From Candidatus Saccharimonadota bacterium (GTDB taxonomy: Bacteria; Patescibacteriota; Saccharimonadia; Saccharimonadales; Saccharimonadaceae), in the NCBI GenBank assembly GCA_024682595.1, contig JAIKZA010000008.1, forward strand, positions 10,697 to 74,696: a DNA stretch of 64,000 nt, given 5' to 3'. Both the position numbers and the translations under genes were made by a program. Under the pieces are notes generated by a model. The model was not told the origin of the DNA, did not search any database, and was given only the letters and a program-made list of their open reading frames with translations. Positions 1 to 64,000 of this stretch are shown in pieces; within the stretch, counting starts at the first letter, position 1, and each line of letters starts with the position of its first letter.

Positions 1-46
1 AAGCTGCAGTCACAGCCAGCATAGCCGAAGTGTGGAGTTTTTTCAT
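1..46 (-). CDS. 5' end of a gene running off the left edge. The visible N-terminus MKKLHTSAMLAVTAA looks like a signal peptide.
   Basis: ATG at 46-44 on the minus strand, frame open to base 1. Only 15 codons are visible. Confidence 0.25.
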   Translation of the reverse strand, partial: MKKLHTSAMLAVTAA

Positions 47-143
47 ATTTTTCTCTTTTATTTTTGTTTTTGACCTTTTGTAAACTTATAGTAACATTTG
101 AGTGACCAAAATGCAAGTGCTTTTTTATCACAATAAATGGAAC

Positions 144-172
144 TTGACTTTTCCACCGTATCTTTGTACACT
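144..172 (+). promoter_or_regulatory. Candidate sigma70-type promoter for tRNA-Asn
   Basis: TTGACT (144-149), 17-nt spacer, TACACT (167-172). The tRNA 5' end lies 11 nt downstream. Confidence 0.4.
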
Positions 173-182
173 TAGATTACCT

Positions 183-257
183 TCCCCTGTAGCTCAATGG
201 TGGAGCAAGAAGCTGTTAACTTCGAGGTTGCCAGTTCGAGTCTGGCCGGGGGAGCCA
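183..257 (+). tRNA. tRNA-Asn (anticodon GTT), 75 nt with encoded CCA
   Basis: Hand-folded cloverleaf. Acceptor TCCCCTG/CGGGGGA, D stem GCTC/GAGC, anticodon loop CTGTTAA, T stem GCCAG/CTGGC with TTCGAGT loop, then discriminator G and CCA. Confidence 0.9.
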
Positions 258-1742
258 AGATTGAGTTTTTGACATTGATGATAACGTATTAAAGGGCTCT
301 AACAGATTACAGTTGAGCCTTTTTTGGTCGATTTTAAGGTTCGAAAATAAAAGTTTCAAAATCTTGTTCTTTTGCTCTGGTTTCGAACTTTCAAATATTG
401 TTCGTGCCTTTGAGGCTAGTTCTAACAGATAAGAACGGCTTACATCGAAACTTTTGTCATTGTTTGTCAGTTCCATTAACTTGCTATCCTTTTCGTTGAT
501 TTCGGCTTCTATCTTTGTCGCAATTTTGTCATACTCATCCACAGTAATACGACCGTTTAGCCTATCTTCATACAATATCTCTTTTTTCTTTGTAGCCTTT
601 TCTATACCATCACGGACTTCTTTAATCGCATTACGGTAGTAAAGTTGGATATTGTCGTGTTTTTCCTTCAAGTCTGCTACTATTTCATCTACTAGAGTTT
701 GGCTGATACTGATTTTATCAAGCACCGAACATACTTGCGACAAAATTTCTTCTTCCGAAGCGTGGTTTCCGCATTTACCCTTTGCTTGTGAGCACTTTAC
801 GTAAATATGACCTTTCTTGTAATAGGAACTCATACTGCATCCACAGACACCACATTTCAATATGCCGTTCAGAGCAAAGTGATATTTCGTGTCGACCTTA
901 TTTTTCTTACATCCTTCATTAGTTCTTATTAGTTGGGCTCTGTCGAAGGTTCTTTTGTCGATAATTGGCTCGTATTTATGCGGGTATAAGTTGCCGTCGT
1001 ATCGCATAACACCATAATAAAACGGATTACTTAGTACACCTTCGATGACACTCTTTGAGATAGGCTTTGGGCGTTTAGTGTTGCTTGTCATACCCTCGCT
1101 TCGCATAGTATTAGCAATACTTCTGAACGTTTCGCCTTTTAGCCTCAAGTCGAAAATCTTTTCGATATATTGTCGTCTGGCTGGGTCAGGGATAATACCT
1201 TTCTTGCCGTTCGGTAAGTTAATGTTTATGTAGCCTATTGGTGCTTTTCCAGGGAATTCGCCATCGTGAAGTTTCTGTTCAATCCTACGCTTTACGTTGT
1301 CGGAAATTGCGGATGAATAGTATTCGCCGAATACCATACCGATACCTAGACGGGTTTTATCGCAGGCTGGCGAGTTTTTATGAAAGACTAGACCGTCTGA
1401 CGGAAAGTGTAATTCCAGTTTCCCATCTCTAACTCTATCTTTCAAAATTCTTACTACTTCAGATGTAGCATCACGAGTAAAGCGGTCGATTTTATCGAAC
1501 ACTACAACTGCCTTTTCTTCGCAATGAGCAATATCCATTACTATCTCTTGGAATTTTCGACGGTCTTCTTTGTAAGCCGTTTCATCAAAACTGTGTAAAG
1601 TGGCTCTTAGCCCTAACTGCTCAGCATAATTTTTTAGCCTTAATTCCTGAGCAGGTAGTGCATCGACCTGGCTTGGGTCGGATACCCGTGCAATTAAAAA
1701 TGCCTTCATCCCTTCATAGTTAGTTTTCGTATTAAAATTCAT
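216..1742 (-). CDS. Large serine recombinase (integrase)
   Basis: N-terminal resolvase domain (AFLIARVSDPSQ, catalytic Ser context), recombinase domain, Cys-rich zinc ribbon (CGVCGCSM...CSQAKGKCGNH) and a coiled coil. The stop TAA (218-216) lies antisense within the tRNA anticodon loop. An alternative start at M12 (1709) is possible. Confidence 0.9.
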   Translation of the reverse strand: MNFNTKTNYEGMKAFLIARVSDPSQVDALPAQELRLKNYAEQLGLRATLHSFDETAYKEDRRKFQEIVMDIAHCEEKAVVVFDKIDRFTRDATSEVVRILKDRVRDGKLELHFPSDGLVFHKNSPACDKTRLGIGMVFGEYYSSAISDNVKRRIEQKLHDGEFPGKAPIGYININLPNGKKGIIPDPARRQYIEKIFDLRLKGETFRSIANTMRSEGMTSNTKRPKPISKSVIEGVLSNPFYYGVMRYDGNLYPHKYEPIIDKRTFDRAQLIRTNEGCKKNKVDTKYHFALNGILKCGVCGCSMSSYYKKGHIYVKCSQAKGKCGNHASEEEILSQVCSVLDKISISQTLVDEIVADLKEKHDNIQLYYRNAIKEVRDGIEKATKKKEILYEDRLNGRITVDEYDKIATKIEAEINEKDSKLMELTNNDKSFDVSRSYLLELASKARTIFESSKPEQKNKILKLLFSNLKIDQKRLNCNLLEPFNTLSSMSKTQSWLPRPDSNWQPRS

Positions 1743-1799
1743 AATTATCCTTTCGTTTACTTTATATTATATAACATTACTTAACAATATGTACCAAAA

Positions 1800-2921
1800 T
1801 TATAGCAATAAAAAGTAGTTTTTCATCCTTGTCGGCTTCTTTCTTCTTATTACGTCGCTTATCTTCGTTAGAACTTTCAAATTATCATCTTCTGGCAAAG
1901 GCAAAATACTCTTTGATAATCGATACCAGGCTTTGCTTCCTAACTTCTTTTCGATGAGGCTTCTAGCATTCCTGCTATCATCCGAACTAGCCATAAGTGA
2001 GTAGTACCCTAAACTTGCCAAGAGGTTCATCGGTCGGACATTGTCATTAGTGAGCAGTTTTACAAGGATGTTGTCAGGAGTTTGAAAATCTAATTGAGCC
2101 TTTGGAACCTTGCTCAAAATTCTTTGCCAATGGTAATTTACGACTTTGCTCGAAATATCGGATGAGAATAATCTGCCGAATGTTAGGTCGTCTGATGGCA
2201 GACCAATCTTTTCGAGCATAGAGCGTATTTGCTTCTTGCCGTTAAGTCTAACCTCAACACGAAGAACCGAGATGTTTCTGTTTTTATTGAAGGCATCGAT
2301 TAAATTTTGTTGCACCAGACTATCGCTTTCGTATGCTCTTTTCGGGCTTTTGATACTTTGTTTTAAATCTTCAACCTTGTCGTAAAGTGCCACGTCTAGT
2401 GCGTTTGTGTGGATATGAAAAATGTGTCCGCCATTACGAAATGTATCTTTTTCCACGTCATACACTTTAGATATGTCAGCACGTCTTACGATACCAGTAA
2501 TGTAGGAAACTGGCATACCGTTATCCAAGACAATGTTTTTCGAGTAATCAATTTTTGATACTTCTAAGTTCTCAAGTTGGAACTTAAATAGCCACAAAGA
2601 TTTCATTTCTCTTAGTACGTCAGACAGAGCCTTTAGGACGGTTGGGAAATCATCGTCAGTCAACTCATCGAAATTATTATTGAATACCAATTTCGGAACA
2701 GATAGTTCTATGGCGAGTTGATATGTTTTACCGCCTCTTGCTGGTCTTTCGGTATACGTCAGCCTCGGATAATACTTTCCAGTCTTTTTCATCATCACTG
2801 TTGGGTTGTATATGCCTTGGATAACACCCTTTTCTTGCTCTTTAAAGAGTTGGAAGTCCAGGTCGCTTTTACGCAACGGTCTAGATAAGTTCATAGTCAG
2901 TTTTACCGTGTCTATCATCAT
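1800..2921 (-). CDS. Putative replication initiation protein (filamentous-phage gpII / Phage_CRI-like family)
   Basis: The N-terminus MIDTVKLTMNL and the IELSVPKLVFNNNFDEL block recall gpII-type MIDMLVL... and ASPAKVLQGHNVFG. The match is from memory, not a search. Start chosen at MMIDTV; the ORF track extends to 2942. Confidence 0.5.
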   Translation of the reverse strand: MMIDTVKLTMNLSRPLRKSDLDFQLFKEQEKGVIQGIYNPTVMMKKTGKYYPRLTYTERPARGGKTYQLAIELSVPKLVFNNNFDELTDDDFPTVLKALSDVLREMKSLWLFKFQLENLEVSKIDYSKNIVLDNGMPVSYITGIVRRADISKVYDVEKDTFRNGGHIFHIHTNALDVALYDKVEDLKQSIKSPKRAYESDSLVQQNLIDAFNKNRNISVLRVEVRLNGKKQIRSMLEKIGLPSDDLTFGRLFSSDISSKVVNYHWQRILSKVPKAQLDFQTPDNILVKLLTNDNVRPMNLLASLGYYSLMASSDDSRNARSLIEKKLGSKAWYRLSKSILPLPEDDNLKVLTKISDVIRRKKPTRMKNYFLLL

Positions 2922-3183
2922 TACTTCTTTCGAACAGTTCATTACATTTTTTAATGATTAAGTTTTCTAATTGCTTACCGCATTCCGAGTTGATTGGATG
3001 GAAAACGTTCAGATATTTCGTTCCTATTCTTTTTGTTGGATAAAGTATCCTGTATGAGCCGTCTAGGCGTGTATACACGGCGATTGAGCCGAGATATATG
3101 TTGTCATCGATTACTACGCTCGCAAACGCTACAAGACCATCCTGTGGCTTTACGGGGCATATTTTTACTTCACTTATCTTCAT
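2881..3183 (-). CDS. spoVG: SpoVG-family protein
   Basis: MKISEVKI..DGLVAFASVVIDDNIYLGSIAV...YPTKR....FHPINS aligns well with B. subtilis SpoVG (MEVTDVRL..AIASITLD..PSKR..IAHPINS). AAAGGAA Shine-Dalgarno (SD) before the ATG at 3183. Confidence 0.75.
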   Translation of the reverse strand: MKISEVKICPVKPQDGLVAFASVVIDDNIYLGSIAVYTRLDGSYRILYPTKRIGTKYLNVFHPINSECGKQLENLIIKKCNELFERSNDDRHGKTDYELI

Positions 3184-3295
3184 ATTCCTTTGCCTGCTTA
3201 CTGTTTTCATTGTCAAAATCCGCTTCCATTAAAGCGTCGATGAAGGCGACTAGCCTTTCTTTTTGCTCTGTGGTTAATTCGGATTTATTATTCAT
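3170..3295 (-). CDS. Small acidic ORF, 41 aa (MNNKSELTTEQKERLVAFIDALMEADFDNENSKQAKEYEDK)
   Basis: Found by reading; it is below the ORF-track size cut-off. Its stop overlaps the spoVG-like ATG. TATAGT sits 6 nt upstream of its ATG. Confidence 0.3.
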   Translation of the reverse strand: MNNKSELTTEQKERLVAFIDALMEADFDNENSKQAKEYEDK

Positions 3296-3308
3296 AGCCC
3301 GACTATAC

Positions 3309-3340
3309 AAAAAATGACTCTGTACAATTTCATACAGAGT
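3309..3340 (-). terminator. Rho-independent terminator after the 310-aa gene
   Basis: Perfect 8-bp stem ACTCTGTA/TACAGAGT (3317-3324 / 3333-3340) with an 8-nt loop, followed on the minus strand by TTTTTT (3309-3314). Confidence 0.65.
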
Positions 3341-3369
3341 TTACAGAGAGAAAATTGACGGTTTTTAAA

Positions 3370-4302
3370 TTATTTGAACAACTTTGGGTTCAAAATATAT
3401 GTATTATTGCCGTCCTGGATAATTAGTTTTTCGCCAAGACCCGTTGCCAGCATAAATCGGTTATTTATGTTGCGAATAGACTGATACACCTTCCTTTGAA
3501 ATTTTGCGTGTTCTTCATTGCTTTCGCTAAACCAATCTCTGTTTTCGCATTTTTCGTAGAAATCTACTGGCTCGTATGACCTAGTTTTACTGAAGTTTTT
3601 TCGACCAAAGAAGATATGAAGTAGAACTGATGCTATTCCGCCCTTAAATTGGATAGTCTTACCGTTAATTTCTAATGTAGAATGGCTATTATTTACAAAA
3701 CCTATGTCAGCAATCGTTGCAGGGATAGAATATTTTTCTGTTCTTTCTTCTAGTGTGGCTATTTTTGCAAGAATTAACTTTTGACTTTCTTTTATGTCTG
3801 ATATTCCTGCAACAAACTGTAAATCTGCCGAATTCTTATAGACAATACCATTATCGTTATATTTTTCTTCTATCTCAGCAGACATCGATACTAGACAGGA
3901 CGAGCCACTCTGTATTTCGTCTATCTTTGAAACGCTTTTTGTGGCTTCTTCGTAGACTTCTGAGATTGAGTTAATCGCTTTGAGCGATAATGTAATATCC
4001 TTGCCGATAGCCTGCGACGGCGTAATGTCTATTCGTAAACTACTTGTAGCACTTAAGAAACTGTTTATTAGTTCCTGGGTCGGAGCAAAGGCTCTTTGGA
4101 CAGACTGGACAAATTCATCTAAACTTGAGACAAATGTGGCATTTGCAAAAAGTCTGTTTTGCTGGTCGGCTACACTTTGAATAGCGTTTTGGAGTCCTGA
4201 GGTTCGGGCGGTCAATATTTCCGAAATTCCGCTCAAATTATAAAGGCTAGGTATAGCCGTTAACTGCTCAGGATGTGGTTTTACATCTTTCAAATCTGTC
4301 AT
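3370..4302 (-). CDS. Hypothetical protein with a probable C-terminal winged-helix (OmpR/CadC-like) DNA-binding domain; candidate island regulator
   Basis: Long ORF divergent from the excisionase gene. The C-terminal pattern LEINGKTIQFKG...VYQSIRNINNRF...LIIQDGNNTYILNP resembles the trans_reg_C layout. Confidence 0.5.
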   Translation of the reverse strand: MTDLKDVKPHPEQLTAIPSLYNLSGISEILTARTSGLQNAIQSVADQQNRLFANATFVSSLDEFVQSVQRAFAPTQELINSFLSATSSLRIDITPSQAIGKDITLSLKAINSISEVYEEATKSVSKIDEIQSGSSCLVSMSAEIEEKYNDNGIVYKNSADLQFVAGISDIKESQKLILAKIATLEERTEKYSIPATIADIGFVNNSHSTLEINGKTIQFKGGIASVLLHIFFGRKNFSKTRSYEPVDFYEKCENRDWFSESNEEHAKFQRKVYQSIRNINNRFMLATGLGEKLIIQDGNNTYILNPKLFK

Positions 4303-4344
4303 TACTTTTTCCCGTAGTTCTATTAAATATTGTATAATAAAAGT
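4303..4344. promoter_or_regulatory. 42-bp divergent promoter/operator region
   Basis: TATAAT at 4333-4338 (plus strand) lies 6 nt before the ATG at 4345. TACAAT on the minus strand faces the 310-aa gene. Confidence 0.4.
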
Positions 4345-4536
4345 ATGAAAAGTGAGAAAGAATTACCTGAGTATCTTACCCTGCAAGAGGTAAGCCAAAT
4401 GCTAAAAGTTCATCCCAATACCTTAAGGGCGTGGGACAACAATGGAACGCTGAAGGCGGTACGAATTGGAGCCAAAAAAATCCGTCGCTACCGAAAAGTA
4501 GATATTGATAATTATGTCGAACAAAGGTTGATATAG
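4345..4536 (+). CDS. Excisionase / MerR-type helix-turn-helix DNA-binding protein
   Basis: LTLQEVSQMLKVHPNTLRAWDNNGTLKAVRIGAKKIRRYR matches the HTH_17/excisionase pattern. The ATG at 4345 is preferred over the TTG at 4330, which overlaps the -10 box. Confidence 0.8.
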   Translation: MKSEKELPEYLTLQEVSQMLKVHPNTLRAWDNNGTLKAVRIGAKKIRRYRKVDIDNYVEQRLI

Positions 4537-4585
4537 AAGCATTAAAACATATCGAGCGTGAGATTATGGGGTATAAAAAAACGGT

Positions 4586-6067
4586 ATGCTAACAGTTAAA
4601 AACCTTGTTAAATATTACGGTGAGGATTTGGTACTTGGGGGTGTATCTCTGACGGTGGATTTTGGTGAAAAAGTGGGGCTTGTCGGTGTGAACGGAGCAG
4701 GTAAATCGACCTTACTCAAAATCATTGCAGGAATTGAAAAGGCAGATGATGGAAAAATTGAAACTGGCAAAACTGGTACGATTGGTTTTTTGCGACAGGA
4801 GTTTAGTTTAGTCGAAGAAGCACAACTCGTTGAGGACTACATTACAGCATCAAATATACCCTCGCAAAACTTATACAAAGTCGACATCATTCTTGACGGA
4901 TTAGACTTCCCGCAACCATTAAGGAATAGTCGTATTTCCGATTTAAGTGGTGGACAAAAAAGCAAATTGTTATTGGCTTTGGCATTGTTGGATGGAGAAG
5001 ATATATTACTACTAGACGAACCAACTAACAATCTAGACCTGGATGCGATAATGTGGCTCGAAAACTACCTCATTGGCACTACTACGCCTATGATTATTGT
5101 TTCGCACGACCGTAGATTTTTGAATAAAATCACTACTAAAATACTAGAAATTGACGAAGCGACAAGAAAAATCAAGGAGTATGCTGGCAATTATGATTTC
5201 TATCACGAAATGAAAAGGCTAGAATTGGAACATTCGATTTCAGCGTACGAACAATACCAAACAAAGGTAGCCAGTCTAGAAGCAGACATTAGGCAGAAGA
5301 AGCAGTGGGCAATGAAGGGTCAGAGGTATATTCCAAAAGATAATGACAAATTCGATAAGGGATTTATGCGAGACCGCTCAAAGAGTTTAACGAAATCAGC
5401 GAAAAGTTTGGAAAGAAAAATCGGACAACTAGAGAAAGTTGACCGCCCAGACTTAAAACAGCCTCTTAAAATTGAGATTGATGAAACAAAGATTAAAGGT
5501 TCAACTCTAATCCGTCTAACAGACTTGGTGTGTGGGTATAATGATGGATTTCAAACTAAACCTATTACTTTTGACTGTCAATTTGGAGAGCGAGTAGTTA
5601 TTCTAGGTAAAAACGGGACTGGAAAATCTACCTTAATTAAGACAATCTCTGGGGAAATTCCTCAGTTATCTGGCGATATAAGCATAGGGACTGGAATTAG
5701 GATAGGATATATCTCTCAAGACACGAAAATGGATACCGAGAAGACAGTGAGCGAATATCTGCTTGGTGATGATAGAGACAAAACAACCGTGTTTACAGTA
5801 ATGAAACGTTTTAACTTCCCCTACGAAAACCGAAATAAATTATATCGAGATTTAAGTCCAGGGGAACGCACTAGAGTAATGTTGGCAAGATTTGCTCTGA
5901 ATGGAGTTAACACGCTTTTACTAGATGAGCCGACGAACCACCTCGACATTGAAGCCTTGGAAGCACTAGAGGAATTGTTGACAAGTTTTAGCGGTAGTGT
6001 TATTTTAGCAAGCCACGACCGAAGTTTAATAGAAAAAATTCACCCAACAAAACAAGTTGAGATGTGA
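4586..6067 (+). CDS. ABC-F family ATPase (two nucleotide-binding domains (NBDs), no transmembrane (TM) domain)
   Basis: Walker A GVNGAGKST and GKNGTGKST. Signatures LSGGQKSK and LSPGERTR. Walker B LLLDEPTNNLD and LLLDEPTNHLD. A charged inter-domain linker of about 95 aa. Confidence 0.9.
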   Translation: MLTVKNLVKYYGEDLVLGGVSLTVDFGEKVGLVGVNGAGKSTLLKIIAGIEKADDGKIETGKTGTIGFLRQEFSLVEEAQLVEDYITASNIPSQNLYKVDIILDGLDFPQPLRNSRISDLSGGQKSKLLLALALLDGEDILLLDEPTNNLDLDAIMWLENYLIGTTTPMIIVSHDRRFLNKITTKILEIDEATRKIKEYAGNYDFYHEMKRLELEHSISAYEQYQTKVASLEADIRQKKQWAMKGQRYIPKDNDKFDKGFMRDRSKSLTKSAKSLERKIGQLEKVDRPDLKQPLKIEIDETKIKGSTLIRLTDLVCGYNDGFQTKPITFDCQFGERVVILGKNGTGKSTLIKTISGEIPQLSGDISIGTGIRIGYISQDTKMDTEKTVSEYLLGDDRDKTTVFTVMKRFNFPYENRNKLYRDLSPGERTRVMLARFALNGVNTLLLDEPTNHLDIEALEALEELLTSFSGSVILASHDRSLIEKIHPTKQVEM

Positions 6068-6086
6068 GTTAAAAGGCGAACGAATA

Positions 6087-6317
6087 TTAATTAATCGACC
6101 ACTTCGAGTCGACTTCATACCATTGGATTAGACTAATTACTTTTTCGGCTATTTTTGTGTCTGTTTTTGCTTGTTCGACATAGTTATGCGCTATTCTTTG
6201 CACTATCGTGAAATCGCTCATATCAAGGTCGTTAAAATCCGCCTCTTTTATAGATGAAAACTGTTTCATCCAGTATGCTAACTCTTTTTTGGTTGTGCTA
6301 TCGTTGATATTATCCAT
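6087..6317 (-). CDS. Hypothetical small acidic protein (76 aa)
   Basis: ORF overlaps the stop of the upstream HNH gene by 8 nt, suggesting translational coupling. Confidence 0.5.
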   Translation of the reverse strand: MDNINDSTTKKELAYWMKQFSSIKEADFNDLDMSDFTIVQRIAHNYVEQAKTDTKIAEKVISLIQWYEVDSKWSIN

Positions 6318-7263
6318 TATTGTCTTCCTCTTTCGTCAATTGCCATTCGAGGTTATCACTTTTGGCTTGATTATCTTCGGGCTTTAGTAATTGCAAGTTA
6401 GTATAGTGGCACAACTCTATGACATCTTGCTCAGTCTTAGCGGTGGCTAACGGTATAATATGGTCTATATGGTAAGGCTCGCCGTTCCACTCTGTGCCGT
6501 AATTTGCTTGCCAAGTGCCTAATAAATAATCGACAAAGGTATTAAAATCACAACCTAGTATTTGCTCGGTCTTAGTACCTTTCTTATATCCCGTGCGGTT
6601 AAAAGAGTTGCGTATAAGGTTGCGGGTTTGCTCTTTTAATTTTAATATCGGGTCGTTGGCTAGTCTTTTAATAGCGTATGCCGTGTGCTTTTTCTGTATC
6701 TCTACCTTGTTTGCTTGGTAATATGCTTGTCGCCACTCGGCTCGCTTTTCTTTATGTTTATGGTAGTTGGCTCGGTTCTTTTCTAAATACTTTTCGTGGT
6801 CGGCATAATACTCATCTTTTTTCTTTGCCAAAATCTCGTCGTGGTTCTCTTTGTAATAGTTGGCTTTGTAGGCTTTTCTCTCATCTATATGCTCTTGCCA
6901 ATACTTTTTATGCCACTCGCTAATCTCGTCTTGGTGTGTGGCTCTGTAAGCCTGTTGATAGGCTATCACGGCGTCGGTATTAGCCCTATAATAAGTTTTT
7001 TGCCTTTCTAGTACACGCTCTTTGTTTTTCTCGTAATACTCTTTGCCTTTTTCTTTAATATAGTCGGCGTTTTGCTCTCTGTATTTTTTATTGTAATCGC
7101 TTAACTTTTGCTTATTCTCTCGGTAGTAATCTTGCCTTGCTTGGTATCGGCAAGCCTTGCACTCATTGCGATATTTGCCCGTATCTCGCCTAAAAATAAA
7201 CTCGGTTAGAGGCTTAGTCTTACCGCACTTTGTACAAATCTTTGTATCGTTCTGCACGTTCAT
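6310..7263 (-). CDS. HNH endonuclease with an N-terminal zinc ribbon and about ten 15-aa YYxxN helical repeats
   Basis: CTKCGKTK...CKACRY zinc ribbon. Repeats run from YYRENKQKL to YYQANKVEI. C-terminal HNH core YHIDHIIPL....NLQLL..EDNQAK. AAGGA SD. Confidence 0.8.
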   Translation of the reverse strand: MNVQNDTKICTKCGKTKPLTEFIFRRDTGKYRNECKACRYQARQDYYRENKQKLSDYNKKYREQNADYIKEKGKEYYEKNKERVLERQKTYYRANTDAVIAYQQAYRATHQDEISEWHKKYWQEHIDERKAYKANYYKENHDEILAKKKDEYYADHEKYLEKNRANYHKHKEKRAEWRQAYYQANKVEIQKKHTAYAIKRLANDPILKLKEQTRNLIRNSFNRTGYKKGTKTEQILGCDFNTFVDYLLGTWQANYGTEWNGEPYHIDHIIPLATAKTEQDVIELCHYTNLQLLKPEDNQAKSDNLEWQLTKEEDNNG

Positions 7264-7432
7264 CTTTTATCCTTAAGGCGTATGCTTGGCAATGTTGTCT
7301 GTATTATTAATATTATAACATTTTTCTACACTTTCGCTGTTTGCCACATCTTGCGAAGCATTGATATAATTGTTCTGTTGATATAAAATTACTTTGACTT
7401 CCTCAAGTTTTTCCGAGTCATAGGAAAAGAGA

Positions 7433-7464
7433 GCGGTTCGAAATGTGTCCGCCAACGGGAGCCA
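7433..7464 (+). repeat. att-like degenerate copy of the tRNA-Asn 3' end (copy B)
   Basis: GTGTCCGCCAACGGGAGCCA (7445-7464) matches tRNA 238-257 at 14/20 positions, including the terminal GGGAGCCA. A GGTTCGAA T-loop-like stretch lies upstream. Confidence 0.6.
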
Positions 7465-7755
7465 TTTTTGACTATTCGCACAATTTGATAACGATTTGAA
7501 AGGCTCTAACAGATTAAATTGGAGTCTTTTTTGATTGATTTTAAGGTTCGAAAATAATAGTTTCAAAATCTTGTTCTGCTGCTCTGGTTTCGAATTTTCA
7601 AATATAGTTCGTGCCTTTGACGCTAGTTCTAACAGACAAGAGCGGCTTATATCGAAACTTTTGTCATTGTTTGTCAGTTCCATTAACTTGCTATCCTTTT
7701 CGTTGATTTCGGCTTCTATCTTTGTCGCAATTTTGTCATACTCATCCACAGTAAT
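7465..7755 (-). pseudogene. 3' fragment of a second large serine recombinase gene
   Basis: Colinear, ungapped with 258-548. The last 250 nt or so are about 90 percent identical by eye. It encodes DEYDKIATKIEAEINEKDSKLMELTNNDKSF..., nearly identical to the C-terminus of the intact recombinase. No N-terminal catalytic domain is present. Confidence 0.85.
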
Positions 7756-7789
7756 GCACCCGTTGCCCGGCCCCGGGAACCAAAATTTA

Positions 7790-8887
7790 CTAACTAGCTT
7801 GCTGCAAAAAGGTATTTATTGCACCTGCTAATTTGTCAGTAGGGTACTCCCATATTTCATGTGGACCTGGCACCTCAATGAACGCCGCATTTTCATCCTG
7901 TAAAGCCTTTTGATTATCGTCCTTGTATCCTTTATAAAAATTAATATATTCCTCCATCGCTTTTTTATCTCCTCCAAAACTGCTAAGTGCCGTCTCCTTG
8001 AAATATTTTTCATAATAGTCTTTATCGAACTGGTTAGCAGCGATAAACAATTTTGCTAATTTACGATAATTTTCACCCCTAATCTTTATTGTATTTTCAG
8101 CGTTAGCTTTTTCTAGTTCCGACTCACTTACTACGAAATCTGGAAAGGCATTTTCCATCCCTAGAATTTTGCTTGCTCTTGCTAAATCCTCCGTAAAATA
8201 TCCTGTTTTCACTAATTGCTCAGCCTCAGCATCTCTCGTTGCTTCATCCAGCATAAACAAGCGGTGTAATCCTAATTTTGCGGCAATATTGTAGAGGTGA
8301 GTAGAAAACCAATCATAATGATTATATTTTTCCTCTATGGCATTTTCCGGAGAGCCAATATCAAGTGCTATCATCCCGCTTACTTCCTCAGGATATTTTT
8401 CCGCCCAATACATTGCATACTGTCCAGCAATGGAATGAGGCATCAAAATTACAGAGGTTTCCACCCCTATTTCTTTCAGCGTTTTGCGATAAAACTCAAC
8501 GATAAAGTCCGAAGTCGCGTCTATACCAGTATCCTCGGATAAAGCATATCCAGGACGATTTATCAGTATTACTCGCGCGTTCACCTTCTCGGCTAACGGC
8601 GTGAACGAAAGTGCGGCGTTCTGCACATTTAGCCCTGGCATCAAAACTAAAGTATGCTCGGTTTTTTCAGAATTAAAAACTTTGTAATTAACCTCTTGCC
8701 CATCCACCATCACCGTTCTACCAATGTCATAAGATTTTAGCAACTCCCATTCTCGCCCTATCTGTATCTTATGGTTAATAAAAACACCCAGGACAAACAA
8801 AAACATACATCCTAGCAATATACCCGCTATGATGCCAGAGACTTTCAAGATTTTGCGAAATTTCAAACTTTTTTCGTTTTTAACCAT
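7790..8887 (-). CDS. Membrane-anchored alpha/beta hydrolase
   Basis: N-terminal TM helix, nucleophile elbow MPHSIAGQY and LVLMPGL oxyanion region. TATAAT lies 6 nt upstream of the ATG. Confidence 0.75.
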   Translation of the reverse strand: MVKNEKSLKFRKILKVSGIIAGILLGCMFLFVLGVFINHKIQIGREWELLKSYDIGRTVMVDGQEVNYKVFNSEKTEHTLVLMPGLNVQNAALSFTPLAEKVNARVILINRPGYALSEDTGIDATSDFIVEFYRKTLKEIGVETSVILMPHSIAGQYAMYWAEKYPEEVSGMIALDIGSPENAIEEKYNHYDWFSTHLYNIAAKLGLHRLFMLDEATRDAEAEQLVKTGYFTEDLARASKILGMENAFPDFVVSESELEKANAENTIKIRGENYRKLAKLFIAANQFDKDYYEKYFKETALSSFGGDKKAMEEYINFYKGYKDDNQKALQDENAAFIEVPGPHEIWEYPTDKLAGAINTFLQQAS

Positions 8888-9043
8888 AACATTATTATAC
8901 CGTGAAAAGATCCCCGTTCTAAACGGAGGCCTATTGATTGTTATGGCTCTGCGGCCACCTTTATTTCTCCATCTTTAGCAAGTCTGGTTAGTTTTTCGAT
9001 AGTTTTTACCTATATGCCAGCCATACTTAGGAGTATTTGTTAG

Positions 9044-9067
9044 TAATGTGTCAGCCAGGGGGAGCCA
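9044..9067 (+). repeat. att-like copy of the tRNA-Asn 3' end (copy C); probable outer island boundary
   Basis: GTGTCAGCCAGGGGGAGCCA (9048-9067) matches the tRNA 3' end at 16/20 and copy B at 17/20. Sequence to its right is unrelated to the element ends. Confidence 0.5.
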
Positions 9068-9197
9068 GGTTTAATATACAGATATATATTCAAATAAAGA
9101 GACGCTCGTAAGCAATGAAGAGGTCTTTTTTTGTTGTTTTTATAAAAATATTCAAAAGTACTTGTTTTTACGATTCGTTTATGCTTAAATACGTTTA

Positions 9198-9250
9198 TAA
9201 AAAGGTCAAATAAAAAGGTCAAATAAAAAGGTCAAATAAAAAGAAAGGTT
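9198..9250 (+). repeat. 13-bp tandem repeat (TAAAAAGGTCAAA x3 plus a partial copy) just upstream of the protease gene
   Basis: GGTC recurs at 9204, 9217 and 9230. A fourth, partial unit merges into the AAAGG SD of the ATG at 9257. Confidence 0.95.
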
Positions 9251-9256
9251 ACCTAT

Positions 9257-11983
9257 ATGGTTAGGAGAAAAAAGTCTTTGCTTTTTTCGGCATCATTAGC
9301 ATCTGCGGGTTTAGTCGCCGGCGGGTTGTTCATGATTGCCCCAAAAACGCAAGCGAGTAGCGATGAGGTCGCTATATCAAATACAGCAAACGCAGTAATT
9401 CAGGAAATCAGCAAAGAAAGCGGAATTTCAGCTAAAGGCGTGGAGACTGCTCTGAAAACCCATGAGCTAATAGTCAACATTCCAAACCTAGATGAATTTA
9501 AAGAAAGCCATCCAGACGCCATAAAGTATACAAAAATAGCCGAAAAGGTATACGTAGTCGAGTTCGCAGATTATAACACCACATCCGCAAACTATCTTGA
9601 TATAAAAGAAAAAGATAACAATTCTGGCGTTCTTTTAAATATGCAGTTAAAACTTGACGACGATGCAGAATCGAATGCGATATATAATTACGAGGAAATA
9701 AACCGATGCACTAATCGCTCTGCTACAACATACACAAATGGTACTAGCATACCAGACCAGTGCTTGGGCTGGGGAACTTCCGCCATGAAACTAGACACCT
9801 ATGCGAAAAGTCTAACTTCTGGCCAAAAAGTTACCGTTGCTGTGATTGATAGTGGCGTCCGCGCGTCTCACTGGGCATTCAAGAAGACAACCGTAGGCGA
9901 CCGCCTCGATATGACCTATGCTCACGATTATTACGATAACGACACAAATCCCGACGATAGTGGAAACGACGCCAACGACAGCATGACAGCAACTTGCAAT
10001 ATCACTACTCAAACATGCACTAACGTAAGTGCTGGCGCCTCAAGAGTAACGCATGGCACATCTGTTGCAGGAACAATCACCCAGGCCACTCCGGCGAGTG
10101 TAAAAATTGTTCCCATCCGCATTTCCGGCGGTAAAAGCATTGATCTTACGAAGGTAGTAATAGCTGTTTCTGAGTTAAAGGGTAAGGTTGACGTAATCAA
10201 CTTAAGTCTCGGCCTCGTAGAACAATTACCAAATCCGCTACCAGAAGAGTTTCAGACCACAATCGAACCTGCTTTTAGGGAAGCTAAAGAGGCTGGCACT
10301 ATTATAGTGGCCTCGGCCGGCAATGGTAGCGCTGGCTGGGTTTCTTATCCAGCGTCTAGTGACTATACCATCGCCGTATCTTCCGTCAATAATGCTAAAT
10401 CATTCTCGTCGTCGTTTTCTCAACATGGCGCAGAAATCGATTTCGCGGCACCTGGCGAGGAGCTTCTCCTGCCAACATCAAGTACTGGCGCGGATAATAC
10501 ATTAACCCTAATTGGTGGTACATCTTTCTCTGCACCTTACATTTCTGCAGCAATAGCAAATATCTTAACCGAACACCCAAACTATAACTACAACCAGGTC
10601 TATAACGCCCTTAAACTCGATGCTGAAGACTTAGGCGCAGCTGGCAAAGATGAGTACTATGGTTGGGGCAGCGTAAGCTTCCATGTTAACAAATACGCGG
10701 ATTTAAGTATTTCGACGCCAGCCGTAACAGCGGCAACTAACTGGACAAATAGTAATGCCACCATTAAAGCTACTGCGAGCAGTAACGCGTACAATATTAA
10801 TAAGTACAAAGTAGACAATGGCAATACCACAACCGCTACTCCGAGCTCTTGGTCAACCATTTCTTCGTCCAGTAAATCATACAACCTTTCGCAAACTGTC
10901 TCCGCAAACGGAACATATACGCTTTGGTTCAAGAATAGCAACAACGAGACCGCCTCGAAGACCGTTACGGTAAATAATATTGATAAAACCGCACCGGTAA
11001 TTAGCACCGCCCTCTCAGCAAGCAGTGTTACGGCTAATGGGGCAACTTTAAATATTGGAGTAACAGATAGCGCAAGTGGTCTCGGTCGAATCGTCTGGCA
11101 CTATAAAGAAAACTATGCAAGCAGCTATACAGACAAGACCGAAACGTATGCTAGCTCGAGTACTGGTGAGACTTCCGCAACAACTAAGAGCCTAGTTCTA
11201 ACTGGGCTCAATGAATCCTCCCGATACGCAGCATATGCGACCGTCTATGATGTTGCGGGCAACGCTAAAGATTCTGAAACAATTTACTTTGCCACTAGAG
11301 CAGCGAGCGATCCGTCAGTTCCGGCGACTAGTATTGCTGTCAGCCCCGCAACCGCAAACGTCAACGTAGGAGCTACGCTAAGCTTGACCGCCACCGTCAC
11401 TCCTACAAATTCAACCGATACGATTACTTGGAGCAGTAGCGATAGTAGTGTTGCGACAGTTGATGCGAATGGCGTCGTAAAAGGGATAAAAGCAGGAACA
11501 GCGACCATTACCGCCAAGGCGAACGACAATGTCTGGAACACCGCTATTATAACCGTAAAAGCTACTACAACGACGGTTCCAGCAACAGACATAAGCATTA
11601 ATCCTGTTTCTGTCAGTATTAACGTCGGCGAGGAAGCAACCCCAACCGTAACGCTTACTCCTACAAATTCAACCGATACGATTACTTGGAGCAGTAGCGA
11701 TAGTAGTGTTGCGACAGTGTCTAGCACTGGTAAAATAATAGCCGTTAAGGCTGGCACGGCCACCATTACCGCTATGGCAAATAGCAATGTGTCGGCAAAT
11801 ATTACAGTTACCGTACTAGGGGGAACAAACAACGATCCAGTAGCTCCTACTGAGCCAACCGAACCAAAAGACGTTAACATAAAGAATCCTAAAACTGCCG
11901 ATATTAATACTCCTGCAATAGCAAGCGTAGGTGGAATTCTGAGCGCTCTAGCGTTCTTCATCTTCCGCGCAAAACGCCGTTAG
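9257..11983 (+). CDS. Secreted, cell-surface subtilisin-like (S8) serine protease with Ig-like and two Big_2 domains
   Basis: Signal peptide. Catalytic motifs VAVIDSGV, HGTSVAGT and GGTSFSAPY. Two Big_2 repeats (..WSSSDSSVATV...KAGTATITA). C-terminal NPKTAD, then a hydrophobic helix and RAKRR tail. Confidence 0.9.
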   Translation: MVRRKKSLLFSASLASAGLVAGGLFMIAPKTQASSDEVAISNTANAVIQEISKESGISAKGVETALKTHELIVNIPNLDEFKESHPDAIKYTKIAEKVYVVEFADYNTTSANYLDIKEKDNNSGVLLNMQLKLDDDAESNAIYNYEEINRCTNRSATTYTNGTSIPDQCLGWGTSAMKLDTYAKSLTSGQKVTVAVIDSGVRASHWAFKKTTVGDRLDMTYAHDYYDNDTNPDDSGNDANDSMTATCNITTQTCTNVSAGASRVTHGTSVAGTITQATPASVKIVPIRISGGKSIDLTKVVIAVSELKGKVDVINLSLGLVEQLPNPLPEEFQTTIEPAFREAKEAGTIIVASAGNGSAGWVSYPASSDYTIAVSSVNNAKSFSSSFSQHGAEIDFAAPGEELLLPTSSTGADNTLTLIGGTSFSAPYISAAIANILTEHPNYNYNQVYNALKLDAEDLGAAGKDEYYGWGSVSFHVNKYADLSISTPAVTAATNWTNSNATIKATASSNAYNINKYKVDNGNTTTATPSSWSTISSSSKSYNLSQTVSANGTYTLWFKNSNNETASKTVTVNNIDKTAPVISTALSASSVTANGATLNIGVTDSASGLGRIVWHYKENYASSYTDKTETYASSSTGETSATTKSLVLTGLNESSRYAAYATVYDVAGNAKDSETIYFATRAASDPSVPATSIAVSPATANVNVGATLSLTATVTPTNSTDTITWSSSDSSVATVDANGVVKGIKAGTATITAKANDNVWNTAIITVKATTTTVPATDISINPVSVSINVGEEATPTVTLTPTNSTDTITWSSSDSSVATVSSTGKIIAVKAGTATITAMANSNVSANITVTVLGGTNNDPVAPTEPTEPKDVNIKNPKTADINTPAIASVGGILSALAFFIFRAKRR
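11399..11718 (+). repeat. Two exact 62-nt copies inside the protease gene (11399-11460 and 11657-11718)
   Basis: The two copies are identical on direct comparison. The 258-nt spacing equals one Big_2 domain. Confidence 0.95.
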
Positions 11984-11994
11984 TATTATTCTGA

Positions 11995-12022
11995 AAGCAC
12001 CCCTTTTGATGGGGTGCTTTTT
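11995..12022 (+). terminator. Rho-independent terminator
   Basis: AAGCACCCC / GGGGTGCTT stem with TTTTGAT loop, followed by a T-run. Confidence 0.8.
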
Positions 12023-12051
12023 GTTGCCGCGTTCAGCGACATTAATTGAGC

Positions 12052-13164
12052 TTAGTCGCTAAAATCTGAATCCAGAGCTATTTCAAAAGTATAATCTGGT
12101 ATCTCTTTTTGGAGTGCACTATGTATCCGCCGAAAATACGAACTGCGATTTCTCACATCAAAGCCAACGACAATATCAAGACTAATTTCTTTATTCTTTT
12201 CGTCAACATGAAAACCGTGCATTTGGATAACGTGTTCAAATCCAGATACTATTTCATATACTTGATCACGTAGCTCTGCAGCTCTCCCGCCCTTCTTATT
12301 AACAGAATAGACGCCAACGGAATTAATCAAAACATGACATTTTCGATGGACACGACGACGAATTTCTCGGGATATGTCGTCTATCTCTAGTGCAGTCATT
12401 GTGTCTGGAAGTTCAATATTAATTGACGCAAATGTAATATTCGGACCGTAATCGTGCATGACCAAATCGTATGCGCCCTCGACGCCATCAACCTGACGGA
12501 CCTCTTCTCGAATCTTTCGAGACAAATCAGAATCTGCCCGCTCTCCCAAAATAACACTGAAGGTTTCGCGGAGCATTTTAAAACCCGAGTAAGTAATAAA
12601 TAAGGAAATGCCAACCGCTAGATATGCCTCAACGCTAAAGCCGGTCAGTACAAATATCCCGGCAGCAACTAGCGTCGTTAATGATATTAATGAATCAAAT
12701 AATGCATCTTTTCCCGACCCTACTAGAGAATCGGAATCCACTTTCCGCCCTACCCTATATACATATATGCCAAGAACAATCTTGACGATAATTGCTACTG
12801 CCATGACTGCCGCGGTAATTAATGAATAATCTGGAGACTCGGGGTTGATAATTTTCTTTATTGATTCAATAAAAGCCGTAAAACCAATATACATAATAAT
12901 AACAGCCACGACAGCAGCGCTCAGATATTCGGAACGGCCATGCCCCATTGGATGCTCACGATCTGGGGATAGATTTGCAAAATGCGAACCAGCTATCGTG
13001 ACCAATGAAGAGAGCATGTCGCTAAAGTTATTGACAGCATCTAAGATTATTGCAATTGAATTCGACAACAGACCCACGATGGCTTTAAAAATTACCAGTA
13101 ATAAATTTGCTAGAATGCCAATGATACTTGCAACGACGATAGTGCGATGCCTATTATCTTTCAT
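12052..13164 (-). CDS. Cation diffusion facilitator (CDF) family metal efflux transporter
   Basis: Six predicted TM helices plus a C-terminal cytoplasmic domain. HPMGHGRSEY motif. Confidence 0.85.
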   Translation of the reverse strand: MKDNRHRTIVVASIIGILANLLLVIFKAIVGLLSNSIAIILDAVNNFSDMLSSLVTIAGSHFANLSPDREHPMGHGRSEYLSAAVVAVIIMYIGFTAFIESIKKIINPESPDYSLITAAVMAVAIIVKIVLGIYVYRVGRKVDSDSLVGSGKDALFDSLISLTTLVAAGIFVLTGFSVEAYLAVGISLFITYSGFKMLRETFSVILGERADSDLSRKIREEVRQVDGVEGAYDLVMHDYGPNITFASINIELPDTMTALEIDDISREIRRRVHRKCHVLINSVGVYSVNKKGGRAAELRDQVYEIVSGFEHVIQMHGFHVDEKNKEISLDIVVGFDVRNRSSYFRRIHSALQKEIPDYTFEIALDSDFSD

Positions 13165-13172
13165 GTTATTCC

Positions 13173-13751
13173 CTATTGTAGAGTTTTAAGTTTATTTAGT
13201 CGTTTTTCGTACTCTTCGAATAATTCCGCCGGCAATATCTTCGTCCTTAATACACCAAGCACCGCCTCGTAGAACCATATCTCGCGCTCGCGTTTGGCGG
13301 CGAAATAAGTCCAAATACTCTTGCCAAGCTCTTCATATCCGTAGGCCAATTCGCCCATATTATGCATTTTATCGCATGCCGAAATAATGAGTGGACGAAT
13401 ATCGTTGGTATTTTCAATATTATTAAGATAAGCATATTTCCGCGCTCGCCAAGCCTCTTGAGTTGGCGTACGAATATCTGGTTCGGAAACCGTCTCGACG
13501 AGGTTCAGAATTTCGTAGCCAAAATCATTAGCTAAATCATTCGAGGAATAGACACGTTCGGGTACATCCTCCAATACATCATGTAAAATTCCGCCAATAA
13601 ATACTTCCTCACTATCGATATATATTTGAGTCATAAGCGCTACTGCAAAAGGATGAGCAATATATGGGATAGTTGACCCACGACGAAATTGACCATCATG
13701 CAGCCTGGTGGCGATTTTGATAGCTTTATTGATAGGCTCAGAATAAACCAT
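13173..13751 (-). CDS. HD-domain protein, RelA/SpoT-type (p)ppGpp hydrolase-like
   Basis: AIKIATRLHDGQFRRGSTIPYIAHP....GGILHDVLEDV motif set. Confidence 0.8.
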   Translation of the reverse strand: MVYSEPINKAIKIATRLHDGQFRRGSTIPYIAHPFAVALMTQIYIDSEEVFIGGILHDVLEDVPERVYSSNDLANDFGYEILNLVETVSEPDIRTPTQEAWRARKYAYLNNIENTNDIRPLIISACDKMHNMGELAYGYEELGKSIWTYFAAKREREIWFYEAVLGVLRTKILPAELFEEYEKRLNKLKTLQ

Positions 13752-13896
13752 TAGCTATATTTTACAACAGCCTTGCCCATAGCGCCATCGAAACAAAACC
13801 CAAAGGAGTACTTAGGAGGGATTTTATACTTGATATTATGCCATAAAGTCGAGTTTCCGCCAGTCATTATCCTTTTCTATGATATAATAAATCAAG

Positions 13897-14883
13897 ATGA
13901 AAATATCTTTTGTAATACCGGTATATAATGAGGAAAAAGGCTTCAGCCAATTCTATGAAAAAATGTTGTTGCCGGAGCTAAAAAAGCTCAACTACGATTA
14001 TGAGTTAATCTTAGTTAATGACGGAAGCACTGACAAAAGTCTACAGATTATTCAAAAGATTTCCGAGAAAGACAACCATGTCAAGGTGCTATGTTTTTCG
14101 CGCAATTTTGGCAAAGAGGTCGCGCTGACGGCTGGAATTCGCGAGGCGACGGGAGATGCAATATTAACAATGGACGCAGATGGCCAACAACCGCCGAAAT
14201 TAATCCATGAATTTATTAAAAAATGGGAAGAAGGTGGCGAAATTGTTATCGGAGTTAGAGGTAGATACGAAAAACACGGCCTCATTGCAAAAATAGGATC
14301 AAAATTGTTCTATAAGATTCTTGGCATGATGGGCGTAAAAGACACCGTACCTGGCAGCACAGATTTTCGTATTATCGATAGATGTGTCGCAGATGAGTAT
14401 AATAGGTTAACCGAGCATGGGCGCATTACGCGAGGCTTGATGGACTGGATGGGCTTCAAAAAAGTATACATCGATTATATCTACGGGAATCGCCTGGCTG
14501 GAAAGCCTAGCTATAATTTTAAAAAGCTTTTTCAATTAGCAATAGACAGTTTTGTGAGCTTGAGCTCCGCCCCGCTAATCATATTCGCATGGATTGGTGC
14601 TTTTATTACAGTTGCCTCTTTGATATTGGGGATTTTCGTGATCATAGAGGAATTTATTATGGGAGACCCGATGCAACTCAAATGGACGGGCACGACTTGT
14701 TTAAGCATTTTTATTACTTTCTTGATTGGTTTAGTTCTTATATCGCAATCCATTATCGCATTATATATTTCACACATCCATGCAGAAGCACAAGGACGCC
14801 CATTATATATAATTGACCATAAGAACTCGAGGTATTTAAATGAGAGAAAAGCTAAAAAAGCTAAAGAATCAACCTCTAATTAA
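13897..14883 (+). CDS. GT2 polyprenol-phosphate glycosyltransferase (GtrB/ArnC-like)
   Basis: ISFVIPVYNEE, LVNDGSTD and DADGQ motifs, with two C-terminal TM helices. TGATATAAT lies upstream. Confidence 0.85.
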   Translation: MKISFVIPVYNEEKGFSQFYEKMLLPELKKLNYDYELILVNDGSTDKSLQIIQKISEKDNHVKVLCFSRNFGKEVALTAGIREATGDAILTMDADGQQPPKLIHEFIKKWEEGGEIVIGVRGRYEKHGLIAKIGSKLFYKILGMMGVKDTVPGSTDFRIIDRCVADEYNRLTEHGRITRGLMDWMGFKKVYIDYIYGNRLAGKPSYNFKKLFQLAIDSFVSLSSAPLIIFAWIGAFITVASLILGIFVIIEEFIMGDPMQLKWTGTTCLSIFITFLIGLVLISQSIIALYISHIHAEAQGRPLYIIDHKNSRYLNERKAKKAKESTSN

Positions 14884-15319
14884 GAAACACGCCGAAAAAA
14901 TAAGGTTCGTGCTAGTTGGAGGCTTCAATACGGTCTTCGATTTCTGCCTATTTGGCCTACTAACAAATCTGCTCAGTTTCCCAAAAGAAGCCGCAAACAT
15001 TATCTCGACATCTATCTGCATTACAATTAGCTTTATATTAAATTATAAATTTGTCTGGAAGTCGAAAAAGAATTTATATCAAACAGCGCCAGGTTTTCTA
15101 ATCGTCTCGTTGTTTAGCGCTTGGGTAGTGCAAAATTTAGCCATAAATCTCGTTACTTGGATATTTCAAGAAAACGGCGTAACGAAACTAATCGGAAAAG
15201 CTTTTGGTTCGATTTGTGGTATGATTACAAATTATTTCGGTTATAAATTAGTCTTCCGTGGCAAAGAAGATAAGACAAAGACTACTTTGCGCCATCATGA
15301 TGAAGAACGGAAGCAATAG
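14840..15319 (+). CDS. GtrA-family membrane protein
   Basis: RFVLVGGFNTVFDF motif and four TM helices, downstream of the GtrB-like gene. Confidence 0.75.
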   Translation: MREKLKKLKNQPLIKKHAEKIRFVLVGGFNTVFDFCLFGLLTNLLSFPKEAANIISTSICITISFILNYKFVWKSKKNLYQTAPGFLIVSLFSAWVVQNLAINLVTWIFQENGVTKLIGKAFGSICGMITNYFGYKLVFRGKEDKTKTTLRHHDEERKQ

Positions 15320-16709
15320 TCCTAAAGAATATCTGAACATCTAAAGCCGGCGTCCAGTTTTGAACATAATAAATATCAAGAGCGCGGCGCTCATTAAATG
15401 ATATATTACGACGTCCAGACACTTGCGCTAGCCCAGTTAGGCCAGATTTAACCGACAATAATAAGCCACGATCGCCGTAGTTTTTTAATTCTACGGGCTG
15501 CAGGGCGCGTGGGCCAATTAAGGATATGTCCCCCTTTAAGACGTTGATAAATTGCGGTATTTCGTCTAGCGAAGTCTTACGTAGCCATGTGCCAAATTTA
15601 GTATATCGAGGATCATTCTTAATATAGTCGCCTTGTTTGCGATATTTTTCAGATAATTCCGGCTTCCCCATTTTATTAAAAGCTTGTTCCGCCGTAAGAC
15701 CGCAATATTCTTGTTTCATACTTCGGAATTTTAGGAGTGGGAATTCTTGATTGTAGCGCGTAAGTCGCGTATCTTTATAGATTGCGGGCGATTTTGGTTC
15801 AATTATCTTTTGAATGATATAAATAACCAGCATAGGTATCGCAGCTAGCATAGTTAGAATTAGCCCAAAAATTATGTCCATCGCACGTTTGTAAATTTTT
15901 GCCCCACCACTAAGCGGAGTGGCGCGAATTAAAATAATTGGCACTGCGGCGACGAATTCAACATTGCCACTTTGCACAATTATCGAATCCTCAGCAGGAG
16001 AATAATAATAGAGTGCGTGATGGTCTATGGCCGCCTTATTGGTTGCCTCAATATCTTTTGACCCAGTATGAATAATCGCATGCGGACGTAGTCGTGCTAG
16101 AGCAATATCAAGGTTATCATATTGACGTTTTCGCCACTCTTCTGGCACATATTTATCGCTAGCTACTACACCAACCACTTTAAATCCGCTGTCGGCCGTA
16201 ATTCCTTGGAGTAATTGCGTAGTATTATCGCTATTGCCAACAATTACCGTACGAATAAGACCCATATTTCGACGCAATAAGAATTGGCGAATAGCCCGGA
16301 TAATCGTGCGCGTAATAATTAAAACAATAAAATTAAAAACAATTGCATAAATCGCGATCGTACGTACAGGAAATAGTGAGCCGCGCGTAACATATGCGGT
16401 GGCAAAGAAATCGTAAGTAATTATCGTCATGACGCCAATAATGGACGCAAGAAAAAGGCGCCAATACTCTAAGCCGCGACGCCTAAGAATGCGGCGCGAA
16501 TAAAGCCCAAGGCTCGTAAGAATAACTAGCCAGATTGGCAATAAGAGAACGTTCGTTAAAATAAAATCGCGAATCTCGGAAGTGAAATAGTATGGTCGAG
16601 AGTCAATATGAGTGCGGTAATAATAGGAAAATGCAAAAGAAAAGACGATTGCCAATGCGTCACCTATAATCAGGCAGATGCGGTAGGAAAAACCTGGTTC
16701 TTTTCTCAT
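15282..16709 (-). CDS. Polyprenyl glycosylphosphotransferase (bacterial sugar transferase, WbaP/CpsE-like)
   Basis: N-terminal TM helices. C-terminal LDEIPQFINVLKGDISLIGPRA hallmark. Confidence 0.9.
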   Translation of the reverse strand: MRKEPGFSYRICLIIGDALAIVFSFAFSYYYRTHIDSRPYYFTSEIRDFILTNVLLLPIWLVILTSLGLYSRRILRRRGLEYWRLFLASIIGVMTIITYDFFATAYVTRGSLFPVRTIAIYAIVFNFIVLIITRTIIRAIRQFLLRRNMGLIRTVIVGNSDNTTQLLQGITADSGFKVVGVVASDKYVPEEWRKRQYDNLDIALARLRPHAIIHTGSKDIEATNKAAIDHHALYYYSPAEDSIIVQSGNVEFVAAVPIILIRATPLSGGAKIYKRAMDIIFGLILTMLAAIPMLVIYIIQKIIEPKSPAIYKDTRLTRYNQEFPLLKFRSMKQEYCGLTAEQAFNKMGKPELSEKYRKQGDYIKNDPRYTKFGTWLRKTSLDEIPQFINVLKGDISLIGPRALQPVELKNYGDRGLLLSVKSGLTGLAQVSGRRNISFNERRALDIYYVQNWTPALDVQIFFRTIASVLHHDGAK

Positions 16710-16729
16710 TTTCGATAATTATATCATTG

Positions 16730-17125
16730 TCAGAGGTCGAGGTCGAGTAGGTTAGCGGCTGCCTTCAGTGTGCGCAAATCATCTTCTAGGCTTCGCCGTT
16801 TACTGTCGGATAGTTCCACAATGTCACCCTCTTCATTTTCAGACGGCTTCATTTTAGCTTCTAGCTCAGTTATTTTTTGCCGAAATAGCGTCTTGGTTTC
16901 TTTGTAATCTTGAATTGGAATTACTTTCAGTGAGCGGGCTGCATTTGGCACTTTTTTTAAAAAACCAGCCGATACGCAGTTATTAATATGCTCTGCTACC
17001 GCCGATACGGAGCTTAGGTTCATTGCGCGCATTATTTCCCTGTATGACGGCGAGTAGTCGTGTTCTTCGGTATATTGATCGATGAATTTTAGCAAAATCG
17101 TCTGTTTTTTCGTCGGATGCTTCAT
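16730..17125 (-). CDS. LexA N-terminal DNA-binding-domain protein lacking the S24 peptidase domain
   Basis: PTKKQTILLKFIDQYTEEHDYSPSYREIMRAMNLSSVSAVAEHINNCVSAGFLKK parallels the LexA winged HTH. The C-terminus is a short coiled coil only (131 aa total). Confidence 0.8.
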   Translation of the reverse strand: MKHPTKKQTILLKFIDQYTEEHDYSPSYREIMRAMNLSSVSAVAEHINNCVSAGFLKKVPNAARSLKVIPIQDYKETKTLFRQKITELEAKMKPSENEEGDIVELSDSKRRSLEDDLRTLKAAANLLDLDL

Positions 17126-17156
17126 ATAATAATTCTATCACGGCTTTTTACGCATG

Positions 17157-17219
17157 TTTTCCACATATTTGTGTACATTTTGTAGATATTTTTCCACATT
17201 TTTTATGTCTTTTTCCACA
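17157..17219 (+). promoter_or_regulatory. Cluster of three TTTTCCACA (DnaA-box-like) motifs upstream of the LexA-like gene
   Basis: Boxes at 17157-17165, 17190-17198 and 17211-17219, all in the same orientation. The same 9-mer is used around dnaA. Confidence 0.5.
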
Positions 17220-17235
17220 TACCTAGCTTTTTGCA

Positions 17236-17266
17236 CTAAAAAGCCGCAAACCAGAAGGTTTGCGGC
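17236..17266 (-). terminator. Rho-independent terminator of the 68-aa gene
   Basis: Perfect 10-bp stem GCCGCAAACC/GGTTTGCGGC with a 4-nt loop, then TTTTT on the minus strand. Confidence 0.85.
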
Positions 17267-17287
17267 TAAAACTATCATAAAAATGAA

Positions 17288-17494
17288 TTATTTTTTGCGA
17301 GAAACAGTCAAGAAACCGTTGCGTGGGTTTTCGTTAACTTCGCGATCCTCAGGGAGGTCACATGGAGTACCTTTTTCGTTCTTCTCAGTCTTGGTGAAGA
17401 AATAAATGGTCTGTGGCTTGCCGCCGCGAAGGGTTACTTCGGACTTGTGAAGGTAGTAAGTGACGCCCTTTGAGTTAGTATGTTTATAAGCCAT
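17288..17494 (-). CDS. Small basic protein (68 aa), function unknown
   Basis: Strong SD GGAGGAAAG, its own promoter and its own terminator. Confidence 0.7.
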   Translation of the reverse strand: MAYKHTNSKGVTYYLHKSEVTLRGGKPQTIYFFTKTEKNEKGTPCDLPEDREVNENPRNGFLTVSRKK

Positions 17495-17526
17495 TTTTAA
17501 GCTTTCCTCCGTTAGTTGATACTCTT

Positions 17527-17555
17527 ATCTTATGACCCCTGTTTAATGCTGTCAA
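17527..17555 (-). promoter_or_regulatory. Candidate promoter of the 68-aa gene
   Basis: Minus strand: TTGACA (17555-17550), 17-nt spacer, TAAGAT (17532-17527). Confidence 0.5.
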
Positions 17556-17592
17556 GGGGTTTAAAGCTTATTTTTTACCGTTTTTAATACTA

Positions 17593-18309
17593 TTAATGAT
17601 TAAGGATAAATAATGCAATAGTGCTAATGACCCAAAAGATGATTCGACAGACTATCCAGAATGCAAGAATGGCCGCGATTAATATCACCGCGCCAGAAAG
17701 ACATGGATACCAAATGGGAGAGGCTATATCATAACGGTAATTTTCAGTATTTGGCAAAACCGCCTCAAGTTCCGTTGTTAATGAAGCCGAAGATGGATAT
17801 TTAGCTAACTCATTAGTGTAACAGTCAAGATAGCGCCTATCGTAATACGGCCAGCCGTAAGTGCGCGCTCTGTCATCGCATATTTTTGCAACTTTTGCAA
17901 AAATATTTCCGTTAGGATTTTGGTCTGTGATGCCTTTTTCTTCTATTTCGGCTTGTTGCTTAGCTATAGCCTCTTTTGCATCGTGGATGTAAAGATTTTC
18001 GAGATAAAAAGGCCCCGTACCAAATATAACCGACCGTCGGCCGTTCTCTTCTAGGATATTAAAGATAATATGCTTTAATGTAAAATTGCGTAGCTCGTTT
18101 AAGGAGGCTAGAATTTTCTCGTTATCCTCTTTTTCGTCCGCCGCAAGCACGGCCTCTCGCAATTCGCTCATTTTTATATGGTCAAAACGTAGAAAAGTTG
18201 CGCCCAAAAAGATTAACAAAATTAGAACCAGGATCAGCTTCCAGGTACTGATGTGGAAGATTTTAGACAGAGCCTTCTTAGACTTCTTCTTTTTCGACAC
18301 TCCACCCAT
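17593..18309 (-). CDS. Hypothetical membrane protein (N- and C-terminal TM helices)
   Basis: Long ORF with hydrophobic segments at both ends. Confidence 0.6.
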   Translation of the reverse strand: MGGVSKKKKSKKALSKIFHISTWKLILVLILLIFLGATFLRFDHIKMSELREAVLAADEKEDNEKILASLNELRNFTLKHIIFNILEENGRRSVIFGTGPFYLENLYIHDAKEAIAKQQAEIEEKGITDQNPNGNIFAKVAKICDDRARTYGWPYYDRRYLDCYTNELAKYPSSASLTTELEAVLPNTENYRYDIASPIWYPCLSGAVILIAAILAFWIVCRIIFWVISTIALFILNH

Positions 18310-18393
18310 AACTAGCTAAATTATACCACAATTCAGCTAGCCAGGAGACGCTAGGTGTCAACCCGCCATCGAGAAACGCAATATCTTAGATGA

Positions 18394-18402
18394 TGGTATA
18401 CT
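18394..18402 (+). promoter_or_regulatory. Extended -10 promoter (TGGTATACT) 6 nt before the Mur ligase ATG
   Basis: TGn plus TATACT at 18394-18402, ATG at 18409, no SD. Confidence 0.5.
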
Positions 18403-18408
18403 ACAAAT

Positions 18409-19629
18409 ATGAATGTTTATTTTTCAGGTATAAGCGGCACAGGGCTTGGCCCATTAGCAGAACTAGCTCAAGATATGGGTTTGACAATATTCGGATCCGA
18501 CTTAAAGCGTGGAGCTATTAGCGATGAATTAGATAATCGCGGAATTGAAGTAGAATACGGTTTACAGGATGGCACTTTCTTCAAAAAGATCAATCAAGAA
18601 AGAGGCGTGAATTGGCTAGTTTACTCTTCAGCTATACCTGAAGATCATCCAGAATTAAAAGCTGCGCGTGAAAAAGGAATAAAATGCACAAAAAGAGATG
18701 CTTTTTTGGCCGATTTGGTCGAGCAAAAAGGATTAAAAATGATAGCCGTTGCCGGCACACATGGCAAAACTACAACTACTGCAATGCTAGTATGGGCGCT
18801 ATCGCAATTAGAAATTCCCGTTAGTTACTTAATCGGAACGACTATTAGTTGGGGTAATGGTGGCCATTATGATAATAGCTCTCAATATTTTATCTATGAA
18901 GCTGATGAATATGATAGGAATTTTCTGGCCTATCATCCATATTTATCGGCAATTACTTGCATAGATTACGACCATCCAGACATTTATCCTACGATCGAAG
19001 ACTATCGCGCCGCTTTTGACAAATTTATGGCTCAGAGTGAAATCGTTGTTAAAAACACAACAGTTAATAGCGCCATCACACTTGTTGGTGGTTTACGAAG
19101 ACAAGACGCTAGTATTGCACTAGAAGTAATTCAAAAGATTGCGCCGAATATAGATTTTCACAGAATAGTCAAAGTTCTAAATGACTTCCCTGGCGCTGGT
19201 AGGCGTTTTGAAAGAATAACGCGTGGCATATATACAGATTATGCACACCACCCAAATGAAATTTCATCAACAATAAAGATGGCGGTTGAACTGAAAGAAC
19301 GCGACAGATATGCTGGCCTAGCGATAATCTATCAGCCGCATCAAAATACTCGCCAACACGAAGTAAAAGATCAATACAAATACGCCTTCGTTGGCGCCGA
19401 TAAAGTCTTTTGGCTTCCTACATATCTAACTCGCGAAAACCCAGATTTGCCAATCTTAACGCCGAACGAGTTATCCGATAATACTGAAACAAAAGAGCAA
19501 ACTGAGGTCGTAGAACTAGATGATGACCTAGCACAGAAGCTTCATCATCTGCATGACAATAATTGGCTAATCGTGTTGATGACCGCTGGTCCAGCTGACG
19601 GCTGGTTGCGTAAACAGTTTGCGGAGTAA
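18409..19629 (+). CDS. Mur ligase family enzyme (MurC/Mpl-like)
   Basis: N-terminal GISGTGLGPLA Rossmann motif, AVAGTHGKTTTTAML P-loop and FPGAGRRFE motif. Confidence 0.8.
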   Translation: MNVYFSGISGTGLGPLAELAQDMGLTIFGSDLKRGAISDELDNRGIEVEYGLQDGTFFKKINQERGVNWLVYSSAIPEDHPELKAAREKGIKCTKRDAFLADLVEQKGLKMIAVAGTHGKTTTTAMLVWALSQLEIPVSYLIGTTISWGNGGHYDNSSQYFIYEADEYDRNFLAYHPYLSAITCIDYDHPDIYPTIEDYRAAFDKFMAQSEIVVKNTTVNSAITLVGGLRRQDASIALEVIQKIAPNIDFHRIVKVLNDFPGAGRRFERITRGIYTDYAHHPNEISSTIKMAVELKERDRYAGLAIIYQPHQNTRQHEVKDQYKYAFVGADKVFWLPTYLTRENPDLPILTPNELSDNTETKEQTEVVELDDDLAQKLHHLHDNNWLIVLMTAGPADGWLRKQFAE

Positions 19630-19631
19630 AA

Positions 19632-20000
19632 TCACTCCTCTTCGTCATTCGACGTAATCATAAGATTATCGTCCGAAAGTGGATCTGGTCCAAAATCGTT
19701 TTTTGAGGCATTAATACGTTCAGATACTCGGTCGAGCTCTTCGATATACTCTGTTAGGTTTTTTTCGGTAATGGCGCCTTCATTGGAGTATTTTTCTTGA
19801 ATGTCGTCATCTGTATTGTGTTTTTCGTCTTCCGAAATATACCCTGGCCGCGAGCGATCAATATAAATATCACCTTTGCTGTAGAAATATAAGCTTACCG
19901 ATGTCGTAATTAAGGCAATCGCAATAGACCCCAAACAAAGTATTATGAGATTACGGCCGCCATGAATGGTCTTTTTGTCTTTATCTTCTTTTTTACTCAT
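19632..20000 (-). CDS. Hypothetical single-pass membrane protein
   Basis: ORF with one TM helix and an acidic tail. It overlaps the upstream gene by 8 nt. Confidence 0.5.
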   Translation of the reverse strand: MSKKEDKDKKTIHGGRNLIILCLGSIAIALITTSVSLYFYSKGDIYIDRSRPGYISEDEKHNTDDDIQEKYSNEGAITEKNLTEYIEELDRVSERINASKNDFGPDPLSDDNLMITSNDEEE

Positions 20001-20523
20001 CGGTATCTTCCTTCGATAAGTCGTCCCGAATAACTAAAACTGATTGGCGATGCTTGGAAATTATCTCATCCATGCGCTCCATACTCTTCGTTATGTCTGC
20101 GCGCTTCTTGCGAGTTTTTTCGAGTTGTCGATAGAATTTAATTGGCTCATTTTTACAGTCCATATCAATTAGCGATTGTAATTCTTGAGAATACCCAATA
20201 AAATCATTGCGAAATCGCTCACGCTCGCTTTGAAATGCCGCTTGCTGGTTGGCTATATCCTGCTTTGCAATCCCATTTCTCATTAAGCGAAGGCTAAAGT
20301 TTGACATTAATCCAGAATAGATAGACTCATATTGCGTACCAAGATAGACGCGACTTTTTGCGCCTACACTTTCAATTCGGCGTAAACGCTCTTTTATAAT
20401 CGAGCAGTTTTGCGAGATAGCGCCAATGCGATTATCGTTAAGTTTAATCGCCGTAGCTGAAGTAGATGAAAAAACTACAATCATTGCGGCGAACACTAGA
20501 CTGTAGTTAATTCTTTTCTGCAT
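19993..20523 (-). CDS. Hypothetical secreted helical protein
   Basis: Signal peptide. Lies downstream of aspS on the same strand. Confidence 0.5.
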   Translation of the reverse strand: MQKRINYSLVFAAMIVVFSSTSATAIKLNDNRIGAISQNCSIIKERLRRIESVGAKSRVYLGTQYESIYSGLMSNFSLRLMRNGIAKQDIANQQAAFQSERERFRNDFIGYSQELQSLIDMDCKNEPIKFYRQLEKTRKKRADITKSMERMDEIISKHRQSVLVIRDDLSKEDTDE

Positions 20524-20544
20524 ATCTATTATTGTAGCACGAGA

Positions 20545-22314
20545 CTATTCTTCTGGCTCAACAATGGCGAGATGGCAATCGGAAATCTGATACTCGTCAA
20601 CTACCGATGGCGAACTCATCATAAGATCTACGCCAGAACCGTTCTTTGGAAAAGCTACAATATCGCGGATATTTTCGGTATTTTCGAGAATCATGAAAAT
20701 ACGATCAATACCAAAGGCGCAACCAGCATGAGGAGGTGCACCAAACTTGAAGGCTGAAAGCATACCACCAAAGCGTTGTTCGACGTATTTTTCGTCGTAA
20801 CCGAGGATGCCGAAAACCTTGTACATAATTTCTGGATTATGATTGCGGACGGCGCCGGAGCAAATTTCATAGCCATTAGCCACCATATCATATTGGTCGG
20901 CAACAATGTCGAGCTTTTCTTTGATTGTCTTGGCAGACTCGAGTGCCTCGATGCCGCCTTTTGGCATAGAGAATGGGTTGTGGCCAAAATCGAGCTTATT
21001 AGCGCCGTCATCCCATTCGTAAAATGGAAAATCAACAACCCAACACAAGGCAACCTCGTCAGGGTTTTTGAGTTCAAAGTGGTCAGCAAAAGAAATGCGG
21101 AGTTGACCGAGCACTTTATTGACCTTTTCGCGCTTGTCAGCACCAAAGAAAACAGCGTCGCCAGCTTTGGCGCCAGTCTTCTTAGTAATGACATCCAATT
21201 CTTTTTCGCTTAAGAACTTGGCGATTGGGGATTTGATGCCGTCTGGTGTATAGGTAAGATAAGCGAGACCGCCAGCACCTAGCTTGCGAGCTCGTTCGGT
21301 GAAACCGTCAATCTGCGAACGGCTTAGGTCGGCGCCATTCTTAACGCAGATGGCTTTGACACATTCAGCCTTAGCAAAAACAGTAAATTTAGTTTCCTTG
21401 AGATCATCAGTCAAATCAACTAGCTCCATGCCATAGCGGAGGTCCGGATTGTCGACGCCATATTTCTCCATCGCTTCGACATATGGGATGCGTGGGATAC
21501 TGTTTGGGTCGGTCAGAAGTTTTTTGCCACCAAAATCAGTCATTAGTTTGACAATGAGTGGCTCGACCGTTTTGCGAACTTCTTCGCCGCTGTCAACGAA
21601 AGACATCTCGAGGTCGAGCTGATAGAAATCGCCATAGAGACGATCAGCACGCGGATCTTCGTCGCGGAAGCAGGTAGCAATTTGGTAATAGCGCGATATG
21701 CCACCAACCATTAGTAGCTGCTTGAACTGTTGCGGAGCTTGTGGGAGTGCATAGAACTGACCTGGGTGTAGACGCGAAGGAACGAGGAAGTCACGTGCGC
21801 CTTCTGGCGAAGAGTTAGCGAGAATCGGGGTCGCAACCTCGATAAAATCGTTTTCTTCCATATAGTTGCGCATAAACCTGTAGTATTTAGCACGACGTGC
21901 GAGGCGCTTTTGCATACTAGGGCGGCGAAGGTCGAGATAGCGGTACTTAAGACGGAGATCTTCGCCGGTTTCGACGCCTTCGTCGTGCGTATTGACCGGA
22001 AGTGGCTCGGAGCGGTTGAGGAGCTCGAGCTGGTCGACAACAACCTCGATGTCGCCAGTTGGAATGTTTGGGTTTTCGAGGCCCTCGCCACGTTTGCGAA
22101 CAGTTCCAGTGGCGCGAATGACAAATTCGTCACGGACGGATTCGGCAAGTTTGAAAGCGTCGGTAGTATTTGGATCAACCACGAGCTGAATGATGCCAGT
22201 GTGGTCGCGCAGATCGATGAAAATTAATCCACCATGATCGCGACGGGAATTTACCCAACCAGCAAGCTCGACTTTACCAGATTTGACAGTGAGATCTTTC
22301 GCTAATGCTCTCAT
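20545..22314 (-). CDS. aspS: Aspartate--tRNA ligase
   Basis: OB-fold N-terminus (VELAGWVNSRRDHGGLIFIDLRD), class II motifs (FRDED, GGMLSAFKFGAPPHAGCAFGIDR). Start set at MRALAK, which has a GGAG SD (22326-22323). Confidence 0.95.
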   Translation of the reverse strand: MRALAKDLTVKSGKVELAGWVNSRRDHGGLIFIDLRDHTGIIQLVVDPNTTDAFKLAESVRDEFVIRATGTVRKRGEGLENPNIPTGDIEVVVDQLELLNRSEPLPVNTHDEGVETGEDLRLKYRYLDLRRPSMQKRLARRAKYYRFMRNYMEENDFIEVATPILANSSPEGARDFLVPSRLHPGQFYALPQAPQQFKQLLMVGGISRYYQIATCFRDEDPRADRLYGDFYQLDLEMSFVDSGEEVRKTVEPLIVKLMTDFGGKKLLTDPNSIPRIPYVEAMEKYGVDNPDLRYGMELVDLTDDLKETKFTVFAKAECVKAICVKNGADLSRSQIDGFTERARKLGAGGLAYLTYTPDGIKSPIAKFLSEKELDVITKKTGAKAGDAVFFGADKREKVNKVLGQLRISFADHFELKNPDEVALCWVVDFPFYEWDDGANKLDFGHNPFSMPKGGIEALESAKTIKEKLDIVADQYDMVANGYEICSGAVRNHNPEIMYKVFGILGYDEKYVEQRFGGMLSAFKFGAPPHAGCAFGIDRIFMILENTENIRDIVAFPKNGSGVDLMMSSPSVVDEYQISDCHLAIVEPEE

Positions 22315-22378
22315 ATAGGTTACTCCATTATTTTCTATGATTAATAAAGACTTGCGCATGCGAGCCATACTTTTAAAA

Positions 22379-22387
22379 ATTATACCA
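22379..22387 (-). promoter_or_regulatory. Extended -10 promoter (TGGTATAAT) for aspS
   Basis: Minus-strand TGGTATAAT, about 58 nt upstream of the ATG at 22314. Confidence 0.5.
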
Positions 22388-22432
22388 TATTTAAACGCCA
22401 ATAGCGAGAGCGTGGCCGAACCCGTCTCTTAT

Positions 22433-22460
22433 ATAAAAAGTCGCAGCGTAACACTGCGAC
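22433..22460 (-). terminator. Rho-independent terminator of the 239-aa gene
   Basis: Stem GTCGCAG/CTGCGAC with a 7-nt loop, then TTTTT on the minus strand. Confidence 0.75.
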
Positions 22461-22473
22461 ATAATTTGGCCCA

Positions 22474-23193
22474 TCAACGGTTTTCGCGAAGCATAATGTA
22501 AAAGGAGATGAATCGTTCCACATAATGAGCAAAATTTTGCTCATTGCCATTTAGATTTGCATAAGTTCCGAGGTTAAAGGAACGCGCAATTAATCTACTA
22601 CCAACTCTGCCGCGAGTGCCCATGACAAACTTGCGAAAATCGCCTTGAAACTTCAGCTCAAACTTTTTAATGATAGAGAGTAAATACACTATCTCTGCAT
22701 TAGGATTTATGTCATTATTGATGCGCTGGAGTTCAACTAGGCATTGATGCAGACATATTAATTGTTTCTGAATTCCGTCTTCGGAATCGTCATTCTTGTC
22801 AATTACCTGCCCTAAATTCGTCATTAGCTTCCTGTACGTCAATTGAGAATCTGCGGACAATATTATTTCGACGTCGCTACCATTAAGAATCTTAGACATA
22901 TCATACACGTCCATAGATAATTGTTTATAACCGTCCTGGAGTCGGATAGTAGTACGCGATAAACGCCCAATGATTTGGCGAAGCTTATTTAGATGATATA
23001 TTGCACGAGCGAAATGTTTAGTATTAACATTAGCCCCAATGCATTCAGTATAAGCAGAGCGTAAATACTCTGCTATCGCTTTCTCATAAAGCTTGCCATC
23101 CTCTAACCCGAAAATGCGATCACAAATATCAAATACTACACATTCGCTAATGAGCTCAAAGAAGTCTTGATCATCATTGTCTATAACTTGCAT
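22474..23193 (-). CDS. Hypothetical cytoplasmic helical protein (239 aa)
   Basis: Long ORF with its own terminator. No motif recognised. Confidence 0.6.
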   Translation of the reverse strand: MQVIDNDDQDFFELISECVVFDICDRIFGLEDGKLYEKAIAEYLRSAYTECIGANVNTKHFARAIYHLNKLRQIIGRLSRTTIRLQDGYKQLSMDVYDMSKILNGSDVEIILSADSQLTYRKLMTNLGQVIDKNDDSEDGIQKQLICLHQCLVELQRINNDINPNAEIVYLLSIIKKFELKFQGDFRKFVMGTRGRVGSRLIARSFNLGTYANLNGNEQNFAHYVERFISFYIMLRENR

Positions 23194-23298
23194 TATTACC
23201 CCCCTAACTTCAAAAACCGTCTTTTAATGTGCAACCTGAATAACTGTTATTCAAATATATTCGCTTAGATATGTCAAGCTACGCCATCCTCAGGAGTA

Positions 23299-23715
23299 TT
23301 AATAGCGAGAGCGTTCACGATCTAAGTCGCGCGATTTAATGGTTTGACGCTTGTCATATTTCTTCTTGCCCTGCCCAACCGCAATTGTTAGTTTAATATG
23401 ACGTTTAAACGGATGAAGTTCGACTGGAACAATCGTAGAACCATCAACTTTAGCACGCTCTAGTGCAACAATCTGTTTCTTAGTTGCGAGTAGTTTAATA
23501 TTTTCGGACGTCTCGGAGCCAAGAGTTAGGTTTAAAAGCCAAAGTTCATGATTACGAATAGTAACATAGGTTCCTTTTAACTGGGCATGGCGATCGCGAA
23601 TAAGGCGAACTTGGGCACCAGTCAAAACCATGCCTGTCTCGATTTTATCGGACAAATTGTAATCGTAGTGTGCGCGGCGATTAACAACGGCGGCAGGCTT
23701 TTTGACTTTTTTCAT
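23299..23715 (-). CDS. smpB: SsrA-binding protein
   Basis: NRRAHYDYNL...ETGMVLTGAQV...LLNL pattern and typical size. Confidence 0.9.
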   Translation of the reverse strand: MKKVKKPAAVVNRRAHYDYNLSDKIETGMVLTGAQVRLIRDRHAQLKGTYVTIRNHELWLLNLTLGSETSENIKLLATKKQIVALERAKVDGSTIVPVELHPFKRHIKLTIAVGQGKKKYDKRQTIKSRDLDRERSRY

Positions 23716-23731
23716 ATTTGTATTTTAACAC

Positions 23732-24490
23732 TTATTTGCTCTGACGACGAATCTTAAACGTGAGATATTCATGATAACAGAATTCAAAAAAGCTATATAT
23801 TTTTGGCCCAATTAGCCGGATGAAAAAAGTTCCTAAATTTTGCATCGTTTTTTCGAACTTTGAATGCCACGTAGATGCATAATGGTGAATTGCACGCGTG
23901 TTTTCGGTTTGACGCATTATGCCAGTACTGTAATGCTTTGGGTTGAAATATTCAGGCGCAAATACGGCAAATTTTTCATCATACACATGAGTTCTTCCAT
24001 CAAGTTTTAGCCCATAAATATCCTCTGCATAGATTGAAGGACTATGTACCGTGCACATGAATGTTTCGTTGGTTATTTTCTTCGGCAGAAGCCCCTCGTA
24101 GCGGCGGAGTGTTTTTGCAATCCAGGCGGAGTGCTTCTTGGCGCCAAAAAAAGAAGTAGTAAACCAATATTTAGACTCCCAACAAGCTACGCCATCGTAT
24201 TTAAGCAGGTCATCTAGGGGGCGCAGAAGTTCAACGTCGGTATCCATATAGAAACCGCCCTCATTATAAACCACGTACATCCGAATAATATCCGCGGCAA
24301 GCGCCCAACGCTTCTCTTTCATTGCTTTTGCGACTAGTGGATATTTATCTAGGTCAATATCTTTTTCCGTCCAACACCTAATCTCGAAGTCTGGATGCAA
24401 CTTTTGCCATTGTTCAATATATTTTTTGTCTTGTTTTGGTATCGGCGCCGTGCCAACCCAGATGTAGTGAATCTTTTTAGGGATTGCCAT
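23732..24490 (-). CDS. GT32-type glycosyltransferase (DXD sugar-binding region)
   Basis: IPKKIHYIWVG start and YMDTDVELL DXD motif. Confidence 0.75.
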   Translation of the reverse strand: MAIPKKIHYIWVGTAPIPKQDKKYIEQWQKLHPDFEIRCWTEKDIDLDKYPLVAKAMKEKRWALAADIIRMYVVYNEGGFYMDTDVELLRPLDDLLKYDGVACWESKYWFTTSFFGAKKHSAWIAKTLRRYEGLLPKKITNETFMCTVHSPSIYAEDIYGLKLDGRTHVYDEKFAVFAPEYFNPKHYSTGIMRQTENTRAIHHYASTWHSKFEKTMQNLGTFFIRLIGPKIYSFFEFCYHEYLTFKIRRQSK

Positions 24491-24506
24491 ATGATAAAAT
24501 CATATC

Positions 24507-25769
24507 ATGAAAATAGTAATCTCTACGGACGTGTATTATCCAATGATTAACGGCGTAGCGGTATTTTCGAAAAATCTAGCAACTGGCTTAAAAAAGCGCG
24601 GCCATCAGGTGATGGTTCTTACGCCAAGCATTTCCGGCAAATTCTCGGTCGAAAAAGACCCCAATTGCAACTTTACAGTAGTTCGCCTTAAATCTACTAG
24701 AATGTACTTGTACCCAGACCAAATCGAAAAAATCCCAAATGATAAAAAAATATTAGGCATAAAAATACCACAGTTTTTATACAAAAATGGCCTACACGTA
24801 AGTTATAACCCATACTCAGACATTAAGCGCGTTTTAGAGGATTTCAAGCCGGATATTATTCACAATCAAACGTCTGGCCCGCTCGCTTTGGCAATATTTA
24901 GATACGCAAAAAAATGTAATATTCCAATCGTAATGACCGACCATACCTACCCCGATAATCTCACACAACAAGTAAAGTTACCTAAGTTTGCCAAAAAGCC
25001 CATAAATGCCGCAATGAATGCGTATTTTATGAGTTTTCTACGACGAAGTAAATATGCAACTTTGCCAACAAAACAGGCAATTACGGACCTACTGCCAAAA
25101 AATCATCATTCTTTTAAGGTTCCCGTTGAGGCTCTAAGTAATGGGATTGATTTATCGCGCTTCACGAAAGGTCCAGCAAGCGAAGAGATATACAAAAAAT
25201 ATGCTATACCGAGAAATGTGCCAATAGTACTGTATGTGGGACGAATAGATCCCGAAAAAAGTCTCGAAATATTAGTCAATTCGTTCAAAAAACTAATAAA
25301 AAAGACGCCAAAAGCTCACTTAGTTATGGTAGGTGACGGAACTGCTCGCGAGAAACTCGAAAAAATAATTAAGAGGGAGAAAACTAGTAGTCAGACTCAT
25401 TTTATTGGGCGAGTTATCGGCGATGATTTGCCGCAAATATATCGTACCGGTACGGTATTCGTAATCACGTCTAAAACGGAAACCCAAAGTATTGTTTTGA
25501 TGGAAGCGATGGCTTCTGGCCTACCCGCGATAGCCGTCAATGCGGGCGCCGTTACGGAGCTAGTAGAAGATGGAGAAAATGGTTTTATCCTTGAGCCGGA
25601 CGATACGGCTGGAATAGCGTCAGGTATTAATACTATCATCTCCGATAAAGAGCTTCGCGAAAAAATGTCAAAAAATGCACTAAAAATGATTACTAAACAT
25701 GATATTAACTACACGCTTTCGCGCTTTGAAAAAATATATAACAATGTATTACAGAGCCATTCTAAGTAA
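24507..25769 (+). CDS. GT4 glycosyltransferase
   Basis: GT-B fold with the E..G.P motif (ETQSIVLMEAMASGLPAIA). TGATAAAAT lies 6 nt before the ATG. Confidence 0.85.
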   Translation: MKIVISTDVYYPMINGVAVFSKNLATGLKKRGHQVMVLTPSISGKFSVEKDPNCNFTVVRLKSTRMYLYPDQIEKIPNDKKILGIKIPQFLYKNGLHVSYNPYSDIKRVLEDFKPDIIHNQTSGPLALAIFRYAKKCNIPIVMTDHTYPDNLTQQVKLPKFAKKPINAAMNAYFMSFLRRSKYATLPTKQAITDLLPKNHHSFKVPVEALSNGIDLSRFTKGPASEEIYKKYAIPRNVPIVLYVGRIDPEKSLEILVNSFKKLIKKTPKAHLVMVGDGTAREKLEKIIKREKTSSQTHFIGRVIGDDLPQIYRTGTVFVITSKTETQSIVLMEAMASGLPAIAVNAGAVTELVEDGENGFILEPDDTAGIASGINTIISDKELREKMSKNALKMITKHDINYTLSRFEKIYNNVLQSHSK

Positions 25770-25774
25770 TGAAG

Positions 25775-26527
25775 CTAACTAATGAAGTTAGATATCGCAT
25801 CGGCAATTTGTTGAGGTTTTTCGTAATTAATCAAATGTCCAGAGTTGGGAATAATCTTAATTTTACACATATTATCATCAGACATGCGCCGAATCAATTC
25901 TAACGAAGTTAACTTATCTTTGTCGCCAATTATTAATAAATTGTCCTTCTTTGACGAAATAATCGTCTGCGAATGCATGGACATCTTTATATCCGCCATA
26001 ATAGAATTTGCCGACGAGAAGCGCCCAGAGTATCGATAATGTAACTCGTCAATTTGTTCTTGTTTATTTTTGTCGCATGTTAGATAGTGTGATATACAAA
26101 AAGATACTACTCTACTCTTCAGTAAATTGTAGCGAAGTTTATTTGGTAACAACCGCAAAAGAAAAATCAACACAGCGCATATTATATTGCTGACTATTTG
26201 GCCGGTATGAGTTCGAAAGATTGGTGACATTAATACTACTTTTCGGTTCACGTCGTTTGGGTATTTTTCGACATAGTTAGATACGATTATTGAACCCATG
26301 GAATGTTCAGCAATATATGGTTTTGTTTTTAATTTTAGCGATTGAATATAGTCGTGAAGCCACTCAGCGTATCCATCAAGAGTTTTGTTATCTAGCTCCA
26401 AGCGGGTTCCCGATCCGGGCAAATCTGGATTTATTATTTTATATTTACTAGACAATAAGCTCGCAACTTCAATTAATCCATGATGCGTACCGCGCATACC
26501 ATGAATGAGTAAGATAGTTTTTCTCAT
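25775..26527 (-). CDS. Alpha/beta hydrolase
   Basis: LLIHGMRG and EHSMGS nucleophile elbow, with a C-terminal GH motif. Confidence 0.8.
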   Translation of the reverse strand: MRKTILLIHGMRGTHHGLIEVASLLSSKYKIINPDLPGSGTRLELDNKTLDGYAEWLHDYIQSLKLKTKPYIAEHSMGSIIVSNYVEKYPNDVNRKVVLMSPIFRTHTGQIVSNIICAVLIFLLRLLPNKLRYNLLKSRVVSFCISHYLTCDKNKQEQIDELHYRYSGRFSSANSIMADIKMSMHSQTIISSKKDNLLIIGDKDKLTSLELIRRMSDDNMCKIKIIPNSGHLINYEKPQQIADAISNFIS

Positions 26528-27456
26528 AAACTTTCCAGTATTTGGCGCGCCTCGGATATGGTTTTGGTTTGCATTAACTGATCGCGTATTTCGGATGCAC
26601 CTGGAAAATTATTTATATAAATCTTAAAAAAGCGCTTGAGCGGATCGTATGGCGATAAATTATATTTTTCATATAAATCTAAATGGCACTTCATAAGCTC
26701 GATTAGTTCTCCCCTGCTATGGTCACGAGGATTCTTTTCAAAACAAAAAGGATTATGGAATACGCCGCGACCAATCATTATTCCGTCTACGCCCATATCG
26801 ATATATTTTTGTGCATCGCTCGGTTTTTCGATATCGCCATTAATGATTAATACAGTCCCTGGCGATATTTGGTTTTTTAGCGCAATAATATCTGGAATAA
26901 GTTCATAGTGTGCACCAACTTTAGACATTTCTTTTTTGGTACGTAAATGCACAGTAAGCGCAGCGGGCTCTTCCGCTAAAAGAGCTGATAGCCATCCTTT
27001 CCATTCATCAACATGCGTATAGCCAAGGCGAGTTTTTATAGATACTGGTAAGCCAGCTGTTTTTGTTGCGCGAATTATTTGTCGCGCTAGTTCTGGATTA
27101 CGGATAAGCCCTGATCCGCCACCAGTCGCAACAACGTGACGGTCTGGGCAGCCCATATTAATATCTACTGCTGAAAAATCCATTTCCTTCAGCGCCACTG
27201 CAGTTTCCACGAACATTTCTGGCTTTGTCCCCCATATTTGAGGTACGATTGGCTGCTCAGATTCTTCGATTCGAAAACGTTCTAATGCGTTGTGTCGCCC
27301 TTTCTCGCTCGTATAACTATTCACATTTGTAAACTCGGTATAAAAAATATCTGGCCTTGCAGCTTTTGCGACAACTTGACGAAAAGCAATATCCGTAACA
27401 CCCTCCATTGGTGCTAATATCGTAAAACCTGGTTTAAATTTTTTCCAAAAATCCAT
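26524..27456 (-). CDS. dus: tRNA-dihydrouridine synthase
   Basis: ILAPMEGVTDIAFRQ, DINMGCP and KTRLG motifs. Confidence 0.9.
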   Translation of the reverse strand: MDFWKKFKPGFTILAPMEGVTDIAFRQVVAKAARPDIFYTEFTNVNSYTSEKGRHNALERFRIEESEQPIVPQIWGTKPEMFVETAVALKEMDFSAVDINMGCPDRHVVATGGGSGLIRNPELARQIIRATKTAGLPVSIKTRLGYTHVDEWKGWLSALLAEEPAALTVHLRTKKEMSKVGAHYELIPDIIALKNQISPGTVLIINGDIEKPSDAQKYIDMGVDGIMIGRGVFHNPFCFEKNPRDHSRGELIELMKCHLDLYEKYNLSPYDPLKRFFKIYINNFPGASEIRDQLMQTKTISEARQILESL

Positions 27457-27477
27457 ATTATTATATATTAGTTCATA

Positions 27478-27506
27478 TTGACATTTTTTGTAAAGTGTTA
27501 TATAAC
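27478..27506 (+). promoter_or_regulatory. Candidate promoter of the lipoprotein gene
   Basis: TTGACA (27478-27483), 17-nt spacer, TATAAC (27501-27506). AAGGTGGTG SD lies 7 nt before the GTG at 27558. Confidence 0.5.
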
Positions 27507-27557
27507 TGATTTAACAATTGTTTTTCTCACTATTTTAAAGAAAGGTGGTGATTATGC

Positions 27558-28448
27558 GTGAGAACAACAAAGATCCTTTCCATTGCATTAACACTACTCT
27601 GCGCGTCACTGACTGCATGCGCAGGGGCAACAAAACCGAATCAGCAGCAGCAGCAGACCGTAAGTCAGCCGGCAGCTGAAGCTCAGCCCGAAGACAACGT
27701 GAGCAGCGTCGGTATCGAATCTCCGGACAACAGCAGAGCCGAAAAAGACAAGGAAGCTCGGGAAGAGCTTTATCCTGAAAAAGAGCCTGAGCATGAAGGC
27801 GACGTCGGTATCGAATCTCCGGACAACAGCAGAGCCGAAAAAGACAAGGAAGCTCGGGAAGAGCTGGAACGCCAGCAGGAAGAAGCCGAAAGGCAGCGCG
27901 AAGAAGAGGAGCGCCAGCAGGAAGAACAGGCATACTCTGGAAACGGCACTTATATCCTGAGTGACGGCACCGAAGTACAAACCGAACATAGGATCGAGGA
28001 CTATATCGAGAAAAATGAGTATCGCGTGAAGAGAGATGGGGTTATAGTTCCTAAACACGAGTTTATTCTTGATGTCGGAAGAATGTGCTACGACATCTTT
28101 GGCTCTGGCGAGCTCGAAGGGGCAGCTGGTTTCGATTTTGAGGGCGGCGGAGTCGAATTCTCAGAGTTCGACAAAAAGAATCTGGCGCACGCAATTACTA
28201 TTGAGGTAAGAGACGCCGACAATTTTGCAGCTTACTCCATCGTAAAGATGTTCGACTGCTCAATGCAGGCAAACTGGCTTCCCGACGACGAGCACGATAT
28301 AAAAGTCGGTGAGTCGTATATGCATTTAGACTTAGCAGTACTTATTTTGTACGGGCTCGAGCAGGCGGAAACCAACCCTAGACGGGATATTTTTGCGGAT
28401 ATCTCGTTTGTAAGCAATTACGGTAGCAAAGACGCTCGACGTTGGTAG
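27558..28448 (+). CDS. Lipoprotein with a duplicated E/K/R-rich segment and an unknown C-terminal domain; compositionally foreign
   Basis: GTG start, signal peptide with lipobox LTAC. Visibly higher G+C than the flanks. Confidence 0.8.
   Translation: MRTTKILSIALTLLCASLTACAGATKPNQQQQQTVSQPAAEAQPEDNVSSVGIESPDNSRAEKDKEAREELYPEKEPEHEGDVGIESPDNSRAEKDKEAREELERQQEEAERQREEEERQQEEQAYSGNGTYILSDGTEVQTEHRIEDYIEKNEYRVKRDGVIVPKHEFILDVGRMCYDIFGSGELEGAAGFDFEGGGVEFSEFDKKNLAHAITIEVRDADNFAAYSIVKMFDCSMQANWLPDDEHDIKVGESYMHLDLAVLILYGLEQAETNPRRDIFADISFVSNYGSKDARRW
27707..27865 (+). repeat. Exact 63-nt direct repeat (27707-27769 and 27803-27865), 96-nt period
   Basis: The two copies are identical. Each encodes VGIESPDNSRAEKDKEAREEL. 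Confidence 0.95.
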
Positions 28449-28479
28449 CCGTAACCGCTAGGAACAACGCAACCATATT

Positions 28480-28506
28480 AGCCTCGCTACAGATGCGAGG
28501 CTTTTT
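28480..28506 (+). terminator. Rho-independent terminator
   Basis: AGCCTCGC / GCGAGGCT stem with a 7-nt loop, then TTTTT. The T-run abuts the stop of the convergent gene. Confidence 0.75.
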
Positions 28507-31376
28507 CATGCTGTGATTTTTTGGTTCTTCTTATCACTCACGAAAGAGTTAATATGTATGATGCCAATTACATGCGTAAAGTTTTCGGTCGATTCAATGG
28601 TTAGTTCAACTTTTGGTTCTTGATAGAAGAGAGGGCCGAGACCTTCTGGTTCATAATTCGCTATAAATATGAGTGCGTTCATTTGAGCTAGAACCGTGCG
28701 AGCTTGTTCTTTGGTCTGCCCAGTACGACGAGCGATGAAGCCAAGCATCGAATTGTCTAGCGGATGCTCTTTTCGGTAATCTTCCATATATGCAACGGCT
28801 TGATTTTTTTCATACACCCCCATAGCCACGCCGAGTTCTTGATCAAGCATATAGCGTTCGCATAAATGGTTTTCTTCGGTATCCTCGGTATAGTAAGACC
28901 CTAAGATTCTAGTTATATTCATAGCCTTGGTTATATTATTAATAGTATCAATAGCGCCGCCAATAACTGGGGTAACACCTAGAAGTGCATCGCCAACCAC
29001 AGATCCAGTATCCCCAGGGCTATAATTTGCTTCGATTGCCGGATCCGGATAACCCAATTCTGCGCCACGATTAGCGTATTCCACATCGCATTTCGCAATA
29101 AAGTTGTCATTATCTTTTTTAATCGGTGGATTGGGATTATTTACGGGGTCATAGTTATCGAATACGCCTTTTTCCTCTAGTCTTTTCATCATTTTCTCAG
29201 TATTCATGCCTATCGTTGAGAAATCTCCCACATATTTAGGCATACAAAATGCGGATGCGTATTTAAAATCATCATTTAGGTAGTTTATTTCTGGGCAGTC
29301 TCCTTCGGATATTAAAGTATCTAAAGAATACGCATGACTAGCCGGCGTCAGTGAAATTAGCGACTTTCCTGCAGTCGACATGAGCACAGCAACCTTCCCC
29401 ATGACACTCTGTGTGCTAAACGAAAGGTTACCAAAAGAGCGCGCAAGAGAACCCATAAATGTATGCTCAGACGAGACATCGAACGGGCTAAGCGTATACC
29501 TATCAATTCGCGCCTGTTCGGCGATGACTTCTTGTTTTGCAAGATTGTATGCGAGTAGAGTCTCGGGAGTCGCAGGCTGCATAGCAACATGCCTAGCTAA
29601 TTCCCCCATAATTATTTCTGAGCCCCACATTAACACGGCACTAGATTCAGGCCCCATCATGAATGACGAAAAATCTCTAGTCATTGCATTTACGGCTTTT
29701 GGTACTAAAACGTCTACTACGGCACCAACTATGAGTGAGATAGATGTTCCTAAGGCAACGCCGGCTAGGAGACCTAGTAATTTTGTTCCGCCAAGAGTTA
29801 CCACATCGCCAACCGCATCAACAACACCAGCAGCAATCTTAGCACCCGTACAAGCTTTGTAGCCAGTGCCGCCATCGATAGTGCTCATGATTCGACGAAA
29901 TTGACTCGGACTAGTAATAAAAGACTTAACGATTGGATCCTCACTAGTAAGCTTTGAGCCGCCAAAAACGGCAGCCATAGGTGAACTACTCATCATAGAA
30001 CCCTCTACTTCAACCTCATCGCCCTCGCCAAATTTCAATATTTTTTTCTCGGACTTAGTAGCATAGTCTGCATATACATCCGCTATCAAATCAAATCCAC
30101 CATCACCGGCTTGCATTCGCTGAACAGCCTCCAAGAAACGTAGCGCCATCACGGCAACTTGCGCCATTTCCATATTTTTTATCATGCTATTTATAGTCGT
30201 AGCAACAGTATAGAGCTGACATCCTCCGTTAACCAGAGTCCCTACAATACTAAAATCCATCCCCTTACCAACTTCTTGTTCAACCATATCGCTAACTTTT
30301 ACCTCAACATCATCCGGGGAGTCTATATCTGTACGAGTACGACCGCTCTCTAGGTACTCCTCCTTTATTGGATTGCCATCATCGTCAACTCGAACTTCGC
30401 CGTCTTTATCGACAGCATCTCTTTCCTCTGTTCTACCACTTTCAACTTCGCCACTCATCTTATGAGTGGATTTATCCAACGCTTCTTGAGAGTTAGTATC
30501 TATTTTTTCTTTCGTTTCATCGAAATCTTTACCATTGTTATCTTCTTGGTTAAGCTCATTCCGCGTAGCTCCAACTCTCCCCTTATATACCTTGGTGCCC
30601 GTTTCTCCGTACGCTACTGGCACGCTACTGCCGACGGTCTTCATGCCAGCATCCAAATCTGCTGCAATCTTTGTATTTGTTGCAACTACAGAATCCATAT
30701 TATCGGCATCAACTTTAACTTCCTCGCCAACCTCGTTTTTGAAATACAGGCTATCCTTGTCGCCTTCGCCTCTAACATCGACACCGGCTTGCGAGAGCTT
30801 AACTTTCATATAGTCCGAGAATTTACTCCATACGCCGCCCTTCGTATTTGTGCCGCTCATAATCCCCTTGATTAGAACTCTACTACGTACTTTGGAAGCA
30901 ATTTCAACTGGGTCAAATGCGCTCTGTAGGTTACTTACTACGCCAGCTAGCATGGCGCTTTGGCTACTAAAGAAAACACTCATACACATCGCTAATATGA
31001 TGAGAATCATGCCGGCCGGTCCAACAACCTTAGCGGTATTCATTAAGCCACCGTTTTTTCTTACATTTCTTATAAAAGTGAAAGCATTCCCCGATACAGA
31101 AGCTGCAACCATTTTAGCCGTCTGGCCTGTGCGATTAGTCCACGTAGCGTCATTTCGGCTAGAGCCATCTTTGTCAGATTGTTGATTTCGTTCGCCCGCA
31201 TCAAGAGTATCTCTTTCTTTTCCGGATTCCTGATTGTCATTATTGTTTCTTCGGGGGTTATGCTCGTAGTCATAAATCCGGTGGTTTGCCCCATCGCCAA
31301 AATCGACGTTTCCGGAGTCCTCAACCTTGTCTATACCGTGACCGGTATAATCACCATAATGACCACCATTATCCAT
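28506..31376 (-). CDS. Large polytopic membrane protein, paralogue of the T4SS-locus protein at 57454-60240
   Basis: Same layout as the paralogue: charged disordered N-terminus, TM helix, large exported domain, central TM cluster and conserved C-terminal blocks (QARIDRYTLSPFDVSSEHTFMGS versus EAEIDRLRRSPLDTSSPNTFLGS). ATG at 31376 preferred; the ORF track starts at GTG 31424. Confidence 0.8.
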   Translation of the reverse strand: MDNGGHYGDYTGHGIDKVEDSGNVDFGDGANHRIYDYEHNPRRNNNDNQESGKERDTLDAGERNQQSDKDGSSRNDATWTNRTGQTAKMVAASVSGNAFTFIRNVRKNGGLMNTAKVVGPAGMILIILAMCMSVFFSSQSAMLAGVVSNLQSAFDPVEIASKVRSRVLIKGIMSGTNTKGGVWSKFSDYMKVKLSQAGVDVRGEGDKDSLYFKNEVGEEVKVDADNMDSVVATNTKIAADLDAGMKTVGSSVPVAYGETGTKVYKGRVGATRNELNQEDNNGKDFDETKEKIDTNSQEALDKSTHKMSGEVESGRTEERDAVDKDGEVRVDDDGNPIKEEYLESGRTRTDIDSPDDVEVKVSDMVEQEVGKGMDFSIVGTLVNGGCQLYTVATTINSMIKNMEMAQVAVMALRFLEAVQRMQAGDGGFDLIADVYADYATKSEKKILKFGEGDEVEVEGSMMSSSPMAAVFGGSKLTSEDPIVKSFITSPSQFRRIMSTIDGGTGYKACTGAKIAAGVVDAVGDVVTLGGTKLLGLLAGVALGTSISLIVGAVVDVLVPKAVNAMTRDFSSFMMGPESSAVLMWGSEIIMGELARHVAMQPATPETLLAYNLAKQEVIAEQARIDRYTLSPFDVSSEHTFMGSLARSFGNLSFSTQSVMGKVAVLMSTAGKSLISLTPASHAYSLDTLISEGDCPEINYLNDDFKYASAFCMPKYVGDFSTIGMNTEKMMKRLEEKGVFDNYDPVNNPNPPIKKDNDNFIAKCDVEYANRGAELGYPDPAIEANYSPGDTGSVVGDALLGVTPVIGGAIDTINNITKAMNITRILGSYYTEDTEENHLCERYMLDQELGVAMGVYEKNQAVAYMEDYRKEHPLDNSMLGFIARRTGQTKEQARTVLAQMNALIFIANYEPEGLGPLFYQEPKVELTIESTENFTHVIGIIHINSFVSDKKNQKITA

Positions 31377-31473
31377 AATTATCCCAATTATAGCATAAAC
31401 AATTTGTAAATATCTAATAAGCACTTGCTTTTTTTATTAGATGATGATTAGATTTAAATAGGAGTGCTATATT

Positions 31474-32079
31474 ATGGCAAAAACAAAAATTCAAACAACA
31501 AGGTCAAATAAACACACCGCCATGATGATAATTGGTGGAGTTTTTCTTGTTGCGGTGCTTTGTTTTGGCGCTTTAGCTGGCATAAAAATGGCAAGCAAGG
31601 ACGAAAAAGTAGTAATTGAAGAAAGCGATATTAATACCGCAAATACAGAAAAGGAACAAAAACAGCCAACTCCCGAATCGGATATTGACAAAAATTACAC
31701 CACCCCAGGAAACGAAGCGAAGGCAAAAAATGACGAACTCGAAAAAAGACAACACCAACAAGTAGAAAGAAATGAGTCTGGTCTAAAGAAAGCAAATGTA
31801 TTATTGCACGATCCTTATGTCGTAGGAGAAAAAACAGTAATTAGTAGTACTATCACGAATATTGTCGAAACCGAGGGAACCTGTAGCTATATATTCACAA
31901 AAGATACTCAGTCCGTAACGAAGATGACTTCAGTATTACCTAATGCAAAAAACACTGTGTGCGAAGCGGTAGTGCTTGAAAAAGGATCACTCAGTTCAGG
32001 AGAATGGAAAGTAAGGCTTGAATATAAATCTAATTTATCGGAGGGCGTGAGTGAAACACAAACTTTTACAATTCAGTAA
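31474..32079 (+). CDS. Hypothetical membrane-anchored exported protein
   Basis: GGAG SD, one TM helix and a Cys-containing beta-rich C-terminus. Confidence 0.6.
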   Translation: MAKTKIQTTRSNKHTAMMIIGGVFLVAVLCFGALAGIKMASKDEKVVIEESDINTANTEKEQKQPTPESDIDKNYTTPGNEAKAKNDELEKRQHQQVERNESGLKKANVLLHDPYVVGEKTVISSTITNIVETEGTCSYIFTKDTQSVTKMTSVLPNAKNTVCEAVVLEKGSLSSGEWKVRLEYKSNLSEGVSETQTFTIQ

Positions 32080-34375
32080 ATTAATAGCCGTAGTAGTATT
32101 TTTGGTAGTATTCTTTGGGCTTGCTGTTAAAAATACACCAGACTCTACCGCTATTAAGGCTACAGATTTTAAGGCTGGGCGCATTATTGATGATGGCGTT
32201 TTTTATAACTCTGGCAGCATGTCGGTAGCGGATATTCAAAATTTTATGGATAGCCACTTGCCGACTTGCGATATGTGGGGCACTCAAAAAATCGGTTACG
32301 GTTATTACATAAAAGGTAAAGCGGTAGATCCAAATATTACTCGCGCAGAATATGCCAGAAAGATGCGCACCGAAGGTGGCGATAGTCGCTATCATGATGC
32401 ACCATATGTTTGTATTAATAAGTACTACGAAAACCCAACTACGCATAAAAACAACTTCGCTACTAGAGGCGTAGCCGAAGAAGGGATGCTTTCAGCCGCA
32501 CAGATTATTTATAATGCAGCAAAAGAATTTAATATTAATCCGCAAGTTCTATTAGTGATGCTGAAGAAAGAAAGCTACGCTTGGGGCGACGATTGGCCAA
32601 CTAAAAATGAGTTCGATACTATAATGGGCTATGCCTGCCCAGATAATGCGGCTTGCGACACGAAATATTATGGTTTTTATAATCAGGTAACTAGGGCAGC
32701 CTGGCAATTAAACTATTACAAAGAGCATATTTATAGCTACAATTATCACCCGTTCACTACGAACAAAATATACTATTCACCGACATATTCTTGTGGTCAA
32801 AAATCGGTCTATATAGAAAATTACGCCACCGCTTCCCTCTATATTTATACTCCTTACACCCCAAACGATGCAGCTCTTAGAAATTACCCCGGCACAGCAA
32901 CTTGTGGTTCATATGGTAATCGAAATTTCTTTATGTATTTTAGCGAATGGTTCGGCAATCCGTTGCTTCCGAGTGAATATGAAAAAATAGAGGAAGCCTA
33001 TGAGTTATTAGGTGGAGAAGAAAAATTTGGCGCTAAAATAGGGACGATTAGTACTAATAAGGCTACTGGCATATATTGGCAACAGTACGAGAACGGATAT
33101 GTCTTAGGCAACTCAACATACGGCTTCCACGAATCATCCGGCAAGATACGTGAAGTATGGCGAAGCTTTGGTTTTGAGGGAGGAAAAATGGGCTTCCCAA
33201 TTGGCGAAATACTAACAAATGAAGAAACTGGTATAACTTACCAGCAATATCAGAACGGGTATATTCTAGGCAACGAAGAACTCGGCTATTACGAGTCGAT
33301 GGGCGGTATATATGAATACTGGAAAGCGAATAATTACGAAAAAGGTAAATTAGGTTTCCCAATTAGTAGTATTAAATCCGAAAGGACTACTGGCGGAGAA
33401 TATCAGCTCTACGAGCATGGAGTCGTGATAGGATCAGCCAAGACTGGCTATTATACTATCAGTGAAGAATATCTTCAAAAGTGGTTAAAGAACCCGTCAG
33501 AGTACGGCCTACCGTCTGAAGACGAAACTAATAAACAATTAACTTTACAAGCCGCCCTATTTACTAGTGATGGGTTCATTATTAGTGGTGGCATCTATAA
33601 GAAATGGCTAAGTCTCGATCTCGGTAAACCAATAGATATATTGAGAAGTAATAAGAATACTGGAATCTACTGGCAGGAATACGAGAAAGGTTACGTTTTG
33701 GGCAATGCAAAGTATGGCTTTTATGAATCATCAGGTCCAATCCGCCAGGTTTGGAAGAGCTTTGGTTTCGAGGGTGGTAAGTTTGGATTCCCAGTAGATG
33801 ACATAAGAACTAACGAAAAGTCTGGCATCATTTACCAGCAATACCAGAAGGGCTACATTGTCGGTAAGGATGATCTTGGTTATTATGAGTCAACTGGTAA
33901 AATACGCGATTACTGGCGTAGATTTAATTTCGAAAACGGAAAGATGGGCTTCCCTATTAGTAACATTAGTACTAATACTAAAACTGGGATTTATTTCCAG
34001 GAGTACGAGAACGGCTTCATACTAGGAAACGACAAATATGGCTATCATGAATCTACTGGTAAAATACGTGAAGTTTGGAGAAGCTTCGGTTTTGAGGGTG
34101 GTAAGTTTGGATTCCCAGTAGATGACATAAGAACTAATACGGCGACGAATATGACCTGGCAGCAATATCAAAACGGCTATATTGTTGGGAATGATAAAGT
34201 TGGATTCTATGAGTCTACCGGCGCGTTACGCGAATATTGGCGCAGAAGCGGCTTCGAGAGCGGAAAGATGGGCTTCCCAACAAGCAACGTAAGAACAAGT
34301 GGTAATTATCAGTATCAGCAATATCAAAATGGTGTTTTATATTATAATACTAAAACCAAAAAATACACTTGGTGA
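32051..34375 (+). CDS. Secreted cell-wall protein: N-terminal domain of about 300 aa (possibly muramidase-like) plus about nine LGFP repeats
   Basis: Signal anchor. Repeated G(K/R)(M/L/F)GFP....T....G..YQ.Y..G.I.......G.YES.G.I...W units. GTG start. Confidence 0.85.
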   Translation: MKHKLLQFSKLIAVVVFLVVFFGLAVKNTPDSTAIKATDFKAGRIIDDGVFYNSGSMSVADIQNFMDSHLPTCDMWGTQKIGYGYYIKGKAVDPNITRAEYARKMRTEGGDSRYHDAPYVCINKYYENPTTHKNNFATRGVAEEGMLSAAQIIYNAAKEFNINPQVLLVMLKKESYAWGDDWPTKNEFDTIMGYACPDNAACDTKYYGFYNQVTRAAWQLNYYKEHIYSYNYHPFTTNKIYYSPTYSCGQKSVYIENYATASLYIYTPYTPNDAALRNYPGTATCGSYGNRNFFMYFSEWFGNPLLPSEYEKIEEAYELLGGEEKFGAKIGTISTNKATGIYWQQYENGYVLGNSTYGFHESSGKIREVWRSFGFEGGKMGFPIGEILTNEETGITYQQYQNGYILGNEELGYYESMGGIYEYWKANNYEKGKLGFPISSIKSERTTGGEYQLYEHGVVIGSAKTGYYTISEEYLQKWLKNPSEYGLPSEDETNKQLTLQAALFTSDGFIISGGIYKKWLSLDLGKPIDILRSNKNTGIYWQEYEKGYVLGNAKYGFYESSGPIRQVWKSFGFEGGKFGFPVDDIRTNEKSGIIYQQYQKGYIVGKDDLGYYESTGKIRDYWRRFNFENGKMGFPISNISTNTKTGIYFQEYENGFILGNDKYGYHESTGKIREVWRSFGFEGGKFGFPVDDIRTNTATNMTWQQYQNGYIVGNDKVGFYESTGALREYWRRSGFESGKMGFPTSNVRTSGNYQYQQYQNGVLYYNTKTKKYTW

Positions 34376-34435
34376 ACTACTCAGTTTATATTCCATGCTT
34401 CCTAATGGCGAAATATAGGCTATGTCTGTTAAAAT

Positions 34436-35587
34436 ATGAAGGAAATGCCTACATTAAAGCGTAAAATACTATTTACTTCTCATACGGCTAATTTTCATAA
34501 GTTCAACCGAGCTCCCATGCGAATGCTGCGCGGAAAACTCGAAGCCCCATATGATGACCTTAACATAGGTGGATGGAGCGTAGATTACGCAAGTGCTAAT
34601 GAGGAAAAAGTATATGACGTTAATCGTGTTTTTGAGGTGGATTTTGCGCGCAATCCATTACAGATTCATAAGCTCATAAAATCCTATTCTCAGCTAAAAA
34701 CCATGTTACGCGAGAATAATTACGATGCGATTCACACTCATACGCCAGTCGGATCAGTAATTACTCGTTTGGCTGCAAAATCATTGCGCAAAAAAGGTAA
34801 TTTAAAAGTTATCTACACTTGCCATGGGTTTCATTTTTATAAAGGCGCGCCGAAGCTAAATTGGCTGATTTATTACAGTATTGAAAAAATGATGGCGAGG
34901 TATACGGATTTACTAATCACAATCAATACCGAAGACTACAAATGCGCAAAAAAGCATTTTTCTTGCCCAGTTAAATTAATTAACGGCGTCGGTATCGACA
35001 CAACGAAGTTTAATACTAAACTAAGTGAATCTAAGAAATCATCTCTCAGAAAAGAGATAGGATTAAAAGATGACGATTTTACCGTTGTGTATGTGGCGGA
35101 GTTTACGAAAAACAAAAATCACAAAATGTTACTAGAGAGCATCGCCGGCCCTATGCACAAAAATAAAAATCTAAAATTAGTGCTGCTCGGAGTTGGCAAG
35201 ATGTTTAATGCAATGAGAGTTTTAGCAAAAAAGCTCGGCATTGATAATCAGGTCTTGTTTCTAGGATATCGAAACGACGTGCACGAAGTATTACAGTGTT
35301 GCGATTTATGCGTCTCCACGAGTATTCGAGAAGGCTTAGGTCTAGGTGTTTTAGAGGCTATTCTATGCGGCTGTAGCGTATTAATATCTAACAATCGTGG
35401 ACATCGGGATATAGTGGATGGTAATAAAAAATACCTATTCGAACTAGGCGATAATAATGCGTTAGAAAAGAAAATAATAAAAGCGATCAAGAACCCAGAA
35501 GAATATAATATAAAGTTTTCGGAAAAGTTTTCCTTGCGCTCTTCCCTAACGGCCATGAGAGAAATATATGAGGAATTATTAGGATGA
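34436..35587 (+). CDS. GT4 glycosyltransferase
   Basis: GT-B fold with the REGLGLGVLEAILCG motif. Confidence 0.8.
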   Translation: MKEMPTLKRKILFTSHTANFHKFNRAPMRMLRGKLEAPYDDLNIGGWSVDYASANEEKVYDVNRVFEVDFARNPLQIHKLIKSYSQLKTMLRENNYDAIHTHTPVGSVITRLAAKSLRKKGNLKVIYTCHGFHFYKGAPKLNWLIYYSIEKMMARYTDLLITINTEDYKCAKKHFSCPVKLINGVGIDTTKFNTKLSESKKSSLRKEIGLKDDDFTVVYVAEFTKNKNHKMLLESIAGPMHKNKNLKLVLLGVGKMFNAMRVLAKKLGIDNQVLFLGYRNDVHEVLQCCDLCVSTSIREGLGLGVLEAILCGCSVLISNNRGHRDIVDGNKKYLFELGDNNALEKKIIKAIKNPEEYNIKFSEKFSLRSSLTAMREIYEELLG

Positions 35588-36678
35588 AAAATGTCTTACA
35601 TATAGTTGGCGGTTTAGATCGCGGAGGTGCTGAAGCCTATATTATGAATACATTGCGCAATATTGACCGCAAAAAATATCGCTTTATTATTGCGACCTTT
35701 ATAGCGCCGTCGAACGGAGACAGATATGCATATCAAGATGAGTTAGAAACATTAGGTGTTGAAATAGTACGTTTGCGCGATACTCGTTTTTCTAATCCAA
35801 GGGACTTTGAAAAACAAATAGAGCTACTTGTTCGAAGACGAGGGATTAATATTGTACATAGTCATATAGATTTTATGTCTGCTCTAACTTTGGCTGGAGC
35901 AAAGCGTGGTGGCGCAGAAAAACTAATCGCCCATAGCCATAGTACAAATAATACTAAAATGAAATCACCTATTAAGAAGTTTATTTCTATTTTTCTAAAA
36001 CGTAAATTAAACAAACTAGCTACACAAAGAATCGGGTGCGGACAGGCGGCAGGAGAATTTCTATTCGGCAACAACCCTTTCACTGTCGTGCCTAACGGAA
36101 TAGATATTGAAAGATACAAATTTAGCGAATCTTTACGTAATAAATTGCGAGATCAATATGAGATTGATAAAAGCACCTCCGTATGGCTAACTATAGGTCG
36201 CTTAGAAGAAGTGAAGAATCAAGAATTTCTGATAGATTTACTAAAAGATCACTTCATTGATTCGAACGAAATACTTTTTATCATCGGAAACGGATCATTA
36301 CACGACAGCCTACAAAATCAAATCAATAATTCCAGCTTATCCAATCGAGTATATTTATTACCAGCGCGCGACGACGTGAACGAGTATTACTCGATGGCCG
36401 ACTTTTTCGTGCTACCTTCGCTTTTCGAGGGCGTTCCGACGGTCGGAATAGAAGCACAAGCAAATGGCTTAAAGTGTATTTTTAGCGATAGAGTCGCAAA
36501 AGAAGTATCCGTATCTGAAAATAATCTATTTTTACCGCTTGATCAGGATATTTGGGTAAAAGAATTGAAAAAGAAGCCAAAAGGCATTAAATATCGCAAT
36601 AATCTTCAAGACAAATTAATTCAGGCATACAATATAAAAATGACAGTAAAGAAACTGGAAGAAATATATGACATTTAA
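35584..36678 (+). CDS. GT4 glycosyltransferase
   Basis: VGGLDRGGAE N-terminus and FEGVPTVGIEAQANG motif. Confidence 0.8.
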   Translation: MKNVLHIVGGLDRGGAEAYIMNTLRNIDRKKYRFIIATFIAPSNGDRYAYQDELETLGVEIVRLRDTRFSNPRDFEKQIELLVRRRGINIVHSHIDFMSALTLAGAKRGGAEKLIAHSHSTNNTKMKSPIKKFISIFLKRKLNKLATQRIGCGQAAGEFLFGNNPFTVVPNGIDIERYKFSESLRNKLRDQYEIDKSTSVWLTIGRLEEVKNQEFLIDLLKDHFIDSNEILFIIGNGSLHDSLQNQINNSSLSNRVYLLPARDDVNEYYSMADFFVLPSLFEGVPTVGIEAQANGLKCIFSDRVAKEVSVSENNLFLPLDQDIWVKELKKKPKGIKYRNNLQDKLIQAYNIKMTVKKLEEIYDI

Positions 36679-37777
36679 TGCATTCACTAGTGTAATTATT
36701 TATTTCTTGGTTTTTTCAATGTCTACAGTATTGATGTATATAGGTAGTAAGAAAAAGCTAAAAACACTAACCATTCTTAGTTTATTAATTATTGTTATTT
36801 TCTCGGCAATCAGACTTGAAGCTGGTACCGACACGGCAACATATCGGACTTTTTATGAGCAAGTTTCAACTTCTACCATTGAACGAAGTATGGTTCGCTT
36901 AATGAGCGGCGAAATAGAGCCGTTCATTCTATTAACTGCTACAGTCGGCGGATTTTTAGGCCTTGATGCGTGGTTTATGTTCGGTATTTTTGCACTAATC
37001 ACTGTATTTTTCTCTTATAAGACCTCGCAAAAATTAGACAAAAAATACTATTGGGCTTTATATGGTGTATTGTTGATAATGGCTTTCCCTAATAGTTTAA
37101 ATACAATGAGGCAAATGGCAGCAATGAGTGTGCTTTCTTATTTGCTAAGCAGTATTATCGATTCCGTAATTAAGAAACAGAGAGTACATGTTACGAAAAT
37201 AGTTTTATTTTCACTATTTGCAATTTCATTACATTACTCATCCATAGCCTTATTGCCTATATTATTAGTTCCTTATATTGTTAATAAGTTCGGATATCAT
37301 AAAGCTTTTTACGTATTCGGGTTCTTGGCGATTTTTATCGTCACGCTCTATAAGCCCGCTTTATTAATATTAACTACCGTGCGCATTGTGTCACAAAAAC
37401 ATTACTACACATTCGTAGATACAAGCGGATCATTATTGAATTTCAATTTCTTAATATGCGGATCATTAGCCCTTATTGGCGCGTTACATTATCGACACCA
37501 TAAAAACGCTAACCCAGTAAACGAGCATATGTTACCAATCATTATGACAGGTGCAGCCTACTCGGCAATTGGTTTTTATTCAGGATATCTTGGGCGATTA
37601 GCTGATTTTTTCTGGCCCTTTGCAATATTTATGCTTTGGCAAATAATATCCGAGACAAAAGAACCTCCTTTAACTAAAATAGCGATAATCTATGCAATAG
37701 CTGCGGCATACTTCTTGTTGGCTTTCGTAATAATGGGAACAAATCAATTAATACCATACGATATTATAGGAGGATAA
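36668..37777 (+). CDS. EpsG-family polysaccharide polymerase (Wzy-like)
   Basis: About 10 TM helices and an RLEAGTDTATY motif typical of the EpsG family. Confidence 0.7.
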   Translation: MTFNAFTSVIIYFLVFSMSTVLMYIGSKKKLKTLTILSLLIIVIFSAIRLEAGTDTATYRTFYEQVSTSTIERSMVRLMSGEIEPFILLTATVGGFLGLDAWFMFGIFALITVFFSYKTSQKLDKKYYWALYGVLLIMAFPNSLNTMRQMAAMSVLSYLLSSIIDSVIKKQRVHVTKIVLFSLFAISLHYSSIALLPILLVPYIVNKFGYHKAFYVFGFLAIFIVTLYKPALLILTTVRIVSQKHYYTFVDTSGSLLNFNFLICGSLALIGALHYRHHKNANPVNEHMLPIIMTGAAYSAIGFYSGYLGRLADFFWPFAIFMLWQIISETKEPPLTKIAIIYAIAAAYFLLAFVIMGTNQLIPYDIIGG

Positions 37778-38680
37778 ATGGACAATAAAACAGTTGCGAC
37801 GATTGTAGTGACATATAATCGCAAGAAAATGCTTAAAGAATGCATTGAAGCTTTATTGAAGCAAACATACAAAAAGCAGCAAATATACATTATTGATAAT
37901 GCCAGTACGGATGGAACAAAAGATTATATAAAAAAATATATAGATAACAAGAAAGTATTTTATTACAATACCGGCAAGAACTCTGGTGGCGCTGGAGGCT
38001 TTAATTATGGCGTACGTGAAGCGCTAAAAAATAAGGTAGATTACGCGTGGCTAATGGACGACGATTCTATTGCCGAAGATAAGAACGCTCTAAAATCCCT
38101 AGTCGATAAAGCCGCTTTCCTTGAGGATAACTTCTCTTTCCTTTCAAGCATTGTAAAGTGGACCGATGGAAAGATATGCCAGCTAAATAAACAAACGCTA
38201 GACGGTGCTTGGGATGTAAATTTTGATAAAATAAACCATGGTTTGATTCCGGTAAAAACCGCTTCTTTCGTTTCATTTTTTGCTAATATGCAAGTCGTTA
38301 AAGAAGTCGGCCTACCGATTAAAGATTTCTTCATTTATTTCGATGACAACGAATATTCGCTTCGATTAAATAAGATTAAGCCGTCATACATTGATATTGA
38401 TAGTATTATGATTCATAAATCTCCAACCAATCAAAGCTCTTCAGTGACCTATTGCGACGAAAATAAGATTAATCGTCTATATATGCAATACAGAAATGAA
38501 GGTTATATTTTGCGCAAACATATCCCGATGCGCGACCATTTCAACTTTCGCTATAACTATATATTAAACGTATTGAGTGTATTGCGTTTTTCAAAAAATC
38601 ATAAAGCTAAACGAATTTGGTATTATACGAAAGGTAAAATAGCTGGTAGATTCTTTAACCCAAAAATTGAAATGGAATAA
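37778..38680 (+). CDS. GT2 glycosyltransferase (candidate galactofuranosyl- or rhamnosyltransferase)
   Basis: IVVTYNR, IDNASTDGT and LMDDD motifs. Lies next to glf. Confidence 0.8.
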   Translation: MDNKTVATIVVTYNRKKMLKECIEALLKQTYKKQQIYIIDNASTDGTKDYIKKYIDNKKVFYYNTGKNSGGAGGFNYGVREALKNKVDYAWLMDDDSIAEDKNALKSLVDKAAFLEDNFSFLSSIVKWTDGKICQLNKQTLDGAWDVNFDKINHGLIPVKTASFVSFFANMQVVKEVGLPIKDFFIYFDDNEYSLRLNKIKPSYIDIDSIMIHKSPTNQSSSVTYCDENKINRLYMQYRNEGYILRKHIPMRDHFNFRYNYILNVLSVLRFSKNHKAKRIWYYTKGKIAGRFFNPKIEME

Positions 38681-38715
38681 AAAATAACCCCTCTAGATGA
38701 GGGGCTATTCTTTTT
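38681..38715. terminator. Bidirectional terminator between the GT2 gene and glf
   Basis: CCCCTC/GAGGGG stem with a 5-nt loop and T-rich runs on both strands. Confidence 0.6.
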
Positions 38716-39811
38716 AAATATCTATATCTAATGCCTTCTTAATAACATCATCCATGTCATAATATTTATATTCAGCAAGGCGTCCACCAAATATAACATT
38801 TTCCTCTTTTTTCGCTAAATCACGATATTTCTCGGCTAGCTCATTATTCTTTTTATCATTAATAACATAGTAAGCTTCTTTTTCAGGATCATCCCAATCG
38901 TCTGGATACTCATATGTAATTACGGTTTTTGGTGACTCGGTTGATTCAAAATGTTTATGTTCAATAACGCGCGTATATTCCACTTCATGTCCGGTATAAT
39001 TAACTACCGCATTCCCTTGATGGTTTTCTTCATCGAGTATTTGCGTATCAAAGCGTAGCGAACGATATTCAAGACGCCCTAGTTTGAAATCAAAATACTC
39101 ATCAATCATACCCGTATAGATAATCTTCTTTGCTATATCTTTATATTCTGCCCTATTATCAAAGAAGTTAGTATTTAATCTTATCTCAACCCCATCTAAC
39201 ATACCCTCGACAAGTTTAGTGTATCCACCAATTGGTATTCCTTGGTATCGATCATTAAAGTAATTATTGTCGTAAATAAAACGCACAGGAAGACGTTTAA
39301 TAATATCGGCTGGCAGTTCAGTACAATCGCGGTGCCATTGTTTTTCTGTATAACCTTTAATTAGCTTTTCATAAATGCTGCGCCCAACTAGCGAAATCGC
39401 CTGTTCTTCAAGGTTTTGCGGGTCTTTGTCAGCCATTTCTTTGCGCTCCTCTTCGATGCGACGCTTTGCGTCTTCTGGCGTAAAAACATCGTCCCAAATT
39501 TTAGCGAATGTATTCATATTAAATGGCATATTATAGATTTCGTTGCCAATGCGAGCTACGGGCGAGTTAGTGTAGCGATTAAACTCTACGAAAGAGTTTA
39601 CAAACTCCCACACATCTTTGTAGTCCGTATGAAAGATATGGGCCCCATATTTATGAACATTAATTCCTTCGATTGTTTCAGTATAAACATTACCCGCGAT
39701 ATGATCGCGCTTGTCAATTACTAGTACCTTTTTACCAGCCTGTTTCGCTCGACATGCGACCGTGGCGCCAAATAGGCCAGCGCCAACAATTAGATAGTCG
39801 TATTTAGTCAT
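38714..39811 (-). CDS. glf: UDP-galactopyranose mutase
   Basis: YDYLIVGAGLFG FAD motif, HKYGAHIFHT and typical size. Confidence 0.9.
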   Translation of the reverse strand: MTKYDYLIVGAGLFGATVACRAKQAGKKVLVIDKRDHIAGNVYTETIEGINVHKYGAHIFHTDYKDVWEFVNSFVEFNRYTNSPVARIGNEIYNMPFNMNTFAKIWDDVFTPEDAKRRIEEERKEMADKDPQNLEEQAISLVGRSIYEKLIKGYTEKQWHRDCTELPADIIKRLPVRFIYDNNYFNDRYQGIPIGGYTKLVEGMLDGVEIRLNTNFFDNRAEYKDIAKKIIYTGMIDEYFDFKLGRLEYRSLRFDTQILDEENHQGNAVVNYTGHEVEYTRVIEHKHFESTESPKTVITYEYPDDWDDPEKEAYYVINDKKNNELAEKYRDLAKKEENVIFGGRLAEYKYYDMDDVIKKALDIDI

Positions 39812-40518
39812 TATTCATCCTCCTCAGTTATCAATTTTTCCGCAATAGCTATGTCTTTACTAGTTGTAATTTTAATATTGTCAGTATTGCCTTCAATTAT
39901 ATGCACTGTATGATTGTTATTAACAAAGATTGACGATAAATCAGATATCTTCGCCAGCTCTTCGGCCTTATATTTTTTGATACATTCCATAAAAATTTGA
40001 ATATTAAAAATTTGCGGAGATTCATCAGTATATAGCTTTTCGCGAGGAAATATCTTTTTAATATTGCCATCATCATCAGAAGAGATAATGTTTATTGCGA
40101 GAGGATTCGCGACGGAGATGGCTGGATATTTTTCGGATGATTCTATGGCATTTTTTAAAACCATCTCATCGATAAATGGCCTAACCGAATCATGAATCAT
40201 AAAACTGTCAGATTCTCCAGGATGGAAATTATCATTAATGAAGTTAATCCCGCCAAGGATTGAGTCAAAGCGATTATCGCCACCTTCGGTGATATAAATA
40301 TTTTTATTAAGCTCATACTCCGAAAGCAAGTCAGCCAAATAAACGCAATAACTCTTATTGCATACGATTACTATTTTATCTATCTTCTCTTGCTCAAGAA
40401 GTTTCTTCAGAGTACGAATTATGATTGGTTGGCCTTTAATACTGATAAATTGTTTAGGAACACCAGTATTTCCCATACGTGTCCCCTTCCCACCAGCTAA
40501 TAGTAATGTATATAACAT
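39811..40518 (-). CDS. IspD/TarI-family cytidylyltransferase (CDP-alcohol, probably CDP-ribitol, synthase)
   Basis: LLAGGKGTRMG..PKQF motif, 235 aa. Confidence 0.8.
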   Translation of the reverse strand: MLYTLLLAGGKGTRMGNTGVPKQFISIKGQPIIIRTLKKLLEQEKIDKIVIVCNKSYCVYLADLLSEYELNKNIYITEGGDNRFDSILGGINFINDNFHPGESDSFMIHDSVRPFIDEMVLKNAIESSEKYPAISVANPLAINIISSDDDGNIKKIFPREKLYTDESPQIFNIQIFMECIKKYKAEELAKISDLSSIFVNNNHTVHIIEGNTDNIKITTSKDIAIAEKLITEEDE

Positions 40519-40527
40519 GCTACTCCT

Positions 40528-41418
40528 TTATAACGTATAATCGTTTGCGTTAATTTCTTTTGACTTAACCTTTTTAATAAATTCTTTGTATGGAATTTTG
40601 GACGAAAAATACACGTCGCCATGCGTGTTCGGTGCGCGGGATGGCTTCATATAATCACCAAAATGCTGAGTTAAAATTTCATCATAAGTTAATGGCATAC
40701 TGATTGTAGTATCCTCAAAAGGTACTTCTTTGAATTTATGTAGACCTTTTTCTCTCATATAGTCTACCTCTTTGCCATAATTCACACTTAATGCGCCGAC
40801 TATACCATTGCCGCAACCATTATATTTACGTGCTATTTTTTCATATTTTGCAAAATATTTACTTGGCCCGCCATGAGCCCAAACAATAATACCAGCAAGA
40901 AGACGGCGTATCTTTTCTGAAGCTTTATTGGTATCGCGATAATAATTCCGCAACGTTCCGCCGATCATAAATAACTGGCGCTGTTGGCTTTTGCGTAATT
41001 TATCGTCGGCTGGATATTCATCTAGTGGAAAAATGTCTATAAAAATACCTTGGTTATAGTCGCGGTTTATGTCACTAATCATTACGCCAGTAGTGTCAGA
41101 ATTGCGCAATTGAGCATGACCGCGGAATAGCCTGTCGTTATAATCCGTTTGAAAAAAGTATGGTTCTTTAAATTCCGAATCAGCAATTTCACGAAGCTTA
41201 TCGTAATCTGATCGCGACATAGCTAAATCAATATCATCATCCCACGGAATATAGCCTTTATGGCGAATTGCGCCAAGCATAGTGCCGCCAAATGCAAAAT
41301 ATTTAAGGTGATATTTTTTGCAAACTCGCTTAAACTCTTCAAGCATTTGTAATTCAATTTTCCACACGTCGCGACGCTCTTTGGTAATTTTAAACGCTGC
41401 ACTCTTACTGCTTTTCAT
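40528..41418 (-). CDS. LicD-family phosphotransferase
   Basis: FGGTMLGAIRHKGYIPWDDDIDL motif. Confidence 0.85.
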   Translation of the reverse strand: MKSSKSAAFKITKERRDVWKIELQMLEEFKRVCKKYHLKYFAFGGTMLGAIRHKGYIPWDDDIDLAMSRSDYDKLREIADSEFKEPYFFQTDYNDRLFRGHAQLRNSDTTGVMISDINRDYNQGIFIDIFPLDEYPADDKLRKSQQRQLFMIGGTLRNYYRDTNKASEKIRRLLAGIIVWAHGGPSKYFAKYEKIARKYNGCGNGIVGALSVNYGKEVDYMREKGLHKFKEVPFEDTTISMPLTYDEILTQHFGDYMKPSRAPNTHGDVYFSSKIPYKEFIKKVKSKEINANDYTL

Positions 41419-42314
41419 AATTTCTGCGCGACCTCCTCTTTCTTATCTTTGTAGTATAAATAGCTATGCCTCGTATCGAAAAACGTTTTTCCATGCCCGG
41501 TGCCTATACCGACAGTTTTTAATTTCGGCGGAGTCATATAGTCTCCATAAAGTCTTGTTAAATACTCATCGTAATTTTTAGTTATTTTTGCTTCTAGATA
41601 TTCAAATGGCACTTTGATAAAGTTTCCTTTTTTCAGCCAAGATGTTTTTCTTAACTTAGTATATGGCCTGAAACCAAGTTTGCCACACTCCATCGTGTCT
41701 TCGTTATTATATTTTTGAATTAGTTTGGCGCAATATTTAATTAAATATCTAGGTTTAATAATAAACTGAAACATTTTTTTTGCCATATTCCCATCATCAT
41801 GGAGGAATAGGCGACGTATAAAACTAATTTTGTCTAGAAATTTTTTGCGTTTTGTGAGATTGTCTGGAACTTTATCGAGAGGAAAAATATCAATTGAAAT
41901 CCCGCAATTATAATTATATTGAAGATCGACTTTAATTATAGCCGTAGTGTCAGAGTGGCGCAATTGAGTATATTGTCGATAATATTCCGGTTCAGTACGT
42001 TCATTCTGAATAAAATAAGGTGGTTTTAGTTCTTTTTTGGCATATTTTAAAAATTTCTCATACTGATCGCGCATCAACGCTACATCGATATCATCATCCC
42101 ACGGCACATAGCCTTTATGGCGAATTGCGCCTAATAAGGACCCGCCATCGAGCGTATAGTTAATATTGTGGCGGTCACAAACTTTTGCAAATTGCTCAAA
42201 TAAATCCAGCTGAACTTGCCAGATTTCTTTCATCTCCTTCGAGACTAAGTAACCATCCCTAACTTCAGATTTTAAAGAGAGCTTTTTTACTCTTTTTTCT
42301 CTCTTTACATTCAT
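41415..42314 (-). CDS. LicD-family phosphotransferase (second copy)
   Basis: DGGSLLGAIRHKGYVPWDDDIDV motif. Confidence 0.85.
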   Translation of the reverse strand: MNVKREKRVKKLSLKSEVRDGYLVSKEMKEIWQVQLDLFEQFAKVCDRHNINYTLDGGSLLGAIRHKGYVPWDDDIDVALMRDQYEKFLKYAKKELKPPYFIQNERTEPEYYRQYTQLRHSDTTAIIKVDLQYNYNCGISIDIFPLDKVPDNLTKRKKFLDKISFIRRLFLHDDGNMAKKMFQFIIKPRYLIKYCAKLIQKYNNEDTMECGKLGFRPYTKLRKTSWLKKGNFIKVPFEYLEAKITKNYDEYLTRLYGDYMTPPKLKTVGIGTGHGKTFFDTRHSYLYYKDKKEEVAQKL

Positions 42315-42339
42315 AGTCGTATTATATCAAAAGAGGTAT

Positions 42340-43788
42340 CTAGCGTCTAACTATTTTATCTTTAACTTTTTGTATCTCATAGTCTAGAAAATGGTCATGA
42401 AGCATAAATCTTAGAACAATATAGTACACAACCGCACCGCATACGATTTTCGCAGCAACAACAATAATCGTAGGTGACGACAATAGATTATCCAGAAGGA
42501 AAAGAACCAAGAACATAACTACGCCGGAAATAAAATAGTTAATCATAGGCTTAAATACGATTTTGAGCGGCATATATTTCCTCAATAGCAAAACATGCAT
42601 AACGGTGATTACAATCTCTGCAATCAGAGAGCCGATAGCGGCGCCATAACTTGCTAAAATCGGTATCAAAATTAAGTTACAAACAATATTAACGGCGGCA
42701 CCCACCCATAAATAAACAGCTGTGCGTAAGCGTTTACCGATTGGAATTAGAAATTGCCCGCTAATACAGTTGCTTATCGCTATAATGAGTATAATTGGCG
42801 CAAAAAGCGGCAACAAGGTTTGAACTTTCTCGTAACCTTCGCCAAAAAATATCAAAGAAAAGGCTGACCCAACTGCAATAAGCCCAAACATCATAGGACA
42901 CGTGATCATATAAATAAAATGAAATGATGCTTTCATGCGATCTTGTATCTCTTTCTTTTTTCCTTTTCCATATAAAAAAGCCATGCGTGGCGCAATAACA
43001 GCATTTAATGATGTAATTATTATTAAACAAAGTTGAATTATTTTATAAGTTTGTTCATAATAACCGTTTTCCGCTTCGGAGCCAGTGATGAAACCGAGCA
43101 TAGTTTTGTCTAGAACTGTATATATAGACGTCGCAATTTGCGGAAGAAAATAAATGATTGAATCTTTCCAATATTTAAAGATGCGGATATCTTTTAGAAC
43201 TGGCTTATTAACAATTTTAGGGAGTTTAAACCATAATAATATTGACGATAGCAAGAGCGAAATACTATTAATTAACACATATATCGGTAAATCATTACTA
43301 GTATGCACAAATACAAATATTGCCACTACGCTACATAATTTTATAAAGATATTGCGGACAGAAATATATCGATACTCTTCTAGCCCACGATATAGCCAAG
43401 CCATATCAGCAACTGCCGCCACAATATTAATAGCCATTATCCATTGAACGCCAGGGTAACTACTAAAAAACGTGACGTAAATAACGTATGCCAAAAAAGA
43501 GATAGTTCCTACAATGGCCTGATAAAAGAAAAGATCCCAAAAAATTTTAGAATATGTTTTACGATCATCTTGATGAAGGGCAATTTCGCGCTGACCGAGG
43601 CTTCCTACGCCGATATTTGCCAATAATACAAAGTATGAAACAATCGACAAAACAAAACTATTAATACCAATATTTTCGACGCCTAAAATACGTGACAAAT
43701 ATGGTATCGTAACAAAAGGTACAATTACCAATAATACTTGGTAGGCGAGATTATATATATAATTTTTCTTGACACTTTTTTGGGTCAT
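42340..43788 (-). CDS. Wzx-type (MOP superfamily) polysaccharide flippase
   Basis: 482 aa, about 12-14 TM helices, located within the glycan locus. Confidence 0.8.
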   Translation of the reverse strand: MTQKSVKKNYIYNLAYQVLLVIVPFVTIPYLSRILGVENIGINSFVLSIVSYFVLLANIGVGSLGQREIALHQDDRKTYSKIFWDLFFYQAIVGTISFLAYVIYVTFFSSYPGVQWIMAINIVAAVADMAWLYRGLEEYRYISVRNIFIKLCSVVAIFVFVHTSNDLPIYVLINSISLLLSSILLWFKLPKIVNKPVLKDIRIFKYWKDSIIYFLPQIATSIYTVLDKTMLGFITGSEAENGYYEQTYKIIQLCLIIITSLNAVIAPRMAFLYGKGKKKEIQDRMKASFHFIYMITCPMMFGLIAVGSAFSLIFFGEGYEKVQTLLPLFAPIILIIAISNCISGQFLIPIGKRLRTAVYLWVGAAVNIVCNLILIPILASYGAAIGSLIAEIVITVMHVLLLRKYMPLKIVFKPMINYFISGVVMFLVLFLLDNLLSSPTIIVVAAKIVCGAVVYYIVLRFMLHDHFLDYEIQKVKDKIVRR

Positions 43789-43790
43789 AA

Positions 43791-44786
43791 TTAGATATGC
43801 TTATACCTCTCGCGCAAATAAAACGACAATGGGCGCGTTAGTAAATAATTACTGCCAGCAACAATACGCGATTTTATATCTTTTTTGAGAACTTCATATA
43901 TTTTTGGATGTGTTTTTTCTATATCCGTATAAAGGGTTTTAATATCTTGCGTCATGTTTTCATCATGAATTAATAGCAAAATGTCGAGATGATTAATTAT
44001 TAAGCCAGTTATTTGACGCGCTAAATAATAGTTTACGTTTGGCTGGAGTTGGTCTTCTATATCCTCATAAAAATCCAACATTTTGTCAAGTATTATGCGA
44101 TGGTTAACGCGGTTTTTGCGAAGTTTTTCCGGACTCGTACTCTGCCCTGGCATACCAACACGATATTGGTAAATGTCTAAGTCAAAATATATTGCTTTTT
44201 TAAGATATGGCGTAGGGAAAAACATATACTCAGCATCCGTATAAAAGCCTTTGTCTAACTTGACATGTTTTTTCATGATTTCCGTACGAAATATAGTGTG
44301 ATGCATACGAAGTGGTGGGCTCCAATGATATTCATAATCACTAAAGTCAAAAACCTCATTTGGGGTCATGTCGGTTTTGATGGTAGGATAATATTTTTGT
44401 TTACGCTGATGAAATGGCGTATAGTTTGCAAATACTACATCTACATCTATCTTTTTCAGTTTTTTAACCAATTTAGTGAAATCTTTAGGGTTTACCCAAT
44501 CATCCCCATCGACCATACGGAAATATTTACCCGTAGCGTTTTTAATACCATTATTAACAGTTGCACCAGGACCAGCATTTTTCTGTGTAATGACTTTAAT
44601 GGACTTTGGATATTTTTTTGCATATTTCTCTGCTCTTTCGGCAGTATCATCCGTCGACCCGTCATTTATAACCAGAATCTCCACATCATCAATAACGTCG
44701 GAATCGCAAAATGATTTTAGATTATCTTCAATCATTTCACCAAGATTATAAGCCGCTACCGAAACGGATAGTATTTTTTCGGACAT
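43791..44786 (-). CDS. GT2 glycosyltransferase
   Basis: LSVSVAAYN, INDGSTDDT and VDGDDW motifs. Confidence 0.85.
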   Translation of the reverse strand: MSEKILSVSVAAYNLGEMIEDNLKSFCDSDVIDDVEILVINDGSTDDTAERAEKYAKKYPKSIKVITQKNAGPGATVNNGIKNATGKYFRMVDGDDWVNPKDFTKLVKKLKKIDVDVVFANYTPFHQRKQKYYPTIKTDMTPNEVFDFSDYEYHWSPPLRMHHTIFRTEIMKKHVKLDKGFYTDAEYMFFPTPYLKKAIYFDLDIYQYRVGMPGQSTSPEKLRKNRVNHRIILDKMLDFYEDIEDQLQPNVNYYLARQITGLIINHLDILLLIHDENMTQDIKTLYTDIEKTHPKIYEVLKKDIKSRIVAGSNYLLTRPLSFYLRERYKHI

Positions 44787-45361
44787 TATTTCTCCGTACT
44801 GAAATCAAATTTAATGAAGATAATCACGGCAGCTAGTGCAACCATCGCAAAAGTAGCAACAATGCCCATGAATATGTCTTTTTTTAAGTTTGTGCTTGCA
44901 GCGGCTTGCTGATCGATTTGAAGAATAGTAATTTCATATTTGTCAGCATCACTATATACGCCATCAACTAATGAACGGATATTTTCGCTTATTTTTTTAA
45001 TATTTTCTACAGCGGTATCCGCATCGCTTTCAGTGTTGGTAATTGTAAAGACGCCTCGATTTGATTCTTTCACTTCTATATGGCTAGCAATATCTTTAAG
45101 GCCTATTCTTTCTTCGATAAGTATGTCGCTAGTTAGAATTTCTTTAAATTGAACGTATGGCGAAACGGCTGCGCCTTGATCTACTTCCGCGTTATATACC
45201 ATTACCTTAAGGTTTGCCGAATAGGTGACCTTTGAATTACTAATATATATATAACTGCCAATTAGACCTATTACGGCAAATACAACTATTAAAACCCAAT
45301 ATTTTCGAAGATATTTTAGGTAGTTTTTAAAGGTAAATTTGTTTTCTGAATTTTTAATCAT
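44786..45361 (-). CDS. Wzz/CpsC-like chain-length determinant (two TM helices, no kinase domain)
   Basis: N- and C-terminal TM helices flank a periplasmic-type domain. Located within the glycan locus. Confidence 0.65.
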   Translation of the reverse strand: MIKNSENKFTFKNYLKYLRKYWVLIVVFAVIGLIGSYIYISNSKVTYSANLKVMVYNAEVDQGAAVSPYVQFKEILTSDILIEERIGLKDIASHIEVKESNRGVFTITNTESDADTAVENIKKISENIRSLVDGVYSDADKYEITILQIDQQAAASTNLKKDIFMGIVATFAMVALAAVIIFIKFDFSTEK

Positions 45362-45365
45362 TTGA

Positions 45366-46370
45366 TTAATCCTTATTCTTCTTTAGATAATTAATTGTAT
45401 CGCGCATAGCATCATCAATAGTTAGTTCCGTATGCCAACCAAGTTCGGAGTTAGCTTTATGAGCATCAGCCCAGAATTCTGGTAAATCGCCAGCTCGACG
45501 CTCGATGATTTTATATGGCAACTTTTCATTGCTAGCTTTTTCAAATGCGTTAATAATCTCCATAACCGAAGATGGCTCGCCGGTGCCTAAATTATACACT
45601 TCTACGCCCTTCTTAAGATGATTTAGGCAAATTACGTGCCCTTTTGCTAGATCAACCACATGAATATAATCACGGCGACAAGTACCATCCGCGGTCGGAT
45701 AATCGTCCCCATAAACTGAGAGTTGATCAATTCTACCATCCCATACGCGCATTATAATAGGCATAAGATTGTTTGGGATTCCATTAGGATCCTCGCCAAG
45801 TAGACCAGATGGATGAGCGCCAACTGGATTGAAATATCTCAAAAGAATCGCTTCAAAATCTGGGTTAGAAGTTGCATAATCCTTAATTATTTCTTCAATA
45901 AAGTATTTAGTACGACCATATGGATTAGAAATACCAACTCCGGTCTGCATAGTCTCAATATACTCTGGCGAATCTTGAACACCATAAACAGTAGCCGACG
46001 ATGAGAAAATCAGTTTATTTACATGGTGATTTTGCATAGCTTTTAGCAGATTTATGGTGCCAGTAATATTATTATGAAAATAAAGAAGGGGTTTTTCAAC
46101 AGATTCACCCACAGCCTTGAGCCCCGCGAAATGTAAAACAGCGTCATATTCGTTTTGGTCGAATACTTTTTCAAGCTCTTCGTTATCTAGTAAATCGACT
46201 TTGTAGAAATTTGGTTTTTTGCCAGTAATCTCTTCTATCTTGTTAATAACCGTGCTTTTACTATTAAATAAATTATCAACAATATCCACCTCGTATCCGG
46301 CCTTAATCAACTCTACGACAGTATGAGAACCAATATATCCAGTACCACCAGTTGCTAAGATTTTATTCAT
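45366..46370 (-). CDS. galE: UDP-glucose 4-epimerase
   Basis: GGTGYIGSH, YGRTK catalytic motif and typical size. Confidence 0.9.
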   Translation of the reverse strand: MNKILATGGTGYIGSHTVVELIKAGYEVDIVDNLFNSKSTVINKIEEITGKKPNFYKVDLLDNEELEKVFDQNEYDAVLHFAGLKAVGESVEKPLLYFHNNITGTINLLKAMQNHHVNKLIFSSSATVYGVQDSPEYIETMQTGVGISNPYGRTKYFIEEIIKDYATSNPDFEAILLRYFNPVGAHPSGLLGEDPNGIPNNLMPIIMRVWDGRIDQLSVYGDDYPTADGTCRRDYIHVVDLAKGHVICLNHLKKGVEVYNLGTGEPSSVMEIINAFEKASNEKLPYKIIERRAGDLPEFWADAHKANSELGWHTELTIDDAMRDTINYLKKNKD

Positions 46371-46395
46371 ATTTATATTCTATCATATCTGTATA

Positions 46396-46404
46396 TGGTA
46401 AAAT
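46396..46404 (+). promoter_or_regulatory. Extended -10 promoter (TGGTAAAAT) 6 nt before the LCP gene ATG
   Basis: TGn plus TAAAAT at 46396-46404, ATG at 46411, no SD. Confidence 0.5.
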
Positions 46405-46410
46405 AATGTA

Positions 46411-48180
46411 ATGAACAACAAGTCTATTGATGGACTTCAACGGAGGAGTGGGACAAAAACTGCGAGAATAAATAGTGCTGCCTCCAAGAAGCGCGCTACG
46501 GTAAAAACTAATAGCTCTCTTGGTGTTAATAAAAAAGTCACCAAGAGAAAAACGATCGGCATTACGGATGGTAAAAAGGACTTAAAAAAAGTAATTGCCG
46601 AAAACGAAAGATTAGATAGAGAAAGAAAAACATCAGTACAAAATGATGAATCGGTGAAGGAGTATCTGTCTGCTATACAAGATATAGACCCCACCGACCT
46701 AGTGGAAGTACCTAGAAAAGAAAAATCTAAGGCATGGTATAAGGATAAATTAAAAAATAAAAAAGCAGATAAACCAAAAAAGAAACATAAAATTGCGAAA
46801 CGTGTCGCCATAGCGGCAGTATTAATACTCGTTGTAGGGATTGGTGCTTTATATTTCTACCTAAACGATTTTGTATCAACAGTAACCGATAATGGCAATA
46901 TTCTTAATGTTATTTTTTCCGATCCAGATACTCCTCTTGAAAAAGACGAAAATGGCCGTACAAATATCCTAGTTTTCGGCACAGAGGGGTATGCTATGGA
47001 CGATCCAAATTATGACGGAGGCTTCCTTACTGACGCAATGATGATTCTTAGTATCAATCAGGATAGTGGTGACGTGAAAGCCGTCAGTTTGCCGCGCGAT
47101 TTAAAGATGCAGCAAACTTGCACCGCTACAATGAAGATGAACGAAGTCTATTGGTGCGAATATCTCGACTATCTCGATAGCCCAAATAAAACAAACGATT
47201 TAAAGAAGCAGAAAGAAGACGAAGGCGGTACAGCTCTCGCTAAAAAATTCGAAGAAGTTACTGGTTTGAAAGTACATTACCGTGTACATGTGAACTGGGC
47301 AGTATTAATAGACACTATAAATGCACTTGATGGCGTAGATGTTTGTTTCTACTATCAGAATAATAAATGCCCAGAAGATGTTACTGCAATTGAAGTGTCC
47401 GACGAAAGAGGTCTATCTGAACAAAGCTACAACAAAATATATTTTGCCTATGAGACTAATAAGAAGTATCACCTGGTTGGCTACCAGGCGCTAGAGGTAG
47501 CGCGCGCTAGAAACGCTAGTGGCGGTTACGGTGCTTCGAATGGGAATTTTAGCCGAGAATACTTCCAACAGCGCATTATTGAAGCAACTGCGAGAAAAGC
47601 CAAAGAAAAGAAAATCACAATTGAAACTGTTTTAAAGCTAAAACAAACCATGGGCGATAATATACGAACAAACTTCAAGGATACCGAGCTGAAAACGCTA
47701 GTAAAGTTAGTAACAACCTTAAATACCGAGCATCTTGAAACAATTTCTCTCACAGAGGCAAATCTTTTAACCACATCATATATCAACGGTATTTCTTACG
47801 TTGTGCCAGCTATGGGTACTTATGAGTACAATAATATAAAGAGTTACCTAAAAACTATAATGCGCGGCGAAGATTATATCACCGAGAACGCAAGCATAGT
47901 GGTATTAAATGGAACCGATGCCTCGGGTATAGCTTCGAATGAGAAGAATGATCTCGAAGATGAAGGTTTTACGGTTAGTCAGATAGCAAATTCTCCAGAC
48001 GAAAAAGGATTATCAGACTTTGATGGCATTAAGATCTATCAGGTCGATGCAAATGCTAAAAAGACCGCAGCGGCCCTTAAAAAGCGCTATAAGGCCGAAA
48101 TGATTACGGAAATACCCGAATCATTAAAGATTTATGATTGTGACTTTATAATCATCCTAGGAAACGGCTACGACAATTAG
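46411..48180 (+). CDS. LytR-CpsA-Psr (LCP) family glycopolymer-to-peptidoglycan ligase with a LytR_C-like C-terminus
   Basis: TM anchor. NILVFGTEG....DAMMILSIN....SLPRDL motifs. Confidence 0.85.
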   Translation: MNNKSIDGLQRRSGTKTARINSAASKKRATVKTNSSLGVNKKVTKRKTIGITDGKKDLKKVIAENERLDRERKTSVQNDESVKEYLSAIQDIDPTDLVEVPRKEKSKAWYKDKLKNKKADKPKKKHKIAKRVAIAAVLILVVGIGALYFYLNDFVSTVTDNGNILNVIFSDPDTPLEKDENGRTNILVFGTEGYAMDDPNYDGGFLTDAMMILSINQDSGDVKAVSLPRDLKMQQTCTATMKMNEVYWCEYLDYLDSPNKTNDLKKQKEDEGGTALAKKFEEVTGLKVHYRVHVNWAVLIDTINALDGVDVCFYYQNNKCPEDVTAIEVSDERGLSEQSYNKIYFAYETNKKYHLVGYQALEVARARNASGGYGASNGNFSREYFQQRIIEATARKAKEKKITIETVLKLKQTMGDNIRTNFKDTELKTLVKLVTTLNTEHLETISLTEANLLTTSYINGISYVVPAMGTYEYNNIKSYLKTIMRGEDYITENASIVVLNGTDASGIASNEKNDLEDEGFTVSQIANSPDEKGLSDFDGIKIYQVDANAKKTAAALKKRYKAEMITEIPESLKIYDCDFIIILGNGYDN

Positions 48181-48206
48181 ATAGAATATAGTGTACTAGA
48201 TATAGA

Positions 48207-48237
48207 AAGCCTCCCATAAAAGCATGGGAGGCTTTTT
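48207..48237 (+). terminator. Rho-independent terminator of the LCP gene
   Basis: AAGCCTCCCA / TGGGAGGCTT stem with an 8-nt loop, then TTTTT. Confidence 0.85.
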
Positions 48238-48528
48238 GAAGTGATTGATAAATGTCGAAAAGCGCGCATTGTTTTACAGCCTCTTATTCTTTTAAATACC
48301 TATTAATACACCCATTAGCATACACCGCTATCTTCTATGATTAACCATCTATGAATTATTGTTTAGCTTTACCCACAAAAACATAATAGTTTTAAACACC
48401 CCTGTTGATGTATAATAATTGATTTTTTGTGAAAATATTACACCAATCTGTTAGCTTATAGTTGACAGCTAAAAAACAACCAAAATACTGTGGAAAACTA
48501 TTATCTATCCCCTTCTATAATTGCTCAT

Positions 48529-48555
48529 CAAAAAGCCCCGCATTAAGGCGAGGCT
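48529..48555 (-). terminator. Rho-independent terminator after jag
   Basis: Minus strand AGCCTCGC/GCGGGGCT stem (one mismatch) followed by TTTTT. Confidence 0.55.
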
Positions 48556-48575
48556 CTAACTATCTTGTTATGGGT

Positions 48576-49037
48576 TTACGATTCTTTCTTTGCAATATGG
48601 AGACGACGCTCGCGACCTTCACCCGTACTAAATGTCTCAATGTCGGAATAGTCACCAGCATATCGATGCACAACGCGTCGATCGGCAGCGTTCAAATCAA
48701 GGACTTTTTCGCGACCAGTACGACGCACCTCATCAATCCAACGCTCTGCTTGATGCTCAATTTTATCAGCTCTTTGACGTTTATAATCGGCTATATCAAT
48801 ATTAACGCGAGTCACCTCTGCATTACGCGCAATAAGAGTCATCATAAGAACATGCTGTAATGCGCGGAGATTATTTGCATTTTTACCTATCAATAACGAA
48901 TTCATACTGGTAGATGGGATTGATAATTGAATTACATCATCCTCTATAGTTGAATAAACCGCCACATTAATACCAAAGAAAGACAGAAGGTCTTCTAGGT
49001 ATTTCGTTGCAAAACGAATTGATTCATCGGTATTCAT
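48576..49037 (-). CDS. jag: Jag/KhpB RNA-binding protein (KH plus R3H domains)
   Basis: R3H motif region RRVVHRYAGDY..IETFSTGEG..RRLHI. Position immediately downstream of yidC. Confidence 0.85.
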   Translation of the reverse strand: MNTDESIRFATKYLEDLLSFFGINVAVYSTIEDDVIQLSIPSTSMNSLLIGKNANNLRALQHVLMMTLIARNAEVTRVNIDIADYKRQRADKIEHQAERWIDEVRRTGREKVLDLNAADRRVVHRYAGDYSDIETFSTGEGRERRLHIAKKES

Positions 49038-49039
49038 AA

Positions 49040-50107
49040 TTATCTCCTTTTCTTTTTATCCGATGCCCTAATTCGTGTGATATGTACTTTTTCATTTTTA
49101 TTTTGTTTATTGTCGGACGCATAGTGCGTCTTTTTTAAATCATTGTTAGTAGTACGATCATCAACGATGACGGCTTCTTGCGCCTCTTTGAGTTCTTTGA
49201 GAATCTTCTTATCCGCCGCAGCCTCCATTTCAGTATAATCCTGATTTAGGATGCGTTTTTGCAAGAATACTGTTATGGCGTTATTAAGAAGGTAGTATAG
49301 CACTAATGCGCCTGGGAGATTCATCATAATAAGTAGCATCATGAAAGGCATCATCCAAGTCATCTGACTCTGCGCAATCATATTAATTTCATCTTGACTA
49401 GCTTCCTTGCCTTCGGCCGCTTCTTTCATAATGTCGCGCATAGTACGGCTTTTTTTGCCATTTTTGCGAGCAGGATCCTGCTGGCGAGACATAATAAACT
49501 GCATTAGCGCAGAAAGAATGGCAAGAATAAATATAAATATCGAGCTAACCGAGCCGAAGCCGGCTGTGGTAGAGAGATCAATTGTGCCGAATAGTTTTGG
49601 CGCAAATCCTAACTTAGCGTTTTCGTTGCCAGATTTAATTTTATCTAGATATATGTCTTGCTGCGTAATAAGGTCATTAATATGATTCATAGGCTCTACG
49701 AAGGAATAAGCGGAATGTTCTACTGTATAAACACTATCATCTCTAATGTATGGACGAACCGCAACATTAATAGCAGTAAATAAGCCTATAAAGATAGGAA
49801 GCTGAATAAGAAGCGTCAACATGGAGCGAAATGGTTTAACATTTTTGCGCTTATATAAATCCATCCTCTGAAGAGATTCAAGCTGACGATTACCCTTGCA
49901 GTTCTTTTTAATTTCGGCGAGCTCTGGCTGAATTTCGCGCATAATCTTCGTCTGGTGAAGTTGACGCTTCATTAATGGCCAAGTCAAAAGCTTAACTATT
50001 ATTGTAAATAAAATAATGGCGAGACCAAAATCGCCAACTAAAGAATATATTACAAAAAGGATGTTTACGATTGGACGGACAATAATCATATCTAGAAAAG
50101 CAAACAT
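49040..50107 (-). CDS. yidC: Membrane protein insertase YidC
   Basis: TM topology, conserved PLMKRQ and MMPFMM regions, synteny with rnpA-rpmH. Confidence 0.9.
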   Translation of the reverse strand: MFAFLDMIIVRPIVNILFVIYSLVGDFGLAIILFTIIVKLLTWPLMKRQLHQTKIMREIQPELAEIKKNCKGNRQLESLQRMDLYKRKNVKPFRSMLTLLIQLPIFIGLFTAINVAVRPYIRDDSVYTVEHSAYSFVEPMNHINDLITQQDIYLDKIKSGNENAKLGFAPKLFGTIDLSTTAGFGSVSSIFIFILAILSALMQFIMSRQQDPARKNGKKSRTMRDIMKEAAEGKEASQDEINMIAQSQMTWMMPFMMLLIMMNLPGALVLYYLLNNAITVFLQKRILNQDYTEMEAAADKKILKELKEAQEAVIVDDRTTNNDLKKTHYASDNKQNKNEKVHITRIRASDKKKRR

Positions 50108-50129
50108 ATAACTCCTTTGATTCTTTTAA

Positions 50130-50471
50130 TTATAAGATACTTGCCTCTTTAAGTAAATCTCTGATGGTTTTTTGAATTACCTTAAAGTCCATATCTAGTA
50201 TTTCTTTTGAATAGATAATAAAAATACAGTCAACCGGTTTCTCGATCTTAGGCAACTCTATACGGATAGCCTCATATACGCGGCGGCGTATGCGATTGCG
50301 CCCAACGGCTGACTTTAATACTTTTTTACTAACAACTACCGCATAACGCTGTTTGTTACGGCTATTATTCGCAAAAACCAGGGATATTTTCGATCCCCGG
50401 ATTGTTTTGCCATTTTGGTAGGTATATCGCACCCCACCTCTAGAATGAAAACGATATTTCTTTGATAACAT
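50130..50471 (-). CDS. rnpA: Ribonuclease P protein component
   Basis: 113-aa basic protein with the RNRIRRR motif, 5 nt downstream of rpmH. Confidence 0.9.
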   Translation of the reverse strand: MLSKKYRFHSRGGVRYTYQNGKTIRGSKISLVFANNSRNKQRYAVVVSKKVLKSAVGRNRIRRRVYEAIRIELPKIEKPVDCIFIIYSKEILDMDFKVIQKTIRDLLKEASIL

Positions 50472-50476
50472 TTATA

Positions 50477-50614
50477 TTAAGCAGTTAGACGAGCGCGACC
50501 TTTAATGCGACGGCGAGCAAGAACCTTGCGGCCATTTACGGTTGAATTGCGCTTACGAAAACCATGCTCAACTTTACGTTGGCGTTTATGTGGTTGATAA
50601 GTACGTTTTGGCAT
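50477..50614 (-). CDS. rpmH: 50S ribosomal protein L34
   Basis: Not in the ORF track (45 aa); found by reading. Sequence [45 protein letters not shown], with an AGGAA SD. Confidence 0.95.
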
Positions 50615-50676
50615 AAAATTATTCCTGACTGTATAATTATTGTTTTATTAAAAGAATTATGTCTATTATAATGATT

Positions 50677-50808
50677 TTTTACACATTTTTCAAGAGCTTT
50701 TCCACATACTCGCTTCCCTGTTTTGTGAGAAAATGGGGAAAATTCTTATCTGTTAGGGCTAAAAGTTATTAGAAAATATTATTTCGACCTGTAAAAACCT
50801 GTGGAAAA
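50677..50808. promoter_or_regulatory. DnaA-box cluster and dnaA promoter region (left part of oriC)
   Basis: TTTTACACA at 50677-85, TTTTCCACA at 50698-706, TGTGGAAAA at 50800-808. TATAAT at 50813-818. Confidence 0.6.
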
Positions 50809-50850
50809 GTCGTATAATGAATCTTATAGAAATGGAGGTTAAGTAATAAT

Positions 50851-52239
50851 ATGCCAAACGAATGGCAGACCGTATTGGATGAGATAAAAAACAACGTATC
50901 CGAAATGGCCTATGAGGCGTATTTTGTTCGGTTTAAATTTGTCTCAAACGAAAACGGTATTTTAACTACCTCCGTGCCAAACGTGTTTATTAAAACGCAA
51001 GTCGAAGGTAAATTTCATAGCACGGTAATCGACGCTATTCAAAGTGCAAAGATTAACTTTGACGAATTAAAAGTTATTATCGACGGCAAGGAGAATAAAA
51101 CAACTGTCAGACGTGCAGTAGAAATCCTTGATAGCAACAAACCCGTTACAAATATACCAAAGCTCACCACTACTAGTTCTGTAATCACATACGGCGACTC
51201 GAAGAGGTTTTCGACCGATAATAATGGTCTTAATCCAAAATTTAGACTAAGTAATTATGTTGTTGGTAGTAATAATGATTTAGCTGTTAGTGCCGCACAC
51301 GCCGTGATTGAAAATCCGGGTTTACGTTATAATCCATATTTTATCTATGGTGGCCCAGGACTAGGTAAAACACATCTAATTCAAGCAATAGGCAACGAAA
51401 TTCTCGAACGCAATCCAGAGATGCACGTTTTATATGTTACTATTGAACAATTTTATCACGAATTCGTTGAGGCGATGCGTAAAAAGATTGATGGTTTTGC
51501 CGAAAAATATCGCAAAGTAGACGTATTAATCGTAGATGATTTTCAATTTATCGTGAACAAGGAAAAGTCTCAAGAGGAATTTTTCCATACATTCAATGAA
51601 CTACAACAGCACGATAAACAGATTATTATCGGGAGTGACCGTCTCCCTGCTCAGATTGCTACTATAGACGAACGCTTGGCGTCTCGCTTAATGATGGGCG
51701 TTCCTATCGATATTCAAATGCCAGACTTTGAGACACGATGTGCGATTTTAAAATCTAAAGCAGAGATGCTAGGAGCAGAAATCGACGATAAAACCGTGGA
51801 ATTCATTGCTGAAAACGTGCGAGATAATATCCGTAACCTTGAGGGGAAATTAAATCAAATATTAGCCTTGGCAGAATTAAGAGGTGTGCCAACTTACGAA
51901 TTAATCGATGATAGCTATATCGCACAGACAAGTGCACGAGCGAAACACAAAACTATATCGGTAAAGCAGTTGATTGATAAAGTCGCTAAATATTACGACT
52001 TAAGCTCAAAAGATTTATTGGGTACAAGCCGTATAAAAAATATCAAGACGGCGCGCCAGATAGGTATGTATTTAATGAAGGAAGAGTTAGGACTTAGTAC
52101 GGTGGAAATTGGTCGAGAACTAAGTAAAGATCACACGACGATAATGCACGGGATAAAAGTAATAAAAACTAATCTAAAAACAGATTTCAATTTGCGCGAG
52201 CAAATAACAGATTTGAGGCAAAAAATTTATACAAGTTGA
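50851..52239 (+). CDS. dnaA: Chromosomal replication initiator DnaA
   Basis: AAA+ motifs GGPGLGKTHL and VLIVDDFQF. C-terminal DnaA-box-binding domain (KDHTTIMHG). GGAGG SD. Confidence 0.95.
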   Translation: MPNEWQTVLDEIKNNVSEMAYEAYFVRFKFVSNENGILTTSVPNVFIKTQVEGKFHSTVIDAIQSAKINFDELKVIIDGKENKTTVRRAVEILDSNKPVTNIPKLTTTSSVITYGDSKRFSTDNNGLNPKFRLSNYVVGSNNDLAVSAAHAVIENPGLRYNPYFIYGGPGLGKTHLIQAIGNEILERNPEMHVLYVTIEQFYHEFVEAMRKKIDGFAEKYRKVDVLIVDDFQFIVNKEKSQEEFFHTFNELQQHDKQIIIGSDRLPAQIATIDERLASRLMMGVPIDIQMPDFETRCAILKSKAEMLGAEIDDKTVEFIAENVRDNIRNLEGKLNQILALAELRGVPTYELIDDSYIAQTSARAKHKTISVKQLIDKVAKYYDLSSKDLLGTSRIKNIKTARQIGMYLMKEELGLSTVEIGRELSKDHTTIMHGIKVIKTNLKTDFNLREQITDLRQKIYTS

Positions 52240-52246
52240 TGAGATA

Positions 52247-52510
52247 TGTGGAAAAGCCGTGAATAAACTTGTAGAAAAGATGGTTTAAAAGATGTGGATG
52301 CTAAATGTGAAAAAGTATAAAAAGTGGAATAACCCAAACTCATCGACCAACTTTTTACACAAAGCCCGTCTTTTACACGAGTTTTCCAAAATATTTTCGA
52401 CAGGTTTTACACAAATTTTTTCATCAATTACGCCCCTGTTAAATATGAGTTTTACCAGTTTTGCACATAGAACTACTATTACTACTACTAATTTATTAAT
52501 AATGGAAAAG
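52247..52510. other. oriC core: eleven DnaA-box-like 9-mers plus an AT-rich candidate DNA-unwinding element (DUE)
   Basis: Five boxes in the TGTGGAAAA orientation (52247, 52270, 52293, 52306, 52323). Six boxes in the TTTT(A/C)CACA orientation (52353, 52371, 52382, 52405, 52450, 52459). Then AT-rich ACTACTATTACTACTACTAATTTATTAATAAT. Confidence 0.7.
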
Positions 52511-52536
52511 GAATAAACTTTTAATTGGAGGAGAAA

Positions 52537-53640
52537 ATGGAGATTGAAGTATTACAAGACAGACTCGCTAAAGCACTAAATACCGTAAGTCGTGTAGCTG
52601 CAAGCACAAAAGCTGGGTTGCCAATCTTAAGTAATGTCCTTTTGAGAGCTGAAGAGAATCAATTAACATTAACAGCCACAAATATGGAGATGGCTATAGT
52701 TCAATACGTTAACGCGAAAGCAAAAAAGAACGGTATCATTACGGTACCAGCAAAGCTTTTAGCAGAATTTGTTTCTAACTTACCAAAAGATAACGTTGTT
52801 ATTAGTACGAAAGATGATAAGTTGACTGTTTCGGCCGGCAAATATAAGTCCACAATTAATGGTATTTTGGCGGATGATTTTCCGGAATTGCCAAAAATCG
52901 ATGAAAAAGAAGCAGTTATCTTTAAGATTAGTGTGGACATCTTTAAAGAAGCGGTTAATGAGGTGATAATTGCTTCTAGTAATGATGCGACGCGTCCGGC
53001 TTTGACTGGTGTTTATTTTAATACTTTCGATGGGTCGTTATATATTGCGGCAACGGATGGTTATCGTTTAGCCGATCGTAAGTTTGTGGATGAAGTAAAG
53101 AGCGAAATAAAAGCTATTGTTCCGACAAATGCTTTGCAAGAGGTGATCCGTTCTATTTCGGACAATATGGATGAAATAGAAGTTTTAATCAACGATAGCC
53201 AAATTCGTTTTAGGATGGGTGAAATTGAGATAACTTCAAAACTAATAGATGCAAGTTTTCCAGATTACCGTCAATTAATTCCGAAAGATTGTTCGAATAT
53301 AATTGAGTTAGATAAAGCGGAATTAATTAGAATGACGAAGGTTGCGGCGTTATTTGCGCGCGAAAGTGGCGGTTCGATTGTTTGTGAAGCAAAAAAAGAA
53401 GAAGGAAGCTTTTCGGTAAGTGCGGTTGCGTCGGAACTTGGGGAAAACTCTTCAGCTATGGAGGCGGTAGTTTCTGAAGATGGAAAAGTAGTACTTAATT
53501 CACGATATTTATTAGATGCATTGAATTCGACGATTGAAGGAAAGATAACTTTTGGCTTGAGTGGGAAACTAGCTCCAGTAATAATTAAAAATGCTAAAAA
53601 TAATGATTATACGCATATCATTATGCCACTTAAAAGCTAA
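52537..53640 (+). CDS. dnaN: DNA polymerase III beta sliding clamp
   Basis: Three-domain clamp pattern (ATDGYRLA, PDYRQLIP). The ATG at 52537 follows a GGAGGAG SD; the ORF-track TTG at 52525 is rejected. Confidence 0.95.
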   Translation: MEIEVLQDRLAKALNTVSRVAASTKAGLPILSNVLLRAEENQLTLTATNMEMAIVQYVNAKAKKNGIITVPAKLLAEFVSNLPKDNVVISTKDDKLTVSAGKYKSTINGILADDFPELPKIDEKEAVIFKISVDIFKEAVNEVIIASSNDATRPALTGVYFNTFDGSLYIAATDGYRLADRKFVDEVKSEIKAIVPTNALQEVIRSISDNMDEIEVLINDSQIRFRMGEIEITSKLIDASFPDYRQLIPKDCSNIIELDKAELIRMTKVAALFARESGGSIVCEAKKEEGSFSVSAVASELGENSSAMEAVVSEDGKVVLNSRYLLDALNSTIEGKITFGLSGKLAPVIIKNAKNNDYTHIIMPLKS

Positions 53641-54659
53641 TGAATATTGTTAAAAAAGTTAGTTTAAAAAACTTCCGTTGTCACGAGGAATTTGATTTAG
53701 ATTGTAATCGTCCGACGACTTTAATAATCGGCGAAAATGGAAGTGGAAAAACTTCGGTTTTGGAGGCTATTTATCTTGCACTACGTGGAAAAAGTTTTAA
53801 AGGTGTGGATAAAGAAATCCTAAAAAGAGAGGCGGATTTTTATCGAGCCGAGATTGAATTGATGGATGCTCAAAAAATAATAATACGTTTTGACGGTCGA
53901 AAGAAAGAATTTGAGATTGATGGGAAAAAGAGTCTAAGGCTACCGAAGAAAAATCGTTATCCGGTAGTGCTATTTGAGCCGGATGATATTTATTTAGTTG
54001 GTTCCTCCCCGTCGCGAAGGCGTGATTATTTTGATGAATTATTTAAGCAAATTAATGAGAATTATGGAGCTGCTTTAAGTAAGTATAATAAAGCTTTGCG
54101 TCAAAGAAACGATTTATTAAAGAATGAGATTGTTAGTAGAGATGATTTATTTTCGTGGAATGTGATGTGTGCAAATTATGGTGCGGAGGTTATTCGCCGG
54201 CGTGTGCATAATCTTAAAAAGATTAATGAAAAGATGACGGATATTTATAGAAATATTGCGAAGAATGGCGATGAATGCTCAATTAAATATATTGGGGCTG
54301 AAGTTGATGAGAATGATTATTTAAAGAATTTGGAAAACAATTTTGAACGTGATTGCGTGTTGGGATATACGACCTTTGGAATTCATCGCGATGATTATGA
54401 ATTTATTTTTAATAAAAAGAAGGCGGATGGATCGGCTTCGCGTGGCGAAAATCGTAGTATGATTTTGTCATTGAAATTTATTGAGGCGCAAATATTGGAG
54501 CAGGAAGTTGGCAAAAAACCAGTTGTATTATTAGATGATATATTTTCGGAATTAGACGAAATGCGTCAGAGACATTTGATTGATAATTTTAAAAACTATC
54601 AGATGATTATAACGAGTACGGCAGTACCGAGCGAGATGCGTGTAGATAAGAAATTATAA
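53640..54659 (+). CDS. recF: DNA replication and repair protein RecF
   Basis: GENGSGKTS Walker A, RGENRSMILSLKF signature-like block, VVLLDDIFSELD Walker B. Synteny with dnaN. Confidence 0.9.
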   Translation: MNIVKKVSLKNFRCHEEFDLDCNRPTTLIIGENGSGKTSVLEAIYLALRGKSFKGVDKEILKREADFYRAEIELMDAQKIIIRFDGRKKEFEIDGKKSLRLPKKNRYPVVLFEPDDIYLVGSSPSRRRDYFDELFKQINENYGAALSKYNKALRQRNDLLKNEIVSRDDLFSWNVMCANYGAEVIRRRVHNLKKINEKMTDIYRNIAKNGDECSIKYIGAEVDENDYLKNLENNFERDCVLGYTTFGIHRDDYEFIFNKKKADGSASRGENRSMILSLKFIEAQILEQEVGKKPVVLLDDIFSELDEMRQRHLIDNFKNYQMIITSTAVPSEMRVDKKL

Positions 54660-54660
54660 A

Positions 54661-55575
54661 TTACGGAGCGAGGGAGTTTGCCGAATTTAATATATCCTGC
54701 GGGACGTTGGGTGTATTATCTTTGGTAAGCAGTGGCTGGGGTTTGGATATAACATGCCAATTCTCTCCATCTTTCTTTAATAGAATACGATAGTGGTTAT
54801 ATGAAAAATCACGATCAAAATCGTAAATATATAGAGTTGTAGCATAATAATTATCAACGAGGTTTTGACCATCGGATATTGTGTATTTTCCAAGATTGAA
54901 TGATGATCTTATAGTCTCTTTCGGTGTGGATTTTGGGGATTCATTATAAGTATCGAAGGGATTTTCTAGATTAAAAGATATTTGATAATCTGTTAATTCG
55001 ACATTCTTGAAGGTTTTCATTTTAGCGACAGCATCATCGAGAAATTCTGGTGTGGTTTTTATTTTAATTAATGGGATATTATCTTCTAAATAAGTGTAAC
55101 TAATAGAAAATAAACTATTATTTATAGGCAAATAATTTAAAATTGGATACTGTTTTTTGATTGCAATACCCTCTTCATTCAAGGCTCTTCCTACAATACC
55201 TTCCGCATTGGCGAATTCTTGTTTATGTAAATTTGCATACGATCTACCTTCGTCGTCGGTGGCGGATAATATCCCGACAATATAATGGTAATTGTTTGAT
55301 ATTTCTATAGTGCGTTCAATACTACTGAAGTGGTCGCATTTGACTTTGACGGTATATGACCCTGGTTCTAGCCAGATATTTGAATTATTATTTACTGGCT
55401 CATCATTAAGTGTAACTTCTGCGATATATGGCGCATACTGAATAGTTGTTTTAATCTTATTAATACGTAATGTGAAAGTCGCAATAAAAATTGCAAGCCC
55501 GACGAGTAAAATGATGCCAAATAATATAAATAGTAGATGTGTATTATTGGCGATTCTACGAGTTGTTTTTTTCAT
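54661..55575 (-). CDS. Membrane-anchored exported protein with a PEGA-like beta-sandwich; last gene of the T4SS-like operon
   Basis: N-terminal TM helix. AEVTLNDEPV....LEPGSYTVKVKCDHFSSIERTIEI resembles a PEGA domain. Confidence 0.55.
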   Translation of the reverse strand: MKKTTRRIANNTHLLFILFGIILLVGLAIFIATFTLRINKIKTTIQYAPYIAEVTLNDEPVNNNSNIWLEPGSYTVKVKCDHFSSIERTIEISNNYHYIVGILSATDDEGRSYANLHKQEFANAEGIVGRALNEEGIAIKKQYPILNYLPINNSLFSISYTYLEDNIPLIKIKTTPEFLDDAVAKMKTFKNVELTDYQISFNLENPFDTYNESPKSTPKETIRSSFNLGKYTISDGQNLVDNYYATTLYIYDFDRDFSYNHYRILLKKDGENWHVISKPQPLLTKDNTPNVPQDILNSANSLAP

Positions 55576-55585
55576 TCCCCTCCCC

Positions 55586-57457
55586 TTATGATAGATTATT
55601 TTTAATAAAATAACGTTGGCGATTATCTATAAAAGCAATCTTAAATAAAGTATTATTACTAGATATATTATTAGCAACGATATTTGTTTGATAATTATAT
55701 TTAGCGATGCGATAATTTGGTTTACGATACCATCTAACAGTCACGCCATTGCCGTGCATTAAATCTTCTCTTCCGGCCATTGGAGCACGACCTGCGCCGA
55801 TTGTAGAATATGAGGCTGAGGCTATTACGCTATCAAATCCAGGTATTTCGCCAACATATATGAAAGTATGTCCGCTTGAAAATGCGACGTCGCCTGGTTG
55901 TAATATACTCGTATCGACCGCAATACTAGATGCGCTATTTAGAAGTTGCCAGCCATGTGATTTTGCCCAAGCCTCTTGTGCGTCTGTATTCCCCTTTCCG
56001 TCATTATATTCTGGTTCAAGCCCGGAGTTTTGAACCAAAATAGTTACAAAACCGCCACAGTCTATTCCTGGTACGCCGGCGACAGATCCACCAACATATC
56101 GGCCTTCACTGATTGAACGAGTAACCGCTTCTGCGTAGGCTGGCATGCGATCGTGCCATGGCGCTTCATGATATTGCGGCCAAGCATAGCTAAGAACTAG
56201 GGATTGGAATTCCCCGCTTACGCTACATCCATTTTCATTAGTATTTGAGTTGATAGCTTTCCAAATAATTTCCGCGAATAATTCGGTGCCGGCACCGTTG
56301 GGGTGGAACATGTCGGAATCTAAATATGTGTTTGGATTTTGATCTACTGTTGTAGCCCAGTCTGCAATTATAATATTTTGGTTATTTTTGGAAAAAGTTT
56401 TAAATAAATTATTGTTTGAAGTAAATAAATTTTTATTTTTACCATGATAATTTGTGACAAAAACGATAGTTTTATTTGCGCCAATTGTCGTGATAGCTTC
56501 TTCAATACTTGAAGCGGTGAGATTGGCTGAGTTTGTTCCGAGAGCAAAAACAACGATATTCTTTAATTCTATAGATTTTGCTACGTTTATACCTTCGCTC
56601 CAAGGTCGACCGCTACGTCCATTTATGTCTGAATCGGTAAGTTCTGGGAATCTTTTTTTGAAGGCATTGTGCGATCTTACAGTGATAGAGTCGCCAATTA
56701 TTGTGATGTTTTTACCATTTTCGGCATTACCATTCATGGAGCCAGTATTTTGTATACCTTTTCCGGCGTATTGGCTGTAAAATTCTTTAGCGTAATCGCG
56801 GCGAGCTTTAGCTGCTTGATAGAGGCGGCCAGCATACGGTGCATAATAAAGAATTTCAGAGCTTCCACCTACGGCGCGTTCGAATAAGACAAGGAAAATT
56901 TCCGCAGCCATTTCGGGGGTGTCGGCTTTCTTGATTTCTTCTTGCCAATTTAAATCTTTTTCTTCTAATGTGAATTCAAGTTCGACTTGTAGAAGTTTGT
57001 CGTAGTCGGCTTTTGGTATTTTTTGTTCTGCATCACTTCCCCAATATTCAGACGAAGTATACTTGCTAAGTCCAGCATCTTCTATTCTTCTAAAAAGTGT
57101 ATTTCTACGGCCGCCGCCCCACTGGAATATGCCAAAATATGTGCCATTGCTAGATCTGGTGGGGACTAGGCCCGATTCGGCCTTGGCGTTTCCAAGGAGT
57201 CCAGCCGTTTGGGCATCATTAAAACCATGCTCGATAAAGAAGTTCCATATTTTCTCTGCAGAATCGCTACCTGCGAGTGTAGTAGCGCTAGTATTGCATT
57301 TATCCGCATTCCCGTCCGGGTTATAGTAATAAATGCCATTCTTATTGAACATATCTAGTATTTCTTCGCTTGGGGTAGCGGCGCAAGTTGAAGTAGTCAA
57401 TGTTGCGGCAATAATGATAGAGGCAACTGATTTTAGAATAATGCGGATTTTTTTCAT
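55586..57457 (-). CDS. Secreted three-domain peptidoglycan hydrolase: phage-tail-lysozyme-like, SGNH esterase and NlpC/P60-like domains
   Basis: Signal peptide. LLGNAKAESGL...GIFQWGGGRR. SGNH blocks IIGDSIT, LGTNS and DMFHPN. GIDCGGFV and GHTFIYVG. The ATGA start/stop overlaps the upstream gene. Confidence 0.8.
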   Translation of the reverse strand: MKKIRIILKSVASIIIAATLTTSTCAATPSEEILDMFNKNGIYYYNPDGNADKCNTSATTLAGSDSAEKIWNFFIEHGFNDAQTAGLLGNAKAESGLVPTRSSNGTYFGIFQWGGGRRNTLFRRIEDAGLSKYTSSEYWGSDAEQKIPKADYDKLLQVELEFTLEEKDLNWQEEIKKADTPEMAAEIFLVLFERAVGGSSEILYYAPYAGRLYQAAKARRDYAKEFYSQYAGKGIQNTGSMNGNAENGKNITIIGDSITVRSHNAFKKRFPELTDSDINGRSGRPWSEGINVAKSIELKNIVVFALGTNSANLTASSIEEAITTIGANKTIVFVTNYHGKNKNLFTSNNNLFKTFSKNNQNIIIADWATTVDQNPNTYLDSDMFHPNGAGTELFAEIIWKAINSNTNENGCSVSGEFQSLVLSYAWPQYHEAPWHDRMPAYAEAVTRSISEGRYVGGSVAGVPGIDCGGFVTILVQNSGLEPEYNDGKGNTDAQEAWAKSHGWQLLNSASSIAVDTSILQPGDVAFSSGHTFIYVGEIPGFDSVIASASYSTIGAGRAPMAGREDLMHGNGVTVRWYRKPNYRIAKYNYQTNIVANNISSNNTLFKIAFIDNRQRYFIKNNLS

Positions 57458-60240
57458 ACAGTATAGTTCCTACGATCGACGAATAGCGGTTCAGTTATGA
57501 CGGAAAGATAATGATTACTTGATATTGGAGTTTTTGTGAAAGATAGTTTTACTTCTGGTTTAATATAATCACCAAATGAATCACGCGTTGATGGGTCATA
57601 TTGCGCTAATTCATTGGAATAATCTATATATTCGAGTAGAAAAGCAACATCGTCGGTGCTTAGTCCCGAAATACGCGAAAGGGTTCCTTTAAAACTATTA
57701 TCAACAGGATGAGCTTTTTCGTATTGTTCTTGATAAGCAAGAACAGGATTGGTCTCATTGTCTTCTTGACCTTGTATGTCGTATAAAATACGCATATCTT
57801 CGACATAGCGTTGGTAATATTTGAATTCGGAATCCCAACGGGGGTTATCGCTGGAATTTATGCAGTTTTTACCGGTTGCCCATCCTTGGTTATAAACGTC
57901 CTCTGCAGCATTTACGACGTCAATGATGTCATTTACGAATGGAAGGTTGTTTACAACTATTCCTCCATCCGTCTGTAATGCGTTCAAAATATTAGCGTCA
58001 GTTACGCCCCATGGCGATTCGCGGTTTACGCAAAAATTTATAAATTTAGCGAGTTCGGAATTGTCTTTAATGTCGCCGTTTTCGTTTAAATTTGGTTCGA
58101 TTGCGGCTAGATAACTAGGATCGTCTGGAGACATGTCGACAGTAGAGTAATCTGCGCTAACAATAGGATAACCGTACATGTCGCACATGGTGCCGCTAAG
58201 ATTAGTACATTCACTATATTGTGAGGTATATTTAAGATCGTCATCTAATGCAGCGGCAGTAGGAATGAGTGATTGGGTGGCACTACTGGTGACACGGGTG
58301 ACGTTGGCCATTATATTAATCAGTGAATTTGAGTATGAAAGGTACGAGAATTTAGACATGATTGAACCAAGAAAAGTGTTTGGGCTAGAAGTATCTAATG
58401 GGCTTCGTCTTAATCGGTCAATTTCCGCTTCTTGTGCAATGACGCGAGTGATTTGACGATTTTGAGTTTTAATAGATTCTTCGCTAGAAGGCATATATGC
58501 ACTACCTTGTGTGGCGAGCGAGAAATTGGCGGCGGCGGCTCCCTGCGAGAAGAGATTACCGGCTGGTATTCCTGTATATGATTCAAAAACATTACTTGCA
58601 AACATTTTTGTAGCGTATGGTACGATAGCATTTATAATCCCTGCAATAATGCCAGTAAGCGCGATTCCACCTACGGTCCGTGCGATAGCGCCTACTACAA
58701 AAGTTGCAAGTGCGCCACCTGGGATTGCAGTAGAAGCTAGCGAAACAATCGCAGAAGCAGCCATGACGCCCGAACAAACAACGTTGGTTCCGCCATTTAC
58801 CAAGACGATGCGCGTGGCGGCTTTTCTAATATTATCAAAGGAAAAAGGTTGAATCTCGGAATCTGAAGATAAGGTATTGCCCATGATGATTTTGGCGCCG
58901 GATGATTCTAACATAGAACCAGTGTAGGCTTGCGTAATTGGTTCTCCGTCGTCTCCGACATATTGAACTTCGCTAGTAGTTTGTTGGGTCATCAAGTTTA
59001 GTGCTTCGTTGATTCCAGAAGCTTCTCCTTCTCCAGCCATCATTTTACTGATTGACTCCATAAAACTAAGGAAGTAAGCGATTGATTGTTGGATTTGATA
59101 GGCAGATACGGCAACATTGATGAGATTTGCAATACGGAGGGCCGAACAGACCGGAACGCCGACTGATGATACTTTGCCGGCAATGCTATTAACCATGGCA
59201 TGCGCTTTTGATTCTGGCGTGGCGCCATCAATATTATTAATGTCGATATCTTCGCCGTTTTTTTGCTTTATCTCTTCGCCAGTTTCTTCGTCTGTACCAG
59301 TTCTAATTGTGTTAATTGAGCCATCGCTACCAGTGATGCGGCTGGAAACGGTGGATTGAAATTCATCCATGTCGGCATTTTTGTCGCCAGTGGATTTATA
59401 ATTGTCAAAGATGTCGCGCGTAGCGCCTTTCTTTTTGTAGTATGCTTCTGATGAATCGTCAAAAAAACCAGCTACGCGCCCACGTTTTGCGTTATAATAC
59501 GCCTCGCGAAAACTTGCATTCGATGCAAACTCATCTTGAAATTTATCGGCACTAATAGTTTTGTCGCCGTATTTTAAGACTGTTTTATAGCCGAGAGGAG
59601 CTTGTCCTGGTTCGAATTGATTATCTGTATTAATATGTCCAATTTCGATGCCATTTTTGGCTAGGCGATCTTGTAGATATGATGGGAAATATTTGTATCT
59701 ATGGGCAAAGAGGGAGCCAATTTCGACCTGGTCGCCACCATCAAGCATGTAAGCCATAATGCGAGCATTACGAGGGCTGTAAGAAGTAAATTGGAGATCG
59801 GTTGCTTGTGTATAGAGCGCAGATATATGTGGGGCCAACATAGATTGAGCAACATAAAAGAAAAAACCGCCCCCAAAAAGTACTGTAGTTATAGCACCGA
59901 GCGGAGCGACTTTTTTAAATAGACCGCGTGTTCTCCCACCCTTCCCTATCGTTCGATTTTTGCCTCGAACAGAATTGTGAAATGATTGTTGCCCTTGAGA
60001 TGAAAAGGCTTCGTTACTTTGGTTGCGTTCGCGACGACGAAGAACGTCGGAACTACTCTCGTGTGTTTTGTGGTTTTTAGTTTTAGGTTTTTCTCCATCG
60101 TTCTGGATTGGCTTTGAGGCATTTTTTTCGCCATCAGAAAGTTCTTTAAGAATATTCGATGGGCGAATATCCGGCTCCTCCATACCATTGTATGGATCAA
60201 TGGGTGTGCGGTACTGTTCTTTTTTTGGTGTGGAGACCAT
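57454..60240 (-). CDS. Large polytopic membrane protein of the T4SS-like locus (VirB6/PrgH/TcpH-type role inferred)
   Basis: 928 aa with a basic disordered N-terminus, TM helix, exported domain, central cluster of Gly/Ala-rich TM helices and a Cys-containing C-terminal domain. Confidence 0.75.
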   Translation of the reverse strand: MVSTPKKEQYRTPIDPYNGMEEPDIRPSNILKELSDGEKNASKPIQNDGEKPKTKNHKTHESSSDVLRRRERNQSNEAFSSQGQQSFHNSVRGKNRTIGKGGRTRGLFKKVAPLGAITTVLFGGGFFFYVAQSMLAPHISALYTQATDLQFTSYSPRNARIMAYMLDGGDQVEIGSLFAHRYKYFPSYLQDRLAKNGIEIGHINTDNQFEPGQAPLGYKTVLKYGDKTISADKFQDEFASNASFREAYYNAKRGRVAGFFDDSSEAYYKKKGATRDIFDNYKSTGDKNADMDEFQSTVSSRITGSDGSINTIRTGTDEETGEEIKQKNGEDIDINNIDGATPESKAHAMVNSIAGKVSSVGVPVCSALRIANLINVAVSAYQIQQSIAYFLSFMESISKMMAGEGEASGINEALNLMTQQTTSEVQYVGDDGEPITQAYTGSMLESSGAKIIMGNTLSSDSEIQPFSFDNIRKAATRIVLVNGGTNVVCSGVMAASAIVSLASTAIPGGALATFVVGAIARTVGGIALTGIIAGIINAIVPYATKMFASNVFESYTGIPAGNLFSQGAAAANFSLATQGSAYMPSSEESIKTQNRQITRVIAQEAEIDRLRRSPLDTSSPNTFLGSIMSKFSYLSYSNSLINIMANVTRVTSSATQSLIPTAAALDDDLKYTSQYSECTNLSGTMCDMYGYPIVSADYSTVDMSPDDPSYLAAIEPNLNENGDIKDNSELAKFINFCVNRESPWGVTDANILNALQTDGGIVVNNLPFVNDIIDVVNAAEDVYNQGWATGKNCINSSDNPRWDSEFKYYQRYVEDMRILYDIQGQEDNETNPVLAYQEQYEKAHPVDNSFKGTLSRISGLSTDDVAFLLEYIDYSNELAQYDPSTRDSFGDYIKPEVKLSFTKTPISSNHYLSVITEPLFVDRRNYTV

Positions 60241-60303
60241 AGATAATTATATTTTACAACATTTTTCTTAAAATGTCGAATCGTTCAGCGGATTATGAAA
60301 GGG

Positions 60304-62100
60304 TTATTTTTTAGTTTCAGTTGGGTTGGTAGTAATTAGGTCTTCTTCGGTATTTGATGCGACTATTTGAATATGTACGTGATTCTGACCAGCAAAGAAG
60401 AGACCTTGTCCGACTGGGAAATTTGAAAGACGTTTACGTTCCTCGTCGGTGAGTTTGAAGACGTCAGAAAGAACATCGACGGCGGATGCAGACTGTTTTA
60501 ATAGAAGCTGCATGGATGAGTTTGCGACGATGGCGCGACCCATCTTTGATGACATGAAATCCTCGACGTCCTGCGTAATAGTTGTGAGACCGAGATAATA
60601 TTTACGGGCACGTTTCGCAAGGCTGAATAGGAAGTTGGCTGAGTCTTCATATTTCATAAGCTGCCAAGCCTCATCTACGAGGAGGAGGCGACGTTTTTGT
60701 TCGGCGCGAACAATGTTCCAAATATGCGAGAGGACGATATACATAGCGACTGGGCGAAGCTCATCTTCAAGATCGCGAATATTGAATACAGCCATCTGAT
60801 TATTGATGTCGATATTTGATTGTTGAGAGAAAATACCCGCGAAGCTACCAGTTGTATATTTACGTAGACGCTGTGCGAGGCTTGGGCCAGAACCGCCCAT
60901 ATGCAGTAGGGTGTCAAATAGGTTCATGATAGTCGGTGGAACGGCGGTGTGAGTTAATGGGTCATTTGTGATGCCGGCGCGAGCATAGGTATCAATGAGC
61001 GCCTGATCAAGGTCAGCCTCTTCAGTTGGCGAAAGGCCAGCGCCGTTTCCCAACATGAGACGGAAGAGGCCATGGAGTGTGACAAGGTTAGCGCGAAGTG
61101 CGTCATTAGCATCTTCTGCGTCGACTACTTTTGGAAGGTCGAATGGATTGATGCGAACGTCGGAGTTAAGGCTGAGACGAACATAGGCACCGCCGACGGC
61201 GTCGCAAAGTTTTTGATACTCGTTTTCTGGGTCGATAATGAGAATTTCTGTGCCGACCATCATGGAGCGAAGCGCTTCAAGCTTGACCGTAAATGATTTA
61301 CCTGCACCAGACTTAGCAAAGACGACCATATTGGCATTCTCAAGCGAGAATCGGTCGAATATGACGAGACCATTATTATGCATATTGACACCATAAAGGA
61401 TGCCTTTTTCCTGAGTAAGGTCTGCGGATGTGAATGGGAAACTAGTAGAAATTGCACCCGTGTTCATATTACGACGAATCTGAAGCTGGTCGGAGCATTG
61501 CGGCATTGTGCTATTTAGGCCCTGCTCCTGCTGAGATGAAGCAACTTTGCTGAATACCATTTGTTGCCCAAAGATATTTTCGATTTTATGTTGGACGAAC
61601 TGTAGTTCATCTAACGAGTCGGCGTAAATGGTAACATATAGGCCGTAGCGGAAAAACTTTTCAGCACCGACCTGAAGCTGGTCGCGTAGATCTTCGGCAT
61701 CGGATATAGCGGCTTCTAGCTCTGGGTCGCGAACTTTTCCTTTCTCACTATTAATATTCATACTAGCTTCGAGCTGAGTAACCTTTTTAGTAAGGTTCTT
61801 CATCACTATGTCGGTGTCGACTGGGTATATATACATAGATACATCAATAACTTCGTCAATATTAATAATGGAACTTAGCCAACCAGTATAAAGCATACGT
61901 GGATACCCATACACATAGATGGTGCGACCGTATTTCGTACCAAGACGGAAATAATCTGAGTGAATCTCGATACTTGATGGAGAAATAAGGTCTCGAAGTG
62001 TGGTGATACCGGTCTCGAACGCTTTTTGAATTTCAACTTCTTCTTGAAGTTGAGCTTGTGCGGCAATATCTGCTGCGCTGATTTGTTTTTGCTTTGCCAT
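60304..62100 (-). CDS. virB4: VirB4-family T4SS ATPase (PrgJ/TcpF-like)
   Basis: N-terminal IEIHSDYFRLGTKYGRTIYVYGYP pattern, Walker A VFAKSGAGKSF, Walker B RLLLVDEAWQLM. Confidence 0.9.
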   Translation of the reverse strand: MAKQKQISAADIAAQAQLQEEVEIQKAFETGITTLRDLISPSSIEIHSDYFRLGTKYGRTIYVYGYPRMLYTGWLSSIINIDEVIDVSMYIYPVDTDIVMKNLTKKVTQLEASMNINSEKGKVRDPELEAAISDAEDLRDQLQVGAEKFFRYGLYVTIYADSLDELQFVQHKIENIFGQQMVFSKVASSQQEQGLNSTMPQCSDQLQIRRNMNTGAISTSFPFTSADLTQEKGILYGVNMHNNGLVIFDRFSLENANMVVFAKSGAGKSFTVKLEALRSMMVGTEILIIDPENEYQKLCDAVGGAYVRLSLNSDVRINPFDLPKVVDAEDANDALRANLVTLHGLFRLMLGNGAGLSPTEEADLDQALIDTYARAGITNDPLTHTAVPPTIMNLFDTLLHMGGSGPSLAQRLRKYTTGSFAGIFSQQSNIDINNQMAVFNIRDLEDELRPVAMYIVLSHIWNIVRAEQKRRLLLVDEAWQLMKYEDSANFLFSLAKRARKYYLGLTTITQDVEDFMSSKMGRAIVANSSMQLLLKQSASAVDVLSDVFKLTDEERKRLSNFPVGQGLFFAGQNHVHIQIVASNTEEDLITTNPTETKK

Positions 62101-63044
62101 TATTTTTGACTCCCTTCAGTACCTGGTTCACCCTTTTTAACATATAAGTGGGCAAGTTTATTGAAATCTCCTAGCGGCTCACGAACGGCGGTGTCTGGGT
62201 TATTGAAGTTGTAATAGAGCTGGCCTAGCTCTTTTGTGCTAAGGCGAACGGAGTGGATTCCGATTTGGAATAAGCCTGCAATAACGGCTTCTACGCGGTT
62301 GTTTATTTCTGTCACGGCCTTGTCGTAGGTGGCGCGGTCGATGCGAGTAATTGTTTGACCTTTGGCACGACTGAATGATTTGAAGAAATTCTTTGTTTGG
62401 GTTACGGCTTTTTCGGCTTCGGATGAAGTATAGTATGGAATTACAATAAAGAAAGATTTATCCATAATGTTTGCTTCCTGAGACAACTCGTCGATAAAGC
62501 CAATATAATCATCCATAAGAATGCCGAGGAGCATATTATCGTTGTCACGACGGAGTTCGGTTAAGCGATCTAGATAAGGTCCAATATCGACGCGTTGAGA
62601 ACGAATAAGGATTTGAACGGTAAAATTCAAGGAGTTTAAGAAGTTTTGATAAGAGTATTCAACCGCTTCACGCTCAGTCTCAGACATGAGATCAAAGTTA
62701 ATAGATTTACAGGCAACCACGGCCCTAAAGGAACCGTCTTTCATAATTACCATTGAGTCGCGTAACTCGGAAATAATTAATGACGCTTGAGTGGAAGTGG
62801 GATTTTCTTTTGGTGTAGCATCGCCGTTAGGAGCTTGTTGCTGTGGAATAGTGGTAGGCTGACCTGCAACCGGTTGACCCGCAACTGGTTGACCTGCAAC
62901 TGGCTGACTTACGATTGGCTGGCCAGCAACTGGTTGATTGGCAACTGGCTGGTTTATGATAGGTTGGCCAATAGGCGGCTGAGGAATACCGTTCATTGGT
63001 TGCGGGTTTTGCATTGGTAGTGGCTGTGGTTGATTTGGCTGCAC
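62100..63044 (-). CDS. Protein with an N-terminal QPxxx pentapeptide array and a VirB4-N-terminal-domain-like body
   Basis: GTG start with an AAGGAG SD. Stop TAA overlaps the virB4 ATG. The body (MVIMKDGSFRAVVACKSINFDLMSE...FFIVIPYY) parallels the N-domain of the downstream ATPase. Confidence 0.65.
   Translation of the reverse strand: MQPNQPQPLPMQNPQPMNGIPQPPIGQPIINQPVANQPVAGQPIVSQPVAGQPVAGQPVAGQPTTIPQQQAPNGDATPKENPTSTQASLIISELRDSMVIMKDGSFRAVVACKSINFDLMSETEREAVEYSYQNFLNSLNFTVQILIRSQRVDIGPYLDRLTELRRDNDNMLLGILMDDYIGFIDELSQEANIMDKSFFIVIPYYTSSEAEKAVTQTKNFFKSFSRAKGQTITRIDRATYDKAVTEINNRVEAVIAGLFQIGIHSVRLSTKELGQLYYNFNNPDTAVREPLGDFNKLAHLYVKKGEPGTEGSQK
62857..62976 (-). repeat. Eight tandem 15-nt units encoding QP(V/I)(A/V/I)(G/N/S)
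   Basis: Plus-strand GGYTGRCC(T/C)GCAAC(C/T)-type 15-mers read consecutively. Confidence 0.9.
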
Positions 63045-63053
63045 GTTAACTCC

Positions 63054-64000
63054 TTAATGTAATGAAATATAAACTTCGTCGTCTTTCTTTTCTTTAATAC
63101 GTTTCGCTTGTTGGGCGATGGTTTCAATGGAGAAGTCTGAGTTATTGGCGAGATCAATCATATTTTGGTCGGTTTGTTCGGCGACTTCTTTCATTTCTGC
63201 CTGACGCTTTTCTTCGGCCTCTTCCTGCTGGATTCTTTCTTGCTCTGCTCTTTCGGCTTCGATTCCGGCGACCATTGAATCTGACTTTATGATAGTGTCG
63301 TTATATTTTACGGCTTCATCACTAAGCGGATTACTTGGGATGATTGGTTTCGGCGCTGGAATTGACGAGTTATTAATGATGGGGTTATCTGGTAATGCAG
63401 GTGGTTGAGGCATTGGATATGCCTGAGGCTGTTGCATTGTTTGTGGCTGTGTAGTTTGTTGTGGCACTTGTTGATCGAGCTGCCCGTTATGATTGGTGAT
63501 GGTTGTGTTTTGGTTGTGGGTACTATTTTCAATAGCTGCGCGCATTTGACTAATAGCTAGATCATGGCGTGCCGACGCTCCATCCGTGAGAGTTTGATTG
63601 ATTAGATTATTACTGGCGGTTGTATTCTCGAACATGTCGGGAGTATCGTGAGCTTCGGCATAGACTTCTTCTTTTACGCCAGAATTAGGGGTTGTGCCCT
63701 TAATGGCGTAACCTTCAGTATCGATAATGTCGGCGAGGAATGAAAGGCGGTGGAGGGCTTCTTCTTGGTCGATATCTTTAGTACGGACTTTTTCGGTTTT
63801 CTTTGGAGCGGTAATTTTAATAGTCGTCTCTGGCTCGCCTGGCTCCCATGTGCGAACATGTGGCTTGAGATAAAAAGATACAACGGCGGACAGGTAGGTT
63901 TCCATCGGCTGATCCTTCTTTAGTGGTAAAGCGAGCGCGCCAAGAAGAATGATTGGCGGTATTAAGATGACGATAAAAGGTGGAAAAACTTGCCATAATA
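63054..64000 (-). CDS. PrgI/VirB3-like membrane protein with a long Q/P-rich and charged C-terminal extension (5' end outside the window)
   Basis: The frame stays open upstream of the ORF-track Met up to the window edge. It encodes LWQVFPPFIVILIPPIILLGALALPLKKDQPMETYLSAVVSFYLKPHVRTW, which matches the PrgI-family pattern (TM helices followed by ..G.P.E..L....F...P..R.Y). Confidence 0.6.
   Translation of the reverse strand, partial: LWQVFPPFIVILIPPIILLGALALPLKKDQPMETYLSAVVSFYLKPHVRTWEPGEPETTIKITAPKKTEKVRTKDIDQEEALHRLSFLADIIDTEGYAIKGTTPNSGVKEEVYAEAHDTPDMFENTTASNNLINQTLTDGASARHDLAISQMRAAIENSTHNQNTTITNHNGQLDQQVPQQTTQPQTMQQPQAYPMPQPPALPDNPIINNSSIPAPKPIIPSNPLSDEAVKYNDTIIKSDSMVAGIEAERAEQERIQQEEAEEKRQAEMKEVAEQTDQNMIDLANNSDFSIETIAQQAKRIKEKKDDEVYISLH

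Follow-up and report, generated by a model that had tools for sequence, protein, structure and literature searches.

A relaxase-less type IV secretion locus beside the probable chromosomal replication origin of a Saccharimonadota bacterium

[quoted passage not shown] Judging from the sequence, we are almost certain that the window end represents the distal two thirds of such a Saccharibacteria-type locus, and the cluster itself is genuine and intact. The system is already published. The Saccharibacteria locus was described by McLean 2020 (PMC7427843), nearly all genes of an orthologous locus were essential in co-culture by Tn-seq in a study that also pointed out its missing coupling protein and relaxase (Wang 2023, PMC10633639), and a Patescibacteria-wide survey reported that the system descends from MPF-FATA, has no relaxase, and lies close to dnaA (Quiñonero-Coronel 2025, PMC12102498); these three papers bear out, and go beyond, the statement in the initial annotation that T4SS-like loci occur in Saccharibacteria. 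Another survey of the T4SS is PMC12857230. The present copy matches SEML1_0004–0019 of Southlakia epibionticum ML1 (Se ML1) gene for gene.

Organization of the locus

Six co-oriented genes, called as open reading frames, occupy the minus strand from position 64000 down to 54661. The PrgI/VirB3-like gene (63054 to beyond 64000) loses its N-terminus to the window end, with the frame open to base 63998. It is followed by the TrsD-like gene (62100–63044, 314 aa, GTG start), the VirB4 ATPase gene (60304–62100, 598 aa), and three distal genes encoding p928 (57454–60240, 928 aa), p623 (55586–57457, 623 aa), and p304 (54661–55575, 304 aa). Read from the sequence, the TrsD-like/VirB4 junction at 62100 is AAAATAATGGCA, in which TAA and ATG overlap by 1 nt, and this TAATG arrangement indicates that the two genes are translationally coupled. 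A 4-nt ATGA overlap at 57454–57457, GTATGAAAA, couples p623 to p928, an AAGGAG Shine-Dalgarno sequence and the PrgI stop codon share bases at the PrgI/TrsD-like junction CATTAAGGAGTTAACGTG (63045–63056), and the p623/p304 junction reads TAAGGGGAGGGGAATG.

The locus is bounded by a convergent recF gene on the plus strand (53640–54659; precomputed SMC_N/AAA_23 matches). A single base separates the recF stop (54657–54659) from the p304 stop (54661–54663), and a sequence scan found no terminator-like hairpin between them. The initial annotation had listed both overlaps, the Shine-Dalgarno sequence inside the upstream gene, and the terminator-less end 1 nt from recF, and all are present. Its operon proposal stands as far as co-orientation and gene overlaps go, but a single transcript across the cluster is not assured because a 63-nt gap with a promoter-like site (60241–60303, minus strand; TCGACA, 17 nt, TAAAAT) parts VirB4 from p928. 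This gap, in which no Shine-Dalgarno sequence was found, also contains TATAAT 7 nt before the ATG. The promoter-like site, a consensus match only, might let p928, p623, and p304 be transcribed from inside the cluster.

A probable oriC occupies the dnaA–dnaN intergenic region (52240–52524), where five of the 18 relaxed DnaA boxes (TTWTNCACA) of the whole 64 kb fall at 52247–52467, and GC skew is positive from ~50.8 kb onward. On account of these boxes and the skew turn, the earlier proposal that the T4SS genes run head-on to replication from an origin at ~52.3 kb is reasonable.

Proteins of the cluster within the window

The VirB4 ATPase, the signature motor of the system, matches NF045971 (conju_CD1110) at 1.4e-117 and 393.9 bits (cutoff 325) over model positions 173–732 of 752. 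The protein retains an intact Walker A motif (KSGAGKS) and an intact Walker B motif (LLLVDEAW). The assignment made at first reading stands. Further matches are to PF19044 (1e-29), PDB 4ag5 (5.4e-49), and TrwK (1.9e-5). The N-terminal ~170 residues absent from this protein are supplied by the TrsD-like protein, a free-standing VirB4 N-terminal domain, as initially suggested, which matches NF041427 TrsD (8.4e-8), the first ~170 positions in each of the VirB4 models NF045975, TIGR00929, and NF045971, and, in precomputed annotation, the TraC-like family PF26593. A Pro/Gln-rich repeat region precedes the domain; TRF places a 15-nt tandem repeat of ~6 copies at 62857–62970 (minus strand), encoding QPVAG-type pentapeptides, and the repeat length differs by strain, giving proteins of 309, 314, 324, or 329 aa in near-identical contigs.

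The closest plasmid VirB4 proteins, from Actinobacteria and Firmicutes, share 30–38% identity with this one, and that of a Candidatus Nanosyncoccaceae MAG is identical (100%), which assigns the window to a genome of this saccharibacterial family. Relatives are encoded in at least 577 stretches of the species-genome collection. Within one set of 32 loci, identity is 85% for VirB4 versus 48% for DnaA, 60% for DnaN, and 57% for RecF, which indicates that VirB4 is under strong purifying selection.

PrgI measures 354 aa in conspecific strains, with one strong transmembrane segment (residues 48–66) and a long, charged, Q/P-rich C-terminal extension. A full-length conspecific copy (L001:7953–9017) matches PF12666 PrgI at 8.2e-11, which upholds the PrgI/VirB3-like identity for a gene that is incomplete in the window.

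The membrane protein p928 is Saccharibacteria-specific and corresponds in position to its orthologue SEML1_0007. Its N-terminus is disordered, hydrophobic helices lie at ~112–147, 360–400, and 486–548, and the C-terminal domain contains cysteines; C365, C489, C678, C686, C737, and C793 are invariant. No match was found in Pfam, NCBIfam, or PHROG, nor with Foldseek or in the PDB (AF2 model pLDDT 55.6). None of its 146 homologues bears a functional name, the few named ones being listed as hypothetical in MAGs of Candidatus Saccharibacteria or Nomurabacteria, and longer orthologues bear an additional CHAP domain. We rejected p928 as the VirB6 homologue, since it belongs to no known family and the VirB6/TrbL-like gene is found just past the window; the two proteins show no similarity.

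The exported wall enzyme p623 carries an N-terminal hydrophobic segment (residues 4–22) and the three domains expected of the muralytic enzyme first proposed: a phi29-gp13-type lysozyme (~64–230), an OatA-C-terminal-like SGNH domain (~247–400), and an NlpC/P60-like cysteine peptidase (~415–580). It matches PF18013 at 8.3e-23, and its family profile retrieves PDB 5ufy (1.1e-17), 6vjp (2.5e-13), and 3csr (4.5e-6). Foldseek returned the S. aureus OatA C-domain 6wn9 (E 7.7e-9, TM 0.86) and phi29 3csq (4.5e-3). The motifs DCGG and GHTFIYVG are present, with C467 and H530 invariant; PF00877 scores 0.04 on p623 and is also on record for an orthologue (P0228).

The last gene of the cluster encodes the single-pass membrane protein p304 (transmembrane segment at residues 14–32), the positional equivalent of SEML1_0004/0005, of which SEML1_0005 is annotated as PEGA domain-containing (Table S2 of Wang 2023, PMC10633639). 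The proposed membrane segment is there, but the PEGA match is weak and below cutoff (PF08308, E 0.0095, 16.3 bits versus a threshold of 20.8); no PDB match was found.

Upstream genes and synteny

Past position 64000, the sequence was taken from conspecific contigs of other strains (~96% DNA identity). These carry a 935-aa TrbL/VirB6-like gene, a divergent VirB2-like pilin array, and then Hsp20. The 935-aa protein is likely VirB6/TrbL-like on the basis of a precomputed PF19590 match that a second Pfam scan did not reproduce, its eight predicted transmembrane helices, and the structure-based VirB6 note given for SEML1_0013 (Wang 2023, PMC10633639). The array comprises six to seven pilin genes, one fused to Big_2 Ig-like domains, with matches to PF18895 and to the Mycoplasma ICE family NF045849. 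McLean 2020 likened this small-gene array to pertussis toxin subunits (PMC7427843), a reading we reject given the VirB2-type PF18895 assignment. The first reading missed or slightly misjudged three points: the array of pilins, where VirB6 lies, and what p928 is.

No VirD4, relaxase, or integrase gene occurs past 64000 in the conspecific contigs, where the initial annotation had proposed to look. Likewise, no coupling protein, relaxase, or integrase was found near the locus in the remaining 54 kb of the window, which hold housekeeping and cell-envelope genes, or among the families that recur within 10 kb on either side of the locus in 80 related species. The locus showed no VirB8-like gene either. 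Among those 80 species, the core order (divergent pilins, then TrbL-like, PrgI, TrsD, VirB4) is kept in 72–80 loci, and all 80 loci sit among housekeeping genes. DnaJ, RNase Y, ComFC, and recF-dnaN-dnaA recur in the flanks; the ORFs identified there that do not recur include FtsH, DinB, and Cas9. Where downstream sequence suffices (58 loci), the locus adjoins recF-dnaN-dnaA in ~60%; DnaJ-RNase Y is the neighbour in roughly one third. Such a kept order and setting fit a fixed chromosomal, non-conjugative apparatus, and the claim of a domesticated, non-conjugative T4SS is supported.

Comparison with known systems

Se ML1 (PMC10633639) shares dnaA, dnaN, and recF on the plus strand, a convergent PEGA-type protein, and then, in order, a PF18013 lysozyme/cysteine peptidase, a ~1000-aa unknown protein, VirB4, TrsD-like, PrgI, and VirB6-like genes, the divergent pilin array, and Hsp20, with no coupling protein or relaxase in the locus. 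It differs in having two terminal genes (0004, 0005) where one 304-aa gene stands here, a second lysozyme-like domain in the wall enzyme in place of the OatA-like SGNH middle domain, and a C-terminal DD-peptidase domain in SEML1_0007 that p928 lacks. One VirB6-like gene and no equivalent of the NTF2-like SEML1_0012 were seen here. Essentiality is a result from this cultured relative.

The Patescibacteria VirB4 clade (PMC12102498) likewise combines VirB4 with adjacent TrsD and PrgI/VirB3, VirB6, and 2–11 VirB2-like pilins, with no relaxase, a T4CP away from virB4, and a position near dnaA, dnaN, rnpA, and rpmH. That survey takes MPF-FATA systems to lack VirB2-like pilins, but an NCBIfam model built on a Mycoplasma ICE protein does match the pilins of this locus; otherwise the gene sets show no material difference. 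Conjugative monoderm MPF-FATA systems (pCF10 Prg, pGO1 Trs, C. difficile CTn, pCW3 Tcp, and Mycoplasma ICE) share a CD1110-family VirB4, TrsD (as in pGO1), PrgI/VirB3, a polytopic VirB6-like protein, a multi-domain VirB1-type wall hydrolase (as PrgK and TcpG), and the lack of an outer-membrane core. In contrast to them, the locus here has no relaxase, T4CP, PrgB-type adhesin, or recognisable VirB8, and it has an extra pilin array, is fixed in the chromosome, and is essential in a relative.

Discussion

We hold with good confidence that this T4SS serves epibiotic interaction and not conjugation. A working conjugation system or ICE remnant, with its relaxase, coupling protein, and integrase out of view, is highly improbable. 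VirB4 does exceed the cutoff of the conjugative CD1110 model, the pilin-like genes resemble those of Mycoplasma ICEs (NF045849), and 109 relaxase homologues are known from 103 Patescibacteria genomes (PMC12102498). A large serine recombinase, the only recombinase in the window, adjoins tRNA-Asn (216–1742), but it lies 52 kb from the T4SS, with dnaA, dnaN, yidC, rnpA, aspS, murC, and a polysaccharide cluster between. That all 80 related loci keep the core order and a housekeeping setting is unlike ICE behaviour, growth requires the orthologous locus (Wang 2023), and in GC content the locus stays within the spread seen across the window. Many Patescibacteria, including Se ML1, carry VirD4-like genes far from virB4, the Se ML1 copy being non-essential (PMC12102498), and the source genome may hold such a T4CP homologue elsewhere.

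It is unlikely, though worth weighing, that the T4CP-less machine, in the manner of H. pylori ComB or archaeal Ced, pulls host DNA, nucleotides, or other macromolecules into the epibiont, offsetting missing biosynthesis. A coupling protein and relaxase are likewise missing from the T4SS-like systems known to import DNA; Se ML1 cannot make nucleotides, yet its competence machinery is dispensable, and the T4SS is put forward as a possible route in a PNAS 2024 perspective (both PMC11665869). Of the 80 related loci, 52 encode ComFC, whose gene lies directly past Hsp20 in Se ML1. The weak VirB4 matches to CedB (9.5e-14) and CedD (4.9e-6), however, are far below cutoffs and reflect generic P-loop similarity, the locus has no recognisable DNA-binding or nuclease component, and import is not known for any MPF-FATA type system. 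According to the summary of Wang 2023 in PMC12857230, comEC deletion abolishes transformation in Se ML1, so any import would need another inner-membrane route. Rather improbable, too, is an organelle of adhesion or contact only, in which a VirB4-driven VirB2-like pilus holds the epibiont on its host with no translocation. The divergent pilin genes with their Ig-like fusion, their far lower conservation (median identity 37–52% versus 85% for VirB4 in related loci), and the lack of a coupling protein to recruit substrates would suit it. A full translocon (VirB3, VirB4, VirB6) with three wall-degrading activities nevertheless exceeds the needs of a simple adhesin, the 85% VirB4 identity points to a conserved enzymatic role, and Saccharibacteria, as portrayed in PMC12206443 and Wang 2023, already have two type IV pili for attachment and motility.

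For a T4SS serving epibiotic interaction, contact-dependent protein (effector) delivery or host-envelope engagement is the most likely role; that it exports, as against imports, is an even call. Bordetella Ptl, Brucella VirB, H. pylori ComB, and archaeal Ced, likewise non-conjugative and without coupling protein or relaxase, show that both directions are possible for T4CP-less T4SSs, although their architectures are diderm or archaeal and their accessory sets differ. In the mechanism we propose, p623 would open peptidoglycan, its SGNH domain perhaps removing or adding O-acetyl groups to let the lysozyme domain cut, while VirB3, TrsD, VirB4, and VirB6 would form the membrane translocon. A VirB2-type pilus, assembled under VirB4 power, would extend to the host bacterium, and the machine would serve the epibiotic interaction rather than conjugation.

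Organization of the T4SS cluster

The T4SS cluster comprises six same-direction open reading frames on the minus strand, running from 64000 down to 54661. The first gene, PrgI/VirB3-like (63054 to beyond 64000), is cut by the window end and precedes those for a TrsD-like protein (62100–63044, with a GTG start at 63044), VirB4 (60304–62100), a 928-aa protein termed p928 (57454–60240), a 623-aa wall enzyme (55586–57457) and, last in the cluster, a 304-aa protein termed p304 (54661–55575). An AAGGAG Shine-Dalgarno sequence before the GTG at 63044 overlaps the stop of the PrgI-like gene, the TrsD-like and VirB4 genes share one nucleotide of stop and start in a TAATG at 62100, p928 and the wall enzyme overlap in an ATGA at 57454–57457, and GGGGAGGGG precedes the p304 gene. 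The p304 stop lies one base from the stop of the convergent recF, and no terminator-like hairpin was found between the two. The initial annotation had described both the coupled TAATG, ATGA and internal Shine-Dalgarno junctions and an operon ending 1 nt from recF without a terminator, and both can be read directly in the sequence. This tight packing has a single sizeable interruption, a 63-nt gap between VirB4 and p928 (60241–60303). Within the gap lies a promoter-like site, with TATAAT 7 nt upstream of the p928 ATG, and no Shine-Dalgarno sequence precedes p928; the site may act as an internal promoter, or p928 may be translated from a leaderless start. Of the 18 relaxed DnaA boxes in the window, 5 lie downstream in the dnaA-dnaN gap (52240–52524), and the GC skew becomes positive at about 50.8 kb. 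Transcription of the cluster thus runs toward a nearby origin and meets replication head-on, as had been proposed.

VirB4 and the proteins encoded upstream of it

The identity of VirB4 is secure. The protein matches the NCBIfam model NF045971 (CD1110 family) at 1.4e-117 (393.9 bits against a cutoff of 325; model positions 173–732), the Pfam TraG P-loop at 1e-29, and the Thermoanaerobacter VirB4 structure (PDB 4ag5) at 5e-49, and its Walker motifs are intact. A further match, at 1e-80, is to the model of Mbov_0397, the neighbor of Mbov_0395 in Mycoplasma ICEs. VirB4 is 100% identical to its counterpart in a Candidatus Nanosyncoccaceae MAG and 83–96% identical in 79 other genomes, almost all of which bear the label Saccharibacteria or Nanosyncoccus; relatives are encoded in at least 577 stretches of the species-genome collection. 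One related locus, L051, is from a record labelled Clostridiales bacterium and encodes a VirB4 86% identical to that of the window; a Cas9 gene fragment (L051:19443–21782) lies about 8 kb downstream of it. Matches of VirB4 and TrsD to the PHROG “terminase large subunit” were considered as a phage sign and set aside as a label for related P-loop proteins.

VirB4 is devoid of the N-terminal ~170 residues, which the upstream TrsD-like gene supplies. Matches of the TrsD-like protein are to TrsD and to the N-terminal portions of three VirB4 models, and VirB4 is thus split in this locus. The N-terminus of the TrsD-like protein is rich in Pro and Gln, with QPVAG-type pentapeptides encoded by a 15-nt tandem repeat (62857–62970), and its length is 309, 314, 324, or 329 aa among strains ~96% identical. 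Comparison of the TrsD-like protein with PDB sequences returned only low-complexity noise. The PrgI/VirB3-like gene is full length in conspecific copies, encoding 354 aa with a PF12666 match at 8e-11. The placement of both genes directly upstream of virB4 is kept in 78–80 of 80 loci.

Conservation falls off outward from VirB4. In the same 32 species loci, median identity is 85% for VirB4, as compared with 48% for DnaA, 60% for DnaN, and 57% for RecF; within the cluster, it declines to 71% for TrsD, 50% for PrgI, 43% for the TrbL-like protein, and 35% for p928. Across the 80 related species, the three distal genes diverge fast, at 23–38% identity. The much higher conservation of VirB4 relative to DnaA, DnaN, and RecF in these lineages is a small addition for specialists.

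A three-domain cell-wall enzyme

By sequence and structure comparison, the 623-aa protein is an exported cell-wall enzyme with three predicted domains. The first is a lysozyme of the phi29-gp13 type (PF18013 at 8e-23; PDB 3csr at 4.5e-6 with the family profile; 3csq by Foldseek). The second, an SGNH domain, most resembles the catalytic domain at the C-terminus of the peptidoglycan O-acetyltransferase OatA (5ufy at 1e-17; Foldseek 6wn9, TM 0.86, E 8e-9). The third is NlpC/P60-like, with DCGG and GHTFIYVG motifs, an invariant Cys and His, and a weak Pfam match. A glycan-cleaving domain and a cysteine peptidase domain thus occur together in one protein of a T4SS cluster, as in the VirB1-type wall hydrolases of monoderms. 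The enzyme differs from the PrgK/TcpG-like proteins of that type in that its glycan-cleaving domain is a phage-tail lysozyme rather than an SLT domain, and in the OatA-like SGNH domain inserted between lysozyme and peptidase. The SGNH domain is a variant of this clade: in Southlakia epibionticum ML1 (Se ML1), a second lysozyme-like domain occupies the same place. Its presence here hints at O-acetylated peptidoglycan as the target.

The 928-aa and 304-aa proteins

No family could be recognized for p928 by profile searches, an AlphaFold2 model, Foldseek, or a PDB profile search. The model, built on a 34-sequence alignment, has a mean pLDDT of 55.6 and a pTM of 0.57; Foldseek against the PDB gave nothing below E 0.19, and the family profile against PDB sequences nothing below E 0.17. 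None of its 146 detected homologues has a functional name, and the few that are named at all are listed as hypothetical proteins from MAGs of Candidatus Saccharibacteria or Nomurabacteria. A VirB6 homologue is unsupported, as p928 gives no profile or structure match and BLASTP finds no similarity to the TrbL-like protein. Profile and structure searches likewise give no support for the DD-peptidase domain of SEML1_0007, the Se ML1 counterpart, in p928. SEML1_0007 has a DD-peptidase-like C-terminal domain and two orthologues of ~1100 aa (P0056 and P0022) carry a CHAP domain, whereas p928 of the window has neither; the C-terminal wall-hydrolase module therefore differs between lineages. This variation (CHAP, DD-peptidase, or none) in a protein of ~900–1100 aa is another small addition for specialists. 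In p304, a single TM helix is predicted and the PEGA match falls below threshold; PDB sequences gave no match to this protein.

VirB6-like gene and pilin array beyond the window

Exact look-ups with the TrsD-like protein and p928 gave no match, and gene content beyond 64000 was therefore deduced from conspecific metagenome contigs, ~96% identical in DNA over the shared 14 kb. These continue with the full-length PrgI gene, a 935-aa TrbL/VirB6-like protein, a divergent pilin array, and Hsp20; in window-equivalent coordinates, the whole locus would span 54661 to about 71870. The 935-aa protein has eight predicted TM helices; a precomputed match to PF19590 (TrbL_3) was not reproduced by hmmscan, which found no match in current Pfam and NCBIfam. 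The VirB2-like array, seen in the conspecific contigs only, consists of six PF18895 genes and one weak match; in one member, of 554 aa, the pilin is joined to Big_2 Ig-like domains. A pilin array was found in 64–65 of 80 related loci. The pilins of the conspecific contig (L001:233–4972) match NF045849, the “Mbov_0395 family pilin-like conjugal transfer protein” of Mycoplasma ICEs, and for one pilin the match exceeds the cutoff (46.7 versus 40 bits). These matches bear on the ancestry of the pilins: they suggest that the array may have been brought in by a monoderm ancestor of the system and not from diderm systems, and they question the statement that MPF-FATA systems, a monoderm T4SS class, lack VirB2-like pilins. 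An array of Ptl-type toxin subunits, after the comparison in McLean 2020 (PMC7427843), was rejected, the proteins matching PF18895, TrbC (PF04956), and NF045849.

Genomic context and synteny

Neither a relaxase (MOB) nor a VirD4/TcpA-type coupling protein was found among the scanned window ORFs of at least 150 aa, the 10 kb lying upstream in strains of the same species, or the recurrent flank genes of the 80 loci; window ORFs at 1800–2942, 3370–4302, 6310–7263, 27558–28448, and 28506–31424 carry no annotation. For the flanks, this negative covers recurrent genes and the 25 of 65 Pfam families listed. Genes that recur in the flanks have housekeeping functions (DnaJ, RNase Y, ComFC), and so does the majority of the ORFs identified at single loci (FtsH, DinB, YidC). 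No integrase bounds the cluster or occurs in the conspecific sequence beyond 64000; the sole recombinase in the window (216–1742) is 52 kb off, beyond housekeeping genes. The core order (pilins/TrbL-like, PrgI, TrsD, VirB4) recurs in 72–80 of 80 related species' loci and is syntenic, not patchy. Among the 58 loci with enough downstream sequence to be informative, the neighbors are recF-dnaN-dnaA in about 36 and DnaJ-RNase Y in about 21. GC content rises from 0.33–0.38 in recF and p304 to 0.45 in VirB4, but a foreign island is not indicated; because aspS (0.48) and further genes of the window reach values as high, the rise is not evidence of recent transfer. The earlier proposal of a domesticated, non-conjugative T4SS is supported by the lack of a relaxase, coupling protein, or integrase beyond 64000 in conspecific strains.

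The remaining 54 kb of the window encode housekeeping and envelope functions. Two large, envelope-type proteins lie side by side, a 972-aa ORF with no family match (28506–31424) and a 774-aa protein with five LGFP repeats (32051–34375). At the far end, a tRNA-Asn (183–257, plus strand) adjoins the gene for a large serine recombinase at its 3′ end (216–1742, minus strand; PHROG integrase 1.5e-71), followed by two ORFs without a family match (1800–2942 and 3370–4302). This region (183–4302) may mark the boundary of an integrated element; it lies 52 kb from the T4SS and has no relation to it. Remote from dnaA, three exact TTTTCCACA nonamers within 63 bp (17157–17219, plus strand) form a DnaA-box-like cluster in the intergenic region 16710–17592.

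Relation to known T4SSs

The locus is a member of the chromosomal T4SS already described in Saccharibacteria and other Patescibacteria, and matches SEML1_0004–0019 of Se ML1 gene for gene. The Se ML1 order is recF, prealbumin/PEGA proteins, a PF18013 lysozyme/cysteine peptidase, a 1113-aa protein, and VirB4, followed by an upstream set of TrsD-like, PrgI, and VirB6-like proteins, six pilins, and Hsp20 (Wang 2023, PMC10633639). The same study noted the unusual pilins and the missing coupling protein and relaxase, and found nearly all genes of the locus essential by Tn-seq in co-culture (Tables S1 and S2); essentiality for epibiotic growth is known only for Se ML1. The region was first described by McLean 2020 (PMC7427843), and a Patescibacteria-wide survey placed its VirB4 beside MPF-FATA and reported TrsD, PrgI, VirB6, and VirB2 arrays, no relaxase, only distant homologues of the VirD4-type coupling protein (T4CP), and a location close to dnaA (Quiñonero-Coronel 2025, PMC12102498). 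The window shares with these published systems an MPF-FATA-related VirB4, TrsD and PrgI upstream of it, a housekeeping context, and a cluster without relaxase or T4CP; the pilin array is shared through the conspecific contigs only. The inference of the initial annotation was therefore correct but not new. The system is featured in a 2025 T4SS review (PMC12857230), and a 2024 perspective (PMC11665869) called its role “completely unknown,” raising both effector delivery and DNA uptake.

Proposed mechanism

These comparisons show the identity of the locus; its mechanism we infer as follows. The exported 623-aa enzyme would open peptidoglycan: the OatA-like SGNH domain could strip O-acetyl groups that block lysozyme, and the lysozyme and NlpC/P60 domains would then cleave the glycan and the peptide. 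The membrane translocon would consist of PrgI/VirB3, TrsD, VirB4, and the VirB6-like protein, with VirB4 powering assembly of a VirB2-type pilus whose variable pilins and Ig-domain fusion may serve contact. Such a machine would work where epibiont and host meet, in a role other than conjugation. We favor contact-dependent protein delivery or envelope engagement, to which we give roughly an even chance. Conjugation is very improbable.

Import of host macromolecules ranks second, as a possible but clearly less probable role. In a specific and rather doubtful form of it, the locus is a feeding device, in which a T4CP-independent, VirB4-powered VirB2-type pilus, aided by the esterase-lysozyme-peptidase enzyme, would breach the host's O-acetylated peptidoglycan and import DNA or nucleotides, lipids, or peptides; nothing specific favors a feeding device. 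If true, it would be the first T4SS in bacteria that is both essential and directed at import. A purely adhesive pilus ranks third and is unlikely. The window adds another strain's copy and no new kind of thing to a system that matters to the field: no other T4SS has been reported as essential to the bacterium carrying it, and its conservation extends over a large uncultured radiation.
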